DNA from: an uncultured Gammaproteobacteria bacterium
GTDB lineage: Bacteria; Pseudomonadota; Gammaproteobacteria; CAWCPV01
Assembly (NCBI GenBank): GCA_963797555.1
Contig: CAWCPV010000003.1
Span: forward strand, 320,001 to 384,000
Length of the DNA stretch: 64,000 nt
Reading direction: 5' to 3'
In this document: positions 1 to 64,000 of the stretch, piece by piece
Layout: the number at the start of each line of letters is the position of its first letter
Numbering within the stretch: the first letter of the stretch is position 1
Notes under the pieces: model-generated
Seen by the model: the letters and a program-made list of their open reading frames with translations, nothing else
What the model was told of the DNA's origin: nothing
Databases searched by the model: none
Made by a program: the position numbers and the translations under genes

Positions 1-580
1 GGGGTCCCGGCGTGCCCAGCGCTGGTGCTCCTCTTCCCATTGACGTTTCAGCCGGCTGAGGGTCGAAGGCGACAGCCCCTCGGCCTGCTCGCCTAGCAAT
101 GAAGCCAACGCCTCCTGAAAATCGCCCGTGGAGACTCCCTTCAAATACAGCCAAGGCAGCAACTCCTCCAAGCTCCTGGTGCGCCGCACCGGGAGTGGAA
201 CCGAATGCCTGACCCACTGCGGTCTCGCACCCTGGGCACCTTCACCGCGACCGGCCCCACACCCGTCCGGATCTCACGCTCTGGCAGGTAGCCGTTTCGC
301 ACCACAGCCGCCCGGCCATCCAACGACTTCACGCCCTGGAACTGCCCCAGGAATTCGGTCAGCTCCGCTTCCACCGCCTGCGCAATCAGTTGCCGCGCTC
401 CCGTTCTCAGAAGTTCGGTCAGCAGGTCGCTCGTCTCGCCCTCTGGCACTCTGCCGTCCATCGGTCTATCGTTATCCATCGGCGTATCCTCCACGGCTGG
501 CTTGTGTCTCTGGTCCCTTCACATTCCAGCCGGATACGCCGCCTCACTCAAACCCCGTACACCAGATTCGAGCATAGCTC
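1..580 (-). mobile_element. IS256-family element, 5' part (frameshifted transposase, runs off window)
   Basis: ORF 141..494 has the IS256 N-terminal motif LLRTGARQLIAQAVEAEL...RNGYLPEREIRTGVGPVAVKVPRVRDR; IR-like end near 580. Confidence 0.8.
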
Positions 581-725
581 CCATCTGGCGCTGCACCAGA
601 CTTTGGTAGTCTTTCATCGTGAATCCCCTTCTCTTGGCGGAGATTGGAGATCCACAACGACCGTCGCATAGGTCAAACCTCGGTGAGTCCCCCGGCAAAG
701 CCGGGGGCTTACCTCATTGAGTTAA
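581..725 (-). mobile_element. IS200/IS605-family left end with start of tnpA, truncated
   Basis: Hairpin CCCCCGGC-AAA-GCCGGGGG and leader nearly identical to copies at 16191, 18553 and 22170. Confidence 0.8.
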
Positions 726-946
726 CACACTGAATTCGCATTCGGCCATGTTGAGCCAGCTACCGTGCTTCGGCGTATATAGACGAATTCCAGCTTCTCC
801 AATAGTGCGCGCGCCACAGCCGGTGCAAAGGTCTTGTACAACGAAGCGCCGGTGTGCGTATTCAGATTGTCCATGACCAATGTGATGCGCTGGGCTTCGG
901 GATAGTCCTCTTGTACCAACCGCCGAACCCCCTCGGTAGTTGTCAA
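722..946 (-). pseudogene. IS630-family transposase fragment
   Basis: ITLVMDNLNTH...LEKLEFVY DDE-region motif. Confidence 0.75.
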
Positions 947-1023
947 GATAGTTGTCGTGTTGAGTTACGCTGCTTTGGTCAGTGGACGGTCCACCTGGGG
1001 ACGGTCCGTTTGGGGGTTAAGCC

Positions 1024-2180
1024 CATCCCATTACACACAACTCAAAGGACCTGAGCCTCACGGGCGTAGTGCAGTCCTGCGGCGAAGTCCATGACGCGCT
1101 GCAGCCCTTGCCAGAGGGTCTTCACGCCGGGCTCGCCGTCGGCCTTGCGCCCCAGGAAGCCGCCGAGCCTGGCGATGAGGCGCACCACCTCGTTGAGGTG
1201 GGGTGGCTTCTTCGGTAAGCGTTTCTTGTTCAAGAGGAAGGCCGCCTGCCATTCGCTGCGATCGAACAGAAGCTCCGCATCCAGCTCCGGACAGGTGCGC
1301 CCCAGGCGCATGAGGCGGGCGATGAGCCAGGCGACCACCATGAATAGCGCCAACGCCCGTTCCAGGCATTCGAGGCTGCTGAGCTGCAGGGCCTCCACCC
1401 GGCAGACGTTCTTCAGCACGTGGAAGAAGAGGTTTATCTCCCAGCGGGCGCGATACCAGTCGATGAACTCCGCCCTCGGGCAGCGCACGGTTGTGCTGAG
1501 AGCGGACCAACCCGTCGGCTGGCTGCCCCAGGTCGCGCGCTTTGACCATCAGGGCTATGATGTCGGCCTCCCGGTCAGCCACATACACCAGTCGGGTGTC
1601 CGGAAGTTCGGACGCCCGCTCGGTAATCCGCTCATAGCCTTCCACCCAGCGGGTACTTTCCAGAACACCTCCCCGACGGCCTTCGGCGTCCTTCGGCTCG
1701 CGCGCCCACATCCACGCATCCAGCATGCCCAACGGCTCGCGCGTGAGCGTCACCGCGTAAGTCGAGTGCACATACATGCCCCGTTGGGCCTCATAGCTCA
1801 ATGGCCCCAAGCCGGCATGTCCTGTCCGTTGAAATCAACCTCCGTGGTATCTTGGATGCACAGCACGATTTCGTGCTCCCGCATCCGTGCCGCAGAACAC
1901 CGCCAGTGCGGCTCCAGGAGGTCACGCCAGTCCATCTCCTCTTGGGCAAAAACCGGTATACCCCCTGGGTCTCCGGCCAGCCCCACACGCTCCTGGAATG
2001 CTCGCCGTCGGCTTCTCCGCCAGCCACTCAGCAAGCAACACCGCTCGCTTGTCCAGCCGCTTGTCACCCAGGTTGATACCCTTGAACTCCTCTGCCGCCC
2101 AGCTCATCCCTACACCCTCCATTTTGTAGCATTGTGTCAGGATGTTACACGAGTGTACTCAAGTTGTGTGTAATGGGATG
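1024..2180 (-). mobile_element. IS4-family (IS50/Tn5-like) element, frameshifted or internally deleted
   Basis: TIRs CATCCCATTACACACAACT (1024) and AGTTGTGTGTAATGGGATG (to 2180); 9-bp TSD GGTTAAGCC at 1015-1023 and 2181-2189; WYRARWEINLFFHVLK and LGGFLGRKADGEPG motifs. Confidence 0.9.
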
Positions 2181-2191
2181 GGTTAAGCCAC

Positions 2192-3306
2192 TGTATAGCT
2201 CCGATTTCTCTGGACACGAGGGGAAGTGATACTTGAGGTGTCATGCAGAGAAGATTGGAGATGGCCAAGAAGTCCGCGTTGAGCCCTGCAGGGCATTCGC
2301 AGCTTGTGTTGCGGCTGTTGAGCAAGGAAGAGTCGGCGGCCCAGATCGCGCGCCGGGCTGGGGTGTCGGAGCAGAGCCTGTAGCGCTGGCGTGATGAGTT
2401 TCTGAGCGCCGGCAAACAGGCGCTGGCCGGACGGGATGCCGACCGGGAGCAGGCATTACAAGCACATTGCGGTGGTGGCGCGTCGCCAGGGTTTGGCAGT
2501 GAGCAACAAGGTGGTCTACCGGGTGTTCAAGGCCGCCGGGCTGTTGCAAAAGCGCCGGGTACGCGAAGCGGCACTGTATCAGGCGGCGCGTCTGTTCGAG
2601 CTGCTGCCCTCCAAGCCGAACGAGCTGTGGCAGGCCGATGTCACTTATCTGCACATCCCGGGACACGGGTGGTGGTACGCGGTCACCGTCATCGACTACT
2701 ACTCGCGTTACCTGCTTGCCTGTCACTTCACGGCCAGCTACAGCGCGCCGGAGGTCGCCGCCGCCCTCGATAGCGCCCGCGCCGAAGCCGAGCGGCTGCA
2801 CGGACCCCTGGCGAAGCCCCCGTTCTTGGTGACCGACAACGGCTCAAGCTTCCTCGCCCGGCACTTCCAACGGCACATCGACGGGCACTACACCCATGTG
2901 CGCATCCAATACCGCACCCCGACCCAGCTCGGGCTGCTGGAGCGCTTTCATCAGACGCTCAAGACCCGAGGAGGTTACTGGAACCTCTACCAAAGCCCAG
3001 GCGAGGCACGAGCCTCTTTGGAGCGGTTCCGAAGCCGCTACAACGAGGTGCGACCCCACTGGGCGTTGCTCCCCGTGGGCGGGGGTGACCCGTTCACTCC
3101 GGCCGATGTCTATGTCCAGGGGCAAGCAAAGTCCAGCTCCCAAAGTGGCAAGGCTGGGCGAAAGCGGCCAGAGAGAAGCTCAAGCAGATGGCCGAAGGCG
3201 CTCACCTGCCCCTCGGGGCTGAGGCCTCGGAAGCGGTCTCCTGATACCGGTGAGTACTCTCACAAAATCAGGTCGGACGTGTCCAGTTGATTTCGGAGCC
3301 AAGACA
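2192..3306 (+). mobile_element. IS3-family element; orfA has an internal stop, orfB 2436..3290 carries the integrase core
   Basis: TG...CA imperfect TIRs; PNELWQADVTY, LVTDNGSSF and ERFHQTLK motifs. Confidence 0.85.
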
Positions 3307-3362
3307 GGGTGGTCTGAAGGAAGACCGAGCGTAAGTGACGGTGCAAAAACAAGTAAAACATT

Positions 3363-4757
3363 TTATGAAAATGATCCGCTGGGATCCACCACATAGTTCC
3401 ACTGTCCGAGAACTTCATCGTGGCGAATAAATTTGTCTTTAATAGCGTGGAATGTATCGGAGCACTTCCGCCCCAGTGCGTAGCTTGTGTCGAGAATACG
3501 GGCGGTAACCCGCAAGCCAGTTTTGGTATGGGTACGCTCTACGGTTTCCAGTGCGGTCTGGGGTGAGTCCAGGATGACGCCGCGCCAGGATCGCTCGACG
3601 TGGCTGAACAAGCGGTGCTCAATGGGATTCCACTTGGTAAGTATAAGGCGGGTAGTGCGCGATACGCAGGCGACGCCCCAAGCGCTTGGCGAGCGCCACG
3701 AGGTCTTCCTTGAAGCGATGGGAGCGCGCGGCGTTGGCGCCGCCGGCGTCGCAGAGCAACAGGATCTCCTCAGCCTCGGGGCAATGGGCGCGGCGGTCCT
3801 CCTCCCACGCCAGTGCGATGGCCTCGCAGACGAACGCACTGGTTTCCCGCGAGGTGCCCAGCGTCAGGAAGCCGACGTTGGCGAAGTAGTCGTAAACGCC
3901 ATGGGGCACCAACAGACCGCTGGCCAGGTGACGAAAATCGTGATCGTACACGTACTGCTCGGCGCTTCTGTAGCATTGCCCACGCCGATACCGGGCGCCG
4001 AGCAGCTCCTTCTTCTTGGTATCGGCAGACAGCACCGGGATGCCCCGGCGCCGGGCCAAACGAGGCAACGCATCGATATAACGAAACTGTTGGTCGCGCT
4101 CGCGCGGGTCGACCTGTCCGGTGATCAACTCCTTGCGCAGGGAACGACGCCGATAGCCGGCCCGCTCCAAAAGTTGCGCCGCCGTGTTGCGGCCGATCTC
4201 GTAGCCACGTTGGAGCAGTTCCTGCGCCAGTTCCAGCGGTTTCAGATCCGTCCAACGTACCGTCTCGTCGGTCGGACTGCCGGCGCTGTGGGCTTCAAGA
4301 ATGTCGCCGACCGTCGCCTCCAGCCCCGCGTGGCGTTCGGTGATCTTCGGTCGACCACCGCCTGGCCGCCGGATGCGCTTGGCATCGCCACTGGGACGCC
4401 CCGGGTGTTCGGGATCGTCGTTGCGCATCTCCTCCAACTCGCGAATCCCGGTGTAGATCGTGCACCGGCTCATGCCCAAGACCCGCGACACGTAGGCGAT
4501 GCCGCCGAAACCGATCTTCAACGCCTCAAGCGCCGCGTAGCGCCGCCGATGGTCCTCCGGCAACGAACGGCAATAGAGCCTCATGAATTCTTCGTGCGAC
4601 GCTTCATAACCGGGAAACTCGTTCATGGCGTTACCCACGGACTGGGCTAAGCAGACATCATGTTTGCATCAATATTGTTCCCGTTCAAGCAACTATCGGC
4701 CCAGGTCCAGACTCTACACCACGAAAGCTGGATAACTTGTTAGTGAACCGTTCCTAA
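3363..4757 (-). mobile_element. ISAzo13-family transposase, frameshifted (3619..4638 plus 3363..3839)
   Basis: RRRYAALEALKIGFGGI, SADTKKKE, CDAGGAN and KWNPIEHRLFS motifs. Confidence 0.85.
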
Positions 4758-4842
4758 AGATGCGAGCCGACCTACCCGAGTTTGCCCCGTCTCCTGACAC
4801 GGACCCGTCGTGTACTGGGGCTGGAATGGCTGAACACGTTGC

Positions 4843-4896
4843 GGGAGTTGGTGGGCGATGCTGGGTTCGAACCAGCGACCCCTGCCGTGTGAAGGC
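4843..4896 (-). repeat. att site of E1: 54-bp duplication of the tRNA-Val 3' end
   Basis: Identical to 14659-14712. Confidence 0.95.
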
Positions 4897-4992
4897 GTTT
4901 TTGACCCACTGCAAGACTAAGGCCGTCGCTACTGTGGCAACGGACATTAGTAGACGCTTGTGCACCAAAGTAGCCCGAAATATATTCAACTT

Positions 4993-5037
4993 GCACTTAC
5001 ATAGCACTTACGGTTGGGACGCTGCCGTTGCACTTAC
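4993..5037 (+). repeat. Putative integrase arm-type sites, GCACTTAC x3 (also x2 at 14598-14616)
   Basis: Same octamer in 11-bp-spaced pairs just inside both att ends. Confidence 0.6.
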
Positions 5038-5296
5038 TGCGCGGGCGCGGCTGGTGAGGCCAGTTGACGCGAGGAAAAATTGCCGTCAACATGGGAACGC
5101 GACTGTGCTATGACCCCCGCACGGATGGCGGGGCGAGTCAGCGTCGGGTTTCGCGCGTCATCGAGCGCGCTAACTTGTCAGCGCACCTGACAACTTTTTG
5201 GCCGCCCGTTAGAGACTGAGTACGTTCAGCCAGGGCCTAGATTCTCTCCCGGGCGGGGGATTCAGGCACTGGTGCGTCCGTCTTTGAAGGACCCAT

Positions 5297-5331
5297 AAGC
5301 CGATCCTCTTCGCCCTGGGGGATCGGCTTTT
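5297..5331 (+). terminator. Hairpin plus T-run upstream of the alpA-like gene (terminator or attenuator)
   Basis: AAGCCGATCC...GGATCGGCTT followed by TT. Confidence 0.45.
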
Positions 5332-5352
5332 CGCGTTTTGAGGGTCTAACCA

Positions 5353-5581
5353 ATGGGCGATCGTTCGCTTTCCCGCCGCGGGATGACTTCCGTCGAGGCG
5401 GCCGAATATCTCTCTGTCAGTGATTCCTTTTTGCGGCGCTCGCGTTGCGAAGGCGACCGCGAAGGCCGCGCGGCCGGGCCACCTTGGTCCAAGATCGGCC
5501 GACGCATCATCTACGCGATAGCCAGACCTGGACAGCGTGGTTGGCTCGCACCGCCGCACCAGTCCCACCAAGGCTGCCTGA
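5353..5581 (+). CDS. AlpA/excisionase-like HTH protein (apparent frameshift near 5523)
   Basis: EAAEYLSVSDSFLRR...GPPWSKIGRRIIY continues as DLDAWL in another frame. Confidence 0.7.
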
Positions 5582-5726
5582 CCATGGCCGCCGATCGCCG
5601 CTACACCCCGCCTCCACCGCAGGCAGACCGCCGCCGCCCTGGACCGCCACCGGAGCGGCCCCGGCACCGCTCCGAACGGTTGCCGCGCGTGCCGACACCG
5701 GCGCTGAAGAAGAAAGGGCGCATGTC

Positions 5727-6014
5727 ATGAGCGCCACCAGGAGCGCTCGGGGCGACCCCGGGCCCCAGAACGACGACGGCCCCGAGGCTGGGCACCTCGA
5801 GGCCGCGGAGCAGACAACACCGACGCCTCAGGATACCACAACTTGCGCCGCGTGCGAACGCCCGGCCGCCCCAGGGCGCATCCTCTGCGCGCAGCACCAG
5901 CGCGATCTCACCCGCCTTCCATGGCGCTGCTCAGTCTGCGGTGAGCCCAACGACGGCCGCGAGAGCGGGCTGTGCTTGCGGCACCTACGCGAAGTCAGTG
6001 GGTGGCCGACATGA
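5727..6014 (+). CDS. Small Cys/His zinc-finger-like protein
   Basis: CAAC...CAQH...CSVC...CLRH; homologous segment in E2 at ~26980-27130. Confidence 0.6.
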   Translation: MSATRSARGDPGPQNDDGPEAGHLEAAEQTTPTPQDTTTCAACERPAAPGRILCAQHQRDLTRLPWRCSVCGEPNDGRESGLCLRHLREVSGWPT

Positions 6015-7934
6015 GCAAATCCCTATATGAACGCGGCCTGGAGCTGGACCGTGCGGAGGCCAAGGTCGACGCTGCCCGCAAACGCCGTGAGCGGCGCAAG
6101 GCCAACGGGGCGGGCGAGGCCCCGGCGACCGACGCGGATGGCAGGCCGGTTATTCACTGGGTGGGTGGTGCGCTTGAACAAGCGGTGTCCGCTGCCGAGG
6201 CCGCCATCCTGGCCGACGGAGGGGAGGCCATCTACCAACGCGCGGGATCATTGGTGCGCGTGGTACGGCTGCCGTCCGGCACCGTTCGAGGATTCAAGCG
6301 CCCCGATGGCACGCTGGGCATCCTGCCCGTGGAAGCCGGCTATCTCACGGAGCGGTTCAGTGTGGCCGCTAGTTGGGTACGCTGGGACGACAGGACGATC
6401 GATGGGTGGAAGCGGATCGCCCCCCCGCCCAAGCGGCGAATACCTACCTGGCTCGGAGCGGGAAGTGGAGCGTGCCAGCACTCACGGGGCTGGTCGCGAC
6501 ACCCACGCTGCGCCCGGATGGAAGCCTGCTGAGCCTCCCTGGGTACGACGAGGCGACCGGGCTGCTGTACGTGCCGGGAGGACTCGTATGTCCTTCGATA
6601 CCCGATCATCCGACCTATGAGGACGCGCGAGCCGCGATCGAGGTACTGCGCGAGCCGTTGGCGGGCTTCCCGTTTGCCGACACGCAAGCCATAGCGTCGT
6701 ACTGTCCGCAATCCTCACGGCGCTCTGCCGCCATGCGCTGCGCTCGGCACCGCTGCTCGGCTTCGATGCGACCGTCATGGGGAGCGGCAAGACTCTTCTG
6801 GCCGACGTGGTGGCGATGATAGCCACCGGCCGCCGAGCTGTCATCATGGCGCACTCGCCCCAACCCGAAGAGGAACGTAAGCGCCTGCTCTCTGTGCTGT
6901 TGGATGGCGCGCCGCTGGTGGTGGTCGACAACATCGGGGCGACGTGGACATCCGACGCGCTGTCCGCAGTTCTGACCGCGGAGACCTTCAAGGATCGCGT
7001 GTTGGGGGCGAACCGCATGGTAGAGGCACCTACGGCGGTTACCTGGCTCGCGACGGGGAACAACCTGACGTTTGCCGGAGACCTGGCAACGCGCGTGTTG
7101 GTGGCTCGCATCGAGCCTCAGTGTGAGCGCCCCGAGGAGCGTCGGTTCGAGCGCGATCTCTATGACTGGATACCACGGCACCGGGGAATCCCGGTGGCCG
7201 CCGCACTGACCATCCTGCGCGCATACCAGGAGTCGGGCAGGCCAGACATGAAGGTGAAGCCATACGGACGCTTCGAGGACTGGTCGTCATGGATTCGATC
7301 GGCGCTCGTGTGGCTCGGGGAAGCGGACCCTTGCGATACACGCGGCAGTATCGAGGACGCTGATCCGGTGCGATCTCAATTGCGGGATCTGCTAGGCGCC
7401 TGGCATGAGCGTTATGGCACTTCCGCGGAGACGATAGCGCGCGCCATCGATGGCGGAGGAGACCCACTGCGTGCAGCAATGTATGCGATTGCCGGAGAGC
7501 GCAACGACATCAACACGCGAAAGCTCGGGCGTTGGATGCTGCGGCACAAGGGGCGCATTGTCGACGGCAAGAGCTTTGGCCAGCACCGGAGCGGGCACGC
7601 GGCGCGATGGGCTGTCGTGGTGACTCAAAAAGAAGGTAGCGGTTATTGCTCTAAATGCGGTTACCCCCATAGGGTGGATCAAAATTGTCAAAACAACACA
7701 GATAGTGTGGATAATAAAGAGACCGACAATTCTGGGGGGGTGAGTGGGGCAAACCGCAAACATACCAGTAACCGCAGACCCGAGACCCGCCAACCCGGCT
7801 CCGGCGACCACCTCGTGCGCTGCGCCGATTGCTCGCGTTACCGTTGGGCAGAGCGTTGCGGCGCCGGGCTGTACTCGGGCGATCCGTTGAAGCCTAGGGA
7901 CTGTCCCGAGTTCGAGGTGCGATCAGGCACATGA
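6011..7934 (+). CDS. Satellite replication P-loop ATPase/helicase, split across frames (6011-6532, 6373-6819, 6777-7934)
   Basis: YQRAGSLVRV and PTLRPDGS..PGYDEATGL motifs, Walker A GSGKT, Walker B VVVDN, ATGNNL. Confidence 0.7.
7639..7775. promoter_or_regulatory. Candidate replication origin of E1
   Basis: GCGGTTA x2 facing (T/A)AACCGC x2 around an AT-rich core containing DnaA box TGTGGATAA (7706-7714). Confidence 0.5.
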
Positions 7935-7947
7935 TGGAGGTGCAACG

Positions 7948-8367
7948 ATGAAGACGTTTCCAAAGTTCGATGCTGCGAAGCAGGGGTTACCAGCGTGGTT
8001 CGTCTATCAGACCGAGCCGCTGGATTTTTTCTTTGGGTTGTCGAGCCTGGAGCATGCCGCGAAGGACGCGCTTGCGATGGATGATGGCTATGGGCGCGAG
8101 AGATTGATGACCTCGCTGGTGAAGCAGGCCATGGAGGCCGCTTATGTGGTCTCCAAGGCGAAGGGTTCCTATTGGGAAGGAGACATTCGGGCGAGTGAGT
8201 TGTACGTTTTCGGAATACCGGACCCGGAGAACCATGGTGTGCGGCATGGATTCATCTGGAAACAGGACAACAACGGTACGACGTTCATCGTGAGTCCCGT
8301 ACAGATTCCTTGGCTAGAGGATAGCCTGTTGGTGGAGCAGCCACGCACCGGGACAGCCGGCGCATGA
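7948..8367 (+). CDS. Hypothetical protein
   Basis: GGAGG RBS, protein-like composition, operonic. Confidence 0.75.
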   Translation: MKTFPKFDAAKQGLPAWFVYQTEPLDFFFGLSSLEHAAKDALAMDDGYGRERLMTSLVKQAMEAAYVVSKAKGSYWEGDIRASELYVFGIPDPENHGVRHGFIWKQDNNGTTFIVSPVQIPWLEDSLLVEQPRTGTAGA

Positions 8368-8392
8368 CGTTCAACACGAGAGGGCAACCGAC

Positions 8393-8872
8393 ATGACGAA
8401 GAAGGACAAGACAGCCGTTCACAAAAAAGCGCGGGATGTGCGAATCGGCGGGCCGATCGCCCCAATGATTGTGGCGCTTGAGTGTGATCCTACGGGGGAC
8501 AATTGGCGCGTTTGCGGTGTGTGCGGCCGGGACATGAAAGACGACTACGGGGTGGTTGCTGAGGCCAAGCGAACGCTCTGGGATGCCGATGATTTTGTGG
8601 TGTGCGAGCATTGCATCAAGGATGGCGATGTGCCGGAGAAGCTCATAAAGCGCGCCAAAGCTCTGGAAGACAAAGCCGCAGATCTGCGAAATCTGGCCGG
8701 CCGAATAGTGGTCCCGAGCTTCGAGGATTGGCAGCGTGCGAATTATCGGCACGACGCCGCGTTCTGCCGAGCGCGCGGGTATCCCGTGGAGACGTTCGAG
8801 GAATGGATCGCGAGGCGGGAGAAGATCAAGGAGGAAAAAGAGCCCGTGGACGATCACACGGGAGCGATGTAG
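8393..8872 (+). CDS. Hypothetical protein with CxxC...CxxC
   Basis: GAGGG RBS; CGVC and CEHC. Confidence 0.7.
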   Translation: MTKKDKTAVHKKARDVRIGGPIAPMIVALECDPTGDNWRVCGVCGRDMKDDYGVVAEAKRTLWDADDFVVCEHCIKDGDVPEKLIKRAKALEDKAADLRNLAGRIVVPSFEDWQRANYRHDAAFCRARGYPVETFEEWIARREKIKEEKEPVDDHTGAM

Positions 8873-8958
8873 TTCGTGAGTGACAGACCTTCGAGGAGTA
8901 TTGCGAGGGGCGGTGGGAAATGAGCCGAGTTAATGCCAGAGATCGGAGAGGGTTGGAG

Positions 8959-9120
8959 CACTTGTCTTATCATTCGACAAGTGTTTGTTGCAAAATGTTA
9001 CCAATTGGTAACACTTCTTCATGGTGCCGTGAAGAAGTTAGGAGCGCCAGATTGCCGAAGCGGATGGGACGGTGAGGCACCAAACAGTCATGCGGTCTAC
9101 TGTTACAAATGTAACAGTAG
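8959..9120. repeat. Cluster of three unrelated palindromes
   Basis: CACTTGTC-N9-GACAAGTG (8959-8983), TGTTACCAATTGGTAACA (8996-9013), CTACTGTTACA-AA-TGTAACAGTAG (9097-9120). Confidence 0.9.
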
Positions 9121-9156
9121 CGGTTCTGACTTATTCTGTGACCAGAGAGATCTTCA

Positions 9157-9219
9157 AAAGGTACTCCCGGCCTTCCCCAATTGCGGCGGCCAAGCCCGCG
9201 GAATCTCGCTAGCGTAACG
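9157..9219 (+). promoter_or_regulatory. Lambda-like cos (cosQ/cosN-like) packaging site candidate
   Basis: AGGTACT...TTGCG-GCGGCCAAGCC-CGCGG..TCGCTA directly before terS; conserved at 30725-30787. Confidence 0.6.
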
Positions 9220-9240
9220 TCCCCCTAGAGGGTTCCTTCC

Positions 9241-9798
9241 TTGGGAAAGTTGGTTAATAAGCGAGCATTGGCGGAGATTTTCGACATCAGCGAGCGGACG
9301 ATTACCGGGCTGTTGAAGCTCGGGTTGCCCATCGAGAAGCGCGCTGTTCGAGGCCGTCCGCACGTGTTCGACACGGCGCACGTGGTTGCTTGGTTGATCG
9401 AGCGTGAGGCCGCCAAGCATAAACCCAGCAGCAGCAACGGCGATGGGCGGCGCCTGGATTTGGATCAGGAACGAGCCATGCTCGCAGCCGCTGATCGCGC
9501 GTTGAAGGAACAAACCCTGCGCGCGCGGTCTGGCGAGCTTGTTTCCGCATCCTGGGTGCGGACTTCCGCTCGAGCGCTCTGTGGAACCGTTCGCGAGCGG
9601 TTCGAGGTCCTGCCGGATAGACTGTCTGCAATTCTCGCGGCCGAGAGCGACGAGCGCAAGATTTATGATCTGATGGCACGCGAGATACGCTTTGTGCTAG
9701 GTGAACTCGCTGAGGGTTCGAAAGCTTTCGGAGGTTCCGATGATGTTGAAAAGACTGAGCCCACTATGGACAGCGACGGCGCGGATCGTCCCGCCTGA
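9241..9798 (+). CDS. terS: Terminase small subunit, lambda Nu1-like
   Basis: VNKRALAEIFDISERTI..GLP...FDTAHVVAW, DLDQERA and GELV motifs. Confidence 0.85.
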   Translation: MGKLVNKRALAEIFDISERTITGLLKLGLPIEKRAVRGRPHVFDTAHVVAWLIEREAAKHKPSSSNGDGRRLDLDQERAMLAAADRALKEQTLRARSGELVSASWVRTSARALCGTVRERFEVLPDRLSAILAAESDERKIYDLMAREIRFVLGELAEGSKAFGGSDDVEKTEPTMDSDGADRPA

Positions 9799-9981
9799 GC
9801 ACCACGAAAAACTCCGCGCGCTGTTCGAGGTAATGGAAGAGCGCCTTGACGTAGAGTTGGATCTAACCGTCGCTCTCGTCGCAAAACAGGCGATAGCCGA
9901 TACCTTGGACGCTATACGAGCCGGATTCAGCGCGGGATTCGCACCACCACCACCACCGAAACACTGATAGGAGATCGCACC

Positions 9982-10194
9982 ATGCCAAAACTCGAATTAC
10001 TCGCCGAACTGTGGACGTGCATTGCGCCAAGGCTCAAGAAGGCGGACCTGGACGAAGCCCACGCTTCGTTCGTTCGCGTCGAGGCCGAGCTGGCCGCCCG
10101 GCTCTCTGCCCTGTTGGCGGGTGCGGTCAACGTCGAGGCCGGCGCCAAGCCTCCACCGAGGCCACCGACCGCCTCACCGGTTCCGCGAGCGTAA
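9982..10194 (+). CDS. Small hypothetical protein
   Basis: GGAG RBS; homologous to 31416-31622 in E2. Confidence 0.6.
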   Translation: MPKLELLAELWTCIAPRLKKADLDEAHASFVRVEAELAARLSALLAGAVNVEAGAKPPPRPPTASPVPRA

Positions 10195-10294
10195 TACGGG
10201 AAGATCCGCGGATGTCGGGCGATGGCCATCAGCATCCGGATCGGTTCCGCCAACGTTGGCGGAACCATCATCCTACGCCCGCGGGACTAGCGCC

Positions 10295-10861
10295 ATGAGC
10301 CGCGATCGCCTCCACCGGCTTCTGACGCTGGCCGAGCGTTCCGATCCGGCGTTGCACGCGTGGTTCCGGGACGCGCTCGCCCGTTGGGAACACGGGCTCG
10401 CCATGGAGCAGGCCCTGGAGCTCCGAGGCGGTTCGGCCAGGGCGCTGCGCGACGCTGGCATCCGGCGCCTGGCTGAGCTGCTGGATTCGGACGGACGGCA
10501 CTCGAGGTGGCATACCGCGGGGCTGGTGGAGCGGGCGCTCGCTCGCCGGCACACCACCGGGGAGATCGGCGTACTGGTGGAGCAGATCATCCGATCGGGT
10601 TGCAGCGTGGTTCCGAAGCGGCGGCAGATCTGGTCCGTCTTGGGGGTGCGCGAGGAGGCGCAGGCGGCAGAGCGGCAGGGGGTGAGTCAGCAGACACTCA
10701 GTCGGGATTTACTCAAAAACAGTGTCATGACTCCAAAAGTTGGTAAACCTCGCCGGGTGAGTCAGCGGACGGTTAGGCGAGATATGGACAAAAACAGTGT
10801 CATGACTCCAAAAGTGTCCAAACCTCGCCAGCGCATCATCTACCAGATCAGCCGGGGCTGA
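10295..10861 (+). CDS. Hypothetical helical protein with a C-terminal 25-aa tandem repeat
   Basis: N-terminus homologous to E2 ~31692-32066. Confidence 0.6.
   Translation: MSRDRLHRLLTLAERSDPALHAWFRDALARWEHGLAMEQALELRGGSARALRDAGIRRLAELLDSDGRHSRWHTAGLVERALARRHTTGEIGVLVEQIIRSGCSVVPKRRQIWSVLGVREEAQAAERQGVSQQTLSRDLLKNSVMTPKVGKPRRVSQRTVRRDMDKNSVMTPKVSKPRQRIIYQISRG
10680..10829 (+). repeat. Two imperfect 75-bp tandem repeats
   Basis: GGGTGAGTCAGC...CAAAAACAGTGTCATGACTCCAAAAGT...AAACCTCGCC at 10680 and 10755. Confidence 0.9.
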
Positions 10862-10941
10862 GGTTTCGCAATTCTCCCCATCGCGTTTGCAAACCGACCC
10901 TGTTTCAATAGAGCCTCAGAATTTATCGCGAGGCGCCGCCA

Positions 10942-12012
10942 ATGCCCATGCCGAAGAGCACATCCCGGTTAACGAAACCGATCGCATTCTCCCGCGGAGA
11001 CGTTCGAGCCGCGATGGGCGATTGGCTCGCGTTACGCGCAGGACTTGTGCGTGCTGAGGAGGCTGATCCAATAGCGCAGGAGCTGCTAGATCCCCTAGCG
11101 CCTGCGAACCTCGCGGACGTGGCTTGCCACCTGTCAGGCCGCGGCAGTGGCGTCACAGCGCACGAGGCGGCACGAGAGTTTCACAGCACCGATTTTAGCG
11201 ACGCGCTGGCGGTCGGGCTGTCCCAGGTGGCTGGCGTTTCTTATGCTCGGCAGGCCGCTGAACATTCCGTCATCGTCAAGGATCTCACGGTGCCGGATCT
11301 CAGGCCCGTCGCATTCCCTGTCATCGACGTGGGCGAACTCACCGAGACGCCGAATGCTGGCGGACCTATCGAGTTCGCTTCGACATTCGCGAATGATGGC
11401 GTATTTGGCGCCGCCAACGTTTTCTCGGCACGTTTCCTGATTCCGCGCCGTTTGCTCGTCAACGATGACGCTGGCGTTGTCACGTTGGCGGTCGCTCAGC
11501 TATCCGGACATGCTGCTCGTCTCGAGGCCCAGGCCATCGCTGCGATTCTCGCGAGCAACCCGAACTTGGGCGATTCCGCGGCACTGATCGACACCGGAAA
11601 CACCGCGAGCGGCGGCATTGCGAATGCCACGGGATTAGCCGCCGCGGCTGGACTCATGAGGACTCGAGTTACTTCTGGCGGGAATGTCGCGAATGTGCGC
11701 GCGCGCTTCTGGCTGGTTGCTGGCGATGCTGAGTTTGCCGCGCTGACGACCCTTGGCGGTATCTATTCGGGAGGCCCGCTGCGGATCGAGGTGGCCACAA
11801 ATGCGTGGCTTCCGGCTGCGACTGCGAGTTATTTACTGGCGTCTCCAGACGACGCTCCGACATTCGTTCGTTTGGGTTTGACTTCACCACCGAAGCCGAG
11901 CGTAATTCAACGTCGCGCACCGCCCGGTTTCGACGGATTGGCGTATGTGATTGAGCACGTTTTCGGAATTGCGGCTGTTTCTCGGGATGGACTTGTGAAG
12001 GTAACGGCATAA
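10942..12012 (+). CDS. Major capsid protein, Mu gpT-like/HK97-fold type, without a fused protease
   Basis: HSTDFSDAL, FSARFLIPRRLLVNDD, AARLEAQAIAAILASNPNLGD and FGIAAVSRDGLVK motifs recalled from gpT-like head proteins. Confidence 0.75.
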   Translation: MPMPKSTSRLTKPIAFSRGDVRAAMGDWLALRAGLVRAEEADPIAQELLDPLAPANLADVACHLSGRGSGVTAHEAAREFHSTDFSDALAVGLSQVAGVSYARQAAEHSVIVKDLTVPDLRPVAFPVIDVGELTETPNAGGPIEFASTFANDGVFGAANVFSARFLIPRRLLVNDDAGVVTLAVAQLSGHAARLEAQAIAAILASNPNLGDSAALIDTGNTASGGIANATGLAAAAGLMRTRVTSGGNVANVRARFWLVAGDAEFAALTTLGGIYSGGPLRIEVATNAWLPAATASYLLASPDDAPTFVRLGLTSPPKPSVIQRRAPPGFDGLAYVIEHVFGIAAVSRDGLVKVTA

Positions 12013-12017
12013 CGGAC

Positions 12018-12290
12018 ATGAGCAGTTTGACACGAGTTCAAGCCCTAGCCGCTGCTCGGAGTTTCCAGCGCCATTCCGGGATTTGCCGACGCTGCGCCAC
12101 TGCGGTGGCTGCCGAGCTTCGCGATTCTGCTCCCGGTATCCCGGCGATTGCCGTTTGCGAATCCGGCGCGGTTGTGGTGGGATTGTTCGCGATGTTGACC
12201 GTCGACGGGGCGTTGCTCGTGCAGCCCTTGGACGTGACCGAGCTGCCGCCCGACACGACGTTCTGCCCGGCGCCGGAGCGCGTTCAATGA
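12018..12290 (+). CDS. Conserved satellite hypothetical protein
   Basis: VQPLDVTELP.D.TFCPAP shared with E2 33190-33471. Confidence 0.7.
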   Translation: MSSLTRVQALAAARSFQRHSGICRRCATAVAAELRDSAPGIPAIAVCESGAVVVGLFAMLTVDGALLVQPLDVTELPPDTTFCPAPERVQ

Positions 12291-12490
12291 ACCGCTGGGT
12301 TTTATGTCGTCGCACCAACGGCGCCCTGCGGCTGGTGCGCGAGGTCACAGAGTCGGAAGGACGAGCAATGGCCGCCGCTGACTCCACCTTGACCTTGATG
12401 CCCAGGGATGAGGCGATCGCTCTCTGGCTGTCTAAGCCGCGGTCCCAGGCCACCGGGAAGATTGCGGACGTGCCCGGCCGCCGCCGCTGA
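12287..12490 (+). CDS. Conserved satellite hypothetical protein (MNRWVLCRR...)
   Basis: ATGA overlap; homologue at 33468 (PRERALALWLS versus PRDEAIALWLS). Confidence 0.6.
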   Translation: MNRWVLCRRTNGALRLVREVTESEGRAMAAADSTLTLMPRDEAIALWLSKPRSQATGKIADVPGRRR

Positions 12491-12553
12491 GCTGATTTTG
12501 CAGCACCCCGATCGGGACTCGTCCCCCCGATCGGGCTCACCTCTCCTGCATTT

Positions 12554-12580
12554 GCCCCGGCTAAGGTCGGGGCTTTTTTT
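12554..12580 (+). terminator. Rho-independent terminator of the capsid operon
   Basis: GCCCCGGC-TAAG-GTCGGGGC followed by T7. Confidence 0.8.
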
Positions 12581-12789
12581 GGGCGGTCGCCGCCATCGGG
12601 GAGCTACTCGGGGTGGACGTGCGGCAGGGGGAGCGGACGGACCTGGGTGGCACTGTCCCGCGCGCGGGACAGTTACCGCGGCAGACCGCATCGAAGTAAC
12701 CGCGCCATCATCGGGGAGCTGCTCGGGTTGGACGCCGTGCGCGGCAAACATACAGACCCAACATTGCGCGGCTGTGCAATGATACCGCC

Positions 12790-13146
12790 GAGCCACCGCC
12801 CGAACGATAAAACTTCACGGCGCCGTGAAGGCAGACCCCTCGCGCGCGGAAGCCACACCCCCTTGCTTAGTACAAAGCAAGGGGTCAACGGCAGACCCCT
12901 CGCGCGCGCGGAGCCACCTTCTGACCGTCCACCCGCGAAGCCTTGCGCTGGGCAGACCCCTCGCGCGCGCGGAGCCACCCTTTCAGGCCAGACTGCGGAC
13001 GGACGGCGAAAAGCAGACCCCTCGCGCGCGCGGAGCCACCCCAGCCATCCTTCCTCGACCAACTCCCGCGGAGGCAGGCGCGCGCGGAGCCACCCTTCCC
13101 ACAGGGTGCCGCTGCTCCGGTAGGTGAGCAGACCCCTCGCGCGCGC
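12790..13146 (-). CRISPR. Cas-less CRISPR-like mini-array, type I-E-like geometry, 6 spacers
   Basis: 28-bp repeat GCAGACCCCTCGCGCGCGCGGAGCCACC at 12891, 12952 and 13013, variants at 12831 and 13074, partial copies at both ends; unique 32-33 nt spacers; strand inferred from I-E resemblance. Confidence 0.8.
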
Positions 13147-13214
13147 TAGCACAAACATGCCATAATGATTGTCCTTGGTTTTTACTTTTACCGGACAGAG
13201 CGGAGAAGGGACTA

Positions 13215-13721
13215 ATGGCACATGCCGCGGCTGGCGTCGAGGCCACCATACGGGGATTTGGGAGCACACTGCACGGGGTCATGCATGCTCCTAACCTTGC
13301 CCTCTTGCGGAGCGTCGACCAGACTGTCGACAGTCTGGCGCGCGAGCAAGAGATAGTCGCTGGATTCGAGCAGATTGCCCGCGGAGCGCTGCAAGCGCTC
13401 AAGGATTGCCGGCCAAAGCGGGCGATCGACCTGGATGGCACGTTGTGCGAGCAGTTGTTGTCAGGCGAGACCGCCATGAAGGCCCGGATTGACGAGTGTC
13501 AGAAGAAAAGGCAAGCGGCGTTTGATGACCCGATGCTTCGCGGTGCGCATGAAAGTGCGGTTGTGTCGGAGTACGACCGCTCGATCGCCTTATGGCGCGG
13601 CCTTCACAATGCGACCGTCGAACTACGCTGGGCTGTGATGGAGTCTGATGCGGACATGGAAGCACCTGTGTCCGAAGAAGCTGAATCGTTGGAAGGCCTT
13701 ATCTCGTCTCTGAAGGCGTAA
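13215..13721 (+). CDS. Putative antitoxin/hypothetical helical protein
   Basis: RBS; ends 6 bp before the RelE-like gene; C-terminus AESLEGLISSLKA. Confidence 0.65.
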   Translation: MAHAAAGVEATIRGFGSTLHGVMHAPNLALLRSVDQTVDSLAREQEIVAGFEQIARGALQALKDCRPKRAIDLDGTLCEQLLSGETAMKARIDECQKKRQAAFDDPMLRGAHESAVVSEYDRSIALWRGLHNATVELRWAVMESDADMEAPVSEEAESLEGLISSLKA

Positions 13722-13727
13722 AGGTGC

Positions 13728-13997
13728 ATGGCCAAAACCCTAGGGGTCAAAGGGTTTAAGCCGTTACCGCGGTTCAAGCGACTCTTCAGGAAACTGGATC
13801 CAAGCGTTCAACAGCAGGTTAAAGATACGCTTGCTGACCTTCAGAAGAACCCCATCCCACCAGGGCGTAGAGTCAAGAAGATGGAGGGACACAAGGATGT
13901 GTGGGAGGCGAGGGTCAACGACAATTTTAGGCTGACCTTCAAGATAGAGGGGGATACTGCAATCCTTCGGAACGTCGGCACCCACGATATTTTGTAA
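13728..13997 (+). CDS. RelE/ParE-superfamily toxin
   Basis: RFKRLFRKL...VKKMEG..DVWEARVNDNFRLTF...LRNVGTHD. Confidence 0.85.
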   Translation: MAKTLGVKGFKPLPRFKRLFRKLDPSVQQQVKDTLADLQKNPIPPGRRVKKMEGHKDVWEARVNDNFRLTFKIEGDTAILRNVGTHDIL

Positions 13998-14146
13998 CAC
14001 CCATTCTGTAACACCGGCGTCGGTAGGCGCCGGGCTATTGGGACGCGGCACCGCCCCCACGATGGCGGGCGCAGGCGTCACAGGACGCCCCAGGCGTCGC
14101 GATCTCGGCCGACTCCATAGGGTGGTATCTCCCCCGGAAGCGCGGC

Positions 14147-14497
14147 TCACTGGTCCAGCTCGACCGCCTCGAATTTAATCCAGAACTCCCGCGTGTCGCC
14201 CTTCAGCCTCACCTGCATGAGGCCGGAGAACATCGCCGTGTCCACCTCATAGACCTGCTGGCCGTCCTTGAACACGATGCACCGGCCCGCCACGACCGCG
14301 ACCGTCAGCAGCTTCTTGAACGCCTCTAGGTCGTGATCACTCGCGAGCCGACCGAGCTTGTCATAGAGATCCCGGTCGACGCAGCCGACGTGCGAATCCC
14401 CCTTGATGTGGCCAGTCAGGGACGCCTGCACAGGCGCGATGCTCAGCAGCAGCCCGAACATCATCCCTAGGCATAGTGCGCCTTCTCTTTTGGTCAT
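14147..14497 (-). CDS. Exported hypothetical protein (cargo)
   Basis: Signal peptide ending PVQA; two Cys in the mature part. Confidence 0.75.
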   Translation of the reverse strand: MTKREGALCLGMMFGLLLSIAPVQASLTGHIKGDSHVGCVDRDLYDKLGRLASDHDLEAFKKLLTVAVVAGRCIVFKDGQQVYEVDTAMFSGLMQVRLKGDTREFWIKFEAVELDQ

Positions 14498-14664
14498 AAG
14501 CCACCCTACCCTGACCCCGCCCCCGCGCGGGGTTTTTGTGCCTGCCGACGCATCGTAACAGCACCGTAACGCGTTACGGGTAACGGTCGGTTGCGATGCA
14601 CTTACAGAGCACTTACGCCTGACCGTCGGCTTTTTCTCACCCTTGCCGAGACCCTTCTGGGAGT

Positions 14665-14739
14665 TGGTGGGCGATGCTGGGTTCGAACCAGCGACCCCTG
14701 CCGTGTGAAGGCAGTGCTCTCCCGCTGAGCTAATCGCCC
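14665..14739 (-). tRNA. tRNA-Val(CAC)
   Basis: Cloverleaf GGGCGATTAGCTCAG...CTGCC-TT-CAC-AC-GGCAG...TTCGAA...CCA. Confidence 0.97.
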
Positions 14740-14793
14740 GCTGCGGAACAGTGTAAGGATACCCCGCAGCATCGTCAACGTGCCGCGAATGTG

Positions 14794-16691
14794 TGTAGCG
14801 CCAAAGTCGTAATGTCCCCTTTGACCAAAGTCGTAATGTCCCCTTTTGGTACTCGAAGGGGGACGTATGGAAGAAGGGGTGATCACGATGAGCCGGCGAG
14901 AGTTGGAGCGACTTGAGGTGATGCAGCGGGTGGCGGGCAGGCGGATCAAACAGGGCGATGCGGCCCGCATGCTGGGGCTATCGGTTCGGCAGGTGAAGCG
15001 CCTAGTGTGTGCGTACCGGCAGGACGGGGCAGCGGGCTTGGTGAGCAAGCGCCGGGGTCGCCGGTCCCATCAGCGCATCCCGGAGGCGGAGAAGGCGCGT
15101 TGTCTTGCCATCGTCCAGTCTCAGTACCCCGACTTCGGCCCAACGCTTGGGGCTGAGTATCTGGCCCAGGCGCACGGGTTTCCCTACTCGGTGGAGACCC
15201 TGCGCGGCTGGATGTCTGAGGCCGGGCTGTGGCAACGAGGCCAAGCCAAGGCGAGCCGTCCCCATCCCCCGCGTGAGCAACGCCCTCGGCTGGGCGAGCT
15301 GATCCAGATCGAGGGCAGCCCGCACGACTGGTTCGAGGGCCGGGGGCCGCGCGTGAGCCTCATCGGCTTCATCGACGATGCCACCAGCCGGGTGATGGCC
15401 GCCCGCTTCGCACCGGTGGAGTCGAGCCGGGCTTACCTCAGTGTGCTCGCGGCGTATGTGCGCCGTCATGGGTGCCCAGTGGCCTTCTATAGCGCGCCGC
15501 CACTCCATCTTCACCAAACACGACCCGCAAGACCCCGAGCCCACCCAGTTCGAGCGCGCGCTGGGGAGCCTCGACATCGCCTCCATCCAGGCCCTCTCCC
15601 CGCAGGCCAAGGGGCGGGTGGAGCGGCTGTTCCAGACCCTTCAGGACCGCCTGGTCAAAGCACTGCGGATGGCACACATCCAGGACATCGACGCCGCCAA
15701 CGTCTTGCTCGACACTTACCTCGAGCGGCACAACGCGCGCTTCGCCGTCGCGCCCGCACCCCCGCAGGATACCCACCGGCCCTGGAGCGGCTCGGTCGCC
15801 GAGCTCTCCCACCTCTGCTCGCTGCAGCACGCGCGCACCCTCTCCAAGAACCTGGTGGTCAGCTTCAGGGGTCAGCGTTACATCCTCCAGACCCCGGCCC
15901 ACGCCCCGCGCTATGGCCTGCGGGGACGGCGCATCACCGTATGCGAGCACCCCGACGGCACCATCGAACTGCTCAACGGCACCGAGGTCCTGCCGTACAG
16001 AGTCTTCGATGAGCGCCGCGACGGGCCTGCCGACCGCAGCGTCGATGACAAGACGCTCAACCAACGGGTCGACCAGGCCATCGCCCGCCTCGCCCCGAGA
16101 ACGCCCCGGAAGCCCCCGGCAGATCACCCTTGGCGGCGACCCTTGCACCCCCATCCCAGACCAACCGCCACCAGCAAGAACTGCCCCTAACTCCCTGAGG
16201 TAAGCCCCCGGCTTTGCCGGGGGACTCACCGAGGTTTGACCTATACGACGGTCGTCGTGAATCTCCAATCTCCGCCAAGAGAAGGAGACGCACGATGAAA
16301 GAGTAGCAGAGTCTGAGCCACACGAAGTGGGACTGTAAGTACCATGTGATATTCATCCCGAAAGCGCAGGAAGAAGCGGATCTTCGGGGCGCTGCGCCGC
16401 CACCTGGGACAGATCTTCCACGAGTTGGCGGGCCACAAGGTGTCCACAGTCGGCTTGGATGAGGCGATGGTGAGGGCCTACATCCGGAACCAAGACCAAC
16501 AGGACGAGCGATACGAGATCAGCTAACGCTGGGGACATAGGTCCAGCCGCCTTGGGCGGCTCCCGGTGTTATGGCGCCTTTGAGGCGCTCACCCAATAAG
16601 CCCCCGGCTTCGCCGGGGGTGAGTTAACTCTCGCCTCAAGGGGACATCTCTACTTTGCAGAAAAAGGGGACATTTCTACTTTGGGTTGACA
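14794..16691 (+). mobile_element. IS1202-family (formerly ISNCY) element; transposase ~14868-16190, frameshifted
   Basis: TGT...ACA ends with internally repeated IR motifs; 15-bp TSD CGTGCCGCGAATGTG at 14779-14793 and 16692-16706; C-terminal KPPADHPWR. Confidence 0.85.
16191..16628 (+). mobile_element. IS200-type element with internally deleted tnpA, nested in the IS1202-like element
   Basis: Both subterminal hairpins; HTKWDCKYHV and VSTVGLDEAMVRAYIRNQ motifs joined by a deletion. Confidence 0.85.
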
Positions 16692-16739
16692 CGTGCCGCG
16701 AATGTGGCTCTAGCACGCTCTGTGTGGAATGGTACGCTG

Positions 16740-16955
16740 CTGGGCACTCCGAGCGAGGGAGGAACCAGCCCACTGACCTGTTCACTGCGGCACTCGGACA
16801 CCAAGCACCCTTGGCGGTGCGGGACATCCGCTTCGAGCCGGAGCAGGGGGAGATTCACTTCGAGCTCACCTGCCTGGCCAAACGCCTGCCCTGCCCGGTA
16901 TGCGGGCAGTCGGAGCAACCGATTCACGCTCGTCAGGAGCGCACTTGGCAGCAAG
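16740..16955 (+). pseudogene. ISL3 transposase N-terminal fragment
   Basis: QPTDLFTAALG...CPVCG similar to the N-terminus of the ISL3 at 34.3-35.7 kb. Confidence 0.7.
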
Positions 16956-17238
16956 TTGGTGGTGCCGAAATTAACACCGTTCTTGGGCGGTGAGCTGTTG
17001 GGATCGGAACAGGGGTCGGCCTTTGCATCCGCGAACACCGTGAAGGCAAAAACGGTATCCGAGTCCCACGTCTGGGCCGCTTGCTGGAGGGCCGCAGTAA
17101 AGGTCGCTCCGCGGAGCTCGCCACTGACGTGGTAGACGGATCCGGCCAGGCGGCTGCTTCGTAAACGCACGCGCCCCGGGCCGAGGTGCGGGAGAACAGC
17201 AGCGCCAACGCAAGGCTCATCGCGAACGCCCGTGTCAT
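16955..17238 (-). pseudogene. Truncated exported protein, possibly a matrixin-like N-terminus
   Basis: Signal peptide MTRAFAMSLALALLFS; ALQQAAQTW..DPC..NGVNFG in a second frame. Confidence 0.35.
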
Positions 17239-17305
17239 TCGCTCTAAGTCCCTCCTACTACTTGCGGCGTAGACCCAACACTCGTGTCACCGGCCGCCAT
17301 TTCGG

Positions 17306-18552
17306 TCAGAGCAATGCCAGCCGGGCGTTCATGTCGAGGTCGAATCGCCCATAGGGGTTGACGTGCTCCCAGATCAACGGTGTTCGGCGTAGTCGCGCGG
17401 CGTCAGCTTCCCCTGCCAGGGCGGCTGCGCAAGCACCTTCTGGATCATCAGCGTGTTGATGTAAACGATACAGTTCTGAATCAGGTGCAGCCCGAGCATG
17501 CTGATTTCGTGGTCCTCACGCCGGTTGCTGACCATCTCGCCGCGACGGGCGAAGAACACAAAGTCGGTAGCCCCGTTCCATTGTTCGACCACGTTCAGCC
17601 CCTCGTTAATCTCGCGGCGCAACGCTTCGGAATGCAGGTACTGGCACAGGAAGATCGTCTTGATCGCCTTCCCCAGCTCGGCGAGCGCCTTGTAGGTCGG
17701 GTGCTGCACGTTCTTCTTGGTGAAGCGCCGCAGGAGTGCCTCGGTTTCTGCCGTGCCCAGGCGCAAGGCGGTCGTGTACTTGATCATCTGGTCGTACTGG
17801 TGATGCACCAGCGCCCAGTCGATGGGTCGGGTCAGAATCTGTTGCAGATTCGCATGAGCGTCCGCCTTGCCGGTCTCCGGACGGTACAGCTTCTGTGAGT
17901 GGATCGCCTTCAGCCGTGGTAACAGCTGGAAGCCGAGAAGCCGGCAGAAGGCGGACGCGACCGTGCTCTGACCGTGGGAATCAACGTACTGGCGGTCCAC
18001 TTCCATTTCGGTGCAGTGATGGGCCACGCCTTCGATCATCGACGCCACTTCCGATGACGACGGCGACTTGAGCTGGGAGTGGATACACAGCGAGTTGCGC
18101 TCGACGTGCCAGTAGATCATGACGCCGCGCCCGCCGTAGCGGACATGCCACTGGGTGGTGAGGTTCTGATCCCATGCGCGGAAGTGCTTGGAATCGGAGG
18201 CGCAGGCGGTCGTGCCGCTGCCCCAGATCGCGGGGTTGCGGGCACGCAGCGTGCCGTCGGCAACGATGGCGATCGCCCGGCGCAGCGCATCGACGCCGAC
18301 GTAGCGCCGCCGCACGTAGGCCAAATCCTTGGCCGTCGCACCGGAATCCAGGCTCACCATGCGCTGCAAGCCGGCATTGGTCCGATCCCATGCAGGCACA
18401 ACAACAGGCGGGGCTGCAGCACCGAACGGTCCAGCGCTTCGTAGGCAGTCGGACTCTTCAGCACCTCGGTGAAGCCCAGGCGCCGGTCGGTTTCCTTGAC
18501 CCCATCTTCAACAGTCCTCGGGGCATGCCGGCTCGCAAAAGCGGCATGGTGA
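17306..18552 (-). pseudogene. Tn3-family transposase C-terminal fragment
   Basis: [37 protein letters not shown] and WEHVNPYG motifs. Confidence 0.9.
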
Positions 18553-18990
18553 CCTCCCTGAGGTAAGCCCCCGGCTTTGCCGAGGGACTCACCGAGGTTT
18601 GACCTATACGACGGTCGTCGTGAATCTCCGATCTCCGCCAAGAGAAGGGGATCCACGATGAAAGAGCACCAGAGTCCGAGCCACACGAAGTGGGACTGTA
18701 AGTACCATGTGGTATTCATCCCGAAGCGCAGGAAGAAGCAGATCTTCGGGACGCTGCGCCGCCACCTGGGACGGATCTTCCACGGGTTAGCGGGCCACAA
18801 GGTGTCCACAGTCGGCTTGGATGAGGCGATGGTGAGGGCCTACATCCGGAACCAAGACCAACAGGACGAGCGATACGAGATCAGCTAACGCTGGGGACAT
18901 AGGTCCAGCCGCCTTGGGCGGCTCCCGGTGTTATGGCGCCTTTGAGGCGCTCACCCAATAAGCCCCCGGCTTCGCCGGGGGTGAGTTAAC
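18553..18990 (+). mobile_element. Second copy of the deleted IS200-type element
   Basis: Near-identical to 16191-16628 with the same deletion junction. Confidence 0.85.
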
Positions 18991-19019
18991 TGGCGGGCAG
19001 TTGGAAATCAGCCGAATCA

Positions 19020-19715
19020 TGGTGCCACGGCCGCTCTCGGCAGCGGGTGATCGCCACACTGGGGCGGTTGGATACGCTGCTTGCCTCGGGTGGGCTGGAC
19101 GCTCTGGTGCGCTCGGCGGCGCGCTTCAGTGAGGCGCTGCTGATGCTCGATGCCCATGGTGCAGGCGAGACGCCGGTGGTGAGCTCGGAGCGCGTGGGGC
19201 CGGCGCTCATCTTCGAGCGGCTGTGGGCGCAGACCGGCTGCCAGGCGGTGGTGCAACGGCGCCTGGCGCGGCGGCAGTTCGGCTTTCCCGTGGAGCGGGC
19301 GGTGTTCCTGACGGTGCTGCACCGATTGCTCGCACCGGGCTCGGATCGCGCGGCCGAGCGCTGGCGGGAGCTGTACCGGCTGCCGGGAACCGAAGCGCTC
19401 GAGCTCCACCACCTGTACCGGGCCATGGCCTGGCTGGGGGAGGCGCTGCCGGCGGAGGCGCAGGCCGGGCGCACACCGTTCGCCCCGCGGTGCATCAAGG
19501 ACCTCATCGAGGATGACCTGTTCGCCTACCGCCGCGACCTGTTCACTACCCTGGACTTCTTCGACACCACCTCCTTGTACTTCGAGGGCGCGGGCGGAGA
19601 GAGCCTCGGTCAGTACGGACACAGCAAGGACCACCGGCCGGATCTCAAGCAGATGGTGGTGGGCGCGGTGTTGGACGGAGAAGGCCAGCCGGTGTGCTGC
19701 GAGCTGTGGCTGCTT
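19020..19715 (+). pseudogene. IS1634-family transposase fragment
   Basis: QRVIATLGRLD, LHHLYRAMAWL, FFDTTSLYFEG and GHSKDHRPD motifs. Confidence 0.85.
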
Positions 19716-19759
19716 CAAGACCCTGTTCGACCAGACCTTGCCGAATGTTGCAAACCGTG

Positions 19760-19941
19760 CGCGGGGAACATGAGAATGCCTGCGCCGCTTGCGCATCGGT
19801 CCAGGCCGGTCCATCGGCATCAACCGTCAACAGGACGTTGGCATGTTTGATCCGATAGGCCGCAGCCTTGCCTTTGCTCACCAGCTCCGTGAGCATCGAA
19901 CGCTCCTCCTCCGTGAGACGCACAATGTATTGCTTGTTCAT
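19760..19941 (-). pseudogene. IS630-family N-terminal HTH fragment
   Basis: MNKQYIVRLTEEER...HANVLL.VD.DGPAWTD. Confidence 0.7.
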
Positions 19942-20024
19942 AAGAGCACCTCCTGACAGACGACATCAAGAAATACTCTCAACACCCGGTGTTTGCAAGA
20001 TTTTATGAAACTTGGGTACTAGTG

Positions 20025-20270
20025 ACGGCTTGCGGTGCATGCCCCGTGCCAGGGCGTGCAGCAGGAAGCGACGCATGAACTCATCGACCGGTGGGCTCAT
20101 GCGAGCGTAGCGGCAACCGCCCTTGGCCCGGTAGTCCTTGAACTTGAAGGTGACCCCTTGCGCATCGAGGGCGAGCAGGCGGCTGTTGGCGATGGCCACG
20201 CGGTGGGTGTAGCGCGACAGGTAGGCGAGCACCGCCTGAGGCCCGGCGAAGGGGCGCTTGGCATAGATCT
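20025..20270 (-). pseudogene. IS91-family transposase fragment
   Basis: YAKRPFAGP.AVLAYLSRYTHRVAIANSRL...EFMRRFLLH. Confidence 0.85.
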
Positions 20271-20359
20271 AACCCCACGCGCTGGCGCAGCGCCGCCTTG
20301 AACTCGTTCAGCGGGAGCGCCGCGGCAGAACCGTCACCTCGGGAAAAGAGCCAGAGACG

Positions 20360-20520
20360 GTCGGGATAGAAATGCGTTGCGCGCACAGCCGTAGGGTTCG
20401 GTGGCTCTTCCGCTGGTTTCCCAGCGGCCCTCAGTCCGACCTCCCCTAACTGCCACAGTTCCGCATGCCCCCCTGCGAGCCCGGACAGTGGGATTTCCCC
20501 AGTCCGGTCGGACCTTGACT
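20360..20520 (-). ncRNA. Group II intron 3' fragment (domains V-VI)
   Basis: Near-identical to 23692-23850; DV-like CCGGACTGGGGAAATCCCACTGTCCGG; ends TATCCCGAC. Confidence 0.75.
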
Positions 20521-20599
20521 GACTCTTCAACAGTCACTGGCGCAGATTCCTGTTAAGACAGCCACTTATGGCGAGAAGGCTGGCGTGGCACCAGGACAC

Positions 20600-20969
20600 G
20601 GCGCTGCTGAGTGGATGCGGGGTTCAGGCTTGAGCGGTATCCTCCAAGCGGCGCACCGTCGGCGGCAGGGCCACGCCGACGGCCTGGAAGACCTTGCCGC
20701 AGGTGGCCTTGGCTTCGGCTCGCAGCCCCCTCTCCTGCCACAGCCGCTCGAAGATGAGCGCCGGTCCCACCCGCTCGCAGGTTACTACCGGCTTCTCGCC
20801 TGCGCCATGGGCATCGAGCACCCGCAGCGCCGCGCCGAAGCGAGCCGCCGAGCACCAGAGAGTCCACCTCACCTGAGGCGAGCAGCGTATCCAACCGCCC
20901 CAGCGTGGCGAACACCCGTTGCCGGCAACGCCCGTCCTCCCAACGGTTCTCGACCACCTGAAGGTACAC
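20600..20969 (-). pseudogene. IS1634-family transposase remnant (N- and C-terminal pieces joined)
   Basis: YLQVVENRWEDG...RQRVFATLGRLD and GKVFQAVGVALPPTVR. Confidence 0.75.
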
Positions 20970-21539
20970 CCGATTTTGTCGTCAGACAGGGTGACGTCGG
21001 CCATCATTCGGGTCCGACCGAGCGGAAACTGCCGCAGGCTGCGGGGTATGGGATGTGTTTGGCCGGACGCCGCCGTGTTCGATTTCGGCCGCTGGCGTCT
21101 CAACGAGACGCATCGGCTAGCTCTTCTAAGCGATCGTCCACATCTACTTATTCACGGGGTTCGACAAGCGGATCCGCGTCGCCACCCAGTGGCTTTCGCG
21201 CTATCTCATCTACCAGACTGGCGCGCGGCTAATCACCGGGCCGGAAAGCACCCGCAGTCCGTAGTCGCTGAGCGTTGTGCGGCTGCACGCAAAAGTGTAT
21301 GAACCGTCGGGTATACCGAGCCGCGCCCACCGCGGGCTGCTCGATCCCGTGGCTGCGCGCAAACGGCGGGGCTGCGACGGTGGCGGCGGCTTGATCTGCA
21401 CGTCCCATGGCGTGCACCCTTGAGGAGCCTCCGCGGTGCGTCGCATTTCGCTCCCGACGAACTGGTCAGGGACGCCTTCATCCGCGTGCAGGCCCGCGAC
21501 CGGGTGGAGCGCCATCCAGATCGCCCGGAGGTTCGCAGG

Positions 21540-22170
21540 CCGGCAGCGGAACTTCACCGGAGAGAATTTTTGGGCGCGCGGGTACTTTGTGTCCACGGTC
21601 GGCTTAGATGAGGCGATGGTCAGGGCCTACATCCGGAACCAAGAGCAAGAGGACGAGCGCTACGATCAGCTAACGCTGGGGACATAGGTCCAGCCGCCTT
21701 GGGCGGCTCCCGGTGTTATGGCGCCTTTGAGGCGCTCACCCAATAAGCCCCCGGCTTCGCCGGGGGTGAGTTAACTGGGTCTCGCACCACAGCGCGACTC
21801 ACCGCTCCAGCCCTTTGATATACCCCACGACGTTGGACACCGCATACTTCGGCGGTATGTTCAGGCACATGTGCACGTGATCGGACATCAGGTGGCCTTC
21901 AACCACCTTCGAGTCCTTGTGGCCCGCCAACTCGTGGAAGATCTGTCCCAGGTGGCGGCGCAGCGCCCCGAAGATCCGCTTCTTCCTGCGCTTTCGGGAT
22001 GAATATCACATGGTACTTACAGACCCACTTCGTGTGGCTCAGACTCTGGTACTCTTTCATCGTGCGTCTCCTCCTCTTGGCGGAGATTGGAGATTCACGA
22101 CGACCGTCGTATAGGTCAAACCTCGGTGAGTCCCCCGGCAAAGCCGGGGGCTTACCTCGGGGAGTTAGCC
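21540..22170. mobile_element. Rearranged IS200 tnpA: 3' half on + (21540-21777) abutting 5' half on - (21778-22170)
   Basis: FWARGYFVSTVG on +; GHLMSDHVHMCLNIPPKY (HuH) on -; both end hairpins present. Confidence 0.8.
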
Positions 22171-22288
22171 TGAACCCGCTAGCGCGAGCCGAGGCACAGG
22201 CCCTCGTCTACCGCTTGCCCGAAGCCCTGCCTGACCGGAAAACGCACCTCCGCCTCACGCCCATCGAGTGCCTGAAGCGGCTGGGTCC

Positions 22289-22459
22289 TCATCCCGTTTC
22301 CGCGGGTGCACCGGTCTTCTCATCGACATGCGGCCGGGCGGGGTCGTCCTGGCGCCGCTCGCCCTGTGTTGCAGTCTTCCGCTGCCGCTTTTCCTCCTTT
22401 TTTTGTTTCTTGGCGAGGTCCCTCTGACGCTTCGCGAACGCGTAGTTTGGTTTGGCCAT
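22289..22459 (-). CDS. Small basic protein MAKPNYAFAKRQRDLAKKQKKEEK... (56 aa, below the ORF-track cutoff)
   Basis: AGGAG RBS before ATG at 22459; stop at 22289. Confidence 0.7.
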   Translation of the reverse strand: MAKPNYAFAKRQRDLAKKQKKEEKRQRKTATQGERRQDDPARPHVDEKTGAPAETG

Positions 22460-22749
22460 TTTTTCTCCTATCCAATGGGATTGCGCGGTTAGGGCAAACT
22501 ATGAGAGTCGGTCCTTTTGCCGTGCGCCATTCTCGGCAACGTATAACCATCAGAATGAGGTCGTTGAATAAATCCCCTACTACGGATGAGGTGATAGTGC
22601 TCACCACTACTGTCTGGAATGTTAGTTGAATAGATTAAGTTGGTTATATAATTCCAGAATTTCCGAATTGTGGATCGGAATGCCTTCGACGAGCTGAAGA
22701 ACCCGTGGGGCTGCGGCGGCTTCACCACCCACGCGCCTGCATCGCATCA

Positions 22750-23240
22750 TCAAGAAGCGGCTCGGCATCGGCCCGATCCCGATAGAGTTGGCCCAAGCTG
22801 AGAATCTCGTAATCGGTATTAGTCACCAGCACGGCGTACTCATAGCCGGTGAGGTGCTTGCCGGTCTTTGGATCTGTCTCGATGAATCCCAGCAGTTGCT
22901 GGCCGTTATCGTCCCGTGCAATCAGCACTTCCCCCTGGAGCGGGCGGCGCAACGACGCGCCGAGGCGCCCGCCATCCGCACAAACGCCGACTGCCGTCCT
23001 TGCCTTCCCAGCCTTGACCGGCATCCGTCCAGCCGGCTGACGTAGGGGTGGCCTTCCTCCCACCGGGACCACAGTCCGCCGAGCGTGAGAAATTCGATGC
23101 TGTAACGCCAGTGGCCCCTTCGGCATGGCCGCGCTCTGGATCTCCCAGCGCACCCGCACTCGGCCGCCGCCCGTCTGCACCGCCTCACGCGATGAAACCA
23201 TTTCTTGCGATCTCACCCGCTTCAGTTTCGACTCACCCAA
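22750..23240 (-). pseudogene. DDE transposase remnant (IS1380-like)
   Basis: YEYAVLVTN...LGQLYRDRADAE. Confidence 0.6.
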
Positions 23241-23379
23241 CGGCTCGCCCGCGTCAATGTCTCGGATACCGCAGTCTGCCTAATTCCCGGGCACACTGCG
23301 CTCGGTCAAGGATAATAGCACGGAGACTCCCTCGCCGTGCGTACCACATCAACAACGCTGCCGCATCCGCGCTGCCAAG

Positions 23380-23640
23380 GATGACGAGCTGCCTCCCGTA
23401 CCAAGCCTTCATCGACGCTGATGTGCCGCGGATCGGTTGCGTTCCATGTGGCAAGACCAGCCAGGCCACAGTGTCATTGGCACGCCCCAAATGCGGTTTC
23501 ACGCAACTGCTGGAGGCGCTGTTGGTGACCTTGTGCAAGGCGTGCCGGTAGACACCATCGCGGACGGTTGGGCGACGACGCCCTGCGCGGGTGCTCGACC
23601 ATGACGACGTGAAGCGTGCAGGCACGACTTGAGCGACGTG
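23380..23640 (+). pseudogene. ISL3 transposase fragment
   Basis: YQAFIDADVPRIGC..CGKT...FTQLLEALLVTLCK. Confidence 0.65.
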
Positions 23641-23691
23641 CGCACGTTGGTCCTCTCGCCGCGACACCCGCCGCGAGCAGGCTTCTTGTTG

Positions 23692-24584
23692 GTCGGGATA
23701 GAAATACGGCGCGCGCACAGCCGTAGGGTTCGGTGGCAATTCCACTGGTTTCCCAGCGGCCCTCAGTCCGACTCCCCTAACTGCCACGGTCCCTCGTGCC
23801 CCCCTGCGCTCCCGGACGGTGGGATTTCCCCAGTCCGGTTCTGACCTTGACATGGTGGACCCATGGGTCGCCTTCCCGATACGGGTGAAGCTCAAGTGCT
23901 GACCCACCTACGCCCCTCCCCATAGCGGTTTGCTTCCATGGGCGCCCCGTGGTTCCCCGGCCGTACACTGTCCTGGTACTTCCCTGGGGCGGTCAAGTGC
24001 CCAGAGCCCCTTCGCACGCTCAAGGGGTGACCTCTCGCGTCGTGGCGTCTGGCACCACGTCAACGGGCGTTACCCCGCCTTCATCGCTCCTACGGGCTCA
24101 TGCGCCAGTCCTAATCCCTCCGGCCGCCTACGGTCGATGCCTTGGCCAGCCGGTCTTCGCAGGTTGCGGTCAGCCCCTGCTGGGAGGAGGACCTTCCCGA
24201 GTTTATCTCTGTCGATCTTTCCCCGCGTGTCCGGACCCCTACCCCGGCGCCCATCGGGGTGCGCGTGCTCGTTTCTTCCTCCGAGGCGTTGGCCTTCTCC
24301 CTATCAGGAGCGGATTGGCGGTACACATCATCCCGACAGCGACTTCCGTCGGGGGAGCCTTTCGAGGCTGCAGTCATTTCGTAATGTTCAGACCCGCGGG
24401 TTTGCTAGCCACCCTGGTCGCTCCTACCCTCGTGCCTACCGCACGGAGCAGCTGTGACCTCTACCTCCACGCCTATCACGGTTCGTTACCTCCCCGTGCA
24501 GCGGATATGCTAACCGTCCAAACCGAGCAATTGACGGCAAGGGGACTCTCACCCCTCCAAATCGACAGCCTTCTCGGCTGCTCC
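23692..24584 (-). ncRNA. ORF-less group II intron (~0.9 kb)
   Basis: DV/DVI at 23692-23850; structured 5' region beginning about GGAGCAGCCGAGAAGGCTG; no RT motifs inside; 5' boundary approximate. Confidence 0.65.
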
Positions 24585-24694
24585 CCTGACCCGCCCCTCA
24601 GTTCCCGTGAGTCCGGTACTTCGAACCGGCTACCTCGGGTTCTCTTTGCCGGTAGCACCGACTTACTCACGCATGCGACGGGATCCTCCGCTTT

Positions 24695-24755
24695 CCCTTG
24701 TGTGCCCGGGGCCGGATTCGAACCGGCACGGCCGAAGCCAGAGGATTTTAAGTCC
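24695..24755 (-). repeat. att site of E2: 61-bp duplication of the tRNA-Leu 3' part
   Basis: Identical to 34121-34181. Confidence 0.95.
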
Positions 24756-24873
24756 AGAACTCGGCTGCTACACCAGTCTGCACAGAATTACCCGCCACTT
24801 CACGGGACAACGCGTTCCGGGGCATACTACACTTCACGGCACTACCGCAAATTGCACGGTTTTACTGCTCAAA

Positions 24874-24895
24874 CATAGCACCGGCATAGCACCGG
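24874..24895 (+). repeat. Putative integrase arm-type sites C(A/C)TAGCACC (also 34067-34086)
   Basis: 11-bp-spaced pairs just inside both att ends. Confidence 0.6.
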
Positions 24896-24927
24896 ATCGG
24901 CCCCGAACACAGAGGATTCTGCATCCT

Positions 24928-26162
24928 ATGCGCGTCAACTTCACCGCTCAGACCATAGCACGCCTAGCACCGCCCGAGCGCGGCCGGGCGTTCCACTACG
25001 ACGCCAAGACGCCAGGGCTCGCGGTCCAGGTAACCGCCGCCGGCACGCGGACCTTCTACGTCTACCGCTGGGTACAAGGCAAGCCCGAGCGGACCCGACT
25101 GGGCACATTCCCCAGCATGACGGTGGAGATCGCCCGAGCCCGGGCCGCGGAGGTGAACGCCATCATCGCCAGGGGTGAGAGCCCGCGGGCCAGGAAGAAG
25201 GACAAGAAGGCTCGCGCGGTCACCTTGGGCCAGGTATTCGAGGACTACCTTACCGCTCACGACCTCAAGCCCGGCACCGTCTACGACTACCGCAAGGTGG
25301 TACGGACGGCGTTTGCCGACTGGCTGGCATTGGCCGGTGACCGACATCACCCGTGACATGATCTCGGCCCGGCACAAGAAGCTTGAGCACACCAAGGCGA
25401 CAGCAAACAAGGCCATGCGCGTCCTTCGGGCGTTGCTCAACTTCGCCAGCGCCAAACTGGAGGACGCCCAAGGACACCCCCTCATCACGGACAACCCCGT
25501 GAAGCGGCTGTCGGCTACCCGCGAATGGTACCGGGTGGAACGCAAGCGCACCCTCATCAAGCCTCACCAGCTTGGTCCGTGGTTCCGGGCCGTGGCATCG
25601 CTCGCCCCAGGGCGCGACACCGGGACCGAGGCCGTGACGCGGGACTATCTGCAGTTCGTCTTGTTCACCGGCCTGAGGAAGGGTGAGGCCGCCCGCCTAG
25701 AGCTGGCCGACGTGGACATCGAAGGCCGGTCCTTCATCATCCGCGACACGAAGAACCGGGATCCCCACGAGCTGCCCATGCCCGAGTTCGTCCTGGAGCT
25801 CCTCGCCCGCAGACGGCAGGCCGCGGACGGATCGGCCTTCGCGTTCCCAGGGGAGCGAGGCGGATGCTTGAGCGACCCGCGGCGCCCGATGGCCGCAGTC
25901 ACCGCGCAGAGCGCGAGTCGCCTTCACGCTCCACGATCTCAGAAGAACCTTCATCACCGTGGCCGAGTCGCTGGACATTCCGGCCTATGCACTCAAGCGA
26001 CTGTTGAACCACAAGCCCGGCGCTGACGTGACGGCCGGCTATATCGTCATGGACACCGAGCGGCTACGCGAGCCCATGGAGCGGATCGCGCGGTATCTGC
26101 TCAAGGCCGCCGGGCTCGAACCGAGCGCGGAGATCGTGGATCTGGCCGAGCGCACCGCGTGA
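24928..26162 (+). CDS. int: P4-like tyrosine integrase with arm-binding domain (two apparent frameshifts)
   Basis: YDAKTPGLAVQVT..GTRTF...LGTFPSMTVEIAR, TGLRKGE, TKN, HDLRRTF and LLNH...VTAGY motifs. Confidence 0.9.
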
Positions 26163-26590
26163 TCGCTCGACCCGGATCACCTCGCAGCACTCGCCCAGAA
26201 GCACCTCGGGGACGAGGTGGACGGGCCAATAGCCGAGGCCCTGATGCAGCAAGCCGAAGTCCTACAGGGACGCCATGGAGCTGGGGGACATCGAGGAAGC
26301 CGTACAGGCCGCGTTCGTCTGCGGTAAGTTCATTGCCATGCTCGCCCCAGGCCATCGCCACCGATCGGCGCACACGGCACGAAGCCTTCAAGCGGCGCAT
26401 GTGGGTGGACGTGCGGACCTATTGGCTACTGCGCGAGGTAGACGAGAGGATCGGCCGCGGCATGGACATCAGCACCGCCTGTCGGGCCGTCGCCAGACGC
26501 CACGATGGCGTTACCTTCGCCGCGCTGCGCCAAGCCTACCATCGGCGCAAAAAAGTTGTGACACGAGGTAGAGTCACAACTTAGCTACTC
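26159..26590 (+). CDS. Hypothetical protein, possibly with a C-terminal HTH (frameshifted)
   Basis: Overlaps the int stop; ISTACRAVARRHDGVTFAALRQAYHR. Confidence 0.4.
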
Positions 26591-26632
26591 TCTAAGCTAC
26601 TCGCGTGCCACCAAACTGCACGAGGGAAGCTG

Positions 26633-26848
26633 ATGATGGACCACCGCAAGACCGGCGACCGTTTGACGCGTCGCCAAGCCGCTAGATACCTTGGGCTGAG
26701 CCCGCACACTCTGGAGGTGTGGGGAACGACTGGACGCTACAACCTGCCGTTCATCAAGGTCGGCCGAGTCGTGCAATATCGCATGGCAGACCTTGACGCC
26801 TTCCTGGAGCGCAGAACGAAGCGCTTCGACTCGGGCGAGGCTGCCTGA
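26633..26848 (+). CDS. AlpA/excisionase-like HTH protein
   Basis: LTRRQAARYLGLSPHTLEVW...LPFIKVGRVVQYRMADLDAFL. Confidence 0.9.
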   Translation: MMDHRKTGDRLTRRQAARYLGLSPHTLEVWGTTGRYNLPFIKVGRVVQYRMADLDAFLERRTKRFDSGEAA

Positions 26849-27224
26849 CCATGGCCGCCCCGAGATCGCGGGCAGGCCCCGGGCCCCAGAAACGAGACGC
26901 GGCCCCGGTGGGACGAGCACCGGTGAGGCGCGCAGGGAGAGCACAGACCAGACGAGACCCCGCCAGCATACCACAAAGGCCTGCGTCGCGTGCGAACGCC
27001 CGAGCCGTGCCCGGACGCCTCCTCTGTGCGGAGCACCAGCGTCGCGCTCACCAGGCTTCCGGGACGCTGCAGTGTGTGCGGAGACGCCACAGACCTCGAG
27101 AGCCGACTGTGCCAGCTCCACCTGCGCGAAGTTGGGGATGCCGCGGGATGGGCACCGCAGCGCGGCTGGAGCACAGCTACCACGAGCGAGACGACCACGA
27201 GGACCTGCCACGCTGGCTACAGCA

Positions 27225-27650
27225 TCTGCACGCTGATAGACCGTCTCGAAGGCGTCCGGGAGACCGGGCCCGGGCGCTGGATAGCACGCTGTCCGGCACA
27301 TGAGGACTAAGCTGCCGTCACTGAGCATCCGGGAGACCGCCGATGGCGTGATCTTGCTGCGATGCTTTGCCGGCTGCGACGTTAACGCTGTCGTCGCTGC
27401 CGTCGGGCTGGAGCTGTCCGCATCTCTTCCCGCCGCGACCGGCTAGCACTACCGAGGACCTCTGCCGAGGTCCCAACGCCCGAGCCTCACCCTGCGCGAA
27501 GCCGTCGCGCTCATCCGAGAGTCGACGCTCATCATCGTCATGGCTGCTGGCGAGATCGATGCTGGCCGTGAGATTAGCGCGGCTGACCGCGCCACGGTCC
27601 TGAAGGCTGGCGAGGATATTTTTCGCGTGCTGGGCGAGGTGGAGCCATGA
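27225..27650 (+). pseudogene. Primase zinc-binding-like protein with an in-frame stop at 27308
   Basis: LEGVRETGPGRWIARCPAHED*LPSLSIRE..DG.ILLRCFAGC. Confidence 0.75.
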
Positions 27651-29140
27651 GCCAGCGCGGCGAGACATTGGCCGACAAGGCGAGGCGGAAGCTGGACGAG
27701 GAGGAGCGGCGAAGGGCGAACGGTGGAGCGGCGGAGGATGCCAGCGGGATCACGGACAGCGACCTTGCGAACGCCTGCCGCCTGGCACGTGACCACGGGC
27801 AGGATCTGCGCTATACGCCCGAATGCGGATGGATGGTTTGGGACGAGCAACGCTGGGCAGCGGATGAAGCTGCCGCCATGCGCAGGGCCAAGGCCGCCGC
27901 CGTCGCCATATTGGACGAGATCAAGCATGCCGGCCCCGGCCAACAAAGCGACCTCTTCAAGTGGGCGCGCCGTTGCAGTCCGCCGAGCGGCTGCGCGCCA
28001 TGTTGTTCCTCGCGCAGATCCGAGTTGGGATCGGTGCCCGGTTCGGCGACTTCGACCGTGATCCGTGGTTGCTCGCCGTCGCGAACGGCACCGTGGATCT
28101 TCGCACTGGCAAGCTGCTGAAGCACCGGCGGAGAAGACCTTGATCGCGAAGCTGTGCCCTGTTGCCTACAGACCCGCAGGCCAAATGCCCGTCATGTGGG
28201 AGGCGTTCCTTCGCCGCGTCATGCCCAGCGACGAGATGATCGCCTACGTTCGTCGCGCCGTAGGGTATTCCTTTGACCGGCACCACCGGAGAGCAGGTTT
28301 TGTTCTTCTGCTACGGGCTTGGCGCGAACGGCAAGACCGTATTCCTGGAGACGGTCCAGGCCCTGCTAGGCGAGTACGGCCGCACCACACCCACCGAGAC
28401 GCTGATGATCAAGCAGGGCGGAAGTAGGGAATCGAAAATGACGTGGCGCGGCTGGCCGGCGCCCGGTTCGTTGCGGCGAATGAGACCGCGGACGGGAAGC
28501 TTCTGAACGAGTCGCGCATCAAGGACTTCACGGGCGGAGAACGCACAGCCCGACCGGTTTTTGAACCGGGAGTTCTTCGAGTTCCGTCCGCTGTTCAAGC
28601 TCTGGCTTCGAGGCAACCACCGCCCGCAGATCCGCGGCACAGACGAGGAGAATCTGGCGCCGCATCCACTTGATCCCCTTCGAGGTGCGCATCCCCCGAG
28701 TCGGATCGGGACCCCGAGCTGATCGACAAGCTCGCGGCCGAGCTGCCGGGCATCCTCGCTTGGGCCATCGAGGGCTGCCGGCTCTGGCAAACCGCCGGTG
28801 CTTCAGCCACCGGCGTGCGTGCGAGCGGCGACCACGGAATACCGGCGCGAGATAGAATCTATTGGGCGAGTTCCTGGAGGAGCGGTGCGTCTGCGGCCCG
28901 GACAAGCGATGCGTGGCTGGGGGATCTGTACGCCGCGTATCGGGAGTGGTGCGAGACCGCCGGACAACACCCTGTCAGTCAGATGCGGTTTGGAACCGCC
29001 ATCGCAGAGCGTGGCTTCAAGCGGGACAAGGACCGGCGCGGACGGAAAGATCTACGTCGGGATCGGCATTCTCTCGGGTGAGGAAACCCCCATGGCGGCG
29101 GTGAGGACCCCACCCCTGATGACGGACACGACGGACAGTT
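27647..29140 (+). pseudogene. P4-family (D5-like SF3) primase/helicase, multiple frameshifts
   Basis: TDSDLANACRL..HGQDLRY, VANGTVDLRTG, GLGANGKT and [15 protein letters not shown] motifs. Confidence 0.85.
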
Positions 29141-29227
29141 AAGACCACTTTTTCCGGATCCCCCTTATTCGAGCGACGTTGTAAAGCAGAACCCCGATAA
29201 AGTGGTCAAACCGTAGGTCGTGTCCGT
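29121..29227. promoter_or_regulatory. Candidate replication origin of E2
   Basis: Nested inverted repeats ACGGACACGAC/GTCGTGTCCGT and GACCACTTT/AAAGTGGTC at the helicase gene end. Confidence 0.45.
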
Positions 29228-29406
29228 GCGTTGAGAAATGAGTGACCCGGCTCAGATGACCACCTCGCGCGCTGTAGGGATTGCTCTAACTACGTTGGGA
29301 CAGCACGCTGTCGGGCGGAGGAGTACAGCGGCCGGCCGGACGAGCTGAAGGATTGTGCGAGCTTCGATGACCGCGGACCATCGCGGACCGACCTGAGGGA
29401 CGAGGC

Positions 29407-30365
29407 ATGACCAACGCCCTGACTCCACCGCCCGATCTCGCGGTCGTCATCGAGCGCTTGTTCCGTGGCGTCAACCGAGAGCGCATCGCCCCGAGAGCTG
29501 CTCCGCATCGTCCACCAGCTGCGGGACTACTGGCCGCTTGACGGTGAGTCAAGTCTATTACCAAGCCGTCGCGCAGCGGTTGCTTGTGAACCGTCTGAGC
29601 CGAGTACAAGCGGGTATCGATGCTCCTAACTATACTGCGCCGTGAGGACGTTTTGCCTTGGCGCGCCATCGAAGACCGAACCCGGCGCACCATCGACAAG
29701 CGCGGTGTGCCCGACCTGCAAGCGTTCGTGGAAGAGCAAATGGAGGATTTCATGGATTGGCGTTACTACCATCGCTGCCTCGTGCGGGATCAGGAAGTGT
29801 ACGTCGAGGTGGCCACGGAAAAGGATGCTCTGGCGCGGATCTTCGAGGAAGCGGTATGGCCTTATTGCGTGCGGCTCAACATCGTACGCGGTCAGGTTTC
29901 CGCTACGATGGTGCATGACATGGGCGAGCGCTTCGGGCGCGCAGTCATGAATGGGCCAGACGCCGATACTGCTCTACTTCGGGGATTTGGACGCTTCCGG
30001 GGTTTGCATCCCGCGCGCCTTGCGCGATAACCTGGAAGAGCACCACAGCGTTTCGGTAGATCTGCGCCGGCGTTGCGCTGACGCCGCAACAAGTGATCGA
30101 GCACGCGTTGCCAACGTCGATAGAGGCGGCAAAACGCACGGACCCGAACTACAAAGCCTGGGTCAGGGAATACGGCGATCAACAGCCGGTCGAACTGGAC
30201 GCGCTGCATCCTGAACTGATGACGCGGATCATTACCGACGCTCTGGAGAACACACTGGACATGACCACCATGGACGAGCAGCAGAAGATCGAGACCCGTG
30301 AGCGCGACATCCTGCGGACCATGCGGCGTAGCGTCGAGGACTTCCTTGGAGGCGCGGTTCCCTGA
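29407..30365 (+). pseudogene. Topo VI-A/Spo11-like Toprim protein, frameshifted
   Basis: VEVATEKDAL, RGQVS, ILLYFGDLDASG and VELDALHP motifs. Confidence 0.7.
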
Positions 30366-30379
30366 GGTGTTCCGTTATG

Positions 30380-30721
30380 GGTACTAGTACCAACATGCCC
30401 CACCGGACACAAAAAAGGTCCGCGTGCGGACCTTTTCCACTGACGCAGCACAATCCTGGGTTGGTGCGTGGTCAAAAAAAAAGATCCGCATGCGGATCTT
30501 TTTCCACCATCCCAACGCGCCGCAGAGTTCCGCCGCCAGACTGATGGCCAGGGCGTGGAAGGCTTGGTGTGCAGGGATGCGAGTGTTGCGCTGGGCACGC
30601 AAATTGCCCGAATATTCGGGCAATTTCGGCCTTCCCCTCTGCTCCCCCTGCACATCGCCAGACTGATGGCCATCGCCAAGCACCCGCGGCTCGCAGATCG
30701 GAACTCATGGTTCCGATTTGC
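30380..30721. repeat. Cluster of five palindromes
   Basis: GGTACTAGTACC (30380); AAAAGGTCCGC-GT-GCGGACCTTTT (30413); perfect 26-mers at 30478-30503 and 30601-30626; ATCGGAAC-N5-GTTCCGAT (30697). Confidence 0.9.
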
Positions 30722-30724
30722 CGC

Positions 30725-30787
30725 AAAGGTACTCCCAGCCCTCCCCAATTACGGCACCCAAGCCGGCAAAGAATGCCTAGCGTAACG
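30725..30787 (+). promoter_or_regulatory. Lambda-like cos candidate of E2
   Basis: AAAGGTACTCCC...CCCCAATTACGGCACCCAAGCC...CTAGCGTAACG, homologous to 9157-9219. Confidence 0.55.
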
Positions 30788-30810
30788 CCTTCAATAGGAC
30801 TTCATTCCCA

Positions 30811-31164
30811 ATGACCACCACCGGCAAATTCGTGACCCGCTCCGAGCTGGCCAAGATTTTTGGTGTGACCGAGCGCACGATTAGCGCCTGGGGACAGGAT
30901 GAATCGTTCCCTGTAACGCGGATCGGCGCCATCAAGAAACGACTGCAATTCGACACCAAGGAGGTCATCGACTGGTACGTGCAACGTGAGGTGGCAAAGC
31001 TCAGGCCGAACGGTAAATTATTAGACCCGGAGAACGAGCGGGCTTTGTTGTGGCGCGCCCAACGGCTTTACAACGAGAGGCGCACGGAGGACATTAACGC
31101 TGAGGTTGCCAGGCGCACCAGTTCGGCCATATTCACGGCTGCGCGAGTCGCCCGAGACCATTAG
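30811..31164 (+). CDS. terS: Terminase small subunit, Nu1-like (probably continues past a frameshift)
   Basis: VTRSELAKIFGVTERTISAW...FDTKEVIDWYV...LDPENERALL. Confidence 0.8.
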   Translation: MTTTGKFVTRSELAKIFGVTERTISAWGQDESFPVTRIGAIKKRLQFDTKEVIDWYVQREVAKLRPNGKLLDPENERALLWRAQRLYNERRTEDINAEVARRTSSAIFTAARVARDH

Positions 31165-32135
31165 AAAACTTACCGTTTCGTGTCTCTGCGGAGTTGCTTG
31201 GCAAGACCTCTCGGGAGATCGAGGATAGACTCATATCGGAGATTCACACGCTTTGTCCGAGCTGGTAGGGCGCGGCCGCTCGAATGAAGCATTACCCACC
31301 ACCACCACAAGGAGACCAGCAGATGTCAGCATAGAGACGGTTCTGACTTCAGAGCCCGAGCTTCGTGTAGGGATGGCGCGCGCGGATTCACTGCGATCGG
31401 ATATCGCCGCCGCGGGTGACCTTGCTGCGTTCGTTGTGGATCGAGATTGAGCCGCACGTGCGCAAGGCTGATATTCCTGCCGTGTTTGCGGCGTTTCAGG
31501 TCAGCCGAGGGCGAGTTGGCCGAGCGGATCTCAGCTCGTTGCTGGCGACGCCACGAACGCGGCCATCGGCGCCAAGCCTCCGCGAGGCCGCCGACGGCCT
31601 CACCGATACGCGATGTAGGTAGGGTGAGACTGCCGCCAATGTTGGCGCCAGATCGTCTGTGCCTGCTTGTTGCGCTCCTCCTTCTTCAGCAATGAGCCGC
31701 CAGCGCCTCGCCAGCTGGCTGAAACGCTGGCCGAGCGACACGATCTGGCGCTCGGGGAGTGGCTTCGTGAGTCGCTTGGCACGGTGCTGAAGGCGGGTGC
31801 TGACCTTGGATGTCGCGCGCTGGATCTGTCGTAGGATCTGCGCGCTCGTGCGGCTTCGGGACAGTGCACATCAGTCGCCTTGGCCGAGATCCGGTGGACC
31901 CGACCGGCGCGAGTTCGACGTGGGCTGTCGCCGGCATGGTCGTCGGCCGACTCTGCGATCGCCGTTCGAGCAGTCGGTGACGTTGGTGCAGGCCGTTTCT
32001 GCCGATCCTGGCCTTCGGGATGCCATGTTCCGACTTCGCGACGCCACGATATCTACGAGATACTGAAAAATCATCCGCGAACGATTGCAGCTCCGGGCGT
32101 GGTCCAATAGCGCATCGAGATAGAGGAGCAGACCG

Positions 32136-33193
32136 ATGCCAGAACCACGATTGACGAGACCGTTGCCGTTTTCCAGAGCCGATATTACGAGCGCGCTGGC
32201 TGATCTCCTTCTCCTTCGAGCCGGGCATGCGCTGCCGGACATCAACCCTGTCGCGGAGGCGCTGGCTGACGGATCGTGTACGCTGCTGGACGTTGCGGCT
32301 GCATCTGAGCGGGCGTTGGCTCCGGGCGCACCGTCACCGAGTCTGCCCGCCAGCTAACCACCTCCGACTTCGGCGAGGCGCTTGGCTGTCGCGTTGTCGC
32401 GGGTTTCCGCGATCAGTTACGGCAAACAGTCATCAGAGCATGGCGTGATTTGCCGGGACATTACAGCTCGGAACCTTCAGCCGATCAGTTTTCCCGAATT
32501 GGATCTGGGCGAGCTGACGTTCGTTCCGAAGAGCGGAGGGCCGATTGATATTTGCTCCAATTCTCGCCAGCGCGGGAGTTACCGGGGAGCCGCAGGTATT
32601 CGGAGCGCGTTTTCTGGTCTTCGCGCCAACTGTTGATCAACGATGATGCCGGTCTGATGACTTCGGCGACCGAGCAGTTGTCTGGACATGCGGCGCAGAA
32701 TGGAAGCGGCGCATGATTTCCGCTGTCATCGCAAGCGAATGCGAATTTGGCCGATGGCGCACCGCTGATCGGCGCGGGCAATACGGTATCGGGTGGAGTC
32801 GCCACGGTAACGGGTTTGGGTAATGCGGCTGCGAAGCTGCGGACGAACTGACGGGCGTCGGGAACGTCGGCAACGTATCAAGCCCTGCGTTTTGGATGGT
32901 CCCGGAGATTCCGAGATCGCAGCGGAGGCCACCGTGGCGAGTTTGTATGCTGGCGTTCCGGGCATTCAAGTTATTTGTAACCCGTGGCTGCCCAGCGGTG
33001 CATCCTACGTATTTGGAAGATCCGGCTGTGGCTCCGGTCATCGCTAGAATGGCGCTTGAACTTCCCGAATACTCCGAGCGTTTCCAGAGTTCGGACGCCA
33101 TTGGCATTATGATGGGCAGGCATTCCGATTCGAGTTCATTGTCGGGATTCAGGCCATTGGCCGAAGCTGGTATTTGCAAGGCGACTGGCATGA
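32136..33193 (+). pseudogene. Major capsid protein homologous to 10942-12012, multiple frameshifts
   Basis: RLTRPLPFSRADI..ALAD.L.LRAG matches E1; LLINDDAG and SGHAA segments. Confidence 0.75.
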
Positions 33194-33728
33194 GCCGTGA
33201 AACCATTGACCCGCACCCAAACCCGAGCCGCCGCGCGTTCATTCCAGCGCCAGTTCTGGGATTTGCCGCAAATGCGCCATTGCGGTTGCGGCCGAGCTTC
33301 GCGACTGCAGAGGCCGGTACTCCAGCTGATTGCCGTTTGCGGCTCTGGCGCGAGCCCACGGGACTTCTCGCGATGATGACCGGCGATGGGCTGCTGTTTG
33401 TGCAGCCGCTGGACGTGACCGAGTTACCCGTGGACGCGACGTTCTGCCCAGCACCGCAGGCCCTGCAGTGAGCCGCTACGTTGTCATGTGCCGCCTGGGT
33501 GGAGACCGCCTCCAATTCGTACGCGCGTGCCTCACCGAGGTCGAGGCCCGCACGTGGGCGTCGGAGTCGCCGGACCTGTTCGCTCTGCCGCGCGAGCGCG
33601 CACTGGCGCTCTGGCTGTCCGCGACGCAGAGGCACGACACCGGGGACCATCGGCCGCCGCTACTCGAAGCTTGCGCCGCCGCGCGCGGGCTCGACGTCAC
33701 CCGAGCGCGGATGCTCCTCTGCCCTTTC

Positions 33729-33758
33729 GCCCGGCCCTACCCTTGGCCGGGCTTTTTT
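33729..33758 (+). terminator. Rho-independent terminator of the capsid operon
   Basis: GCCCGGCC-N8-GGCCGGGC followed by T6. Confidence 0.8.
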
Positions 33759-33801
33759 CGGGCCGCCACTGCCATCCTTGCGGCACACCATTTTCCACAC
33801 A

Positions 33802-33999
33802 GTCTGGCCCGCGCGCGCGGGGAGCCACCGGCTGAATGGGACAACTTCACGCCGGCGTGAAGATCTCGGCCCGCGCGCGCGGGGAGCCACCATTGTCGGG
33901 ATGGCGCCGTCTGCGAATCCAACCCCGCGCGCGCGGCAGCCACCACTCCTCAGCCTGTGGAAAACGTTCCACAGGCTGGTCTGGCCCGCGCGCGCGGGG
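33802..33999 (-). CRISPR. Cas-less CRISPR-like mini-array, 4 repeats and 3 spacers (33, 25 and 34 nt)
   Basis: Repeat GTCTGGCCCGCGCGCGCGGGGAGCCACC at 33802, variants at ~33863 and 33917, partial at 33979. Confidence 0.7.
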
Positions 34000-34128
34000 T
34001 TTTTTGTGGGTGCCGGAGCATCGTAACAGCATCGTAATGAGCGTTACGGGCACAAACGGCCCGGTCCCTAGCACCGGCCTAGCACCCACCCCCACCGCAG
34101 ATTCCCGCACTCGCCGCAAACCCTTGTG

Positions 34129-34210
34129 TGCCCGGGGCCGGATTCGAACCGGCACGGCCGAAGCCAGAGGATTTTAAGTCCCCTGCGTCTACCCGTTCCG
34201 CCACCCGGGC
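34129..34210 (-). tRNA. tRNA-Leu(TAA), CCA not encoded
   Basis: GGGGA-CT-TAA-AA-TCCTC anticodon arm and long variable arm. Confidence 0.95.
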
Positions 34211-34253
34211 CAGTGGCGATTTTAGGGGCGGAGAATAGCCTAACGCAAAAAAA

Positions 34254-35728
34254 AGCTCTTTCCGGAATCGTGTGGGTAGCAATGCCTATGGCGCGGGGGC
34301 ATCTGCCTGATCTCTGACACCAGGGGGTGTGTTGAACGGCGAGGCGGGCAGGTGGGCGAGATTGCCGGCGATGAGGTAGGCGATGGTGATGAGCGAGTGC
34401 GTGGTGCGGTAGCCCCGGGCGCGAGCCTTGGCGGCCTGGATGAGGGAGTTGATGCCCTCGGCGCGGCCGTTGGTGAGGCCCGAGTGGAATGCGGCGAGGA
34501 TGCCGTTCCAGTGCTCTTTCAGGGTAGTGGCGAGGCGCTTCATGGGCTGCAGGCGGCTAAAACGCCGTGCCCAGCTATACCAGCGCCCGAGGGCGCTCTC
34601 GGCCTGCTCGAGGGTGCTGGCCGTGGCGTAGATATCGCGCAGCGCCTCCTTGAGGCGCCAGGCACGGGCGGTCTTGAGGCGGGCGCGGGAGAGCCAGTGG
34701 AAGTCGGTGAGCTGGTCCAAGGTCCAGTCGTGGGCGTCTTTGAGCCAGGTCCAGCGGGTGCCCCTGAGGGCGGGCTCGGTCTTGATCTCCTCGCGGCGCA
34801 CCGCGTCGACCGCCTCGTTGGCGAGCTTGATGACATGGAAGGCATCGAAGCTCACCGTGGCTTTAGGCAGATGCTTGGTCACCCCGGCGAGATAAGCGGC
34901 GGACAGGTCGATGCACACCTGCTCGATGGCCTGCGGGTCGCCGCCGTGCGCCTGGAGGTCGGCGGCGAAGGCCGCCACGGTGCTCTGGTCGCGGCCCTCG
35001 CAGGCGAACAGCAGGCGTTTTCCCGTGAGGTCATGGAACAGGCTGATGTAGTGCTGTCCACGCCGGGCGGCGGTCTCGTCCAGGCCCACAGCGCTCACCT
35101 GCGAGTGGTCCTCCTGAGCGCGGGCCCTGCCTACGTAGTGATCGAGCACCCCCCACAGGCGCTCATCGCCCACACCCAGGTGCCGAGCCACGGTCGCCAC
35201 CGGCATGGCCTGGCACAGCGTGACCACCAGCGCCTCCATCAGCGCCGTGAAGCCACTGTGGGCGCGCGCCCACGGCGCTTCGACCTGGGTCGTCTTGCCG
35301 CAGGCCTCGCAGCGCACTCGCGGCAGATGCGCGTGCAGGTACGCCCGTGACTTAAAGAAGCTCAGGTGCTGCCAACTGCGCTCCCAGGTGTCGTGCACCG
35401 GCTGGCCTTGCACTCCGCAGGCCGGGCAGGCAAAGCGGCTGCCCTTGGCAAACGCCACATCGAGGTCGATGCGCCCAGCCTCGGGGTCGAACCGCACGTC
35501 GGTGACCTCCCAAGGCGCCGTCAGGCCCAGTGCCGTGGTAAACAGATGCGTGGGCTGCACGGTGCTCCCCCCTTGGATGACGGCCTGTGGATTTGTGGAC
35601 GAGTCCTGCGGAGCGGCCCCACGCGAGGGCCTCTCGCCCACCACCCCAACCACAAGATGCTGTGATAAGCGACCGGTCAGAACAGATGGTACTTGACTAC
35701 CACCACCCACACAATTGCCGAAAGAGCC
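34254..35728 (-). mobile_element. ISL3-family element with an apparently intact transposase (ORF 34286..35710, likely start ~35562)
   Basis: GCTCTTT TIRs, poly-A target, GLDETA, IDLSAAY, FDAFHV and TNGRAEGIN motifs. Confidence 0.92.
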
Positions 35729-35781
35729 AAAAAAAACCGGCGAGGCTCGCTAAGCGAGCGCCACTGAGGAGACGTATGATA

Positions 35782-35855
35782 TGGAGGCTGGGGCCGGAAT
35801 CGAACCGACGTCCACGGCTTTGCAGGCCGCTGCATAACCACTCTGCCACCCAGCC
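35782..35855 (-). tRNA. tRNA-Cys(GCA)
   Basis: Cloverleaf with GCA anticodon and CCA end. Confidence 0.97.
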
Positions 35856-35918
35856 GGATTGACCCCGTTGGGAGTCTAGAGTCTAGAGGTCGTCGCCTCG
35901 CAGCCTGACGATGGTGTT

Positions 35919-35994
<76 letters not shown>

Positions 35995-36039
35995 GGTAGA
36001 CGCCCTATTTTAGGGGGGTGTCGCGACCTGTCAAGAGGG

Positions 36040-36687
36040 TTACCAGTATTTCCCCTCCGGACGCGGGCCTCCCGCCTTCGCCCCCTGCGAGCCGGCTGCC
36101 GAGGCGTGCATCTCTGCAGCCACGGCACTCACACTGACGGACTGCCACGCGGTACGCATATACATGTACATGGACCACAGGGTCAGGGCCACCGCCAGGT
36201 ACAGCAGAAGGAAACCAGCAGCGCGGGTCGGCAATTGGCCTACGGGCTCTCGATACAGAAGCAGCGAGATAGCGATCATCTGCATCATCGTTTTCACCTT
36301 TGCCACGACGGACACCGCGACGTGCGCGCGTTTACCGATCTCCGCCATCCACTCTCGCAGCGCGGAGACGACAATCTCGCGCCCGACGATGACCGCCGCT
36401 GGAACCGCCAGGAGAGGCGTGGGATCCGCCTGGACGAGGAGGACCAGGGCGATGGCCACGATCAGCTTGTCCGCCACCGGGTCGAGGAACGCCCCGAAGG
36501 CCGATGCCTGCCCCATGCGCCGCGCCAGCAGCCCGTCGAGCCAATCCGTGACCGCGGCCAGCACGAACACCACGACGGTCGCCTCGTTGGACCAGCCGAA
36601 AGGGAGGTAGAACAGGAGCACGAAGACCGGGACGAGGCCGATGCGCAGGAACGTCAGGACGTTGGGCAGATTGAGCCTAATGTCCAT
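36040..36687 (-). CDS. pgsA: Phosphatidylglycerophosphate synthase
   Basis: NLPNVLT and DWLDGLLARR...GAFLDPVADK; uvrC-pgsA-tRNA synteny. Confidence 0.95.
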   Translation of the reverse strand: MDIRLNLPNVLTFLRIGLVPVFVLLFYLPFGWSNEATVVVFVLAAVTDWLDGLLARRMGQASAFGAFLDPVADKLIVAIALVLLVQADPTPLLAVPAAVIVGREIVVSALREWMAEIGKRAHVAVSVVAKVKTMMQMIAISLLLYREPVGQLPTRAAGFLLLYLAVALTLWSMYMYMRTAWQSVSVSAVAAEMHASAAGSQGAKAGGPRPEGKYW

Positions 36688-38500
36688 GAAATGAATCGTA
36701 GATGCGACGGGCCAGATGCTCGCTGATGCCGGGCACGTTCGCCAAGTCCTCGATACCGGCGCGCGCGATCTCTTGGAGGCCTCCGAACTGCCGCAGCAAC
36801 CGCTGACGACGTTTCGGACCCAGGCCCGAAATGTCCTCCAAGGCGGAGGTGCGGCGCCCCTTGGCCCTGCGCTGCCGGTGCCCCGTAATGGCGAAACGGT
36901 GCGCCTCGTCCCTGATCTGCTGGATCAGGTGTAGGGCTGGGGAGTGACCGCCCAGACGCATCCCCGGCCCGCCTTCCGCCACGAACAGAGTCTCCAGTCC
37001 GGGCTTGCGCCCAGCTCCCTTAGCCACCGCCACCAGCGTTACGCCCGCGACCTGTAACTCTTCCAACACCTTCGCCGCCTGGCTCAGCTGGCCTTTGCCG
37101 CCGTCGATAAAAAGCACATCGGGCAGCTTTCCCTCGCCCCTCTTGAGTCGCGTGTAACGGCGCGTCAGGGCTTGGTACAGCGCGGCGTAGTCGTCGCCGG
37201 CCCCGACTCCCTCGATGTTGAACCGGCGGTAATCCGACTTCACCGGACCGTTGGCATCGAACACCACACAGGATGCCACCGTAGCTTCGCCTTGGATGTG
37301 GCTGACATCGAAGCATTCCAGACGCGTCGGGACCTGGTCGAGCCGAAGCGCCTCCTGCAGTCCGGTGAGGCGTTCGCGCAGGTTCGCCTTGCTGGTGAGG
37401 TGCTGCGTGAGCGCATGCTCCGTATTGGCCGTCGCCATCTGGAGCCACTGTCGGCGTTCACCGCGCGCTTTGTGGCGGATGCTGACACGGTGGCCGGTCT
37501 GCTCCGACAGGGCAGCTTCCAGCAGATCCAGCTCCTCGAGCGGCTGGCTGATGATGATCTCCGGGGGAACCTCCTTGCCGAGATAGTATTGAGGAAGGAA
37601 AGCGCTCAGCACGGACACCGCATCCGCGCCCTCCGGGCAGCGCGGAAAGAACATCCTGTCGCCCAGGTTGCGTCCGCCCCGGATATAGAAGACCTGGACG
37701 CAGGCCACACCCGCACCAACGGCGCTGGCGATGACATCTACCTCTCCACGCTCCGCGGCCACGTGCTGAGCATCCTGTATACGCCGCAGGCTGGAGATCT
37801 GATCGCGGTAGCGCGCCGCCCGCTCGAACCTCAACGCGGTGGAGGCGCCATCCATCCGGGCCGCCAATTCGTCCAGCACTTGCTGATTGCGTCCCTCGAG
37901 GAACCAGATCGCGTGGCGTACATCCTCTTGGTAAGTTGCCGCCTCCGCGTACCCGACGCAGGGCGCGGTACAACGGCCGATTTGATACTGCAGGCAAGGA
38001 CGGGTGCGATTGCGGAAGAAGCTGTCTTGGCACTGCCGAACCTGAAATAGCTTCTGCAGCAAGCCTAGCGTTTCACGCACCGCCCCCGCGTTGGGATAAG
38101 GCCCGAAGAAACGTCCCGGCAGGTTCTTGGCACCCCGATGGAAGCTGAGGCGGGGGAATTCGTGCTCGGACACATAGATATACGGATAGCTCTTATCGTC
38201 TCTGAGCAAAACATTATAACGCGGCCGCAACTCCTTGATCAGATTGTTCTCTAAGATCAGTGCCTCCTTCTCATTGGCGGTCACCGTGACCTGAAGATCG
38301 CGGATCTGGGTCAACAGCGCCGTGGTCTTAATCGCCAGGCCGCTGTTCCGGAAGTAGCTGGCGAGACGTTTCTTCAAGTCTCGGGCCTTGCCGACGTAGA
38401 GCACTTCCCCGCGTGCGCCGATCATCCGGTACACGCCGGGCCGGCCGGTTACGGTGCGGAGAAACGCCTTGGAATCGAACGCGGGCTTGTCGTACGGCAT
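36677..38500 (-). CDS. uvrC: Excinuclease ABC subunit C
   Basis: GIY-YIG (PGVYRM..LYVGKA), ECFDVSH, IDGGKGQ and RDEAHRFAI motifs. Confidence 0.98.
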   Translation of the reverse strand: MPYDKPAFDSKAFLRTVTGRPGVYRMIGARGEVLYVGKARDLKKRLASYFRNSGLAIKTTALLTQIRDLQVTVTANEKEALILENNLIKELRPRYNVLLRDDKSYPYIYVSEHEFPRLSFHRGAKNLPGRFFGPYPNAGAVRETLGLLQKLFQVRQCQDSFFRNRTRPCLQYQIGRCTAPCVGYAEAATYQEDVRHAIWFLEGRNQQVLDELAARMDGASTALRFERAARYRDQISSLRRIQDAQHVAAERGEVDVIASAVGAGVACVQVFYIRGGRNLGDRMFFPRCPEGADAVSVLSAFLPQYYLGKEVPPEIIISQPLEELDLLEAALSEQTGHRVSIRHKARGERRQWLQMATANTEHALTQHLTSKANLRERLTGLQEALRLDQVPTRLECFDVSHIQGEATVASCVVFDANGPVKSDYRRFNIEGVGAGDDYAALYQALTRRYTRLKRGEGKLPDVLFIDGGKGQLSQAAKVLEELQVAGVTLVAVAKGAGRKPGLETLFVAEGGPGMRLGGHSPALHLIQQIRDEAHRFAITGHRQRRAKGRRTSALEDISGLGPKRRQRLLRQFGGLQEIARAGIEDLANVPGISEHLARRIYDSFHGH

Positions 38501-38584
38501 CGCCAGGCAATGATACCCGTTCCGTCACACCGCCGCACGCCGCCCTGAGCGCCACGGGTGCGGGAGTGAAGTGTAGGTCGGGCA

Positions 38585-40096
38585 CTACGCGCGAATATCC
38601 AGCGGGTGCCCGGCACCGTCTTTCAGGTCTATGCGCGTGATACGGTGGCCGTTGGTGTCGGCCACCCAGAGGATATCGTTCTGCACGCTCAAGCCGCCGG
38701 GCTCCCGGAACCTCAGCTCCGTTCGCAGGGTAGAGACCTCCAGGGTGTCCAGAGAAAGGGCGCGCAATTTGTCGTTATAGGAGTCGGCGATCCAAAGGCA
38801 GCGGCGCGCGGCGTCGAACGCCACTCCTAGTGGGTGTTGCAGACGGGCCGCCCTCCCGATTCCATCGGCATCGCCGAACTCGAACAGCCCCCGCCCCACC
38901 AAAGTCGCGACCTCTTCGGTGACCAGACTCAGGGCACGGATCGCCGAGGTTTCCGAGTCCGCGATGTAGAGTGTGTCCCCTCCGATGGTTAGGCCCGAGG
39001 GTTGCGCCAGGGCCGCCGTTTGGCAGGGCCCGTCCAAGATATCCTCGATTCCAGATCCGGCGTAGGCACTCAGCAGGTGGCCCACCAGATCCAGCCTCCA
39101 TACTTGGTGCTGCCCGGCCATGGCGATGTACACAGCACCGTCGCGGTAAGCCACGTCCCAAGGGGAATTGAGGGCGGTGCGCAGCGGATCCCGCAACTCG
39201 GTCGTGCGCTGTCGTCCCTGCGCCCCGGTTCCCGCGCGCGTGGAGACCCGGCCGTTACGCAAGTCGATGCGCCGCACGGCGTGATTCCCCGTATCCGCCA
39301 CAAACAGGGCATCCTGCACCTGCACCAAGCCCTGCGGGTCGCGGAACGCAGACTGCTCAGCCATGCCGTCCTTCAATCCCGCCGCCCCCGACCCGAAACT
39401 GCGCCGAACCACGCCGGACACATCCAACTCCAGCACGCGATGGTGCCCGGTGTCGCTGACGTAGAGACACTCTTCCGTCGCCAGGATTTTTCCCGGGAAA
39501 CTGAGCAGCCCTGCATCGGCTTCGGGCCTGCCACCGACAGCGAGGGAATGGGGTCTCCTCAGGCCCTTGCGTTCGGCGACCAGCAGATTTCCCAGATGAG
39601 GTCGTCGAGCTTGGGCGCGCCGGGCCTCCCCGGAAGCACGCCGACCACGTATCCTTCCGGATCGATGAAGACGACCGACGGCCAAGCCCGTATCGCATAC
39701 TGCTGCCACAGCCGGAAGGCCGGGTCGTTGGCGACGGGATGCCGGATCCCGTACCGATTGATGGCCTTTTGCAGGTGGTCGGCGATTCGTTCGTGAGGAT
39801 ACTTTTGGGGAGTGGATCCCGATAACCGTGAGGTCAGCGGAATACTTCTCTTCTAGGTAACGCAGGTCCGGCAGGACGTGCAAGCAATTGATACACGAAT
39901 AGGTCCAGAAGTCGAGGAGCACCACTTTCCCGCGCTGGCCAGAGACGGTCAGCGGTTGAATGGTGTTGAACCACTCCAGATCGCCAGGCAACTCCGGCGC
40001 CCGCACACGCGCATCTCCCACCACCCTGCACCTCTCCCGCAGGACGCGCCCCCTGCTCTGCAGGCCGTCCTCACGTATCCAGGACCGGCCGGGCAT
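38585..40096 (-). CDS. Thioredoxin-like plus NHL-repeat protein (compensating frameshifts ~39600-39800)
   Basis: LLDFWTYSCINCLH; repeated DTGNH/P.GL NHL units. Confidence 0.85.
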   Translation of the reverse strand: MPGRSWIREDGLQSRGRVLRERCRVVGDARVRAPELPGDLEWFNTIQPLTVSGQRGKVVLLDFWTYSCINCLHVLPDLRYLEEKYSADLTVIGIHSPKVSSRTNRRPPAKGHQSVRDPASRRQRPGLPAVAAVCDTGLAVGRLHRSGRIRGRRASGEARRAQARRPHLGNLLVAERKGLRRPHSLAVGGRPEADAGLLSFPGKILATEECLYVSDTGHHRVLELDVSGVVRRSFGSGAAGLKDGMAEQSAFRDPQGLVQVQDALFVADTGNHAVRRIDLRNGRVSTRAGTGAQGRQRTTELRDPLRTALNSPWDVAYRDGAVYIAMAGQHQVWRLDLVGHLLSAYAGSGIEDILDGPCQTAALAQPSGLTIGGDTLYIADSETSAIRALSLVTEEVATLVGRGLFEFGDADGIGRAARLQHPLGVAFDAARRCLWIADSYNDKLRALSLDTLEVSTLRTELRFREPGGLSVQNDILWVADTNGHRITRIDLKDGAGHPLDIRA

Positions 40097-40234
40097 GACG
40101 GCCCGTCCCGGCCAGATCCAAGACGCAAGTCATTTCGCCTTGCGGTTGTGATGCGTGCCTACGTCATCGCGTCGCTGCGGCGAAAAGGCGTCCCGGAGAG
40201 CGCTCGGAAACGGTCCAATGGGACGCCTCCGCCA

Positions 40235-40612
40235 TTATCGCGATGCCTGCTTCGCCTGCTGCGTCGCCAGCTCTTTGTGCACCTGCGCCATGTCGAGCGC
40301 CTGCGCCTGAGCGATCAATTGCGCCAGCGCGGACGCCGGGAGAGCGCCTGGCTGGGCGTAGATGATGACCTGCTCGCGGAAAATCATCAGCGTTGGGATG
40401 GAACGGATTCCAAAGGTCGCGGCAAGCTCGGGCTCGTCTTCGGTATTCACCTTGGCGAAAACGATGTCGGTGTGTTTTTCCGATGCCTCGTGAAAGATCG
40501 GCGCAAAGGACCGGCAGGGACCGCACCACGGAGCCCAGAAGTCCACGATGACAAGGTCATTCTTGGTAACCACGTCCTGGAAGTGGTCCTTGGACAGGTT
40601 CGTTACACTCAT
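40235..40612 (-). CDS. Thioredoxin
   Basis: DFWAPWCGPC. Confidence 0.95.
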   Translation of the reverse strand: MSVTNLSKDHFQDVVTKNDLVIVDFWAPWCGPCRSFAPIFHEASEKHTDIVFAKVNTEDEPELAATFGIRSIPTLMIFREQVIIYAQPGALPASALAQLIAQAQALDMAQVHKELATQQAKQASR

Positions 40613-41255
40613 GCCATTGTCTCCTCTGCTGGACGTGGTGTCGGCAGTGCACATTGACCCGCCGCGGTCGGTCGAGCCGACGCCTCCTCACGGGAGTCGC
40701 ATGCCCAGCACCGTTCGACTCGAGACCGTCCTCGGCCTCCAGCCCCGGAGGCGGCGCTAAACCGACAAGACGGCGGATCGTCGCAACCCGCTTCGCCGCG
40801 GGCCGCTTCGTGGCCCCATCGAGCGATGGGGACGGTCACTCACGCACCTTCGGGCCCCGGGCGGGAATCTCCGGCACCGTCCGGAGGTCGGGGACCTCCA
40901 CATACCGCGGAGCGTCATCATCCCGAGGTCGCTTACCGCGAGTACTAGGCCACCAGTGGTTGGTCTGGGCGCGATGCGCCGTAGAGCGCTGTCCGACCAT
41001 ATCCGCCTTGTCGTTGCTAGCTCCGTGCCCTTTCTCTCGGGCCGCTCGAACGACGACTCGTTCACAGGCTCCGAGTGGTGAACTGCGTCGTGCGTTGCCG
41101 CACCGGCTCCCCAACAGGTACCGGCCGAGAATTAACGCAACATTATGCCCCATCGCGCCCTCACCCCGCCAGCTCACCGGTTGGACGCAGGCCGTGCTGA
41201 TGGCCCGCGGTGGGGGTTACAATGCTCCGACCCCGCTGTCCGGCCGGAGTCCTCG

Positions 41256-42011
41256 ATGCTCTCGAAGGCCACGTTTGGTGCCCTGGCATTTGCCGTTCTC
41301 GAGGTGGTAAGCATGGCCGCCCGCGCCAAGTGCGGCGATCCAGCCGCGCCGGGTGTCATTTGGAGTGCGTGCGACCTCAAAGGTGTCAATCTGCAGGGGG
41401 CGGACCTGCGCGCCTCCGTGCTGCGCAGCAGCAACCTCAAAGGAGCCAACCTCCAGGGCGCCCGCCTGGATGACGCGGACCTCAGCTTCGCCGATCTCTC
41501 CGGGGCACGTCTGGAGCGGGCAAACCTGAGACGCGCGCATCTGCTGGCTGCACAGCTCATGAGCGCGGACTTGGTCCGGGCCGACCTGCTCAGCGCGCGA
41601 CTGGAGCGGGCGCAGCTCCAACGCGCGAACCTCACCTCGGCGCGGCTGAATCAGGCGAACCTGTATGAGGCGAACCTCCGGGGAGCGACGCTGACTTCGG
41701 CGACGCTGCGCGGCTCGCTGCTGGAGCAGGCCGATCTGACCGCGGCGAACTTGGCGGGAGCCGACCTGCAAGAGGCGAAGCTGGGACGCGCCACCCTGGA
41801 CGACGCGGTGTTACGGCGGGCAAACCTGGAAAAGGCGAACCTTCAGGCAGCCGATCTGACGGGTGCCGACCTCACGGAGGCCAACCTAAGCAAAGCGGAC
41901 CTGGGCGGAGCCGACCTGTCCAACGCCGTGCTGGATGGGGCTCGCTTGGCTAACACCATCTGGACCGACCGCAGGCGCTGCAGACCGGACTCGGTAGGCG
42001 TTTGCGGCTAG
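41256..42011 (+). CDS. Exported pentapeptide-repeat protein
   Basis: Signal peptide; long A(D/N)LXX repeats. Confidence 0.95.
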   Translation: MLSKATFGALAFAVLEVVSMAARAKCGDPAAPGVIWSACDLKGVNLQGADLRASVLRSSNLKGANLQGARLDDADLSFADLSGARLERANLRRAHLLAAQLMSADLVRADLLSARLERAQLQRANLTSARLNQANLYEANLRGATLTSATLRGSLLEQADLTAANLAGADLQEAKLGRATLDDAVLRRANLEKANLQAADLTGADLTEANLSKADLGGADLSNAVLDGARLANTIWTDRRRCRPDSVGVCG

Positions 42012-42811
42012 ACGTCCGGCGGTGCCGGCTCCTCCAGGCTCACGGCTCCGACCATGCCTTCCGTCGTCCACCCTCGCAGCAGCATGGCGGCGTGAGCCGC
42101 GACGCCGTCTTCCGCGAGCCACGCACACAACCCCTCACAGATCTCCGCAAAACAGTGACCCGCAAGGACCGCGTCGAGCGCCCAACACTCGGGCGTCGGG
42201 AGCGACCTGAAGTAAGTCCGCAAGTCTTGCCGCCAGATCACCCACCCCCCCGCCTGCGCGTAGGGTTGCAGCGCCGGCGCAGCCGCCTGCTGGTCCGCGG
42301 CCTGCCGTATGCTCGGGACGTTCCAATGGACGGTCGTACGCCGAACGGAAGGGTGCATCTGAAAGCGCATCCGGGGCCAGGACATCGCCGGAATGGCGGC
42401 GATGGTCCCGATGTCCAGCGTCGGGCCGTCGGCCGCGTCGAATGCCTCCCCGAGCGTCCAGTCGAACCGGGCCATCTCTGCCAGGAACGGCCTGTGTTGG
42501 AAGGATGCGTGCGTCCCCAGGAAGGCAGCGAGGCGTTCTCCATAGTAGCGGACAGAGAAGTGCGTAGGCGGGCACGCCTCGGCGTAACCCAATGCCATCG
42601 ACCGGAACTCCTCGTCGCCGAGCCAAGCCCGCAGCGTCGGGAAGTCGAGCTTGAGAACCTCCAGCAGGCGCAGCCGGTAAGCCTCCGCGTAGATCCGGAG
42701 CCGCGTCTCGGCAGTCGCCCTGCGGGTGCCGACGACCTCCGCCTCCATGGACGACGAAGGGCAGAGCACGAATGACTGGAGCTCACGCTGCAGGCTGCGC
42801 AGGGCGTTCAC
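42008..42811 (-). CDS. DUF2063 RiPP-maturation partner (BufC/HvfC-like)
   Basis: RLRIYAEAYRLRL...FPTL; overlaps the DUF692 gene. Confidence 0.85.
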   Translation of the reverse strand: MNALRSLQRELQSFVLCPSSSMEAEVVGTRRATAETRLRIYAEAYRLRLLEVLKLDFPTLRAWLGDEEFRSMALGYAEACPPTHFSVRYYGERLAAFLGTHASFQHRPFLAEMARFDWTLGEAFDAADGPTLDIGTIAAIPAMSWPRMRFQMHPSVRRTTVHWNVPSIRQAADQQAAAPALQPYAQAGGWVIWRQDLRTYFRSLPTPECWALDAVLAGHCFAEICEGLCAWLAEDGVAAHAAMLLRGWTTEGMVGAVSLEEPAPPDV

Positions 42812-43776
42812 GCAACGGCCTCGCTGAGCATGCGCTCGGCGATGCGGCGGGCCAGGCTCAGCTCGCCCAACAGCATATCCAGGGGAGGAATGTTGTCGTC
42901 GCGCTCGATCATGGCGGAGACGCGGCCGAAGCGTCGGACCGCCTCAGCGTAGAGATCCCAAACCGGGTCGATCACCGGCTCGTCATGCGTGTCCACGATG
43001 TAGTCGGATAGATTGCGGTGTCCGGCCAGATGGAACTGCTGCACCCGCTGCACCGGCACCCCATCCAGGTAGACCAGCGGGTCGAAGTCGTGGTTGAAGG
43101 CGCTGACGTAAACATTGTTGATATCTAGCAGGATCAGGCAATCTGCCAGCTCGGCGACGGCCGTCAGAAACTCCCACTCCATCATCTGCGATTGGCGATA
43201 CGTCAGGTAGCTCGACACGTTTTCGAGCAGGATGCGCCGCCCGAGAAACTCCTGGACTGCGGACACGCGCCGCACCACGTGGTCCACGGCTTCCTCCGTA
43301 TACGGCAGAGGCAGCAGGTCGTGCATGTTCAGACCATCCAAGCCGGTCCAACAGAGATGATCGGAGATCCAGGCCGGCTCAATAGCGTCCGCTAAGGCCC
43401 TGACTTTCCGAAGGTAACCCCAGTCCAGCGGATCCGTGCCACCGATGGAAAGCGACACGCCGTGCATGACCATCGGATAGTGCTCTCGTACCCGACGGAG
43501 GTGGTAGAGCGGTTTCCCGCCGGCGACCAAGTAGTTCTCTGTGATGACCTCAAACCAGTCGACCTCAGGCCGTTCGGTCATCACAGTCTGGTAGTGCTCT
43601 TTGCGCAGCCCCAACCCGAAGCCGAGGCAGGGGAGCCGCACGATCGGTGAGGGTGCCGCCAAGGTGATATCAGCTCCTCCCCGGATTGGCCGGGAGCCAT
43701 GTCCCGTCAACCTGACTCCATCGGGAGGCTTGCCACCACCGTTCATGGCGCACCCGGTGTCGGACGGCGCCGGCAC
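42808..43776 (-). CDS. DUF692 multinuclear non-heme iron enzyme (BufB-like); true start probably further downstream
   Basis: GFGLGLR, HGVSLSIG, SDHLCW, LENVSSY, LDINNVYV, HLAGH and DTHD motifs. Confidence 0.93.
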   Translation of the reverse strand: MPAPSDTGCAMNGGGKPPDGVRLTGHGSRPIRGGADITLAAPSPIVRLPCLGFGLGLRKEHYQTVMTERPEVDWFEVITENYLVAGGKPLYHLRRVREHYPMVMHGVSLSIGGTDPLDWGYLRKVRALADAIEPAWISDHLCWTGLDGLNMHDLLPLPYTEEAVDHVVRRVSAVQEFLGRRILLENVSSYLTYRQSQMMEWEFLTAVAELADCLILLDINNVYVSAFNHDFDPLVYLDGVPVQRVQQFHLAGHRNLSDYIVDTHDEPVIDPVWDLYAEAVRRFGRVSAMIERDDNIPPLDMLLGELSLARRIAERMLSEAVA

Positions 43777-43803
43777 CAGGTGCGGAATCTAAGCGCTCAG
43801 GGC

Positions 43804-44070
43804 TCACTCCGACAGGACAGTACCGCCCTCGGCCTTGCATTCCGCCTCGGTCTTGTTGAGCCAGCCCTCGCCCTTACAGGAGTTCTGTCCCTTGCAGCCG
43901 TTGTGGGCACTCTTGCACTCCGAGGTCCCCTTACAGGAATTGACGCCGGCACAGTGAACCTTGGCTTCGGCGGCACCTTGCTCGGCGGCGCTAGCCACGT
44001 TGACTGTGGCGAACAGCGCGGCGGCAGCCGTGGCCAGGACCATCCCGGACACCTTCTTGGTGGTCATCAT
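43804..44070 (-). CDS. Cys-rich exported RiPP precursor (bufferin BufA2-like)
   Basis: Signal peptide; CAGVNSCKG..C...NGCKGQNSCKG...C..EGG. Confidence 0.85.
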   Translation of the reverse strand: MMTTKKVSGMVLATAAAALFATVNVASAAEQGAAEAKVHCAGVNSCKGTSECKSAHNGCKGQNSCKGEGWLNKTEAECKAEGGTVLSE

Positions 44071-44379
44071 AAGCTTCTCCTTGGGGGTAGTGACGGTTCG
44101 GTGCTGCGGGTCGCACTCCGCGGTCTTCACGGTACCGGTGAACGACAACCCGCCGCTCGGGTTCGATCGGCCTCGCAGGAGACGATCGCGACCTATACTA
44201 CCGAGAACCGGCCAAGATGAAAAGCGCCGTCGCTGCTTCCCGACGAGCTTACAGTTTGCTCATGGTTTCCGTTGCTTACGCTACATGGCTGAGGATTGAC
44301 CTCGGGTTCCGAGCGGGCGCAACGCCTTCTCGCATGGGGTCGCCCCTTGGCGGATTGCCGTCCGCCAGCGACGCTAGCG

Positions 44380-44628
44380 CTAGGTCATCTCAATGATCGT
44401 GCCTTCGCCGGCCGGACCCGAAACGACGACGATCCGACCGAGCGTCTTGTGGTAGCCCACGTAGACGACGTAGCTCCCACGGTCCATGGACTCCGAGACC
44501 TCCATCTCCTCTACGATGTCGGCGACCAACTGCGGTTCCGCCTCGATGATCCTCATGGCCATCACCTCCTCGGTGCCCCTGCCCGTTTCATGTACCAGCG
44601 CCAGGCGAACCTGCCTGAAGGACGCCAT
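44380..44628 (-). CDS. Small hypothetical protein
   Basis: Protein-like; likely ATG ~44559 with GAGGAGG RBS. Confidence 0.6.
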   Translation of the reverse strand: MASFRQVRLALVHETGRGTEEVMAMRIIEAEPQLVADIVEEMEVSESMDRGSYVVYVGYHKTLGRIVVVSGPAGEGTIIEMT

Positions 44629-45380
44629 AAGACTGATTCTATACCGTGGGCGTGAAAAAGCGCGTCGTCACTGCCGAGCCCGCGTCCGCTGGTGACCCCA
44701 TGGGCGCAGGCCGCGGTGCGTCGGGAGGCACGATTCCGCCAGGCTTCCAGCGCCTGACACTACGCCTTTGGCTTTGTCACCGTTCGCTCGCCGGCGGCCG
44801 CAATCGCTCGTGGACTCAGGCAATAGGTTCTGCCGGTCATCTGCAGGGCGACGGTGGTATGATGCCGGTCGAAAGGGCGAACAAGCGCGACGATGAATGC
44901 GGCACGCGCCATGAGAGTCGGCCGGGCAGTTGCGCAGCTCCCGGCTTGCGACACGGCCGGTGCTAACGCCCGTACTGGCGGCGGAGGTCCATCGCCGGGT
45001 CTGCGGAGACAGCGCTGTGGCGATTTCTCCGATCCCCCGCCGGTCGCCGCATCGACACAGATCCTCAAAACGGACGCCCGCGACACGCCGGCATGCGCGA
45101 CAGCGCAGGCGGAACACGGCAAAACGTCTGTAGGATCCGCAGCGGGAGACCCAGGCAAGGCGGAGGAATAACCGCAGGATCCCACCGGTCGGCCTCTGCG
45201 GAAGAGAAGCCTCAGAACGAAATCCCGTTCTACGAAGCCCGTGCTTGGCCACAGATCTCGATAGGCGCTTCCTGGCAAGGTCGGCGAGAAGTGATACGAA
45301 TTGTCCCGCCTCGCAAGGGACGGCTGACGAGTCATTCCACGGGGGCGGCGGCCAACCGGTACGTTTCCAGGGTGTGACGT

Positions 45381-47069
45381 TTGATGCATCCTTGTTCCGG
45401 CAACAGCCGCCCTGGGCATCCGGAGGGCCACCCCGGCCTCCAGCCTTGGTACGTGTCGGGCCATCCGCTCGCGCCGCCGCTGGCCTCGCCCGCCGCAGAC
45501 CGGTTGCCGGGAATCGGCCTCAGCCGGCGGCAGACGGGGCTGCTGCTCGGTCTGTTCGCAACCCTTTTCTGTGCAAATCTGCTCGTGCCGCGGGATCTTT
45601 GGGTTCAGGATGAGGCGCGTTATGGCGAGGTTGTCCGGGAAATGCTGGAGAGCGGACAGTGGTTGGTCCCCCATCTCAACGGTCACCCCTATCCCGACAA
45701 GCCGCCCCTTTACTTCTGGATCGTGGCCGCGGTCGGATCGGTGGTCGGTCAGGGCGAGTTGGCCTTCCGGCTGACCACCGCACTGTCCACCCTCATCGCT
45801 CTCGCCGGGGTCGGCGCCATCGGGCGGATGTTCGGCGGCAGCGAGGTCGGGCTCTGGAGCGCGGTACTGTTCGCCACCACCTTCGTCACGCTCGTCGTCG
45901 GCCACATCGCGCGCATGGACATGCTCCTGACGATGACAGCGGTGTTTGCCTGGCTGGCGCTCGAGCACCTGCGCAGAACCCACCGGGCTCGGACGCTGGC
46001 CATATTCTGGGCGCTGGCGGCTCTGGGCGTCGCCATCAAGGGCCCCATCGCCCTCCTCTTCACCGTCTTGCCGGGGGTCGCAGCGATCACCGTCGAGCGC
46101 GGCTGGCGCGGCTTCCGGGCACTCCGCCCGGTCGCCGGCCTACTCATGCTCACCGCCATGATCCTGACATGGGCCGGACTCGTGGTCACTCAGGGAAACG
46201 GTGACTACCTGTACGATATCTGGAATCGTCAGCTCGTGGGGCGAGCGGTAGACGCCTGGAGTCACAGGGAGCCTTTCTATTTCTACGCGCTGTTGCTGCC
46301 ATTGCTGGTCATGCCGTGGGCCGGTCTTGTGGCACACGGCTTCCGGGTGCTATTCCGCGACCGCGCGCCGGCCCGAGCGTCAATCCTGTCCTACAGTCTA
46401 TTGCCGCTGGTCGCTATCTCCCTAGTCTCCGGAAAGCTGTTCATCTATGTCGAGCCCGTGGTGCCGGCGCTCGCGATCGCGGCAGCGCTTGGCGCTGCGG
46501 AGATTCAACGCCGCCCGAAAATCCCGCGTTGGGTCGCCTGGCCGCCGGTGTTGCTGCTGACCGTCTGCGCCGCAGCCGTCATACACGTGGCCCACGCTTA
46601 TCTGTCCGATGCGCGGCAAGCGTACGGCGTCGCCGTCGGTCTTTTCGCGTTGACGCTGCTCGCCGCGGCGCTGGCCCGCAGCCATCCCGCTAAATGGGTC
46701 CGGGGTTGGGTCGGCGTCACCGTTGGCGTCTCCTGGCTCGTGTTCGGGTGGCTGGCCCTGCTCATCAACCCGCTCTTTTCTCCGCGGACGCTCAGCCGGG
46801 CCGTCGCTCAACATGGCGCGCCCGCCCACGACGTCGGCGAGGTGCGCACCACTCGCGGAATCCTCAACTATTACGCGGGACGGCTATTTACCGAGGTGGA
46901 CCCCGAACACGCGGCTTCCTGGTGGGCAGAGCATCCGCGGGCGGTCCTCGTGATCAAGACCCCAGATCTCAAATACGTCTTCGAGGCCGGGAATACGCCA
47001 CGCTCCTGTCGGGTGGATGAGACGTATAACGTCGAGCTGAAGGAATACCATGTGTTGGCAGGGTGTTGA
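45381..47069 (+). CDS. ArnT/PMT-family membrane glycosyltransferase
   Basis: DEARYGEVVREM, YPDKPPLYFW, KGP and H.EPFYFY motifs. Confidence 0.92.
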   Translation: MMHPCSGNSRPGHPEGHPGLQPWYVSGHPLAPPLASPAADRLPGIGLSRRQTGLLLGLFATLFCANLLVPRDLWVQDEARYGEVVREMLESGQWLVPHLNGHPYPDKPPLYFWIVAAVGSVVGQGELAFRLTTALSTLIALAGVGAIGRMFGGSEVGLWSAVLFATTFVTLVVGHIARMDMLLTMTAVFAWLALEHLRRTHRARTLAIFWALAALGVAIKGPIALLFTVLPGVAAITVERGWRGFRALRPVAGLLMLTAMILTWAGLVVTQGNGDYLYDIWNRQLVGRAVDAWSHREPFYFYALLLPLLVMPWAGLVAHGFRVLFRDRAPARASILSYSLLPLVAISLVSGKLFIYVEPVVPALAIAAALGAAEIQRRPKIPRWVAWPPVLLLTVCAAAVIHVAHAYLSDARQAYGVAVGLFALTLLAAALARSHPAKWVRGWVGVTVGVSWLVFGWLALLINPLFSPRTLSRAVAQHGAPAHDVGEVRTTRGILNYYAGRLFTEVDPEHAASWWAEHPRAVLVIKTPDLKYVFEAGNTPRSCRVDETYNVELKEYHVLAGC

Positions 47070-47706
47070 TCCGAGGTCTCGCCTGCGTGCCGCCTCTGCC
47101 GCATGGCTGGCACTGCTGATGGTCGGAACGGCGTGGCTGCTCTCGGTCGGCGACATGGCGAGCGTGGAAGCGATGCGCGCCGTCGCGCGGAGCGTGGACG
47201 CCCATCGTTGGATCGAACGGTTCTCCAGTCTGGGCCCGTACCTTTTCTACGGCCTTTTCGTCATCGTCTTCTGTGTCGGCTGGGTCCGTGACGATGGATG
47301 CCCCAAGGTCATCAGCATCGGCTACCTCATTGCCCAGATCCTCGGACCGATTCTCACCGTGCGGATTCTCAAGTTCCTCACCGGACGCCCGCGTCCTCAT
47401 GCCGTCCTCGCCGGGAGAAGCGGGTCCGATTGGATCGGCCCCACCTGGGATTCCGCATTCCACTCTTTTCCCTCCGGCCACGCAGCGGACGTGGTGACTG
47501 GGGCCATCTTCGCGACGCTGCTGTGGCGCGGTGCCCGGGCGGCCGTTTGGTGGGCTCTCGCCGTGCTGGTGGCCATGAGCCGCATCGCGCTGGCACAGCA
47601 TTACCCGAGCGACGTGCTGGCGGGCACGCTGCTGGGCGGAATCGTGTCCCTATCCGTATTGAGGGCATGGGCACTGCCCCGCCTGCCTCCCCCTCCACCG
47701 CGCTGA
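47050..47706 (+). CDS. PAP2-family phosphatase
   Basis: K..TGRPRP, SFPSGH and SRI....HYPSDV motifs. Confidence 0.92.
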   Translation: MCWQGVDPRSRLRAASAAWLALLMVGTAWLLSVGDMASVEAMRAVARSVDAHRWIERFSSLGPYLFYGLFVIVFCVGWVRDDGCPKVISIGYLIAQILGPILTVRILKFLTGRPRPHAVLAGRSGSDWIGPTWDSAFHSFPSGHAADVVTGAIFATLLWRGARAAVWWALAVLVAMSRIALAQHYPSDVLAGTLLGGIVSLSVLRAWALPRLPPPPPR

Positions 47707-48165
47707 TGGCGCCCCATCGGGGATGGTAGCCTGCAGCGCAACGGAAAGCAGATGACCTGCGAGCGCGCCGATGAATCTCGTAGGTCTCTTTGAGCTGCCG
47801 GTCGACATCCAACGCACGCAGCAGCGGCACCCTGATCTTCCGCAGCTCATTCCCCGCATACAGACGTCATCGATAGGTTGTTGCGTTTGGATGCACTCGC
47901 TCGCGCCTTTGCCGTGGGTTGCCCCAAGACATAGACTACAAGAACGCAGAGCAGCGCCGCGGTTGGCATCCGGTCGGCGCTGCGCGGGCGACCGATTGAT
48001 CGGCGACACATTATCTGCCGAAATAGTGTATGGCGGCCCTCTGGGCCGAGTTCTCGATAGGGCCCGAGGCCGTGTCGGGGCACCAAGACGGGCAGGCGGG
48101 CGTCTTCCGACGCCGCACCCAGGGAAAATGGGCGGAATGCCGCGGACCGTGAGGAGGGCCGGCCC

Positions 48166-48519
48166 ATGCAGGTCTATCACTCCACCACGCTTGACACTGC
48201 GGAAACCATATTCGAAAAGGGGTTTCCAGGCGCCAGCGCAGGACCACTCACCCGAGGACCACGCTCCGGCGTCTGGGTTACGGAGCGCCCGATCATGTCG
48301 GGCGACGGGCTGGGCCGCATGGAGGCGTGGTTCGAGATCTCCATTGAAGAGTCCCTGCTGCGACCGTACGAGTGGATTGAGGAAAGCACGGCGTATCGGC
48401 AGTGGGTGGCGCCGGCAGAGTTACTGAACGAGCACGGTCTGGTGCGCGCCCTTGACGAAACGCAGGCGATCGTCCTGTATGACGCATGGCTGGAGCGGCG
48501 TCTGTCCGACGGCAGCTAG
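48166..48519 (+). CDS. Hypothetical protein
   Basis: GAGGAG RBS; YHST...IFEKGF...GVWVT is weakly reminiscent of ADP-ribosyltransferase-like folds. Confidence 0.6.
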   Translation: MQVYHSTTLDTAETIFEKGFPGASAGPLTRGPRSGVWVTERPIMSGDGLGRMEAWFEISIEESLLRPYEWIEESTAYRQWVAPAELLNEHGLVRALDETQAIVLYDAWLERRLSDGS

Positions 48520-48626
48520 ACGAAGGGACGCCCTCTGCGACGCGGAGGCGCAAAGGCCACTCGGGCTTCGGGGTGGAGCTGGAGAGTACGTGCGGCAACC
48601 GGCACTCGCCGGCCGCACGGGAGACG

Positions 48627-48896
48627 TTAACGCGAATCGTCGCGTCGGACGACCGTGTACTCGCCCTCGATAACCCGAAGGGACGGTGCCTGCTTGGCGC
48701 GGCGGCGGCTCCAGCGCCAGCGCGCCCAGCCAATCAGGGCGAGTATCGAAAACAGTGCCAGGAAGACGGTGAAGAACAGCAACCCCACAACCAGGACCGC
48801 CAACGCGAAGCCGCCGAGCAACAATGCGTCCACCCAGCCGATTCGAGCCTGAACGAGATCTGTCAACCGACGCGCGTGGGCCCGCGATTGTGCCAT
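48627..48896 (-). CDS. Small membrane protein
   Basis: Hydrophobic stretch followed by VIEGEY C-terminus. Confidence 0.65.
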   Translation of the reverse strand: MAQSRAHARRLTDLVQARIGWVDALLLGGFALAVLVVGLLFFTVFLALFSILALIGWARWRWSRRRAKQAPSLRVIEGEYTVVRRDDSR

Positions 48897-49118
48897 CGAA
48901 TCCTCTTGTCCTTCGCCCCGGCGTTCGGAACGGTTCGTTTGCAACGATGCGATCCGCCAATCTAGCGCGGTGAGACGACGACTCCCCGGCGGCGCAGCGA
49001 CTCCGAGCTATTAGACTCGCCCGAGTACCCGAGTTCAACGGCAGGTGTCCAGAGGCGCAAACAGGCGCGCTCCGAGTTGGGGAGAGGGCCTGACGAGACT
49101 CTGGATGGGAAGGACTGA

Positions 49119-49250
49119 GAGCTTGTGAATAAATCTGCTGCGCGTCCCGATAGCGGCGTTGCGCGGTGCTCGCTCCTCGCCTATCTACTTGATATGTCTC
49201 GTCGCTGCGCCTTGCTCTCGGGCCGCTCGCGACGATTTCTTCACAAGCTC
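49119..49250. mobile_element. 132-bp MITE; degenerate second copy ~49938-50080
   Basis: TIR GAGCTTGTGAA/TTCACAAGCTC with a TGA duplication. Confidence 0.7.
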
Positions 49251-49395
49251 TGAGGTACAAGTCTGCAGCGGGACCGCCTCATCGCCGACTTGGGGCAGGA
49301 GTGGCCGGTGTTTTCTTTCGGCTGGCTGAGGCAGCACGCTCCCAGCGAAACCGACAGCGGGCTCTTGCCAGACGCGGCCGATCGCAGCACCCGTG

Positions 49396-49935
49396 CTAAG
49401 GGCGATCCCCTGGACGCGACGCTTCCTCGGCGGGGCCGGCCTGCGGCCCGGGCCCGCGCCGAGAATCTCGGGCGTGCGAGGCGGATGCCGTTGCAGCCGT
49501 CTTGGCAGGGGGAGGATGGGGAGCCAGAGGGGATCCCGGAGGCAGGGCCAGCGGTTGCACCATCTGCTGGGCGGATGGGCTGTTCGCCTGCCGTTTCTGC
49601 GCCTCGGCGAGCTGTTTATCGATGATCTTGGCGGTGATCTTGTCACCGTCGCGCTGCCAGCGTACCTGCTCCCGCTCGACTTTTTTGCGTTGGTGACTCA
49701 CCTCGCCTTGGCCACCGCTTTCCAGCTTATCCAAATCGTGCCGAGTCGCCCGCTGCTGCCGTTCGACCATACGCTGCACCGCCTCCTGGGTCGGCGGAGT
49801 GTCGTCATAAAGCTCGAATCCGCGCGCGTCAATACGATGCCGCCCGCAGCCCGACTCGAACCACGGCAAGAGGAGCAGGAGCAGCACGAAGGCCGCATTT
49901 AAACGAGTCATCGGGTCCGCATAACAGCGTTCCAT
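49396..49935 (-). CDS. Putative lipoprotein
   Basis: Hydrophobic N-terminus with SGC; coiled-coil middle. Confidence 0.5.
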   Translation of the reverse strand: MERCYADPMTRLNAAFVLLLLLLPWFESGCGRHRIDARGFELYDDTPPTQEAVQRMVERQQRATRHDLDKLESGGQGEVSHQRKKVEREQVRWQRDGDKITAKIIDKQLAEAQKRQANSPSAQQMVQPLALPPGSPLAPHPPPAKTAATASASHARDSRRGPGPQAGPAEEASRPGDRP

Positions 49936-50944
49936 CCGGTGAATGGATCTGCTGCGCGTTCCGATAGCGGCGTTACCCGGCCTTCGCTTCTCGCTTATCG
50001 ACTCGATAGGCCTCGTCGCTGCGCTCCATGCACCATGCTTTCGGGCTGCTCGCCGCTCGCAACGATTTCTTCACCAACTCTGAGAGTGCGTTCAGCCGGT
50101 CGACCGCCGCGCAGACCAGCATTCCCGGCCATACTTCCTGAGCGCACCCGCCAACTTCTCCGGCTCGCGCATTCCGAGCCGGCGCGCCCATGAAGCCCCG
50201 GTGGCTGCCGCCGTCTCCGCTGTCGGACACTCCGCAGCCCAGGTCCTTCTGCCGTCTGGCAGCAGGCTGCCGAAGGGGGGACCGTATGCCAGCACCCGGT
50301 AACGCCCGCTCCCCGGGTCCTGATACAGCGATATGTTGACCCCGTTGCCCGCGAGACTCGCGACTAGTTTCAGTTCGGCGAATGGGTGCCGGGTCGTCTT
50401 TCGTCTCGCTCGAATTCGCACCGCCATCCTCGACGCAACCGGCGGAGTGTTCGGCCTTCAGGTTTTCCTCCGCAGACCCGACGCAGGTTACGGCATGCGG
50501 GTACACAGACGACAGTCGGGCGATTACGCAAAGGATATAGGGTAAACCCTAGCACCTCGTCGGTCACTGGGCGGCCCTCTAGCCGCTCCGGGGTCGTGTC
50601 CGTATCCTAGAGGGTGTCGCGTAGGTGACTGGTGGAGGGGGGTATCTTAGCGTCTTCACGGAGCCAGTCGCGGAGGCGAGTGCCGCGAACCGATGCGCTT
50701 TCATCCACGGCCTTAAACAGTTCGACGATAGCGGTATGTCCGGGTGCTCTGGAAACGGCCGGGCGCTGGTGAGTCCTCCGGCCTTCTCACATTCCAGACA
50801 TCGGACACGGCGCGGGCATGGCGGATGGGAAGCCACAGTGGCACGCGTAGCCTATGTTGGCGCGGGCTGGTGCGGAATGATGGGTTCTCCTACCCGGCCA
50901 TGGCAGCCGCCTATCAGGACGGCGCGCTGCGCCGGATCTCTGTC

Positions 50945-51970
50945 ATGGGCAACCTGAGCCTCTGGGAGCTGGCACCGGGGCTGCTCATCGGACTGTGTTT
51001 CGGCGTGGTCGCACAGCGGTCGCGGTTCTGCATGCTGGCTGCCGTCAGCAACCTCGTGCTGATGCGCGACCGACGACAAATCCATGCGTACCTCGCGGCG
51101 CTGGGCGTCGCCGTGGTGAGCACCCAGATCCTCGAATGGGCGGGATGGGCGGCTATTGCCGATTCCGGTTACAGAACTGCGCCGCTCGATTGGGTGGGCG
51201 CGACGATGGGCGGTCTCACGTTTGGCTTCGGCACCGTGTTGGCCGGCGGATGCGCCGGGCGGACCGTCACGCTCACGGCGGAGGGGAATCTGTCCGCGGG
51301 CATGGCATTGCTCGCCTTCGCCGCCGGAGCAGCAGTAACTCAGTACGGCATCCTGGAACCCCTGCGGCTGGCGGTCATGGAGCGGACGGCCATCCCGTTC
51401 GCCTGCGGTGACCTGTCACTTCCCCATCTGCTACGTGCCCCAGGGTGGCTCATGGGGATCGGCGTAGCGCTGGCGTGCCTCGCGGCAATCTGGTGGTCCG
51501 CGCCCGGAGCCCGCCATGTCCCTCTGCTCCGGGCAGGTGGGTTGCTTGGTGCGTTGGTCGTCGCCGCATGGTGGGCAACCGGGAACCCGATGGATGAGTT
51601 CTCCCCTGTCCATCCGGAGTCTCTCACCTTCTCGGGCCCCTTGGCCCGTTTGGCCGCTTCGGTGTCTGCCGGCAGCAGGCCCGACTTGAACTTCGGGCTC
51701 GCGTTCCTCGCTGGAACGTGGTGCGGCGCCCTAGGCAGCGCATGGGCGGGCGGAACCTTCCGCTGGACGCTCCCGCGACGCGCCAGGATTCCCTACTACG
51801 CGGCCGGCGGAGTACTCATGGGCGTCGGTGCCACGCTTTCCGGCGGCTGCAACATCGGACAGGGGCTGAGCGGGATGTCCACCCTCTCTTCGAAGTCCGT
51901 GCTCGCCACGGCGGCGATCTTCTCGGGGATCTGGCTGGGCGTGAAGTGGCTCGAGCGCTCCGAAGACTAA
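50945..51970 (+). CDS. YeeE/YedE sulfur-compound transporter
   Basis: QRSRFCM, FGFGTVLAGGC and MGVGATLSGGCNIG motifs. Confidence 0.92.
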   Translation: MGNLSLWELAPGLLIGLCFGVVAQRSRFCMLAAVSNLVLMRDRRQIHAYLAALGVAVVSTQILEWAGWAAIADSGYRTAPLDWVGATMGGLTFGFGTVLAGGCAGRTVTLTAEGNLSAGMALLAFAAGAAVTQYGILEPLRLAVMERTAIPFACGDLSLPHLLRAPGWLMGIGVALACLAAIWWSAPGARHVPLLRAGGLLGALVVAAWWATGNPMDEFSPVHPESLTFSGPLARLAASVSAGSRPDLNFGLAFLAGTWCGALGSAWAGGTFRWTLPRRARIPYYAAGGVLMGVGATLSGGCNIGQGLSGMSTLSSKSVLATAAIFSGIWLGVKWLERSED

Positions 51971-52542
51971 AGCCATGCACTGCAAAGGCAAACCCAGTTG
52001 GGGCGATGTACCGGCCCGCGTCGTCGTTTGACCGGCGACGTGGCGGAGCGACCACCGTCTGTATCGCCTCGCGCTTGGGCACGACGTGACGGACATAGAG
52101 CCAGCACCAAGCTCTCGCGGGCACCACGGTGAAAATCCCTTGGCGCGGCGGACCCGGTGCTGGACGGTAGCGATCCACCGCAGACGGGACCCGGCTCTCC
52201 GCAACCGCTCGCCACGAAAACGCGTCCGCGAGACCAGCGATGTGACAGATGCTGACGACGCCGTGCGGCCGCGTCGGAAGACCGACAGAATCGTAAAACG
52301 GCCCGGCGCCTTCCCCACTTCTTCTCTCACCGATCGATGTGTCGCCCGCGTTGAGGTCATCGCGGCGCTTGAGGGGCTCCACGCTTGATCCGCCGAGCGA
52401 GCCGACCGGCCGCGTGCGCCCGCGGATGCACGCACCCGACGCGCGCGGGAGCATTTTGCGAAGCCGCCCGCCTGTTGTAGTATGCCAGAGGCCGTTATCC
52501 GGCCCCTCAGCAGTCTCGACAACCCATCAGAGGAGAAATGTT

Positions 52543-52899
52543 ATGAACAGATATGGTCTGAGAGCGTTAGCACTCGCTGCCGTCTTCGCCGGCACCGCAT
52601 CCCTCGCCTTGTCCGCCATGGCCCAGCCCCCCGCTCCGATGGGGCCCGGCCCCCGCCCCACGCCTCCCATGACGCGCGGCTTCATGGCGATGGACACGAA
52701 CCACGACGGAAAAATCTCCAAGGAAGAGTTCATGCAGCGATGCGAGGAGCGCTTCAAGCGTTTGGATGCGAACGGGGATGGGTTCATCGAGCCCGATGAG
52801 ATGATGCCCGGCGTGCGCAGGAGAATGCCTGCTCCCGTGACGCCCCCGGCCGCCCCGGCGCAGCCGCCCGCCCCGGCACAGGCTGCGCCCCACGAATAG
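52543..52899 (+). CDS. Exported EF-hand protein
   Basis: DTNHDGKISKEE and DANGDGFIEPDE. Confidence 0.9.
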   Translation: MNRYGLRALALAAVFAGTASLALSAMAQPPAPMGPGPRPTPPMTRGFMAMDTNHDGKISKEEFMQRCEERFKRLDANGDGFIEPDEMMPGVRRRMPAPVTPPAAPAQPPAPAQAAPHE

Positions 52900-53121
52900 C
52901 CGGCGTTCTCACAAGCCCAGGCGGGGGTGGCCGGACGAGAAGCGTCCAGGCGCTCCCGCCATGCGTTCCGTCCAGGTCTCTGCGTCCCGTTGTTTGCGGG
53001 TACCGCCCCCTCGCGCCCGGTCAGCGAGCATACTGGGAAGCTCGCCTTACTATTGGTCCCGCCACCATGTGACGAGTCGCCGGTCCACTTTGTCCGCGTC
53101 TGCAGAAATCTAGGAGCACCG

Positions 53122-54066
53122 ATGGATGGCGAAAGACCGTTCCGAGTGTTTGTGAACCTGGCTATGCCGCTCGATCACGGAGCTGCGGCGGCCGACAAGG
53201 CACAATATCCGATTAGCCGAGAAAGCACCGCACATCTGGTCCGCTACGTGATACCGAACGGCGTTGACGGCGTGGTAATCGGGGACAGAGTCGAGCTGGG
53301 CAGGATGTCCTACGAAGAGCGAGAACTGTACTTTGCCCAGACCATTCAGGCGATAGACGGGGCGGCACCGACCTACCCGCTCGCCAGTTCCAGCTCGGAT
53401 GAAGGCGCAATCCGTCTGGTAAAGCTGGCGGGCCAGGCGGGCGCGACGGGAATCATCGCGTCCTTCCCGGGCACTCTTCCCAACAAAGGCAACCTCGCCG
53501 GGTACTTCCGCAGAATCATCGAGTCGGCAAGCCAGTTCGACCTGGAAGTGTTCCTCGCTGAGGAGCCTCGCGGGGAAAGTATCACTTCCGAGCTTATCGA
53601 TGAGCTGGGATACCGTGGCATTAACGGCATTGTATGGTCTCGTTATGACACCCTTGATCTCGACACGATACGTATCGAAAAGCCTGACCAGTGTCTGATC
53701 TTCGCCAGGAATGACTATGTCGGCCGGGAGCTGGGCAACGATATAGATGGCGTGATCTCGGATCTCGCAAACATCGATCCCATCGGGATCGGCTATTTCT
53801 TCAGGCTGTTGCGGGAAGAAAAACATCTGACGAAAAAGCTGGGGCAGGTGTGGGCGAGATACATGCCCTTGCTGCGGCTTATGAGAAACGACAGGATCAT
53901 GGTCAGAGCTTCTATCGACAACGCTCTCGCTCATACGTTTCCAGAGGGTTTTCCCGTCTTCTCACTGCGTCCCCAGGGCAAGCTGAACCCCGCTCAGGAG
54001 AGGCAGCTTCGATCAGCCCTGGAGCAGCTCAGGGCAATAGAGGACCGGCACCTGTCGGCACATTGA
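53122..54066 (+). CDS. DapA/DHDPS-fold protein lacking canonical catalytic motifs
   Basis: NGVDGVV, MSYEER, AIRLVKLAGQAGATGI, YFRRI and DGVISDLAN segments. Confidence 0.7.
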   Translation: MDGERPFRVFVNLAMPLDHGAAAADKAQYPISRESTAHLVRYVIPNGVDGVVIGDRVELGRMSYEERELYFAQTIQAIDGAAPTYPLASSSSDEGAIRLVKLAGQAGATGIIASFPGTLPNKGNLAGYFRRIIESASQFDLEVFLAEEPRGESITSELIDELGYRGINGIVWSRYDTLDLDTIRIEKPDQCLIFARNDYVGRELGNDIDGVISDLANIDPIGIGYFFRLLREEKHLTKKLGQVWARYMPLLRLMRNDRIMVRASIDNALAHTFPEGFPVFSLRPQGKLNPAQERQLRSALEQLRAIEDRHLSAH

Positions 54067-54273
54067 CCGTTCCCCTCCGCGAAGTCCATTCCCCTCCCGA
54101 CACCAAGTCGATGCATGCCGAGATCGACCGTTCATCGCGATCTGCCAGGCTTCGCACGTCCGCCAGAGGCGAGATGAGGACCTCGATAAGAAGCTCGGAG
54201 CTGACGTCCTCTGAACCCGGAGGGAGCTTGGTGACGGCATGGATCAGAGAGGGCGTCCTGGGGGACATCATCC

Positions 54274-55465
54274 CTAATCCGTTGGGGGCCGAGGCGCAGT
54301 CACGCCCGGTCCTTGCTCGATCAGCCGGCGGTAGAGGTCCAGCATGCGCCGCGCGCAGGCTCCAGCCGACCAGCGCTCGGCATAGCGCCTGCCCGCAGCC
54401 GACAGCTCGCGACGCAGGGCGCCGTCGCAGAGGACTCGCAGGACCTTGTCCGCGAAGTCACCGACGTCTTCCTGGGCGATGACGGCGCCTTCGCCTTCGC
54501 GCAAGACATCCCCGGTACCCATCACGGCCGTTGAGACGACAGGCACCCCCAAGGCCATCGCTTCCAGCAGAACGAGGCCCTGCGTTTCCGTTCGCGAGGC
54601 AAAGACAAAGGCATCGGCGGCACAGTAACAGTCCATGAGGGGACCATTGCGTGAGAGGTAGCCCACGAAGATCGTGTTTTCCTGCAGCCGCAGGTGGGCC
54701 GCTCGCTGCTCCAGAGCCCGCCGTGCGGGGCCTTCCCCCGCGATGATGAGGAGCACCTCCGGCAACGTCTGGCGCACGCGGGTTAGCACGTCCAGCAGAA
54801 AGCCGATGTTCTTCTCGAAGGCAACGCGGCCGATGACAGCGACAGTCGGGCGGTCGGTCCGGATATCGTGCCGACGTTCGAAACTCGGCGCCGTTGCGGG
54901 CACCGAACTGACTGAGATCAATGCCGGTCGGAATCACCTCCAAGTGCGCGGTCCTCACGCCGTAGCTCGCGAGCCGGTCGCGCATGGCTTGGGAGGGCAC
55001 CACAACCGCGTCCGCGCGACTGCACTGTCTTCGCGACAAGCTCCGCACAGCTCGCCGCAGTGCGAAGGCCGGCACGAACGGCGCATAGTGCTGCAGATAT
55101 TCTTCGAAAAGAGTGTGGTACGTCTCGACGACGGGAACCCCCAGCCGCCGCGCCAAGCGGATACCCGCATAATGCGCAATGAACGGCGTCTGTATGTGCA
55201 GGATATCGAAGCGCTGCCGCTCGAGCTGCAAAGCCAACGCTCCGACCGACCGAGCCTGCATCATGCGATCCTCGGGGTCTGCGAAGACGTGCCGGGAGCG
55301 GATGCGAATGACGCCGGCTTCCTTAGCCGGGGATTGTCCGTACTCTGGGGCAATCAGGATGACCTCGTGCCCCTCCTTCTGGAACTCCCGCCGGAACGTC
55401 TGTATCGACGTGGAGACCCCGTTGACGCGGGGAAAATACACATCGGACACCATGAGAATGCGCAC
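54274..55465 (-). CDS. GT4 glycosyltransferase (one frameshift ~54880)
   Basis: SDVYFPRVNGV, HIQTPF and ETQGLVLLEAMA motifs. Confidence 0.9.
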
Positions 55466-55823
55466 GAGGGACTCCGTCCGGGGACGCCGGCAGGCTGCTC
55501 TCACCGCCATTCCGCCTGCCGTAGGCCGCTGCGCCGATGGCCAAGGGTTCGTGGCACAGCTCACGGGCGAAGTTGACCTCCGACGCGGCCACCATGGTCC
55601 TGCAGAAGTGTTACAAAATCGTGACGGGGACGATGGCCGCCCGGATATGCGCCCTGACGCCTCCGAACCATGCCCCTGGGTCCATTCGGCTCCCGTCTCG
55701 TCGACGAACGGCTTTGGTGCCGTCCTCGCGGACTCGATGACCCCGACGAGTACGGCTTGGAGCTGGCCGAGCGCACGCCGCCTGTCCTCGACCGCGAGTC
55801 GCGCTCAGCCTCCGCGGTCTGTC

Positions 55824-58112
55824 CTACGTCGCGGCTCTGGCCTCGGCGGCCATCTGCGCGTCGACTACTGCCAGCGCAGTCATATTGACCACGCCGCGCA
55901 CCGTCACCGAGGGCGTGAGCACGTGGGCCGGTAGCGCCACGCCCATGAGGATCGGCCCCACGGCGATGCCCTCGCCCAGCACCTTGACCAGATTGAAGGC
56001 GATGTTGGCGGCATCCAGGGTCGGGATGACCAGCAGGTTCGCCGCCCCCTTCAGGCGCGAATTGGGGAAGATGCGAGCGCGGATTTCCTCGGAGAGCGCG
56101 GCATCGGCGTGCATCTCGCCCTCCGCCTCCAGTTCCGGCGCCCGCTCGCGCAGCAGCGCTAATGCCTCGCGCATGCGCTGGGCCGAGTGCGTCACCCGGC
56201 TGCCGAAGTTGGAGTGGGAAAGCAGCGCCACCTTTGGCTCGATGCCGAAACGGCGCACCTCCTCGGCGGCGAGCAGCGTGGCCTCTGCCACCTGCTCGGC
56301 GCTGGGCTCGGGGCTGACGTAGGTGTCGCATAGGAAATAGGTGCCCTTGTCGAGGATGAGCATGTTCATCGCCGCCGGCACCCGGCAGCCAGGGCGCAGG
56401 CCAATGACATCGAGCACGTGCTGCAGGTGCTTCTCGTAACGCCCCGTCGTGCCGCAAATCATGGCATCGGCCTCGCCGCGACGTACCATCAGCGCGGCGA
56501 TGACCGTGTTGCGCGTATGCACCACCGTGCGGGCGTAGTCCGGGGACACGCCGTTGCGCTCCATGAGGCCGTGGTACAGGCGCCAGTACTCGGGGTAGCG
56601 AGGATCGTCCTGGGGGTCGACGAGATCGACGTCCTCGCCGAGGCGCAGCCGCAGTTCGAGCTCGACCAAGCGCTTGGCCACCACCTCGCGCCGGCCGACC
56701 AGGACGGGCCGCGCCAGAGCGTCGTCGAGGGCCACCTGCACCGCCTGCAGCACGCGCCGCTCCTCGCCCTCGGCGAACACAATGCGTTTCGGATCGCGGC
56801 GGGCGCGGTAGAACACCGGCTTCATGACGAGCCCGGAACGGAAGACGAACTGGTTGAGCCGTTCCCGATAGGCACCGAAATCGGCGATCGGGCGTGTCGC
56901 CACGCCGCTATCCATGGCTGCTTTGGCGACGGCAGGGGCGAGCTTGAGGATGAGGCGCGGGTCGAACGGCTTGGGGATAATGTAGTCCGGGCCGAAATGC
57001 AGGCTCTGCTCTCCGTAGGCCGCCTGCACCCGCTCGTCGGGCTCTGCCAATGCCAGCTCGGCGAGGGCGCGCACGGCAGCGAGCTTCATCTGCTCGTTGA
57101 TTGTCGTGGCGCCCACATCGAGGGCGCCCCGGAACATGTAGGGAAAGCACAGGACATTGTTGACCTGGTTGGGGTAATCCGAGCGCCCGCTGGCGATGAT
57201 GGCGTCGGGGCGCGCGGCGCGCGCCTGCTCGGGCAGGATCTCCGGCACCGGGTTAGCGAGCGCCAGGATCAGCGGCCGCCCGGCCATCGCCGTCACCATC
57301 GGCGGCTCGAGCACGCGCGGCCCCGAAAGACCGAGAAACACATCGGCGCCGACCATTGCCTCGGCCAGCGTGCGCGCCCGCGTGTCTTGGGCGTACCGCT
57401 CCTTGTAGCGGTCCATGCGCTCGGTGCGGCCCAGGTAGATGACGCCGGCGAGGTCGGTGGCGGTGATGTTTTCCTTACGCACGCCCAGGTTCACCAGCAG
57501 GTCGAGGCAGGCGAGCGCCGCCGCCCCTGCCCCGGCGGTAACCACTTTGACTTGGTCGATAGCCTTGCCGACCAGGCGCAGCCCATTGAGCACAGCAGCA
57601 CCGACGATGATGGCAGTGCCGTGCTGGTCGTCGTGAAACACCGGGATGCGCATGCGCTCGCGCAGGCAGCGCTCGACTTCGAAGCACTCAGGGGCCTTGA
57701 TGTCCTCGAGGTTGATGCCCCCGAAGGTTGGCTCCAGCGCCGCGACGATGTCGACCAGGCGCTGCGGGTCGGTCTCGGCGATCTCGATGTCGAACACGTC
57801 GATGCCGGCGAATTTCTTGAACAGGACAGCCTTGCCCTCCATCACCGGCTTCGCGGCGAGCGGACCGATGGCTCCGAGGCCCAGAACCGCGGTGCCGTTG
57901 GTCACCACCGCCACGAGGTTGCCGCGCGCTGTGAGGCCCGAAACCTCGGCGGGATCGGCCGCAATGACCTCGCAGGCGGCTGCAACGCCCGGGGAATAGG
58001 CGAGCGCCAAGTCCCGCTGGGTGGCCAGCGGTTTCGTCGCCACCACACCGATCTTGCCCGGCGTCGGGAAACGGTGGTACTCAAGCGCGCTGTCGCGCAA
58101 CTCGTCGGGCAT
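55824..58112 (-). CDS. maeB: NADP-dependent malic enzyme with PTA domain
   Basis: [33 protein letters not shown] and C-terminal PTA-like domain. Confidence 0.97.
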
Positions 58113-59003
58113 TCGTTGCTCCCGGCCAATGCGTTCCGGCCGCCACGGGCGCGCCGCGGACGAATCCGTCATCCTGGGGATAAGGGATGACAGGGCCAAC
58201 CCCGCTACCAATGCTGAATCTTCGGGCTGAGGAGGCAGACCCGTCAAGCTCCCGCTCGGCGGGAGGATGCAGGACCGCAGCGTCGGCAACGACCGGTGGC
58301 CGCTTCCGCTGGCAGGCCGGTCCCCGCTTCTATCGGACGAAGATCCGGCGGAGACGTACAGACCACCGCCTGGAGCTGGTTGCGTCGCACACCCACTCAG
58401 CGGGCCTGTTGGCAGCAAGGCCGACAGGGCAACCGACGTGGACCGCACACGCCCGACCGTGCCGCCATAGAGCCTGAACTGCACTGCCCTGCTCTACAGG
58501 CGCGCGAGGGGGCGGAGTGTCGCTCTAGTCGCGCCGCACGTCGTGCTGCACTCCTTCGGCCATCTCTCTCAGAGTAAAGCGCGGCCAACTTTCGGCGCCG
58601 CCTTTCTGGAAGACCTCGCCGAAAGGGTACGGGCAAGCGGCTTCGCCGCCTGCCTGACCCCGTTCGGTTACACTTGCGAGTGGGAGCTGTGCGTGTTCGG
58701 AAAGTCCATAGCCAAAGTTTTCAAGGCGCTCTGAGCAACTCCCTCCTCGGCACATCGCGCTGACAGCGCTGGCACCGTTACGGTGCGCGCTGAGGCTTCA
58801 AGAAGCATGATGACGAAGGCTGTTACACAGCCCGTCTCTATGCATCGCAGGCAGTAGGGCGCGTGATATGGGATACTGGCGCACGTGCTGCTGGTGAGCG
58901 GGCTGTGCGCGTGGGGGGCCCGCACGGGGCTGCTTTAGCGGCGGCGGACGCGGCGTCACTATAACCTGTACGTCATGAGCTTTGCGTTTCGGCTGGAGGC
59001 GCC

Positions 59004-60617
59004 GTGAGGCGCTACGCCTTGCTGGTGGGGGTCGATGCCTATGCAGATCGCACCATCCCGCCGCTGCGTTTTGCCGAGCGCGATGCGCAGGCGCTGGCGC
59101 GGGTGCTCGCCGAGCGGTACGGATTCGAGGTTCGGTGCCTGGTGGGGGAGCAGGCGCGGCGCGAGGTGATTATCAAGGTATTACGGACAGGGCGACTCTC
59201 GGAGAGTGTCGCTCCCATGGAGTCCAGCGATCAGTTTCTGTTCTTCTTCGCCGGGCACGGCGAGCTGGTGGGTAGCGACTATATTCTGCATCCATGGGAT
59301 GGCGATGCGGGGATCGACTTGCAGTCGATCACCATGAAGGCGATCCGCCGTCTACTGGGCCGCGACGTGCCGTGCGGGGAGTGCATGTGCATCCTGGATG
59401 CCTGCCGCAATCTGGCGCCGGCGGGGGCGCGGGGCGGACAGGCGCTCGACGCGCAGTCGGCGCGCGATATTGCGGCGGTGCCGCAGGCGGCGCCGGGCAA
59501 GCTCATCGAAGTGCTCTACGGCTGCCAGGAGGGGGGCCGCAGTTGGGAGGATGAGCGGCTCGGGCATGGGGTACTGAGCTACCATCTGCAGCAGGTGCTG
59601 GAGGGTTCCCCGCCGGGATCGTTCGAGGAACTGGCCGACCAGGTGAGCGATGCCATGAGCGGCTGGCGCCACGGGCAGTTCCAGCGGGTCGGGCAGGTGC
59701 CGCATCTCTACCCCCGACCCGGCCCTGGATTTCCCACAGCGCCTCACCCGTGCCCATATCGAACAGCGCCACCGACCCCCCCGACAATCACGCGGTCCTC
59801 CGCGGTCAGGATTACCTGCCGGATGACGCCCCGTCCAAACTGCCGCACCATACCTTGTTCGACAAGGCCCGGCGAGACCCACACCCGCGGCCGGATCACC
59901 ACCTCCAGGCGGATACGCCGCCGTGTGGGCCGACGGGCTGCGCGGTGAGCCCCGACGGTACGCTGGTGGCGGTGGGTGAAGGTACGGAGGTGCAGCTTTG
60001 GCATCCGGCCCGCGGCGAGCTGACGGCGCGCCTTCGGGGGCACCACGGCGGGGTGGAGAGTGTCGCCTTCAGCCCCGACGGACGGCTCGTGGCATCGGGC
60101 AGTTATGATCACACGGTGCGGCTGTGGGAGGTGGCAAGCGGCAAGGAGCCGAAGTGCCTTCACGGGCACGATGACTCAGTGGGGAGCATCGCCTTCAGCC
60201 CGGGTAAAGAGTGTGGCCGTCAGCCCCGACGGGCGGTGGCTCGCCTGGGCCGGGTACAGGACCGTGCGGCTGTGGGACTTGGCCAACGGCAGGGAGCTGA
60301 AGCGCCTTCAGGGGTATGACGGCTTGGTGGATAGTGTCGCCTTCAGCCCCGATGGGCGGCTGCTGGCCTTGGGCGGGCCTGACTGGACGGTGCGGCTGTA
60401 CGAGATAGCCAGCGGGAAGGAGCTGAAGCGCCTGCAGGGGCACGGTGGCGCGATCAGGAGGATAGCCATGAGCCTGGACGGGCGGCTGATGGCTTCGGGT
60501 AGCTACGACGGCACCATTCGGCTCTGGAAGACGGAGATCGCCAGCAGCGTGACGAAAGGGACCGCGGCTGAAGCGCAAGACGCTGCCGCGGCAGGGTTAG
60601 GCCAGAGTCCGCGCTAA
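59004..60617 (+). CDS. Caspase-like (C14) protease plus WD40 repeats, broken by frameshifts and an inversion
   Basis: YALLVGV, FFFAGHG and ILDACR dyad; GH...V.SVAFSPDG...SGSYD.TVRLW repeats. Confidence 0.85.
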
Positions 60618-60618
60618 C

Positions 60619-60822
60619 ATGGATTGGCTGAAGTGGCTGGAGCTTCTTATCTGGACGATCCTTGTCCTCGGTATCCTGCGATGGGTATGCGACCGGCTGA
60701 TAGGCAGCGAAGCCTGCGACCAGACGGTCGGGCAGCTCGCTGCCGACTTCATCAAGTTCGTTCTGTTGGTCCCTTTCCGGCTGCTGCGCTGGATATTGCG
60801 TCAAGCAAGAAACGACAGGTGA
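60619..60822 (+). CDS. Small membrane protein
   Basis: Two hydrophobic segments; tightly coupled to both neighbours. Confidence 0.6.
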   Translation: MDWLKWLELLIWTILVLGILRWVCDRLIGSEACDQTVGQLAADFIKFVLLVPFRLLRWILRQARNDR

Positions 60823-62150
60823 GTTCGGTGCCCGACGAGTTCGAATCCAGGTACGTACGGCTGCTTGCCGAAAGAGGCCGCGACGTCGAGGGGAGACCGA
60901 TCGGTGCCGGCACGCCGGTAGTGGCACATCCTGTGGCTCCCGATGAATTCATGCAGGACACCCCGGAGACCCGCGCGACATTCGTGGAGAAGGGTTACGC
61001 CTGGACGTCGGCGACGCTCGAGCGCGTGATCGCGCAGGCCATCAGCCAAGACCACGAACTCGAGGACGTCTTGGATAACGCACAGGGAGCCAAGCAAGAG
61101 TTCGTCGGCAACATCGACGCCAATCTCGCGGGCGCCAAGGGGCAGCCGTTTCCGGAGTCGCACGTTTCTCTGTGGTCCTACGTGCTGCCATGGCAGCCGG
61201 AGATTACCTCTGTGGTCTCGCTGGGCACCCTGACGGAAACCGTGCTGCACGGGACGTGCAAAGAGCTGTGCGTCCCGGTCCAGGTGGAGCGCGCGGGCGT
61301 TTTCGCCGCAAGCATCACAAAGACGAACGAGGTGAGAATCTACGGGGTTCGGGGGGGGCGGGGCCTGTGGGTGCATGTCGTTTCGGGATTTGTGACACCG
61401 CTAACCTACCTGAGCGGGGGCAGAATCGGCGTGAAAGCGCCGGACGCGGCGGTCGTCGAAGTGTTGCGTGACAGCTATCTCGCGTGGGCGAAGGCTCGCC
61501 CGCCTCGTGGAAGGCACCCGCAGTACACTTACTTCACTCTCGGGAGCCTGCTGCACGGGGATTCGCAGACGATGGGAAGCCGAAGCGGGCGGGACTGCGT
61601 ACTCTATTCTTACTATCATAGGGGAGGCGAGTGGGCACCCGGTAACCCGCCGTCGACTTCCGAACCCCCTTCGGTGCAGGATTTCATCGACCGTCTCCTG
61701 CCAGAGACCGCGGACCGTCGAACGTCCAAGATCAAGGCGCTCATCGACACGCAAATCGGAGAGCAGTGGGGCAGCGTCACCGTGAACAAGGTGGCACGGG
61801 CGACCGGGTACCTCCCCAGAGCCGTCCGTAATGCGCTGCTGCGTCTGCAGCGGGAGGGGCCCTATCACCTGTACATGGCCGGAAGGGAACTGGCGGTCCG
61901 CGCGGCGGTGCCGGGCGAACGGGCTGACATCACAGAGAACACGTTCGAGCGTGGGTGGCTGCGTAGTCATGCCTGGTCCATGCTAAGCATGGCGCTAGGC
62001 GTCGGTGCTTGGGCCCTCAAGGGCATCTTCATGGGCGTCGGGATTCACGCCTATGACCTAGTGCTCGTGGGGGCCGTTGTTTACGTTGCGAACCTTATCG
62101 GTTTGGCGGTCAAGCAACGGGCATTGGATGACCGGGAGCGTGCGTCATGA
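60819..62150 (+). CDS. Hypothetical protein with a possible winged helix and two C-terminal TM helices
   Basis: GTGA overlap start; VTVNKVARATGYLPRAVRNALLRLQREG; hydrophobic tail. Confidence 0.7.
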   Translation: MSSVPDEFESRYVRLLAERGRDVEGRPIGAGTPVVAHPVAPDEFMQDTPETRATFVEKGYAWTSATLERVIAQAISQDHELEDVLDNAQGAKQEFVGNIDANLAGAKGQPFPESHVSLWSYVLPWQPEITSVVSLGTLTETVLHGTCKELCVPVQVERAGVFAASITKTNEVRIYGVRGGRGLWVHVVSGFVTPLTYLSGGRIGVKAPDAAVVEVLRDSYLAWAKARPPRGRHPQYTYFTLGSLLHGDSQTMGSRSGRDCVLYSYYHRGGEWAPGNPPSTSEPPSVQDFIDRLLPETADRRTSKIKALIDTQIGEQWGSVTVNKVARATGYLPRAVRNALLRLQREGPYHLYMAGRELAVRAAVPGERADITENTFERGWLRSHAWSMLSMALGVGAWALKGIFMGVGIHAYDLVLVGAVVYVANLIGLAVKQRALDDRERAS

Positions 62151-62765
62151 GCAGACATGGGCTCGGCGAGCAACTGTACGTGCTGATCGGGAAGCTGGGT
62201 CAATGGCTCAGGCTCCGGCCTGCGGAGATGGATCGGCTCATGCGTCTCCGTGCTCGGGTGACGGAATCGCTGGCCGCAAATCAGGATCGGCTCGACGTGC
62301 TCAAAGAGGAGATAAGCAGCATCGAGAAGCGGCTGTTACGTCTAAAGGGTGATCTGAGATCGCGCCCGCGGTGAGACCAAGGAAATCATCGGGCGCGAGG
62401 TCGCGCTGTCGTTCCAGTCCCTTGATGGTACGCGCCCTCGACAGGACATCATTATCCAGAATATTGCGGCGCTCACGGCGACCCTGCGCAAGATCGACGA
62501 AGCCATCGATGCGCAGCACCGTGGGGTGAGCGAGTTGGACCTGGACGACCTGAGTTTCGAGGTCGAAGACCGCTTCGTCGAGGTCCAGCGCCGCGACGTT
62601 GCGCTGCGCGATCTCATCAAGGTTCGGTATTCCCCGCCTGCCGCAGAGGCTCTCAACGTCGCCGGTCGGCTTGCCGAACTGGAGGGCGCCGAGACGAACA
62701 GTGTTCCCGAAGGATTGTCCGCCGCCACGCAGAAGAGGCTTCGCGAACTGGATGCGGAGGATTAG
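62147..62765 (+). CDS. Coiled-coil protein, ESCRT-III/Snf7/PspA-like (frameshift ~62360)
   Basis: Basic helical N-half, acidic C-half (GVSELDLDDLSFEVED), terminal QKRLRELD. Confidence 0.55.
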
Positions 62766-62908
62766 GGTGATCGTGGTGCAGCTACCCAATGAATCGTGGG
62801 GGGCCGGACCCCGGTACTCGACTCCGTGTCGCGCGAGGGGTCCAAGCGCAGACAGCGTGATTCAGTTCCGGGGCCGCGTCGTGCGCGGGCTATGCGAGGA
62901 GATCGAGA

Positions 62909-63938
62909 ATGACCTTCTTTGACCTTTTCAAGTCTCAAAAAGATCGGGACCGGGACAGGGAGAAGCGTGGAACGTTATCTCGAAGATGCGTACGGACTCA
63001 TCGAGATAGCCGAAGAGCTCCGGGTCAAGGCTCGCGCCAAGCCGGCGCTGGTCCACGAAACCCATTACGCGGACGACGAGTCGTCCTCGCGCTGGGTGAT
63101 CGAGCAAAGACCCGAAACGAGGCTGGATGACGTCGCCGGATTGGAAGAAGTCAAAGAGGTCGTGCGCGATACGATCATCCTTCCCCTGCGCAAACCGGAT
63201 GTCTACGAGCGTTTTCGCGTGAGACCGGGCGGCGGTGTTCTCATGTATGGACCGCCGGGGAACGGAAAGACCTATATTGCCCGGGCTATCGCCGGTGAGC
63301 TGGACGCAGCCTTCATTGCCGTCGACCTTGCCGCCGTGAAGAGCAAATACGTCGGGGACACGGCCAAGAACCTGAGGAGCATTTTCGACGAAGCTCTCCG
63401 GCACGACAGCGCGGTCATCTTCCTCGACGAGGTGGACGCCCTGTTGTCTCGCCGGGGTAACCGTCGGGTCGATTCTGTACCCCAGTTCCTCATGCTGACC
63501 GACGGGCTGGTCAAGACCGAGCGGTGTTTGTTGCTGCTCGGAGCGACCAACCAGCCATGGACCCTGGACGATGCCGTCCTCCGTCCGGGGCGCCTGGGTA
63601 TCCATCTCTATGTCGGGCCGCCTGACGCCGAGGCGAGAGAGGGAATCCTTGCCATTCACATGAGGGGGGCTCCGATGGCGGAGGACGTGTCCTTTCCCGA
63701 TATTGCCTCCAAGACCGAAGGGTACAGTGGCGCCGACGTTGCTGCGGTGTGTCACTCCGCCAAGATGATGGCAATCAAGCGGCAGATCGCTACCGGCAAC
63801 GACGAGCAGGTCACTCAGACCGATCTCCTCAAAGCTCTGGAAGTCATTGCCCCAAGCACGTCTCCCGCCTTGCTCGAGGATTTCGAGCGCTGGCGGAAAC
63901 TGCGTGCCCGGCCCAGTGAGGACGACGAGCAGGACTGA
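62909..63938 (+). CDS. Single-cassette AAA+ ATPase, Vps4/CdvC-like (N-terminus disrupted)
   Basis: LDDVAGLEEVKE..ILP, GPPGNGKT, SKYVG, FLDEVD, GATNQPW.LD, GYSGAD and C-terminal helix. Confidence 0.85.
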
Positions 63939-64000
63939 CGGTTCGGGGCACGTGGGATCGCGCGGATCTGGACTGGTAGGCCCGATCGGGACGATCGCCC

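Follow-up and report, generated by a model that had tools for sequence, protein, structure and literature searches.

Two putative cas-less CRISPR mini-arrays of the type I-E class in the cargo region of small capsid-encoding satellites

Two short arrays of repeats and spacers, located in the 64,000-nt stretch of an uncultured gammaproteobacterial genome that was analysed here (the window, part of contig C3), appear from their sequences to be true CRISPR mini-arrays of the I-E class that lack cas genes. The class is assigned because of their 28+33 geometry, the in-register match of their repeats to cas-linked I-E repeats, and the match of one spacer, S6, that ends at the repeat borders. Each array is carried by a small satellite, E1 or E2, and the favored reading, held with about even confidence, is that these I-E-class arrays of mobile elements have a putative function as guide cargo of the satellite, with Cas proteins supplied in trans. 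The arrays would then act only via such I-E proteins; RNA of the + strand would arise either from polymerase that reads through the late-operon terminator or from a weak promoter belonging to the array, Cas6e would cleave it behind the repeat hairpin, and the RNAs would be loaded into Cascade and directed against other mobile DNA.

The carriers appear to be a family of small tRNA-integrated satellites encoding a capsid and a small terminase. E1 (4843-14712) and E2 (24695-34181) are islands of ~9.5-10 kb between tRNA-derived direct repeats, and the satellite-like character that an earlier note on this DNA had ascribed to E1 is supported by these repeats together with a primase-like gene, a Nu1-type small terminase gene and an HK97-type capsid gene. 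Their main features, in coordinates of the window, are as follows.

4843-4896, no strand: E1 left attachment repeat, a 54-nt direct repeat of the 3' part of tRNA-Val and an exact match to 14659-14712
6777-7934, + strand: E1 primase/helicase C-terminal-like gene (PHROG 29234, E=5e-63; PHROG 19930, DNA polymerase/primase)
9241-9798, + strand: E1 small terminase gene, Nu1 type (Pfam PF07471, E=4e-9; PHROG 57, E=6e-33)
10942-12012, + strand: E1 major capsid gene, intact, HK97-type (Pfam PF25209, E=1e-14; PHROG 133/4523; paralogues in the genome)
12554-12580, + strand: E1 capsid-operon intrinsic terminator, an 8-pair stem and T run, matched below gathering score by the terminator part of three sRNA models of Rfam
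12581-12789, no strand: 210-nt stretch between the E1 terminator and array, with debris resembling the repeat and a pair of 32-nt direct repeats (12588, 12703)
13147-13214, no strand: AT-rich stretch right of the E1 array, GC 0.38
13215-13997, + strand: E1 cargo genes, for a 168-aa protein without family and an 89-aa RelE/HigB/ParE-like toxin
14659-14739, - strand: E1 right attachment repeat, overlapping tRNA-Val
24695-24755, no strand: E2 left attachment repeat, 61 nt
32133-32884, + strand: E2 capsid gene remnant with stops and frameshifts (1 TAA and 4 TGA inside matches)
33729-33758, + strand: E2 capsid-operon terminator
34121-34210, - strand: E2 right attachment repeat, overlapping tRNA-Leu

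E1 yielded no integrase, E2 has a partial one, and a paralogous element on contig C6 has an intact one; among the part of the satellite ORFs that was tested there was no match to large terminase, portal or tail proteins. The arrays form cargo of the variable region, which runs from the terminator of the capsid operon to the attachment site on the tRNA side. At this slot the intact C6 paralogue holds other genes, and a third element in the genome keeps only a repeat remnant of 9 nt. PADLOC, applied to six cargo proteins, returned only a faint, non-significant match to Csx3 (E = 0.0086, 13.7 bits).

The E1 array occupies the slot in the following layout.

12790-13146, + strand: E1 mini-array, with 6 spacers of 33 nt among 7 repeat units, of which 3 are intact 28-mers, 1 is a variant, 1 has a 7-nt deletion and 2 are terminal partials
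12790-12797: partial repeat, last 8 bases only
12798-12830, + strand: spacer S1, with an 18-nt perfect palindrome
12831-12857: variant repeat
12858-12890, + strand: spacer S2, a hairpin with a 10-bp stem, -17.5 kcal/mol
12891-12918, 12952-12979 and 13013-13040: intact repeats
12919-12951, 12980-13012 and 13041-13073: spacers S3, S4 and S5
13074-13094: repeat with the internal 7-nt deletion
13095-13127, + strand: spacer S6, whose source is a REP-associated tyrosine transposase gene
13128-13146: partial repeat, first 19 bases only

The 28-nt repeat, six unrelated spacers and 61-nt period on which the earlier note was founded were recovered by direct reading and with a repeat finder, which reported a 29-nt family at 12830 (72%), 12890 and 12951 (100% each), 13012 (97%) and 13127 (72%). 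The copies are spaced by 60, 61 and 61 nt, and a 20-nt sub-family has an extra copy at 13078. Chance is excluded as the origin of the E1 repeat array: when 3 mismatches were allowed, a 27-nt pattern of the repeat gave 3 matches against 0 in 100 shuffles, and a 16-nt core with up to 2 mismatches gave 7 matches against a shuffle mean of 0.6 and maximum of 2. Across the 5.35-Mb assembly the 27-nt pattern is confined to the three E1 copies and the shorter core common to both arrays is confined to E1 and E2, and the E1 repeat is therefore dismissed as a genome-wide REP. The array is absent from the list produced by Tandem Repeats Finder, as expected because the spacers are unique, and an Rfam search at a permissive E-value matched no family of CRISPR repeats; its hits were confined to terminator-like portions of sRNA models and fell short of the gathering scores.

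The flanks of the E1 array are less clear-cut. Both terminal repeats are partial, as had been claimed, but the array follows the capsid-operon terminator in order only and not directly, with 210 nt separating the two; this stretch is either a leader or an older, decayed part of the array. To the right, the AT-rich flank of the earlier description was seen (GC of 0.38 at 13150-13199 against ~0.72 in the surroundings), but it lies directly upstream of the + strand gene at 13215-13721 and is either the promoter and 5' UTR of that gene or a minus-strand leader. A promoter scan of both strands of both arrays found none by its criteria.

A second array lies after the capsid-operon terminator of E2, so that the recurrence of the module at the same position, previously pointed out, holds.

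33802-33999, + strand: E2 mini-array, with 2 intact repeats, 1 degenerate, 1 cut terminal repeat, and 3 spacers
33802 and 33864: starts of the intact repeats
about 33917-33944: degenerate repeat
33979-33999: terminal repeat, first 21 bases, then a run of six T
33830-33863, 33892-33922 and 33945-33978: spacers, the first and third being strong hairpins

Inside each array the repeats are uniform, with three copies of one 28-mer in E1 and two copies of one 24-nt core in E2, and they differ between the arrays (21/28 identical by hand count), which fits the repeat duplication that accompanies in-situ spacer uptake.

The earlier note proposed a search for an I-E cas locus elsewhere in the genome, and contig C9 was found to carry a complete one, with Cas3, Cse1, Cse2, Cas7e, Cas5e, Cas6e, Cas1, Cas2, a leader and 55 repeats. 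The satellite arrays have the geometry of this host array, 28-nt repeats and 33-nt spacers with a 61-nt period, which bears out the type I-E spacing claimed for them, and they were correctly described as cas-less: tblastn with the host's seven I-E Cas proteins found no homologue in the window, and none of the genome's five Cas1 loci is on contig C3. Furthermore, the satellite and host repeats share an outline of a 5' tail, a stem-loop centred on bases 12-15 and a 7-nt 3' tail ending in two C. However, the host-like repeat to be expected of an element that borrows host Cas proteins was not found, as only 18/28 bases agree for E1 and, by hand count, 20/28 for E2, and the 8-10 differing bases include the stem-closing pair and three or four of the 3' tail.

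For E2 a better likeness is found outside this host. Against a reference set of 19 cas2-oriented, cas-linked I-E repeats, drawn from 400 genomes of the class to which this bacterium belongs, the E2 repeat scores 22/28 in register on the + strand and 19/28 with a 2-nt shift on the - strand; the pristine repeat of a metagenomic relative scores 22/28 on the + strand (shift 0) and 17 on the - strand; and the E1 repeat, a weak match, scores 18/28 on the + strand (shift 0) and 17 on the - strand. The + strand thus scores higher or is in register in every case, and the canonical I-E repeat that had been read on the minus strand is not upheld. Within the 3' tail, the first base and the last two bases agree between the satellite and cas-linked repeats, whereas the second of the last seven bases is T in 19/19 of the cas-linked I-E arrays sampled and G in E1, E2 and their metagenomic relatives.

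Strand pointers are divided. On the side of the + strand are the homology register and the design of the array ends: E1 opens with a tail-only partial and closes with a hairpin-side partial, and E2 stops at repeat base 21 before its six T, a layout that fits an RNA made from the + strand. On the other side, the E1 repeat and the whole E1 array fold better on the minus strand, the AT-rich flank is at the right, a terminator-like hairpin is at the far left, and S6, the one spacer with a match, stands at the right end. A clean 6-bp hairpin forms in the host repeat (-13.1 kcal/mol, z -3.1), whereas the + strand E1 repeat reaches only -5.6 kcal/mol (z +1.4) and lacks the in-register stem. For the E2 repeat a 5-bp in-register stem is possible on the + strand by inspection, but the minimum-energy fold differs and is no better than that of shuffles.

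The origin of the spacers bears on whether the arrays were built as CRISPR arrays. S6 matches a REP-associated tyrosine transposase gene at 31/33 positions at C3:779169 and C4:653849, with weaker matches in the genome at 30/33, 29/33 and, twice, 26/33, while shuffled spacers matched nothing in the genome at up to 9 mismatches. The similarity between S6 and the transposase gene stops at the repeat borders. The arrays were built in 33-nt steps, as are those made by I-E Cas1-Cas2, and a mobile gene family that is resident in this genome supplied one spacer or more. As S6 is still 31/33 identical to copies present here, the array was active in this lineage or a close one. The target is a multicopy, chromosomal gene of the same genome, so that an active guide would lead to autoimmunity wherever the PAM was permissive; as to the PAM, just one host I-E spacer has a target, and that is a self-match. 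For the other 8 of 9 spacers no match was found in the genome, including its other satellites, and none among 50,697 INPHARED phage records (blastn, all E >= 0.1). The suggestion that the spacers are aimed at helper or competitor elements gained no support from these searches, as no phage, helper or satellite matched and the sole target found is a chromosomal multicopy transposase gene.

These spacers also argue against the arrays being something other than CRISPR, such as protein-binding sites (iterons, small-terminase or packaging sites, integrase arm sites) or a REP/BIME-like cluster of palindromes, a possibility that we regard as highly improbable. In its favor, the array follows an operon terminator as REP clusters do, the Nu1-type small terminase of the element belongs to a type that binds repeated sites, some inter-repeat segments are palindromic in the manner of operators, and the repeat core is a low-complexity CG run. 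However, REPs would recur in the genome and this repeat is found nowhere else in it, the short tandem repeats near the attachment sites (13989-14015, 14550-14570 and 34017-34037) are better candidates for integrase arm sites, and the same kind of array is present on plasmid-like contigs where no terminase was found among the 20 ORFs tested. Inter-repeat segments are moreover constant in length, unrelated in sequence and turning over between homologous loci, S6 is a 33-nt piece of a transposase gene bounded by repeats, and the repeat is in register with cas-linked I-E repeats.

Although the CRISPR origin appears sound, the module in this genome looks past its prime. Present guide function with this host's Cascade is doubtful because the repeats match the host's at only 18-20 of 28 bases, the E1 hairpin is lost, 4/7 of the E1 units are damaged or partial, and E2 is dead. 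The altered tail base, the poor fold, the eight targetless spacers, the chromosomal targets of S6, the minus-strand features, the missing integrase of E1 and the broken capsid gene of E2 are all counted against the guide reading. Several of these fit an inert relic, that is, an array captured or built in an earlier host with a matching I-E repeat and now decaying with its defective satellites: repeat units are truncated, deleted or variant in 4/7 cases in E1 and 2/4 in E2, the E2 capsid is broken, E1 is without an integrase, the third element is reduced to its remnant, and the closest cas-linked repeat (22/28) is in another genome of the class and not in the host. Against simple decay stand the identity of three E1 repeats (over 28 nt) and of two E2 repeats (over 24 nt), the conservation of a palindromic first spacer through compensatory change, and the match of S6 to copies in this very genome. 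An inert relic is, on this balance, improbable, and guide cargo served by trans-supplied Cas proteins is still preferred.

The palindromic spacers are the feature that an ordinary guide array would not lead one to expect. Folding at or below -15 kcal/mol is found for 6/23 mini-array spacers as compared with 6/191 host spacers (Fisher p = 5e-4), and for 2/9 spacers when the window is taken alone (p = 0.044). S1 and the first E2 spacer agree at 25/33 positions, a conservation comparable to that of the repeats (21/28), and the differences include a symmetric swap inside the palindrome; preservation of the palindrome in this way, in a spacer as conserved as the repeats, points to selection on structure and not on a target. 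On the minus strand S1 scores as a terminator-like site. The palindromes of S1, S2 and the third E2 spacer have no other copy in the genome. Palindromic spacers as REPs of the transposase were also considered and were unsupported, with no REP-like hairpins beside the transposase copies.

Structural selection is what would be expected if the arrays made an RNA decoy, an alternative already offered in the earlier note, or an RNA regulator, in which repeat mimics bind Cas6e, Cas5e or Cas7 without a working Cascade, or steer it to non-cutting binding. In this case the altered 3' tail, which forms the crRNA 5' handle, and the self-folding spacers would block Cas7 threading, and the purpose would be to shield the satellite and its helper from host I-E immunity or to silence host mobile genes. 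We consider this unlikely, in spite of several points in its favor. Besides the enrichment of palindromes and the conserved first spacer, a similar repeat-hairpin-repeat unit with a 61-nt period lies between the last gene and the tRNA of a related satellite in another genome (G075), and the hairpin that precedes the first repeat of the plasmid arrays also changes compensatorily. No cas-adjacent array with the 3' half of this repeat was found in the species-genome scan, the 19 class arrays or the 8 metagenomic loci, and I-E repeat mimics and multi-spacer regulatory arrays borne by mobile elements have been described, as far as the cited parts of these reports go (PMC10651486; bioRxiv 10.1101/2024.10.29.618823). 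However, four E1 spacers are unstructured and resemble ordinary guides, and S6 was truly acquired, for which a decoy has no need. Matches of the spacers to the 12.4-kb host I-E locus and its flanks are at chance level, the longest exact ones being 8-11 nt as compared with 9-12 nt for 300 random genomic 33-mers (continuous matches scored).

A broader version of this idea, which seems quite unlikely, is that the arrays make up a class of their own, I-E repeat mimics on satellites, plasmids and similar mobile elements that serve as traps or non-cutting silencers and not as guide stores. Such arrays would keep the outline recognised by Cas6e and Cas5e, alter the handle, and hold some palindromic spacers by compensatory change, and they would form dead-end complexes with host I-E proteins or let Cascade silence the REP-associated transposase. 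Guide cargo remains the favored reading, and repeats so unlike the host's own raise the alternatives of a module that guides the host immune proteins, jams them, or has lost contact with them.

Sulfolobales viruses and many phages reportedly carry cas-less mini-CRISPR arrays. The arrays described here share with these virus-borne ones the small number of repeats and spacers on a mobile element, the absence of cas genes, the dependence on host Cas and a presumed role in conflict between mobile elements. Virus-borne mini-arrays, as characterised in the cited part of PMC11656645, have repeats identical to the host's and spacers that mostly match related viruses, whereas here the carrier is a satellite, host-repeat identity is 64-71%, 8/9 spacers are targetless, and the ninth points to a chromosomal transposase family. 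Cracr arrays, crRNA-like regulatory arrays of viruses and plasmids that include an I-E array of a Salmonella prophage, have imperfect repeats that impair Cas6 processing and 21-24-nt pseudo-spacers that pair with the host cas promoter (bioRxiv 10.1101/2024.10.29.618823, in the portion drawn on here). The satellite arrays are likewise multi-unit and cas-less, with degenerate I-E-like repeats on a mobile element, but the spacers, 33 nt long in E1, have no above-chance match to the host I-E locus, which also counts against the decoy. Racrs, or RNA anti-CRISPRs, are solitary repeat units that closely resemble the host repeat, with I-E examples tested (PMC10651486, in the sections cited). They too are mimicry of CRISPR repeats by mobile elements, but the present arrays have 4 and 7 units with spacers and only 64-71% host-repeat identity, a further point against a decoy.

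P4-like satellites have been described as having defence hotspots whose cargo is protein-coding (PMC9122126, for the part cited). The satellites of this genome resemble them in having a fixed slot with contents that vary by copy (array, toxin-antitoxin-like pair, DUF2335 protein, or nothing); unlike them, they carry an array cargo predicted to be RNA-coding, encode their own capsid and small terminase, and have a gene content that is not P4-like. A full-text literature search found no description of a cas-less mini-array on a phage satellite, and the candidate tables of the Racr and Cracr studies may hold similar cases; a cas-less CRISPR array as phage-satellite cargo is rare. If functional, the arrays would let a satellite use or disarm host adaptive immunity in a three-way conflict with helper phages and other mobile elements, and would add an RNA-only cargo to satellite defence hotspots. 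Repeats that do not track those of the resident host could change how such arrays are read, as could a palindromic spacer that compensatory change preserves and that is met again in a related satellite and in arrays borne by plasmids.

Relatives of the satellites themselves are scattered. For the capsid protein, a word-based search recovered only the query, and searches of IMG/VR with the single protein or a 6-row alignment found no relatives, while an exhaustive protein search gave 1022 relatives, 25 of them at E <= 1e-30, as sequences without genomic context. Family- and order-level searches returned this genome alone, capsid relatives occur in 7/400 other genomes of the class, 3/7 of them satellite-sized, and a sample of the phylum yielded only 4 phage-size fusions. 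Of the three satellite-sized relatives, G075 has the repeat-hairpin-repeat unit, which is absent within 1.5 kb in G367 and G270. Scans for the repeat had few outcomes beyond the metagenomic loci. Paired repeat 3' halves in the species-genome scan gave two hits, both rejected, a 61-nt tandem whose units are identical, located at the end of a contig of a Burkholderiales MAG, and a chance pair in an actinomycete; in IMG/VR the strict pattern had 0 matches, and the 12 matches of a loose three-copy pattern were all coding tandem repeats.

Metagenomic arrays with the same repeat 3' half were found on plasmid-like contigs (L022-L027) with genes for a relaxase, a coupling protein and ParA/ParB, the shared 3' half being partly a product of the search pattern, which weakens it as a point for the decoy. 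No cas genes were detected on the 8 metagenomic loci, whose plasmid-like contigs are 14-20 kb long, either in 20 ORFs by Pfam or by tblastn. In this they are like the orphan arrays that occur on plasmids (PMC9071438, in the part cited), from which the arrays of the window differ in sitting on satellites. Between flanks that are shared in part, the plasmid-like arrays differ in their spacers, of which they have 1, 3 or 6, a sign of spacer turnover.

The array reported in E1, one of two small phage-satellite-like islands in the window, is confirmed: direct reading and a repeat finder place a 29-nt direct repeat at 12830, 12890, 12951, 13012 and 13127 (spacings of 60, 61 and 61 nt), with an extra copy at 13078 contributed by the repeat finder's shorter repeat family and the repeat's final eight bases standing alone at 12790. 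Parsed as 28 + 33 nt, the array consists of three intact repeats, one variant, one with a 7-nt internal deletion and two partial repeats at the ends, the terminal truncations described earlier, separated by six unrelated spacers of 33 nt each. The repeat pattern matched 3 times and never in 100 shuffles, and a second pattern matched 7 times against a shuffle mean of 0.6, which puts the repeat far beyond chance. The 28-nt repeats, unrelated spacers and 61-nt period of the earlier note stand, and so does its AT-rich stretch to the right (GC 0.38 vs ~0.72). The repeat is restricted to this array and a second one at 33802-33999 in E2, the counterpart module of that note, which occupies the same slot, after the capsid-operon terminator and before the tRNA-side attachment site.

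The genome contains at least four members of the satellite family, fragments included. Three of them lie within ~45 kb, each at a different tRNA gene, and only the copy on contig C6 looks intact.

Copies of the satellite family and contents of the slot
4843-14712: E1 island at tRNA-Val, with exact 54-nt direct repeats including the 3' part of the tRNA gene; slot holds array, 168-aa protein and RelE/ParE-like toxin
24695-34181: E2 island at tRNA-Leu, with exact 61-nt direct repeats including the 3' part of the tRNA gene; slot holds array only
contig C3 ~309000-317000: degraded copy directly upstream of the window; slot holds a 9-nt repeat remnant only
contig C6 ~106400-120000: intact copy with integrase, DUF3987 primase and capsid gene; slot holds three small genes, one DUF2335
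contig C14:474120: fragment

Since the slot content, which varies from copy to copy, is different in each, the arrays sit in a cargo slot. E1 has genes for a primase-like protein, a Nu1-type small terminase and an intact HK97-type capsid protein, and searches turned up no integrase there; E2 has a broken capsid gene and a partial integrase. The cargo beside the E1 array (13215-13997) comprises an 89-aa RelE/HigB/ParE-like toxin and a helical 168-aa protein, which has only two homologues among 5.8 billion proteins, at 78% and 34% identity, and matches Csx3 faintly and below significance; a 116-aa ORF at 14147-14497 lies on the opposite strand to the other cargo. Two insertion-sequence transposase genes (2436-3290 and 3619-4638; rve integrase core, ISAZ013-type DDE) sit just beyond the left end of E1. 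Short tandem repeats of 11-14 nt near the tRNA-side attachment sites of both islands (13989-14015, 14550-14570, 34017-34037) are likely integrase arm-type sites, distinct from the arrays. A perfect 24-nt tandem duplication adjoins tRNA-Val (14801-14846); far downstream, at 60210-60440, there is a 126-nt tandem repeat (1.9 copies, 79% matches).

Six large CRISPR arrays and five Cas1 loci occur in the genome, none on the window's contig, in keeping with the reported lack of a cas gene. The I-E locus that the earlier note proposed to look for is complete on contig C9, with Cas3, Cse1, Cse2, Cas7e, Cas5e, Cas6e, Cas1, Cas2, an AT-rich leader and an array in which 55 repeats of 28 nt alternate with 33-nt spacers. 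For typing, the satellite repeats were compared with I-E arrays adjoining cas2 in 400 sampled genomes of the same class (gene present in 29 of 400; 19 cas2-oriented arrays with a clean consensus).

Matches of satellite-type repeats to the 19 I-E repeats (of 28 positions)
E2 repeat: + strand at most 22, in register; - strand 19, with a 2-nt shift
L022 repeat (a pristine metagenomic relative): + strand 22; - strand 17
E1 repeat: + strand 18; - strand 17

The canonical orientation predicted by homology is therefore the + strand, contrary to the minus-strand reading first proposed. In the 3' tail, the first base and last two bases agree with the sampled arrays, and the satellites deviate at the second, where all 19 have T. 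At family and order level, searches retrieved no genome but this one. Spacer 37 of the host I-E array has a 33/33 match and, 141 nt away, a 32/33 match at C3:928370-928543, outside the window, in a repetitive, Gly-, Pro- and Met-rich chromosomal gene, a self-target tolerated by the cell.

No other single finding argues as strongly for true spacer acquisition as S6, the last E1 spacer (13095-13127). A gene present in several copies in the same genome matches it: two copies at 31/33, two others at 30/33 and 29/33, and two diverged paralogues at 26/33. The similarity ends exactly at the repeat borders, and shuffled versions gave no match at up to 9 mismatches. The gene encodes a REP-associated tyrosine transposase (Pfam Y1_Tnp; NCBIfam NF047646 at its 80-bit cut-off). 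Such genes are usually single-copy; here there are four copies at ~91-93% identity (C3:778757-779517, 781393-781851 and 414733-415423; C4 ~653500-654300) and two diverged ones (C16, C2), and a search for REP-like hairpins next to them gave none. The other eight spacers, searched as the earlier note proposed, match nothing in the genome or in 50,697 phage records.

Relatives were sought as two copies of the repeat's 3' half. Among 185,579 species genomes the scan gave no CRISPR-like hit, and in IMG/VR no match; it yielded eight metagenomic loci, five of them on plasmid-like contigs with relaxase, coupling protein, ParA/ParB, integrase and Tn3 transposase genes. The likeness of the loci in this 3' half stems in part from the search pattern and does not count as independent conservation. 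In the arrays on plasmid-like contigs the repeats are identical, and partly shared flanks enclose 1, 3 or 6 different spacers, which is spacer turnover of the CRISPR kind, and no Cas proteins were found on these contigs (20 ORFs tested; tblastn). In one (L025:1773-2663) the array borders on a coupling-protein gene that is inverted and truncated, with a rearrangement breakpoint at the first repeat. At a Burkholderiales MAG contig end (L009:1-200), three identical 61-nt units containing the same 3' half represent either an array that has collapsed or simple tandem duplication.

The E1 array is very probably satellite cargo, a cas-less mini-array of the I-E class and of CRISPR origin; a literature search of main texts found no description of a CRISPR array on a phage satellite. 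Viral mini-arrays, according to a review (PMC11656645), have host-identical repeats and mostly target related viruses; its passages on them do not mention satellites. Our working model, held at about even chances, is that satellite arrays would use I-E proteins in trans, a use now probably impaired in this genome. Uniform repeats per array, the origin of S6 in a host gene family and an end design suiting + strand RNAs count for host I-E use. Against it count an identity to the host repeat of 18-20/28, damaged or partial units in 4 of the 7 E1 repeats, and folding: the host repeat forms a clean in-register hairpin (z -3.1), the E1 + strand repeat does not, and the E2 + strand repeat folds no better than shuffles, with a drawable 5-bp in-register stem. 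That the array is a pure relic, as the damaged units might suggest and the uniform repeats might not, is rather unlikely. A decoy or regulatory role is likewise judged rather unlikely. RNA anti-CRISPRs are solitary repeat mimics (PMC10651486), and multi-unit regulatory arrays occur on phages and plasmids, one of them I-E with 21-24-nt pseudo-spacers pairing with the cas promoter (preprint 10.1101/2024.10.29.618823). Transcription from the minus strand, as first proposed, fits the better folding of E1 minus-strand RNA, the AT-rich right flank and the terminator-like score of S1, the first spacer, on that strand; the + strand is nonetheless probably to be favoured.

Strong palindromes are found in S1 and S2 of E1, the first and third E2 spacers and several metagenomic-array spacers. 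Folding energies of -15 kcal/mol or below occur in 6/23 mini-array spacers vs 6/191 host-array spacers (Fisher p = 5e-4), all six of the latter from one array with longer spacers; the window alone gives 2/9 (p = 0.044). E1 and E2 have homologous first spacers (25/33), as conserved as the repeats (21/28, manual count), and the two differences that fall inside the palindrome are a symmetric swap that leaves it perfect. In another genome of the class, G075, a capsid relative is followed by two GC-rich repeats 61 nt apart, directly before a tRNA-Asn gene, flanking a hairpin with the same outer arms; two other satellite-size relatives showed no such unit within 1.5 kb. From this conservation, the symmetric swap and the G075 unit it follows that the repeat-hairpin-repeat unit is an old trait of the satellite family, seemingly selected for structure. 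Such hairpins might suit a non-CRISPR reading of the array, which, set beside S6 and the spacer turnover, is very improbable. None of the tested explanations accounts for the palindromic spacers: their palindromes are present at no other place in the genome, lie beside no transposase copies and show no pairing with the host I-E locus. At L024:1-560, upstream of a metagenomic array with this type of repeat, lie about ten different palindromes of 17-25 nt with AT-rich centres, some of which share outer arms with palindromic spacers of that array.

What the first reader, a model, noticed from the sequence alone, without database searches (positions are those of the whole stretch)
33802..33999. 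Sister mini-array shares a homologous palindromic spacer with compensatory changes
Seen: E2 has a diverged repeat (minus strand GGTGGCTCCCCGCGCGCGCGGGCCAGAC). Its spacer 33830-33862 matches E1 spacer 12798-12830 at 25/33 positions without gaps. Both end in a perfect 18-bp palindrome, CTTCACG-GCGC-CGTGAAG versus CTTCACG-CCGG-CGTGAAG, so the two central changes preserve symmetry. Two other spacers are also hairpins (CCCCTTGCTT..AAGCAAGGGG ~12859-12884; CAGCCTGTGGAA-AACG-TTCCACAGGCTG 33951-33978). Four of nine spacers being palindromic is not expected for randomly acquired spacers. Inference: the array either selects operator-like palindromes as targets or stores protein-binding sites or structured RNAs between CRISPR-derived repeats.
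Basis: partly seen in the sequence, partly recalled or inferred. Interest (0 to 1): 0.85.

Follow-up and report, generated by a model that had tools for sequence, protein, structure and literature searches.

The report
Palindrome-rich orphan CRISPR mini-arrays on satellites
Two related phage-satellite-like islands each carry a short CRISPR array without cas genes, and an unusual share of the stored sequences are perfect palindromes that resemble control sites of sister islands, which hints that such arrays are aimed at, or built from, rivals' regulatory DNA.

Summary
Two syntenic, diverged capsid+TerS islands (E1 about 5350-14580, E2 about 26800-34050) each end in an orphan type I-E-like mini-array. 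Their first spacers match 25/33 without gaps (chance about 4e-9). Both end in a perfect 18-bp palindrome: the arms are 14/14 identical and the two central changes are symmetric.

Four of 9 spacers hold perfect inverted repeats with arms of 8 or more, against 2 of 192 host spacers (Fisher 2.7e-5).

New here:
- The same 8-nt repeat end (GAGCCACC) defines mini-arrays on other mobile elements in metagenomes. These also carry long palindromes in spacers and just upstream of the first repeat.
- Related palindromes lie in intergenic control regions of E1 itself (window 9017-9034, 16/18) and of a third sister island.
- One ordinary spacer matches Y1 transposase genes 30/32.

Most likely reading: these are inherited arrays on mobile elements whose spacers come from palindromic cis-sites of related elements. 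This fits conflict between relatives, as in virus-borne mini-arrays. Rival readings are that the shared unit is an operator, or an old trailer-end relic.

Transcribed strand, processing and targets are unproven, and no full protospacer was found. This is a new variant of a known kind, of moderate to high interest.

The parts
12790..12797 (+). E1: 8-nt remnant of a repeat 3' end (the conserved 'handle') with no stem-loop before it
12798..12830 (+). E1 first spacer (S1). The last 18 nt (12813-12830) form a perfect palindrome.
12831..13149 (+). Rest of the E1 array. Repeats at 12830-12858, 12890-12918, 12951-12979, 13012-13040, 13073-13094 (degenerate) and 13127-13149 (3'-degenerate). Spacers at 12859-12889 (hairpin, arm 10), 12919-12950, 12980-13011, 13041-13072 and 13095-13126 (matches Y1 transposase genes 30/32).
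33802..33829 (+). E2 first repeat (28 nt, intact)
33830..33862 (+). E2 first spacer (S1), 25/33 identical to E1 S1. Perfect 18-bp palindrome at 33845-33862.
33863..34005 (+). Rest of the E2 array. Repeat 33863-33891, spacer 33892-33922, degenerate repeat 33923-33944, spacer 33945-33978 (hairpin, arm 12, loop 4), truncated repeat 33979-33999 followed by T-run 34000-34005 (terminator-like on +).
9017..9034 (.). Third copy of the S1 palindrome (16/18 to E1 S1). It lies in the 370-bp region upstream of terS of E1, flanked by other palindromes (9000-9017, 9098-9121).
12554..12580 (+). Terminator-like hairpin plus T-run ending the capsid-module genes of E1. The array region starts after it.
33729..33758 (+). 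Homologous terminator-like hairpin plus T-run in E2
10942..12012 (+). E1 major capsid protein gene (PF25209). The E2 counterpart at 32133-33179 is spread over three frames.
9241..9798 (+). E1 small terminase gene (Nu1-type; PF07471, phrog_57)
13215..13997 (+). Two-gene cassette inserted between the E1 array and the island end. The second gene (13728-13997) is a RelE/HigB/ParE-like toxin. There is no counterpart in E2.
14665..14739 (-). tRNA-Val next to the E1 end
34128..34210 (-). tRNA-Leu next to the E2 end

Best explanation
These are two orphan, type I-E-like CRISPR mini-arrays. Each sits in the variable cargo slot (capsid module, terminator, array, tRNA-side end) of one of two diverged sister phage-satellite-like islands, and both descend from one ancestral array.

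The shared first unit is inherited. Its conserved core is a palindrome that belongs to a small family of palindromic cis-elements found in the intergenic control regions of these satellites. Most likely it began as a spacer taken from such a control site of a related satellite.

More generally, arrays with this repeat end seem to hold spacers that come from hairpin or operator-type sites of rival mobile elements. In this model the array is transcribed (more likely on the + strand), cut by a Cas6e-type enzyme supplied in trans, and its guides direct a I-E-type Cascade to relatives' control DNA. The carrier's own copy is spared because it has diverged.

Shown: the anatomy, orphan status, common descent, the palindrome excess, the related sites in sister islands, and one genuine gene-derived spacer.

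Inferred: transcription and its strand, processing, loading, and targeting.
For: Synteny and descent. E1 and E2 are colinear at 45-75% identity, and the arrays lie at the same place. A third copy just outside the window keeps only a repeat-end remnant there, and a fourth has none.

Orphan status. The repeat occurs nowhere else in the genome at 6 or fewer substitutions. Cas1 matches lie only on other contigs. The host has a I-E array with Cas6e next to it on contig 9.

Real spacers. The spacing is 60-62 nt with spacers of 31-34 nt. The sixth spacer of E1 matches four Y1_Tnp (PF01797) genes at 30/32.

S1 statistics and palindrome excess: with controls.

Same repeat end elsewhere. All 8 metagenome loci found (5 non-redundant arrays) are mini-arrays of 2-7 repeats. 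One lies between a coupling-protein gene and parB/parA on a conjugative element. Long palindromes occur in their spacers (arms 15 and 12).

Related sites in the satellites:
- Window 9017-9034 is 16/18 to E1 S1. Random palindromes of the same half-site composition have on average 0.34 sites within 2 mismatches in the whole 5.35-Mb genome, so one inside the 9-kb island is unexpected.
- The sister island site at contig 3:313914-313931 is 20/24 to the 3' 24 nt of E2 S1.
- A relaxed scan found 30 sites genome-wide, 4 of them in the roughly 28 kb of the three islands. That is 2 besides the S1s, against about 0.14 expected.

Precedent. Virus-borne mini-arrays sit at the same position in related viruses, carry spacers against each other, and the carrier's own orthologous site is mutated (PMC6858448, abstract and passages). 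Plasmid arrays mostly target other plasmids, and orphan arrays are common on plasmids (PMC9071438, passages).
Against: No full or near-full protospacer was found for any palindromic spacer. I searched the genome, 50,697 phage records, 72,556 plasmid records and all fetched loci.

The repeat end differs from the host's own I-E repeat end. Use of the host Cascade is therefore unproven, and no cas-linked array with this repeat end was found.

If the + strand is transcribed, the part of S1 that would be the seed is the poorly conserved part (9/15), while the far end is conserved. A conserved guide would not look like this.

The flanks of the related sites and of the transposase matches give no common PAM.

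The two related sites lie at different places in their islands.

All six strong palindromes are flush with a spacer end. Target choice alone does not predict this.

The sample is small: 24 independent spacers.
Confidence: 0.42

Rival explanations
1. S1 is now a cis-acting operator, not a guide. A dimeric regulator of the satellite or its helper binds the palindrome at the head of the array and the related palindrome in the late or packaging control region. The array would then be switched on and off together with the packaging genes.
For: Only the palindrome is conserved: arms 0/14 changes, the rest 8/19, and the central change is symmetric. A second symmetric change is seen in the sister-island site.

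In E1 and in the sister island the S1-like palindrome lies within about 100 nt of other palindromes of a shared type, in regions that look regulatory.

In E1 the palindrome directly precedes the first intact repeat.

Of the 4 metagenomic arrays whose upstream flank is present, 3 have a palindrome with arms of 11-14 within 45 nt before the first repeat. Two of these are homologous and differ by symmetric changes. By my own reading, not by any tool, their AT-rich centres look like -10 elements.
Against: In E2 the unit sits between two full repeats and has exact spacer length. E2 has no partner site in its own control region. The palindromic spacers in internal slots (E1 second, E2 third, metagenomic fifth and third) cannot all be operators of the array promoter. 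The scan found no promoter-like site near either array. No candidate regulator was identified.
Confidence: 0.25
2. S1 is an ordinary relic. The arrays are read on the - strand, and S1 is the oldest, trailer-end spacer kept by descent next to a decayed terminal repeat. Its hairpin at most serves as the array's terminator. The palindrome excess has no function.
For: The shared spacer lies at one end with unique spacers beyond it, and the E1 repeat next to it is decayed. Further repeat-like fragments lie to its left. On the - strand the E1 hairpin is followed by a T-rich tail and is called terminator-like. BLAST aligns the + strand of the E2 unit to a canonical Streptomyces plasmid I-E array in the sense opposite to its cas operon.
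Against: The repeat end conserved across all seven arrays would then be the dispensable 5' flank. The part that becomes the guide's handle would differ even between E1 and E2.

The E2 tail on the - strand is T-poor, and E2 ends in a hairpin plus T-run on the + strand.

The AT-rich stretch to the right of the E1 array is the upstream region of the toxin-antitoxin cassette, not necessarily a leader.

A relic does not explain the arm conservation, the palindrome excess in independent arrays, or the related sites in the satellites.
Confidence: 0.15
3. Acquisition bias. Hairpin or fold-back DNA, or self-annealing palindromic single strands from transfer, rolling-circle or packaging intermediates, is a preferred substrate for spacer integration into these arrays. 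Palindromes would then be over-sampled whatever their function.
For: All six spacers with arms of 8 or more (five independent) have the palindrome flush with one spacer end. In four of them only 3-6 nt lie on the other side. My hand estimate of the chance of this is about 0.002. The carriers are elements that pass through single-stranded or packaged stages.
Against: Host arrays in the same cell, including its I-E array, show no such bias. S1 has a 15-nt tail. No cas1-cas2 is linked to these arrays. I saw no paper reporting this: searches and passages.
Confidence: 0.1
4. Counter-defence RNA. The arrays make crRNA-like decoys or regulators that soak up Cas proteins or silence the host cas operon. 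Hairpin spacers would make the complexes inert.
For: Phage and plasmid mini-arrays of 2-3 spacer-like units that silence I-E cas promoters are reported (preprint 10.1101/2024.10.29.618823, abstract and passages). Repeat-mimic RNAs are also reported (PMC10651486, search listing only). The host has five CRISPR loci.
Against: No spacer has a seed-plus match to the 13-kb host I-E locus beyond chance level. The repeat end differs from the host's. No anti-CRISPR gene was looked for or seen.
Confidence: 0.05

Closest known systems
Virus-borne mini-CRISPR arrays in interviral conflicts (Sulfolobales SPV1/SPV2; PMC6858448, abstract and passages read)
   Same: These are short arrays without cas genes on a mobile element, at the same position in related elements. 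They are presumed to use host Cas proteins in trans. Relatives are the targets, and the carrier's own orthologous site is mutated.
   Different: Here the carriers are bacterial capsid+TerS islands next to tRNA genes. The repeat end is not that of the host's own array. One unit is shared between the sisters rather than all being turned over. No reciprocal full matches were found. Many spacers are perfect palindromes, which that paper does not report in the passages I saw.
Orphan CRISPR arrays on plasmids (PMC9071438, passages read)
   Same: Orphan arrays are short, are frequent on conjugative elements, and plasmid spacers mostly hit other plasmids. One metagenomic relative of this array lies on a conjugative element.
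   Different: The passages I saw say nothing about spacer self-complementarity. Supplementary files, which I could not open, may hold spacer lists that bear on this.
Regulatory mini-arrays (crRNA-like RNAs) and viral Cracr arrays (preprints 10.1101/2023.03.03.530964 and 10.1101/2024.10.29.618823; passages and abstract read)
   Same: They have 2-3 spacer-like units between degenerate repeats, sit on phages and plasmids, and are sometimes beside toxin-antitoxin genes. Their partial matches are to promoter DNA.
   Different: No partial match to the host cas locus was found here. E1 has six spacers of full length. One spacer is plainly gene-derived.
Canonical type I-E arrays (host contig 9 array with Cas6e; Streptomyces sp. 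S501 plasmid NZ_CP038146.1 array next to cas3/casA/casB)
   Same: Repeats are 28-29 nt with a GC stem-loop, spacers are about 32-33 nt, and the period is 60-62 nt.
   Different: There are no adjacent cas genes. The 3' end of the repeat is different. The arrays have 4-7 repeats. Palindromic spacers are present, whereas the controls have arms of 8 or less (2/192) and 5 or less (0/16).

Membership tests
CRISPR array (type I-E-like) | Direct repeats of about 28-29 nt separated by unique spacers of about 32-33 nt at a constant period | tested here: met
   start-to-start spacing of 60-62 nt; spacers of 31-34 nt. The 17 non-homologous spacer pairs match at only 4-12 positions.
CRISPR array (type I-E-like) | Repeat with a GC-rich stem-loop and a short conserved 3' end, like known I-E repeats | tested here: inconclusive
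   The stem-loop is present. There is a weak BLAST hit to a cas-linked I-E array at 73%, but in the opposite sense. No Rfam CRISPR-DR match was found. The comparison with the textbook I-E layout is from recall.
CRISPR array (type I-E-like) | Adjacent cas genes | tested here: not met
   Cas1 and Cas6e matches lie only on other contigs. The arrays are orphans.
CRISPR array (type I-E-like) | Spacers derived from other DNA | tested here: met
   One of 9 spacers: the sixth E1 spacer matches Y1_Tnp genes at 30/32. The other 8 have no match at E of 0.01 or better in phages, plasmids or the genome.
CRISPR array (type I-E-like) | Transcription and processing into crRNA | not testable with these tools
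   No sequencing run was listed.
Mini-array on a mobile element used against relatives | Carried by a mobile element | tested here: met
   The carrier has capsid (PF25209), Nu1-type TerS and primase-like genes, lies next to a tRNA gene, and has several diverged copies in the genome.
Mini-array on a mobile element used against relatives | Repeat (and leader) like that of a host array, so that host Cas proteins can be used | tested here: not met
   The host I-E repeat shares the stem-loop type but has a different 3' end. No host array has this repeat at 6 or fewer substitutions.
Mini-array on a mobile element used against relatives | Spacers match related elements | tested here: inconclusive
   Only partial likeness was found: 16/18 at window 9017-9034 and 20/24 in the sister island. 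There is no full protospacer.
Viral Cracr / regulatory crRNA-like mini-array | Spacer-like sequence with seed-anchored partial match to a cas or toxin promoter | tested here: not met
   only chance-level matches to the host I-E locus; no match longer than 12 nt to the islands themselves, including the toxin cassette upstream region.
Phage satellite (capsid-encoding or P4-like island) | Integrase and a dependence on a helper phage | not tested
   I did not look for an integrase. No helper was identified.

The most novel reading that the evidence does not exclude
A family of I-E-type mini-arrays that exists only on mobile elements, marked by one conserved 8-nt repeat end, stores long perfect palindromes in spacer slots and at the array head. 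These palindromes would be copies of operator-like control sites. Two mechanisms are possible:
- Cascade is aimed at the regulatory switches of rival elements, where both strands of a dyad can be read.
- The array DNA itself binds and titrates regulators.

The flush position of every strong palindrome at a spacer end would then point to hairpin-defined prespacers, an unreported route of spacer capture.
Probability: 0.2. Interest if true: 0.85.

Novelty: new variant of a known kind. Interest (0 to 1): 0.6.

Why it matters
Orphan mini-arrays on viruses and plasmids are known, but what governs their spacer content is not. If arrays on mobile elements systematically hold palindromic control sites of their relatives, then CRISPR guides are being used to hit the few sequences a rival cannot change. 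It would also give a sequence signature, palindrome-rich short arrays with a fixed repeat end, for finding such weapons.

The work also gives a testable link between phage satellites and CRISPR-based conflict, and a possible new substrate class for spacer capture. If instead the shared unit is an operator, it would be a case of a CRISPR array wired into a satellite's late-gene control.

Tried and rejected
- **Genome collection scan for the repeat end.** I scanned genome contigs for three spaced copies of the 7-nt repeat end. Of the loci I screened for repeat likeness, all were tandem coding-type repeats and none was a I-E-like array.
- **Viral contigs.** The single-repeat pattern gave 12 single hits and no arrays. 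The two-repeat pattern gave 0. A capsid-protein search gave 3 distant loci, which I did not study further.
- **Relatives.** Capsid protein in 61 genomes: 2 with a match, including the window's own genome. E2 repeat-spacer-repeat unit in 401 genomes of the class: only short single hits, best foreign E 4.7e-4, no arrays.
- **Protospacers.** None in phages (best E 0.1), plasmids, the genome other than the transposase genes, or the fetched loci.
- **Host spacers against the satellites.** None.
- **Cracr-like matches to the host I-E locus.** None above chance.
- **Second copies of the metagenomic palindromes in their own contigs.** None, apart from one leader pair.
- **Rfam.** No CRISPR-DR or other family above threshold.
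- **Sequencing runs.** None was listed.
- **Cse1 model.** No match in the genome. The control found it in only 1 of 14 genomes, so this says little.
- **REP hypothesis.** The idea that the palindromic spacers are REP or IS200-type hairpins of the matched Y1 transposases was not supported, because no similar hairpin exists in the genome.
- **Literature.** 'palindromic spacers' plus CRISPR returned 0 papers. Other searches gave no report of palindrome-rich mini-arrays in the listings and passages I read. Supplements were not available.

Full report
**What is there**

The window is contig 3:320001-384000 of a 5.35-Mb, 65% GC genome in 20 contigs. It holds two colinear, diverged islands.
- E1 runs from about 5350 to 14580, next to tRNA-Val.
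- E2 runs from about 26800 to 34050, next to tRNA-Leu.
- DNA identity is 72-85% in the alignable blocks and protein identity is 35-70%.

E1 encodes a primase-like protein split in two, a Nu1-type small terminase and a capsid protein. The E2 capsid gene is spread over three frames. Cas1 matches elsewhere in the genome are also split, so some breaks may be assembly indels.

More copies of the island family lie just upstream of the window, on contig 6 and elsewhere. In all of them the capsid module ends with two small conserved genes and a terminator-like hairpin. What follows is variable:
- a six-spacer array plus a RelE-like toxin cassette in E1;
- a three-spacer array in E2;
- only a remnant of the repeat end in the copy upstream of the window;
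- unrelated DNA on contig 6.

A 57-nt block at the tRNA side of E1 (14524-14580) matches the DNA right after the E2 array at 85%. The arrays therefore sit in a cargo slot at the island end.

**Check of the observation**

Every item of the finding is in the sequence.

The two first spacers match at 25/33, while the other 17 cross pairs match at 4-12 positions. The chance of this is about 4e-9.

The eight differences fall at positions 2, 4, 8, 10, 11, 13, 23 and 26:
- none of 14 arm positions differs, against 8 of 19 other positions (Fisher 0.005);
- the two changes inside the palindrome are mirror partners, so both versions stay perfect 18-bp palindromes.

Four of nine spacers have perfect inverted repeats with arms of 9, 10, 9 and 12. 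Controls:
- Of 192 spacers of the host's six arrays, 2 reach an arm of 8 and none reaches 9.
- Sixteen spacers of a cas-linked I-E array on a Streptomyces plasmid reach 5 at most.
- Shuffles of the nine spacers give on average 0.019 spacers per shuffle with an arm of 8 or more.

The hairpins of the first and third E2 spacers appear in both the minimum-energy and the centroid fold of the array RNA.

**Are these CRISPR arrays, and whose?**

Period, repeat length and spacer length are those of a I-E-type array. The repeat occurs nowhere else in the genome and there are no cas genes nearby, so both arrays are orphans.

The host has five other CRISPR loci. One is a 55-repeat I-E array with Cas6e and Cas1 beside it. 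Its repeat has the same kind of stem-loop but a different 3' end.

At least one spacer is a normal, gene-derived one. The sixth spacer of E1 matches four Y1 transposase (PF01797) genes of this genome at 30/32, and a fifth more weakly.

**Relatives of the array**

A metagenome scan for two adjacent copies of the repeat's 3' half returned 8 loci, which make up five non-redundant arrays. All are mini-arrays of 2-7 repeats. All share the 8-nt end GAGCCACC, while the other repeat flank differs from array to array. One lies on a conjugative element between a coupling-protein gene and parB/parA, with relaxase, TrbL and an integrase nearby and no cas gene among the ten proteins scanned.

Of their 16 spacers, 2 have arms of 15 and 12 and three more have arms of 6-7. 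The rate of 5/16 with arms of 6 or more compares with 11/192 in the host (Fisher 0.004).

Three of the four arrays with an upstream flank have a palindrome of arm 11-14 within 45 nt before the first repeat. Two of these are homologous and differ by mirror-image changes. One array has a further arm-12 palindrome right after its last repeat.

In all six spacers with arms of 8 or more (five independent ones), the palindrome is flush with one end of the spacer.

IMG/VR held no such array, and neither did 400 sampled genomes of the class.

**The palindrome outside the arrays**

An 18-mer that is 16/18 identical to the E1 S1 palindrome lies at 9017-9034, in the 370-bp gap upstream of terS of E1. It sits between two other palindromes, and all three fold in the predicted RNA. 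Only the palindrome is shared, not the rest of the spacer.

Random palindromes of the same half-site composition have on average 0.34 sites within two mismatches in the whole genome. A copy inside the same 9-kb island is therefore unexpected, at roughly 6e-4 by my arithmetic.

The sister island upstream of the window has a near-palindrome at contig 3:313914-313931. On its minus strand it matches the last 24 nt of E2 S1 at 20/24, including 5-6 nt beyond the palindrome. It carries a mirror-image T:A to C:G change and one broken pair. It too lies in an intergenic stretch followed by palindromes of the same type as those next to 9017.

A relaxed scan finds 30 such sites in the genome. Four are in the roughly 28 kb of the three islands, which is two besides the S1s against about 0.14 expected.

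The other two hairpin spacers have no relatives in the genome.

**Strand**

I could not settle it.

For the + strand:
- The 8-nt end is the one part conserved in all seven arrays, as expected of the part that becomes a guide's 5' handle.
- E2 ends in a hairpin plus T-run on this strand.
- The arrays follow the island genes.
- In three metagenomic relatives the upstream palindromes have AT-rich centres that I read as -10 elements (my reading, not a tool result).

For the - strand:
- The shared spacer and the decayed repeats lie at the left end, as at a trailer.
- The E1 hairpin is followed by a T-rich tail on that strand.
- BLAST pairs the + strand with the antisense of a cas-linked I-E array.

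I put the + strand at about two in three.

**Explanation**

Common descent explains why the unit is shared. The arm conservation, the two mirror-image changes and the related sites in the satellites' control regions show that the palindrome is a constrained element of this island family.

The reading that needs the fewest extra assumptions follows the known case of virus-borne mini-arrays. There, related viruses carry arrays at the same place with spacers against each other, and the carrier's own orthologous site is mutated (PMC6858448). Plasmid arrays mostly hit other plasmids (PMC9071438).

On this reading the palindromic spacers are true spacers taken from dyad-symmetric control sites or hairpins of rivals.

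Three things weigh against it:
- No full protospacer was found.
- The repeat end is not the host's.
- On the + strand the conserved half of S1 is the wrong half for a guide.

The main rival is that S1 now works as an operator that ties the array to the late-gene switch. Further rivals are a trailer-end relic, a bias of spacer capture towards hairpin DNA (the flush position speaks for this), and a counter-defence RNA (no match to the host cas locus).

**Novelty**

Orphan mini-arrays on mobile elements and regulatory mini-arrays are in print. I found no report of palindrome-rich spacers or of such arrays on capsid-encoding satellites in five searches or in the passages I read. Supplements were closed and subscription journals are not covered. 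I therefore rate it a new variant of a known kind.

Noticed in passing
genome contig 9 array spacer 18; contig 3:928511-928542 and 928370-928401 (outside the window; L185 2871-3043): A spacer of the host's own I-E array matches the chromosome at 32/32 and 31/32. The match lies inside a 496-aa ORF with no Pfam hit, between purD-like and phosphoribulokinase-like genes. This looks like a self-targeting spacer, which would mean an inactive or inhibited I-E system or a non-permissive flank.
   Followed up: partly
window 8990-9130: The terS-upstream gap of E1 holds three palindromes in a row (9000-9017, 9014-9037, 9098-9121). The first and third share a half-site. From recall only, this resembles the dyad-symmetric activator sites of P2/P4-type late promoters. 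The ORF at 8393-8872 just upstream has two Cys pairs.
   Followed up: no
window 597-724, 16188-16315, 18559-18676, 22040-22167: A repeat of about 128 bp occurs four times in the window at about 91% identity, in both orientations. It may be a small non-autonomous mobile element.
   Followed up: no
genome contig 3:778774-779475, 781118-781906, 414691-415404; contig 4:653575-654285; contig 16:about 118490-119743: There are five copies of a Y1 (IS200-like/REP-associated type) transposase gene, two of them 2 kb apart. Four match an E1 spacer at 30/32.
   Followed up: partly
window 5972-6532 + 6777-7934; 32133-33179: The E1 primase-like gene is split in two and the E2 capsid gene lies in three frames. 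Cas1 matches elsewhere are split too. This is either decay of the islands or indel errors of the assembly, which is 84.6% complete.
   Followed up: no
window 12588-12797: The stretch between the terminator and the first E1 spacer holds a 115-nt direct duplication and fragments that resemble decayed repeats, including a hairpin at 12648-12676. E1 may once have had more units on this side.
   Followed up: partly
L027, L031, L032, L033 (IMG/VR contigs): A single copy of the repeat's 3' half, including the 8-nt end, lies in an intergenic spot just before a terminator-like hairpin in four related viral contigs. It may be a solitary repeat unit.
   Followed up: no
L155 about 4465-4498 and L156 about 2079-2112: Homologous leader palindromes of two metagenomic mini-arrays differ at 4 of 34 positions. 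I read these as mirror-image pairs. Both stay palindromic: one is a perfect 28-mer and the other has 11-nt arms around a 6-nt centre.
   Followed up: partly
window 10230-10260 and 31630-31660; contig 3:313914-313935: At the same position after a small conserved gene, each of three sister islands has its own different palindrome. This is a variable dyad at a fixed place, as in immunity or specificity sites.
   Followed up: no

Follow-up and report, generated by a model that had tools for sequence, protein, structure and literature searches.

Probable inactive remnant of an under-described Snf7/AAA ATPase/caspase gene cluster of bacteria in an uncultured gammaproteobacterium

The ESCRT-III/ATPase pairing is commonly regarded as archaeal and eukaryotic, and a group of genes near the end of a 64,000-nucleotide stretch of an uncultured gammaproteobacterial genome (the window; source genome, G000) raises the question of whether a Snf7-type (ESCRT-III) protein and a partner ATPase are joined with caspase-like proteases in bacteria. 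Comparison with related loci indicates that the cluster is intact in other bacteria and broken here, and that the part inside the window is the first, damaged half of a conserved bacterial operon; past the window edge lie a further caspase-WD40 gene and one for a DUF4384 protein. We regard the locus as a relic, probably no longer active, of a bacterial Snf7/AAA/caspase system that is under-described.

Within positions 59004-63938 the ORF list confirms the co-oriented, mostly overlapping plus-strand genes described in the first-pass annotation, and we read the features as follows:

59004..60617, plus strand: caspase-like (C14) and WD40 gene, copy 1, disrupted (Pfam, tblastn)
60619..60822, plus strand: hydrophobic small ORF of 67 aa, gene status uncertain (ORF list)
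60819..62150, plus strand: membrane-anchored protein, ~443 aa from GTG 60819 (BLASTP, alignment A8)
62147..62765, plus strand: A1-family coiled-coil protein, 205 aa after read-through (three-frame translation, HMMER, alignment A1)
62909..62968, plus strand: Snf7-family gene remnant of about 20 codons, ATG with a GAGGAG box upstream
62919..63938, plus strand: single-cassette classical AAA ATPase, 339 aa (Pfam AAA, AAA_lid_3)
63847..64000, plus strand, continuing to L001:6801: 5′ part of a polytopic membrane protein, start position uncertain (tblastn)

The first-pass annotation allowed that the cluster may run past the window, and it does: in L001, the window's own locus extended past its edge, the membrane protein is followed by an intact 724-aa caspase-WD40 protein and then by a DUF4384 coiled-coil protein. 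Genes for MazG, an ImmA/IrrE-peptidase and XRE proteins neighbor the cluster in G000.

The intact operon is readable in a Verrucomicrobiota MAG (G457), over one contig end (L016) and one contig start (L003), and its order is:

1: membrane-anchored protein, in some with a papain-like peptidase
2: A1 coiled-coil protein
3: Snf7-family (ESCRT-III) protein
4: AAA ATPase bearing a helical N-domain of ~70 aa
5: polytopic membrane protein
6: at least one caspase-like peptidase, sometimes joined by a DUF4384 coiled-coil protein

Related loci were taken from Verrucomicrobiota genomes and from metagenome contigs, the latter comprising 42 loci found with the Snf7-like protein as query, and the linkage that the first-pass annotation proposed as a check is kept. 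The ATPase gene lies directly 3′ of the Snf7-like gene in all 34 metagenome loci (34 of 34) whose contig extends 300 nt or more past that gene, and A1 directly 5′ of it in 16 of the 31 loci with at least 700 nt upstream. Around 14 A1-profile matches in Verrucomicrobiota, tblastn with G457 and G000 queries detects the ATPase at 12 loci and the Snf7-like gene at 11. Where at least 4 kb is available on both sides (11 loci, forming five clusters at 85% identity), caspase-like genes are found in 10 loci and four of the five clusters, the membrane protein in 10 and the anchor protein in nine. Caspase-like genes vary and often occur in several copies, up to seven in a single locus. The distribution is sporadic, with 15 of 401 Verrucomicrobiota genomes and, in the phylum of G000, none of 400 genomes apart from G000 itself.

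The gene directly 5′ of the ATPase in related loci is, by its profile matches, genuine Snf7 family. Eleven of 13 members match Pfam Snf7 at E ≤ 0.01 (best 8.7e-9), the best PDB matches of the profile are yeast Snf7 (E 1e-4) and Heimdallarchaeota ESCRT-IIIB (E 0.015), and a precomputed PF03357 assignment is carried by 68 of the 120 Snf7-like database relatives listed (hand count); the protein gives no match to the PspA_IM30 model, nor did comparison with a small PspA profile by hhalign yield any. The ORF at 62909 starts MTFFDLFKSQKDRDRDREKR, the intact G457 gene (L016:13164-13820) starts MAIGDLFKSKQERERD, and the remnant runs out of frame into the last helix of the ATPase N-terminal domain, with a loss of about 0.75 kb at the Snf7/ATPase junction. 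This deletion of the true Snf7 gene and two-thirds of the ATPase N-domain was overlooked in the earlier reading. The ESCRT-like module proposed there is supported by the related loci, which hold a true Snf7 gene, but not by the 205-aa protein picked to represent it.

That protein, A1, is by HMMER a member of a genuine protein family with a typical length of about 200 aa: a search space of 1.84 billion representatives yields 104 homologs at E ≤ 0.001. Two of these are fragments from the window itself; almost all the others measure about 200 aa and match the read-through product along its full length. The window gene contains one +1 frameshift, an extra base at about 62360-62363 by three-frame translation, and the product was read through with the code AGAT=R; since homologs of about 200 aa align end to end with it, the single-frameshift repair to ~205 aa made previously is justified. 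The basic N-half and acidic C-half (net charge +6 vs −9) were also correctly described, as was the QKRLRELD terminus (the read-through ends ...QKRLRELDAED), and the conserved C-terminal helix carries R-L-x-x-L (alignment A1). The assignment of A1 to ESCRT-III is unsupported, as no sequence relation to Snf7 or PspA is detected: none of 61 members matches Pfam Snf7 or PspA at E ≤ 0.01, the A1 profile finds designed coiled coils as its sole matches among PDB sequences, hhalign against the Snf7-like profile returns a probability of 9.7% (1.2% when larger alignments are compared globally), and cross HMM scores between the two show no gain over scores against reversed sequences.

A1 and the Snf7-like proteins end in a common motif, R-[LIV]-x-x-[LIM]. 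This pattern, derived from these same sequences and sought in the last 20 aa, is present in 36 of 61 A1 members, seven of 13 Snf7-like proteins from the loci and 102 of the 120 Snf7-like database relatives listed, and occurs in 4-5% of internal 20-aa windows. The likeness to a MIM1 terminus drawn earlier does not hold in strict form, with LxxRLxxL in just six of 61 A1 members.

The ATPase cassette of the window matches Pfam AAA (E 8.1e-32) plus AAA_lid_3 and lacks a start codon of its own. Its homology with the ATPase of G457 starts at RYLEDAYGL. From the orthologs' ~70-aa N-terminal domain, helices 1 and 2, some 48 residues, are missing (alignment A3). The segment ERYLEDAYGLIEIAEELR, suggested earlier to echo the last helix of an MIT domain, is indeed the last helix of this N-terminal domain, but MIT itself finds no support: none of the 12 members examined matches Pfam MIT at E ≤ 1, a scan of 401 Verrucomicrobiota genomes gives no MIT signal at any of these loci, and 16 of 16 single-cassette database relatives have no listed MIT or Vps4_C. 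NCBIfam models score 226 bits (CDC48), 210 (PAN), 198 (CdvC) and 185 (FtsH) on the window ATPase, each below its cut-off, and an intact ortholog gives the same CDC48 > PAN > CdvC order, with a CdvC alignment that begins past the model's MIT part. By score this appears to be a generic classical AAA ATPase, and its earlier assignment to the Vps4/CdvC type is unsupported.

The intact system resembles ESCRT-III/Vps4 (CdvB/CdvC; Snf7/Vps4) in that a Snf7-family gene adjoins a single-cassette classical AAA with a small helical N-domain, in the charge layout and short conserved terminal helix of the small proteins, and in the adjacency of paralogous small subunits, e.g., in L034, where two Snf7-like genes flank A1. 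It differs in being bacterial, in an ATPase no nearer CdvC than CDC48 or PAN by HMM score and devoid of Pfam MIT or Vps4_C, in a C-terminal motif that is not strict MIM1, and in its additional caspase-like peptidases, DUF4384 protein, papain-like peptidase and own membrane proteins; ESCRT-I/II and CdvA are not recognized in the cluster. A review (PMC7619361), in its available text, regards a Vps4-like ATPase as apparently absent from bacteria, and the main text of Ravi et al. 2024 (PMC11237479) describes VPS4-like AAA+ ATPases transferred into bacteria, with an example in which a TPR-6TM gene displaces snf7, whereas Snf7 is present here. The word "caspase" is absent from that main text; its supplementary tables may overlap with this operon.

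Copy 1 of the caspase-WD40 gene retains a caspase domain at 59004-59711 (Pfam Peptidase_C14, E 3.8e-21), followed by WD40 repeats at 59750-60617 spread over two frames (Pfam WD40). When the intact paralog just outside the window (copy 2, L001:6798-8972) is used as a tblastn query, residues 1-237 match copy 1 in a single frame at 73% identity, residues 289-318 match its minus strand, and the WD40 part falls in two frames. A ~210-bp segment at about 59711-59920 is inverted relative to copy 2, and the window around it, once reverse-complemented, aligns to the forward strand of copy 2; 3′ of the inversion, WD40 repeats extend over 59936-60617 and contain a second lesion, a frame change near 60200. 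Plain frameshifts as the cause of the breaks are rejected in view of this inversion.

Among the remaining genes, the 67-aa ORF has a sub-threshold DUF2975 match (Pfam, E 0.042) and is absent from all 16 related loci searched by tblastn, its sole match being L001. Its stop is overlapped by GTG 60819, which from a reading of the frame is the likely start of the anchor protein within the long ORF 60624-62150. The anchor has a conserved N-region and a hydrophobic C-terminus, and its residues 78-505 align with 373-854 of L003:5073-7643 (BLASTP E 9e-47); some relatives are fusions to a papain-like (C1) peptidase. A putative winged-helix-like stretch is a weak label, with HTH regulators as best PDB matches (E 0.34-0.39). 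The polytopic membrane gene is frameshifted near L001:6244-6263, since with the G457 homolog (L016:11520-12473) as query the tblastn matches change frame between L001:5970-6263 and 6244-6792; its middle part is weakly LpoB-like (Pfam LpoB on the G457 protein, E 1.5e-4, 22.2 bits vs a cut-off of 22.3).

With Snf7 and two-thirds of the ATPase N-domain deleted and at least four cluster genes broken in G000, this copy is probably dead, and the machine, with Snf7 lost, A1 and the membrane gene frameshifted and an inversion inside the first caspase-WD40 gene, is very likely inactive in this organism. It is improbable, in our estimation, that the living organism carries an unbroken locus and that the frameshifts, inversion and deletion are MAG assembly errors helped by the two caspase-WD40 paralogs and their repeats. 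Such repeats and paralogs do favor misassembly, genome completeness is 84.6%, and nearby genes are split too, e.g., a MazG-like gene in three pieces (L001:10539-11727) and an ORF pair at 54274-55564 of the window that may be a single gene split between frames. However, contigs from three public soil runs agree with the assembly at two lesions, the A1 frameshift (a 151-nt contig from one run, spanning 62357-62498) and the deletion junction (contigs from two runs, spanning 62893-63043 and 62918-63080), each with 0 differences and 0 gaps; these contigs are 151-215 nt long and possibly derive from the genome's own source sample. G000 also holds 29 open frames of at least 1200 aa (longest, 2329 aa), which disfavors a high indel error rate, a 0.75-kb deletion is atypical of base-calling error, and no second Snf7 copy is present elsewhere in G000.

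For the intact system, gene context suggests a biological role. The Snf7-like protein, probably with A1, would form a polymer at the cytoplasmic membrane, for which the membrane anchor may act as nucleator; the N-domain of the ATPase would bind the short C-terminal helix (R-L-K-x-L) common to both, and the ATPase would extract subunits from the polymer in Vps4 fashion. Caspase-like peptidases with WD40 or membrane sensor parts would turn the polymer on by cleavage or, alternatively, would kill the cell, with the polymer limiting or shaping membrane damage. We consider this explanation as a whole, i.e., a conserved operon with Snf7, A1, ATPase and caspases working in this manner and inactive here, to be likely.

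The ATPase might instead be a CDC48- or IetA-like unfoldase that supplies the proteases with substrates or regulates them, with the Snf7-like and A1 proteins as adaptors or substrates and no membrane remodeling, which strikes us as quite unlikely. IetAS is an anti-phage pair of an AAA ATPase, IetA, and a protease, IetS, and a classical AAA ATPase is likewise linked to proteases here, with PADLOC IetA models matching at E 2.3e-34 and 1.9e-34; the CDC48 and PAN models are top-scoring, MIT and Vps4_C are undetected, and proteases are the most constant accessory genes. However, the proteases here are caspase-like and papain-like, the constant neighbor of the ATPase is a Snf7-family gene, the NCBIfam IteA score is 117 bits vs a cut-off of 510, and classical AAA models all score alike with none at cut-off; of eight orthologs run against PADLOC, five have no match, the rest being AAA and two caspases. 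The two membrane proteins of the cluster and the shared terminal motif likewise count against an unfoldase role.

Envelope upkeep or vesicle formation of the PspA/Vipp1 kind, with caspase-like peptidases as processing enzymes, is a tentative candidate that we regard as rather unlikely. PspA has PspF as its partner, and no classical AAA. As described in the available text of PMC8281802, PspA and Vipp1 are bacterial, membrane-associated and of one superfamily with Snf7 (ESCRT-III), and they are described as acting in membrane repair there and in that of PMC7619361; the core genes here have no PADLOC model. The operon protein nevertheless fits the Snf7 model rather than PspA_IM30, and G000 keeps a canonical PspA apart from the cluster (C3:620782-621435) while the cluster decays. 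The sporadic distribution, the variable and multiplied caspases, the adjoining MazG, ImmA/IrrE-peptidase and XRE genes, and this decay fit an accessory, conflict-type system better than housekeeping.

The reading we prefer, a Snf7-like/A1 polymer handled by the ATPase and linked with caspase-like peptidases, invites comparison with bacterial caspase conflict systems. Snf7 has no occurrence in the available text of Kaur et al. 2020 (PMC7159879) and its 2021 successor (PMC8195603), and the EACC1-associated caspase NCBIfam model reaches 37.9 bits here vs a cut-off of 140. The likenesses are fusions to WD40 or other sensors, frequent multiplication and a location in accessory gene islands.

We find that the + strand carries, from 59004 to the end of the window, a run of co-oriented and mostly overlapping ORFs (ORF list), as the first-pass annotation had described, and that the cluster continues past the window end, as it had also supposed; 12 kb of the source genome beyond the window (L001, the locus that runs past the window end) were added to the analysis and contain genes for a membrane protein, a second caspase-WD40 protein and a DUF4384 protein. 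The features of the cluster are as follows.

59004–59711, + strand: caspase domain of caspase-WD40 copy 1 (Pfam Peptidase_C14, E = 3.8e-21)
After the caspase domain of copy 1, + strand: WD40 repeats, in two frames (Pfam)
60619–60822, + strand: 67-aa hydrophobic ORF (ORF list)
60819–62150, + strand: anchor protein ORF, likely GTG start at 60819, the start overlapping the stop of the 67-aa ORF
62147–62765, + strand: gene of the A1 coiled-coil family, with a +1 frameshift
62919–63938, + strand: single-cassette AAA ATPase (Pfam AAA, E = 8.1e-32; AAA_lid_3, E = 5.6e-14)
L001, beyond the window: polytopic membrane protein, cluster continuation
L001:6798–8972: intact 724-aa caspase-WD40 paralogue (copy 2), cluster continuation
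L001, beyond the window: 513-aa coiled-coil protein with DUF4384 at its end (E = 2.4e-9)

The caspase-like identity first assigned to copy 1 is upheld by the Peptidase_C14 match and by the motifs FFFAGHG and ILDACR, which are readable in both caspase-WD40 copies and which we take to carry the catalytic His and Cys of the C14 family. The same island holds a further broken gene, a MazG/MazG_C pyrophosphohydrolase-like gene split into three overlapping ORFs that change frame at L001:10539–11727 (Pfam MazG, E = 3.4e-4; MazG_C, E = 5.3e-33 and 1.3e-39). On the minus strand, the 577-aa product of L001:13188–15264 joins an ImmA/IrrE metallopeptidase (Peptidase_M78) to a chagasin-type inhibitor domain (I42) and a papain-like C1 peptidase; a protease with its own inhibitor-like domain is unusual. 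The gene is preceded by a small ORF for a putative XRE-type regulator.

In the species-genome collection a single close relative of the window ATPase is found, 54% identical and located at the contig start of a Verrucomicrobiota MAG (L003); nine further, distant AAA genes from the same contig search were left out. In L003 a caspase-domain protein comes after the ATPase, and farther along lies a papain-like peptidase whose C-terminal 480 aa are homologous to the anchor protein of the window (E = 9e-47). A search with the A1 profile finds the A1 gene of this MAG at the end of a second contig (L016), where the intact order reads DUF4384 coiled-coil protein, membrane protein, A1 (203 aa), a 218-aa protein and the ATPase. 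The 218-aa protein matches Pfam Snf7 with E = 1.8e-5 and 24.9 bits, just below the cut-off of 27.3; in an alignment of 13 such proteins from related loci (A2), 11 match Pfam Snf7 at E ≤ 0.01 (best 8.7e-9), and in the PDB the Snf7-like profile matches best to yeast Snf7 (E = 1e-4 to 2e-4) and to a Heimdallarchaeota ESCRT-IIIB (E = 0.015). A profile search of a 5.8-billion protein set, with 8000 candidates scored, yields at least 428 relatives at E ≤ 0.001; 68 of the 120 Snf7-like relatives listed carry a precomputed PF03357 assignment (hand count), and their source labels include Dongiaceae, Thermodesulfobacteriota, Hydrogenedentes and Phycisphaeraceae MAGs. These profile matches establish the 218-aa neighbour of A1, by homology, as a Snf7-family subunit. 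The N-terminus of the family, M-G-x-x-D-L-F-K-S, may echo the motif at the N-terminus by which ESCRT-III subunits of eukaryotes insert into membranes. At the C-terminus, a pattern derived from these same A1 and Snf7-like sequences, R-[LIV]-x-x-[LIM], is present in 7/13 Snf7-like proteins from the loci and in 102 of the 120 database relatives listed, compared with 4–5% of internal windows.

The first-pass annotation had placed the ESCRT-III subunit elsewhere, in the A1 protein itself, after repairing one frameshift. Three-frame translation confirms one +1 shift in this gene, with the extra base placed at about 62360–62363 by homologue comparison, and reading through by reference with one four-letter step gives a product of 205 aa (P0002). 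HMMER finds 104 relatives at E ≤ 0.001 among 1.84 billion representative proteins, 58 with E ≤ 1e-10; apart from two that are fragments of the window gene itself, nearly all are ~200 aa long, with alignments that start near residue 8 and extend to the C-terminus, so that the repaired 205 aa is the natural length and the repair holds. A programmed +1 frameshift is rejected, because the homologues are uninterrupted ORFs. The charge layout read from the window protein, a basic N-half and an acidic C-half, likewise extends to the family: in an alignment of 61 A1 sequences the N-half is more positive than the C-half in all 61 members, with median net charges of +3 and −11 (+6 and −9 in P0002). Most members end in a common C-terminus, ...LSxxTxxRLKxLExE, and R-[LIV]-x-x-[LIM] falls within the last 20 aa of 36/61, against 5% of internal windows, but strict MIM1 (LxxRLxxL) is found in only 6/61; the C-terminal helix is of a putative partner-binding type and falls short of MIM1 in its strict form.

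The identification of A1 as ESCRT-III finds no backing at the level of sequence. P0002 has no Snf7 or PspA match in Pfam even at E ≤ 10, none of the 61 family members matches Snf7 or PspA_IM30 at E ≤ 0.01, and phmmer and the A1 profile retrieve from PDB sequences either nothing or only designed coiled coils. Aligning A1 with the Snf7-like profile in hhalign gives a probability of 9.7% in a plausible register, and 1.2% with larger alignments in global mode, while cross HMM scores between the two families are no better than those of reversed-sequence controls; the 0.4% obtained against a three-sequence PspA profile comes from a powerless test, since the Snf7-like family is unmatched there too. 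The named clusters nearest to A1 in the ESM Atlas are Snf7 (0.86), PspA (0.83) and SNF7 (0.83), all below the tool's lead level of 0.9; like these scores, the spacing of conserved Gly breaks in the A1 alignment is only an indirect hint of an ESCRT-III fold. A word-index search with the C-terminal 135 aa of A1 returns only the window's own fragment. No A1 relative is found in 60 genomes of the same class, nor does the A1 profile match any of 400 genomes of the source genome's own phylum apart from the source genome itself; it matches 15 of 401 sampled Verrucomicrobiota genomes.

We fetched about 19 kb around 14 of these 15 Verrucomicrobiota matches, 2 of the 14 loci having only a weak A1-like match. 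With proteins of the Verrucomicrobiota MAG and of the source genome as queries, tblastn finds the ATPase in 12/14 loci, the Snf7-like gene in 11/14, the membrane protein in 5/14 and caspase-like genes in 2/14, and the ATPase and Snf7-like genes are adjacent in 11/14; in-house HMMs give the same picture, which is not independent because they were partly built from the same loci. Scanning JGI and other metagenome contigs with the Snf7-like protein of the MAG yields 42 loci, which represent one subfamily, as all were found with one query, and many of which are close kin. The ATPase lies directly 3' of the Snf7-like gene in all 34 of these loci with at least 300 nt downstream, and the Snf7-like stop and the ATPase start usually overlap; of the 31 loci that extend 700 nt or more to the 5' side, A1 is directly upstream of the Snf7-like gene in 16 and present anywhere in the locus in 19. 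Eleven loci have at least 4 kb on both sides: caspase-like genes are present in 10 of them (seven in one locus), the membrane protein in 10, A1 in 10, the anchor protein in 9 and DUF4384 in 5, and at 85% identity of the Snf7-like protein the 11 form 5 clusters, with caspases in 4. The Snf7–AAA pair, then, usually sits with caspase-like peptidases. The first-pass annotation had tied its reading to a conserved neighbourhood of the ATPase with an ESCRT-III gene and to a caspase linkage, and both are borne out in relatives, the ESCRT-III gene concerned being one that is deleted in the window.

The arrangement of the proteases varies between loci. In L073 and L079, two of the relatives' loci, the A1 and anchor genes are split from the Snf7–AAA pair by three caspase-like genes, with more downstream, making five and seven in all; this suggests a rapid turnover of the protease part of the cluster. 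A second cluster form is seen in L039–L045 (Verrucomicrobiota), where A1-like regions lie inside longer ORFs of about 300–340 aa and the gene order is Snf7-like, ATPase, A1-like; L039 has an additional AAA gene of two-domain size (677 aa).

Walker A and the other invariant AAA positions are kept in 12/12 aligned ATPase members, and the motifs that the first-pass annotation had picked out, DDVAGLEEVK...IILP and GATNQPWTLD, are present in the window protein; the ATPase is shown to be a classical AAA protein. Its closer affinity is a separate matter. NCBIfam models score the window ATPase at 226 (CDC48), 210 (PAN), 198 (CdvC) and 185 bits (FtsH), all far below their cut-offs, and an intact orthologue gives the same order, its CdvC alignment beginning only past the MIT part of the model, at position 63. 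After GATNxPW, 10/12 members have R-x-G-R-x-D, which we take to be the CDC48/FtsH/proteasomal form and not the Vps4 form. The orthologues share a conserved ~70-aa N-domain (alignment A4), missing from the window copy except for its last helix. Pfam MIT matches this domain in 0/12 members at E ≤ 1; designed helical repeats lead its PDB matches, with the chitin synthase chain 2mpk, presumably an MIT domain, only at E = 0.56; an MIT scan of 401 Verrucomicrobiota genomes gives no match at these loci and weak matches in large unrelated ORFs. Vps4_C (PF09336) is not matched in the window ATPase at E ≤ 0.1, and both MIT and Vps4_C are absent from the precomputed Pfam lists of all 16 single-cassette database relatives. 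By sequence, neither the N-terminal MIT domain nor the Vps4_C helix of a Vps4-type reading is detected, and the ATPases are not assignable to Vps4/CdvC. A Vps4-like role would be favoured by the Snf7 gene that always adjoins the ATPase gene, by the small helical domain at the N-terminus and by the C-terminal motif shared by A1 and the Snf7-like proteins.

We find the window copy of this system to be decayed. What is left of its Snf7-like gene is a remnant of about 20 codons, with an ATG at 62909 and a good GAGGAG box, fused, with a frame offset of one base, to the final N-domain helix of the ATPase; homology to the ATPase of the Verrucomicrobiota MAG begins only at RYLEDAYGL, about 0.75 kb is deleted at the Snf7/ATPase junction and the native ATPase start is lost. 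A search for a Snf7 gene elsewhere in the source genome finds none. In caspase-WD40 copy 1 a segment of ~210 bp (59711–59920) is inverted relative to the 83%-identical paralogue, there is also a frame change, and the WD40 part is much shorter in bases than that of the paralogue. The inverted segment, which has no clear inverted repeats at its flanks, may be fixed as a rearrangement, act as a switch or stem from misassembly. The membrane gene farther downstream is split over two frames.

That these lesions reflect sequencing or assembly error is addressed by contigs of 151–215 nt from three public metagenome runs of one study, whose soil label rests on small shares of words. Such contigs are identical to the assembly over the A1 frameshift site (62357–62498) and over the deletion junction (62893–63043 and 62918–63080); they are short, carry no indel at either place, and are not independent of the assembly, because the runs may be its source. 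A contig of run X3 is exact over 62918–63080 and has 52 unlike letters upstream (62866–62918), which are in frame and give the Snf7 remnant a different start; since it diverges upstream of 62918 yet keeps the junction, it suggests a second variant of the locus with the same deletion in the same study. A high indel error rate is unlikely because the source genome keeps very long open frames, 29 of them 1200 aa or longer and one of 2329 aa, the maximum. Read support covers the A1 frameshift and the deletion junction, the inversion and the other frameshifts having none either way. Contigs at the 59714/59935 joints and at joints within 60081–60369 were considered as an inversion polymorphism and rejected, being only 88–92% alike; they fit the paralogue or WD40 genes of other organisms. 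The window copy of the system is probably dead, and the first-pass annotation is partly supported: it is correct about the type of system but not about the protein from which this was deduced.

For intact relatives we propose that the Snf7-like protein and a second subunit, A1, would together form a membrane-bound polymer recruited by the membrane-anchored protein, whose putative winged helix is a weak pattern match only (PDB matches at E = 0.34–0.39). The ATPase would bind the shared C-terminal helix and extract subunits, and the caspase-like peptidases, which carry WD40 or membrane parts, may serve either to trigger the system or to carry out the killing. An accessory role in conflict or cell death would fit better than a housekeeping one, given the sporadic distribution, the multiplied and variable caspase-like genes and the MazG/ImmA-IrrE/XRE island, and given that the cluster decays in the source genome while canonical PspA stays; the latter is encoded far from the locus, at position 620782–621435 of the same contig (L047:1501–2154; PF04012, 163.7 bits). 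PspA is found at E ≤ 1e-10 in only 4 of 31 genomes, the source genome and 30 others of its class. Among the PADLOC v2 models none represents the Snf7-like, A1, membrane, DUF4384 or anchor proteins, and matches within the cluster are only to generic AAA (IetA-like) and caspase models. We regard it as possible, though somewhat short of probable, that many bacteria own a working ESCRT-III, made of a Snf7 subunit and a divergent A1, together with a Vps4-like recycling ATPase, wired to caspase-like proteases.

Reviews of ESCRT evolution assign Snf7-type subunits and Vps4 to archaea and eukaryotes and treat PspA/Vipp1 as the bacterial branch. The MAGs show otherwise: a Snf7 gene, as predicted by homology, with an adjoining classical AAA ATPase does occur in bacteria, under the source labels Verrucomicrobiota, Dongiaceae, Thermodesulfobacteriota, Hydrogenedentes and Phycisphaeraceae. 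Passages in print hold that ESCRT homologues are identifiable in archaea and not in bacteria (PMC10936438), that bacteria appear to lack a Vps4-like ATPase (PMC7619361), and that VPS4-like AAA+ ATPases were transferred into bacteria, where a TPR-6TM gene has taken the place of snf7 (PMC11237479). The word 'caspase' is absent from the main text of PMC11237479, whose supplementary tables may list this operon, Snf7 has no occurrence in the searchable text of the two Kaur et al. conflict-system papers, and a full-text search finds no paper on a bacterial Snf7–AAA operon tied to caspases; a bacterial Snf7/AAA/caspase system is thus partly foreshadowed in print.

A working bacterial ESCRT-III coupled to caspases would be a prokaryotic counterpart of the link in animals between caspase membrane damage and ESCRT-III repair and, with a Vps4-like ATPase, would argue against the view that bacteria are without a Vps4-type partner. 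If the ATPase remodels Snf7-like polymers, the origin of the ESCRT-III/Vps4 partnership would become testable in bacteria, and caspase-type proteases would be tied mechanistically to membrane remodelling outside animals. The decaying window copy is of lesser value here, mainly as a pointer to the family.

Two further features lie upstream of the cluster in the window. Overlapping ORFs of 368 and 215 aa in different frames at 54274–55564 on the minus strand are, from their translations, putative halves of one glycosyltransferase, and a small ORF at 52339–52899 contains, from its translation only, two EF-hand-like loops, DTNHDGKISKEEF and DANGDGFIEPDEM.
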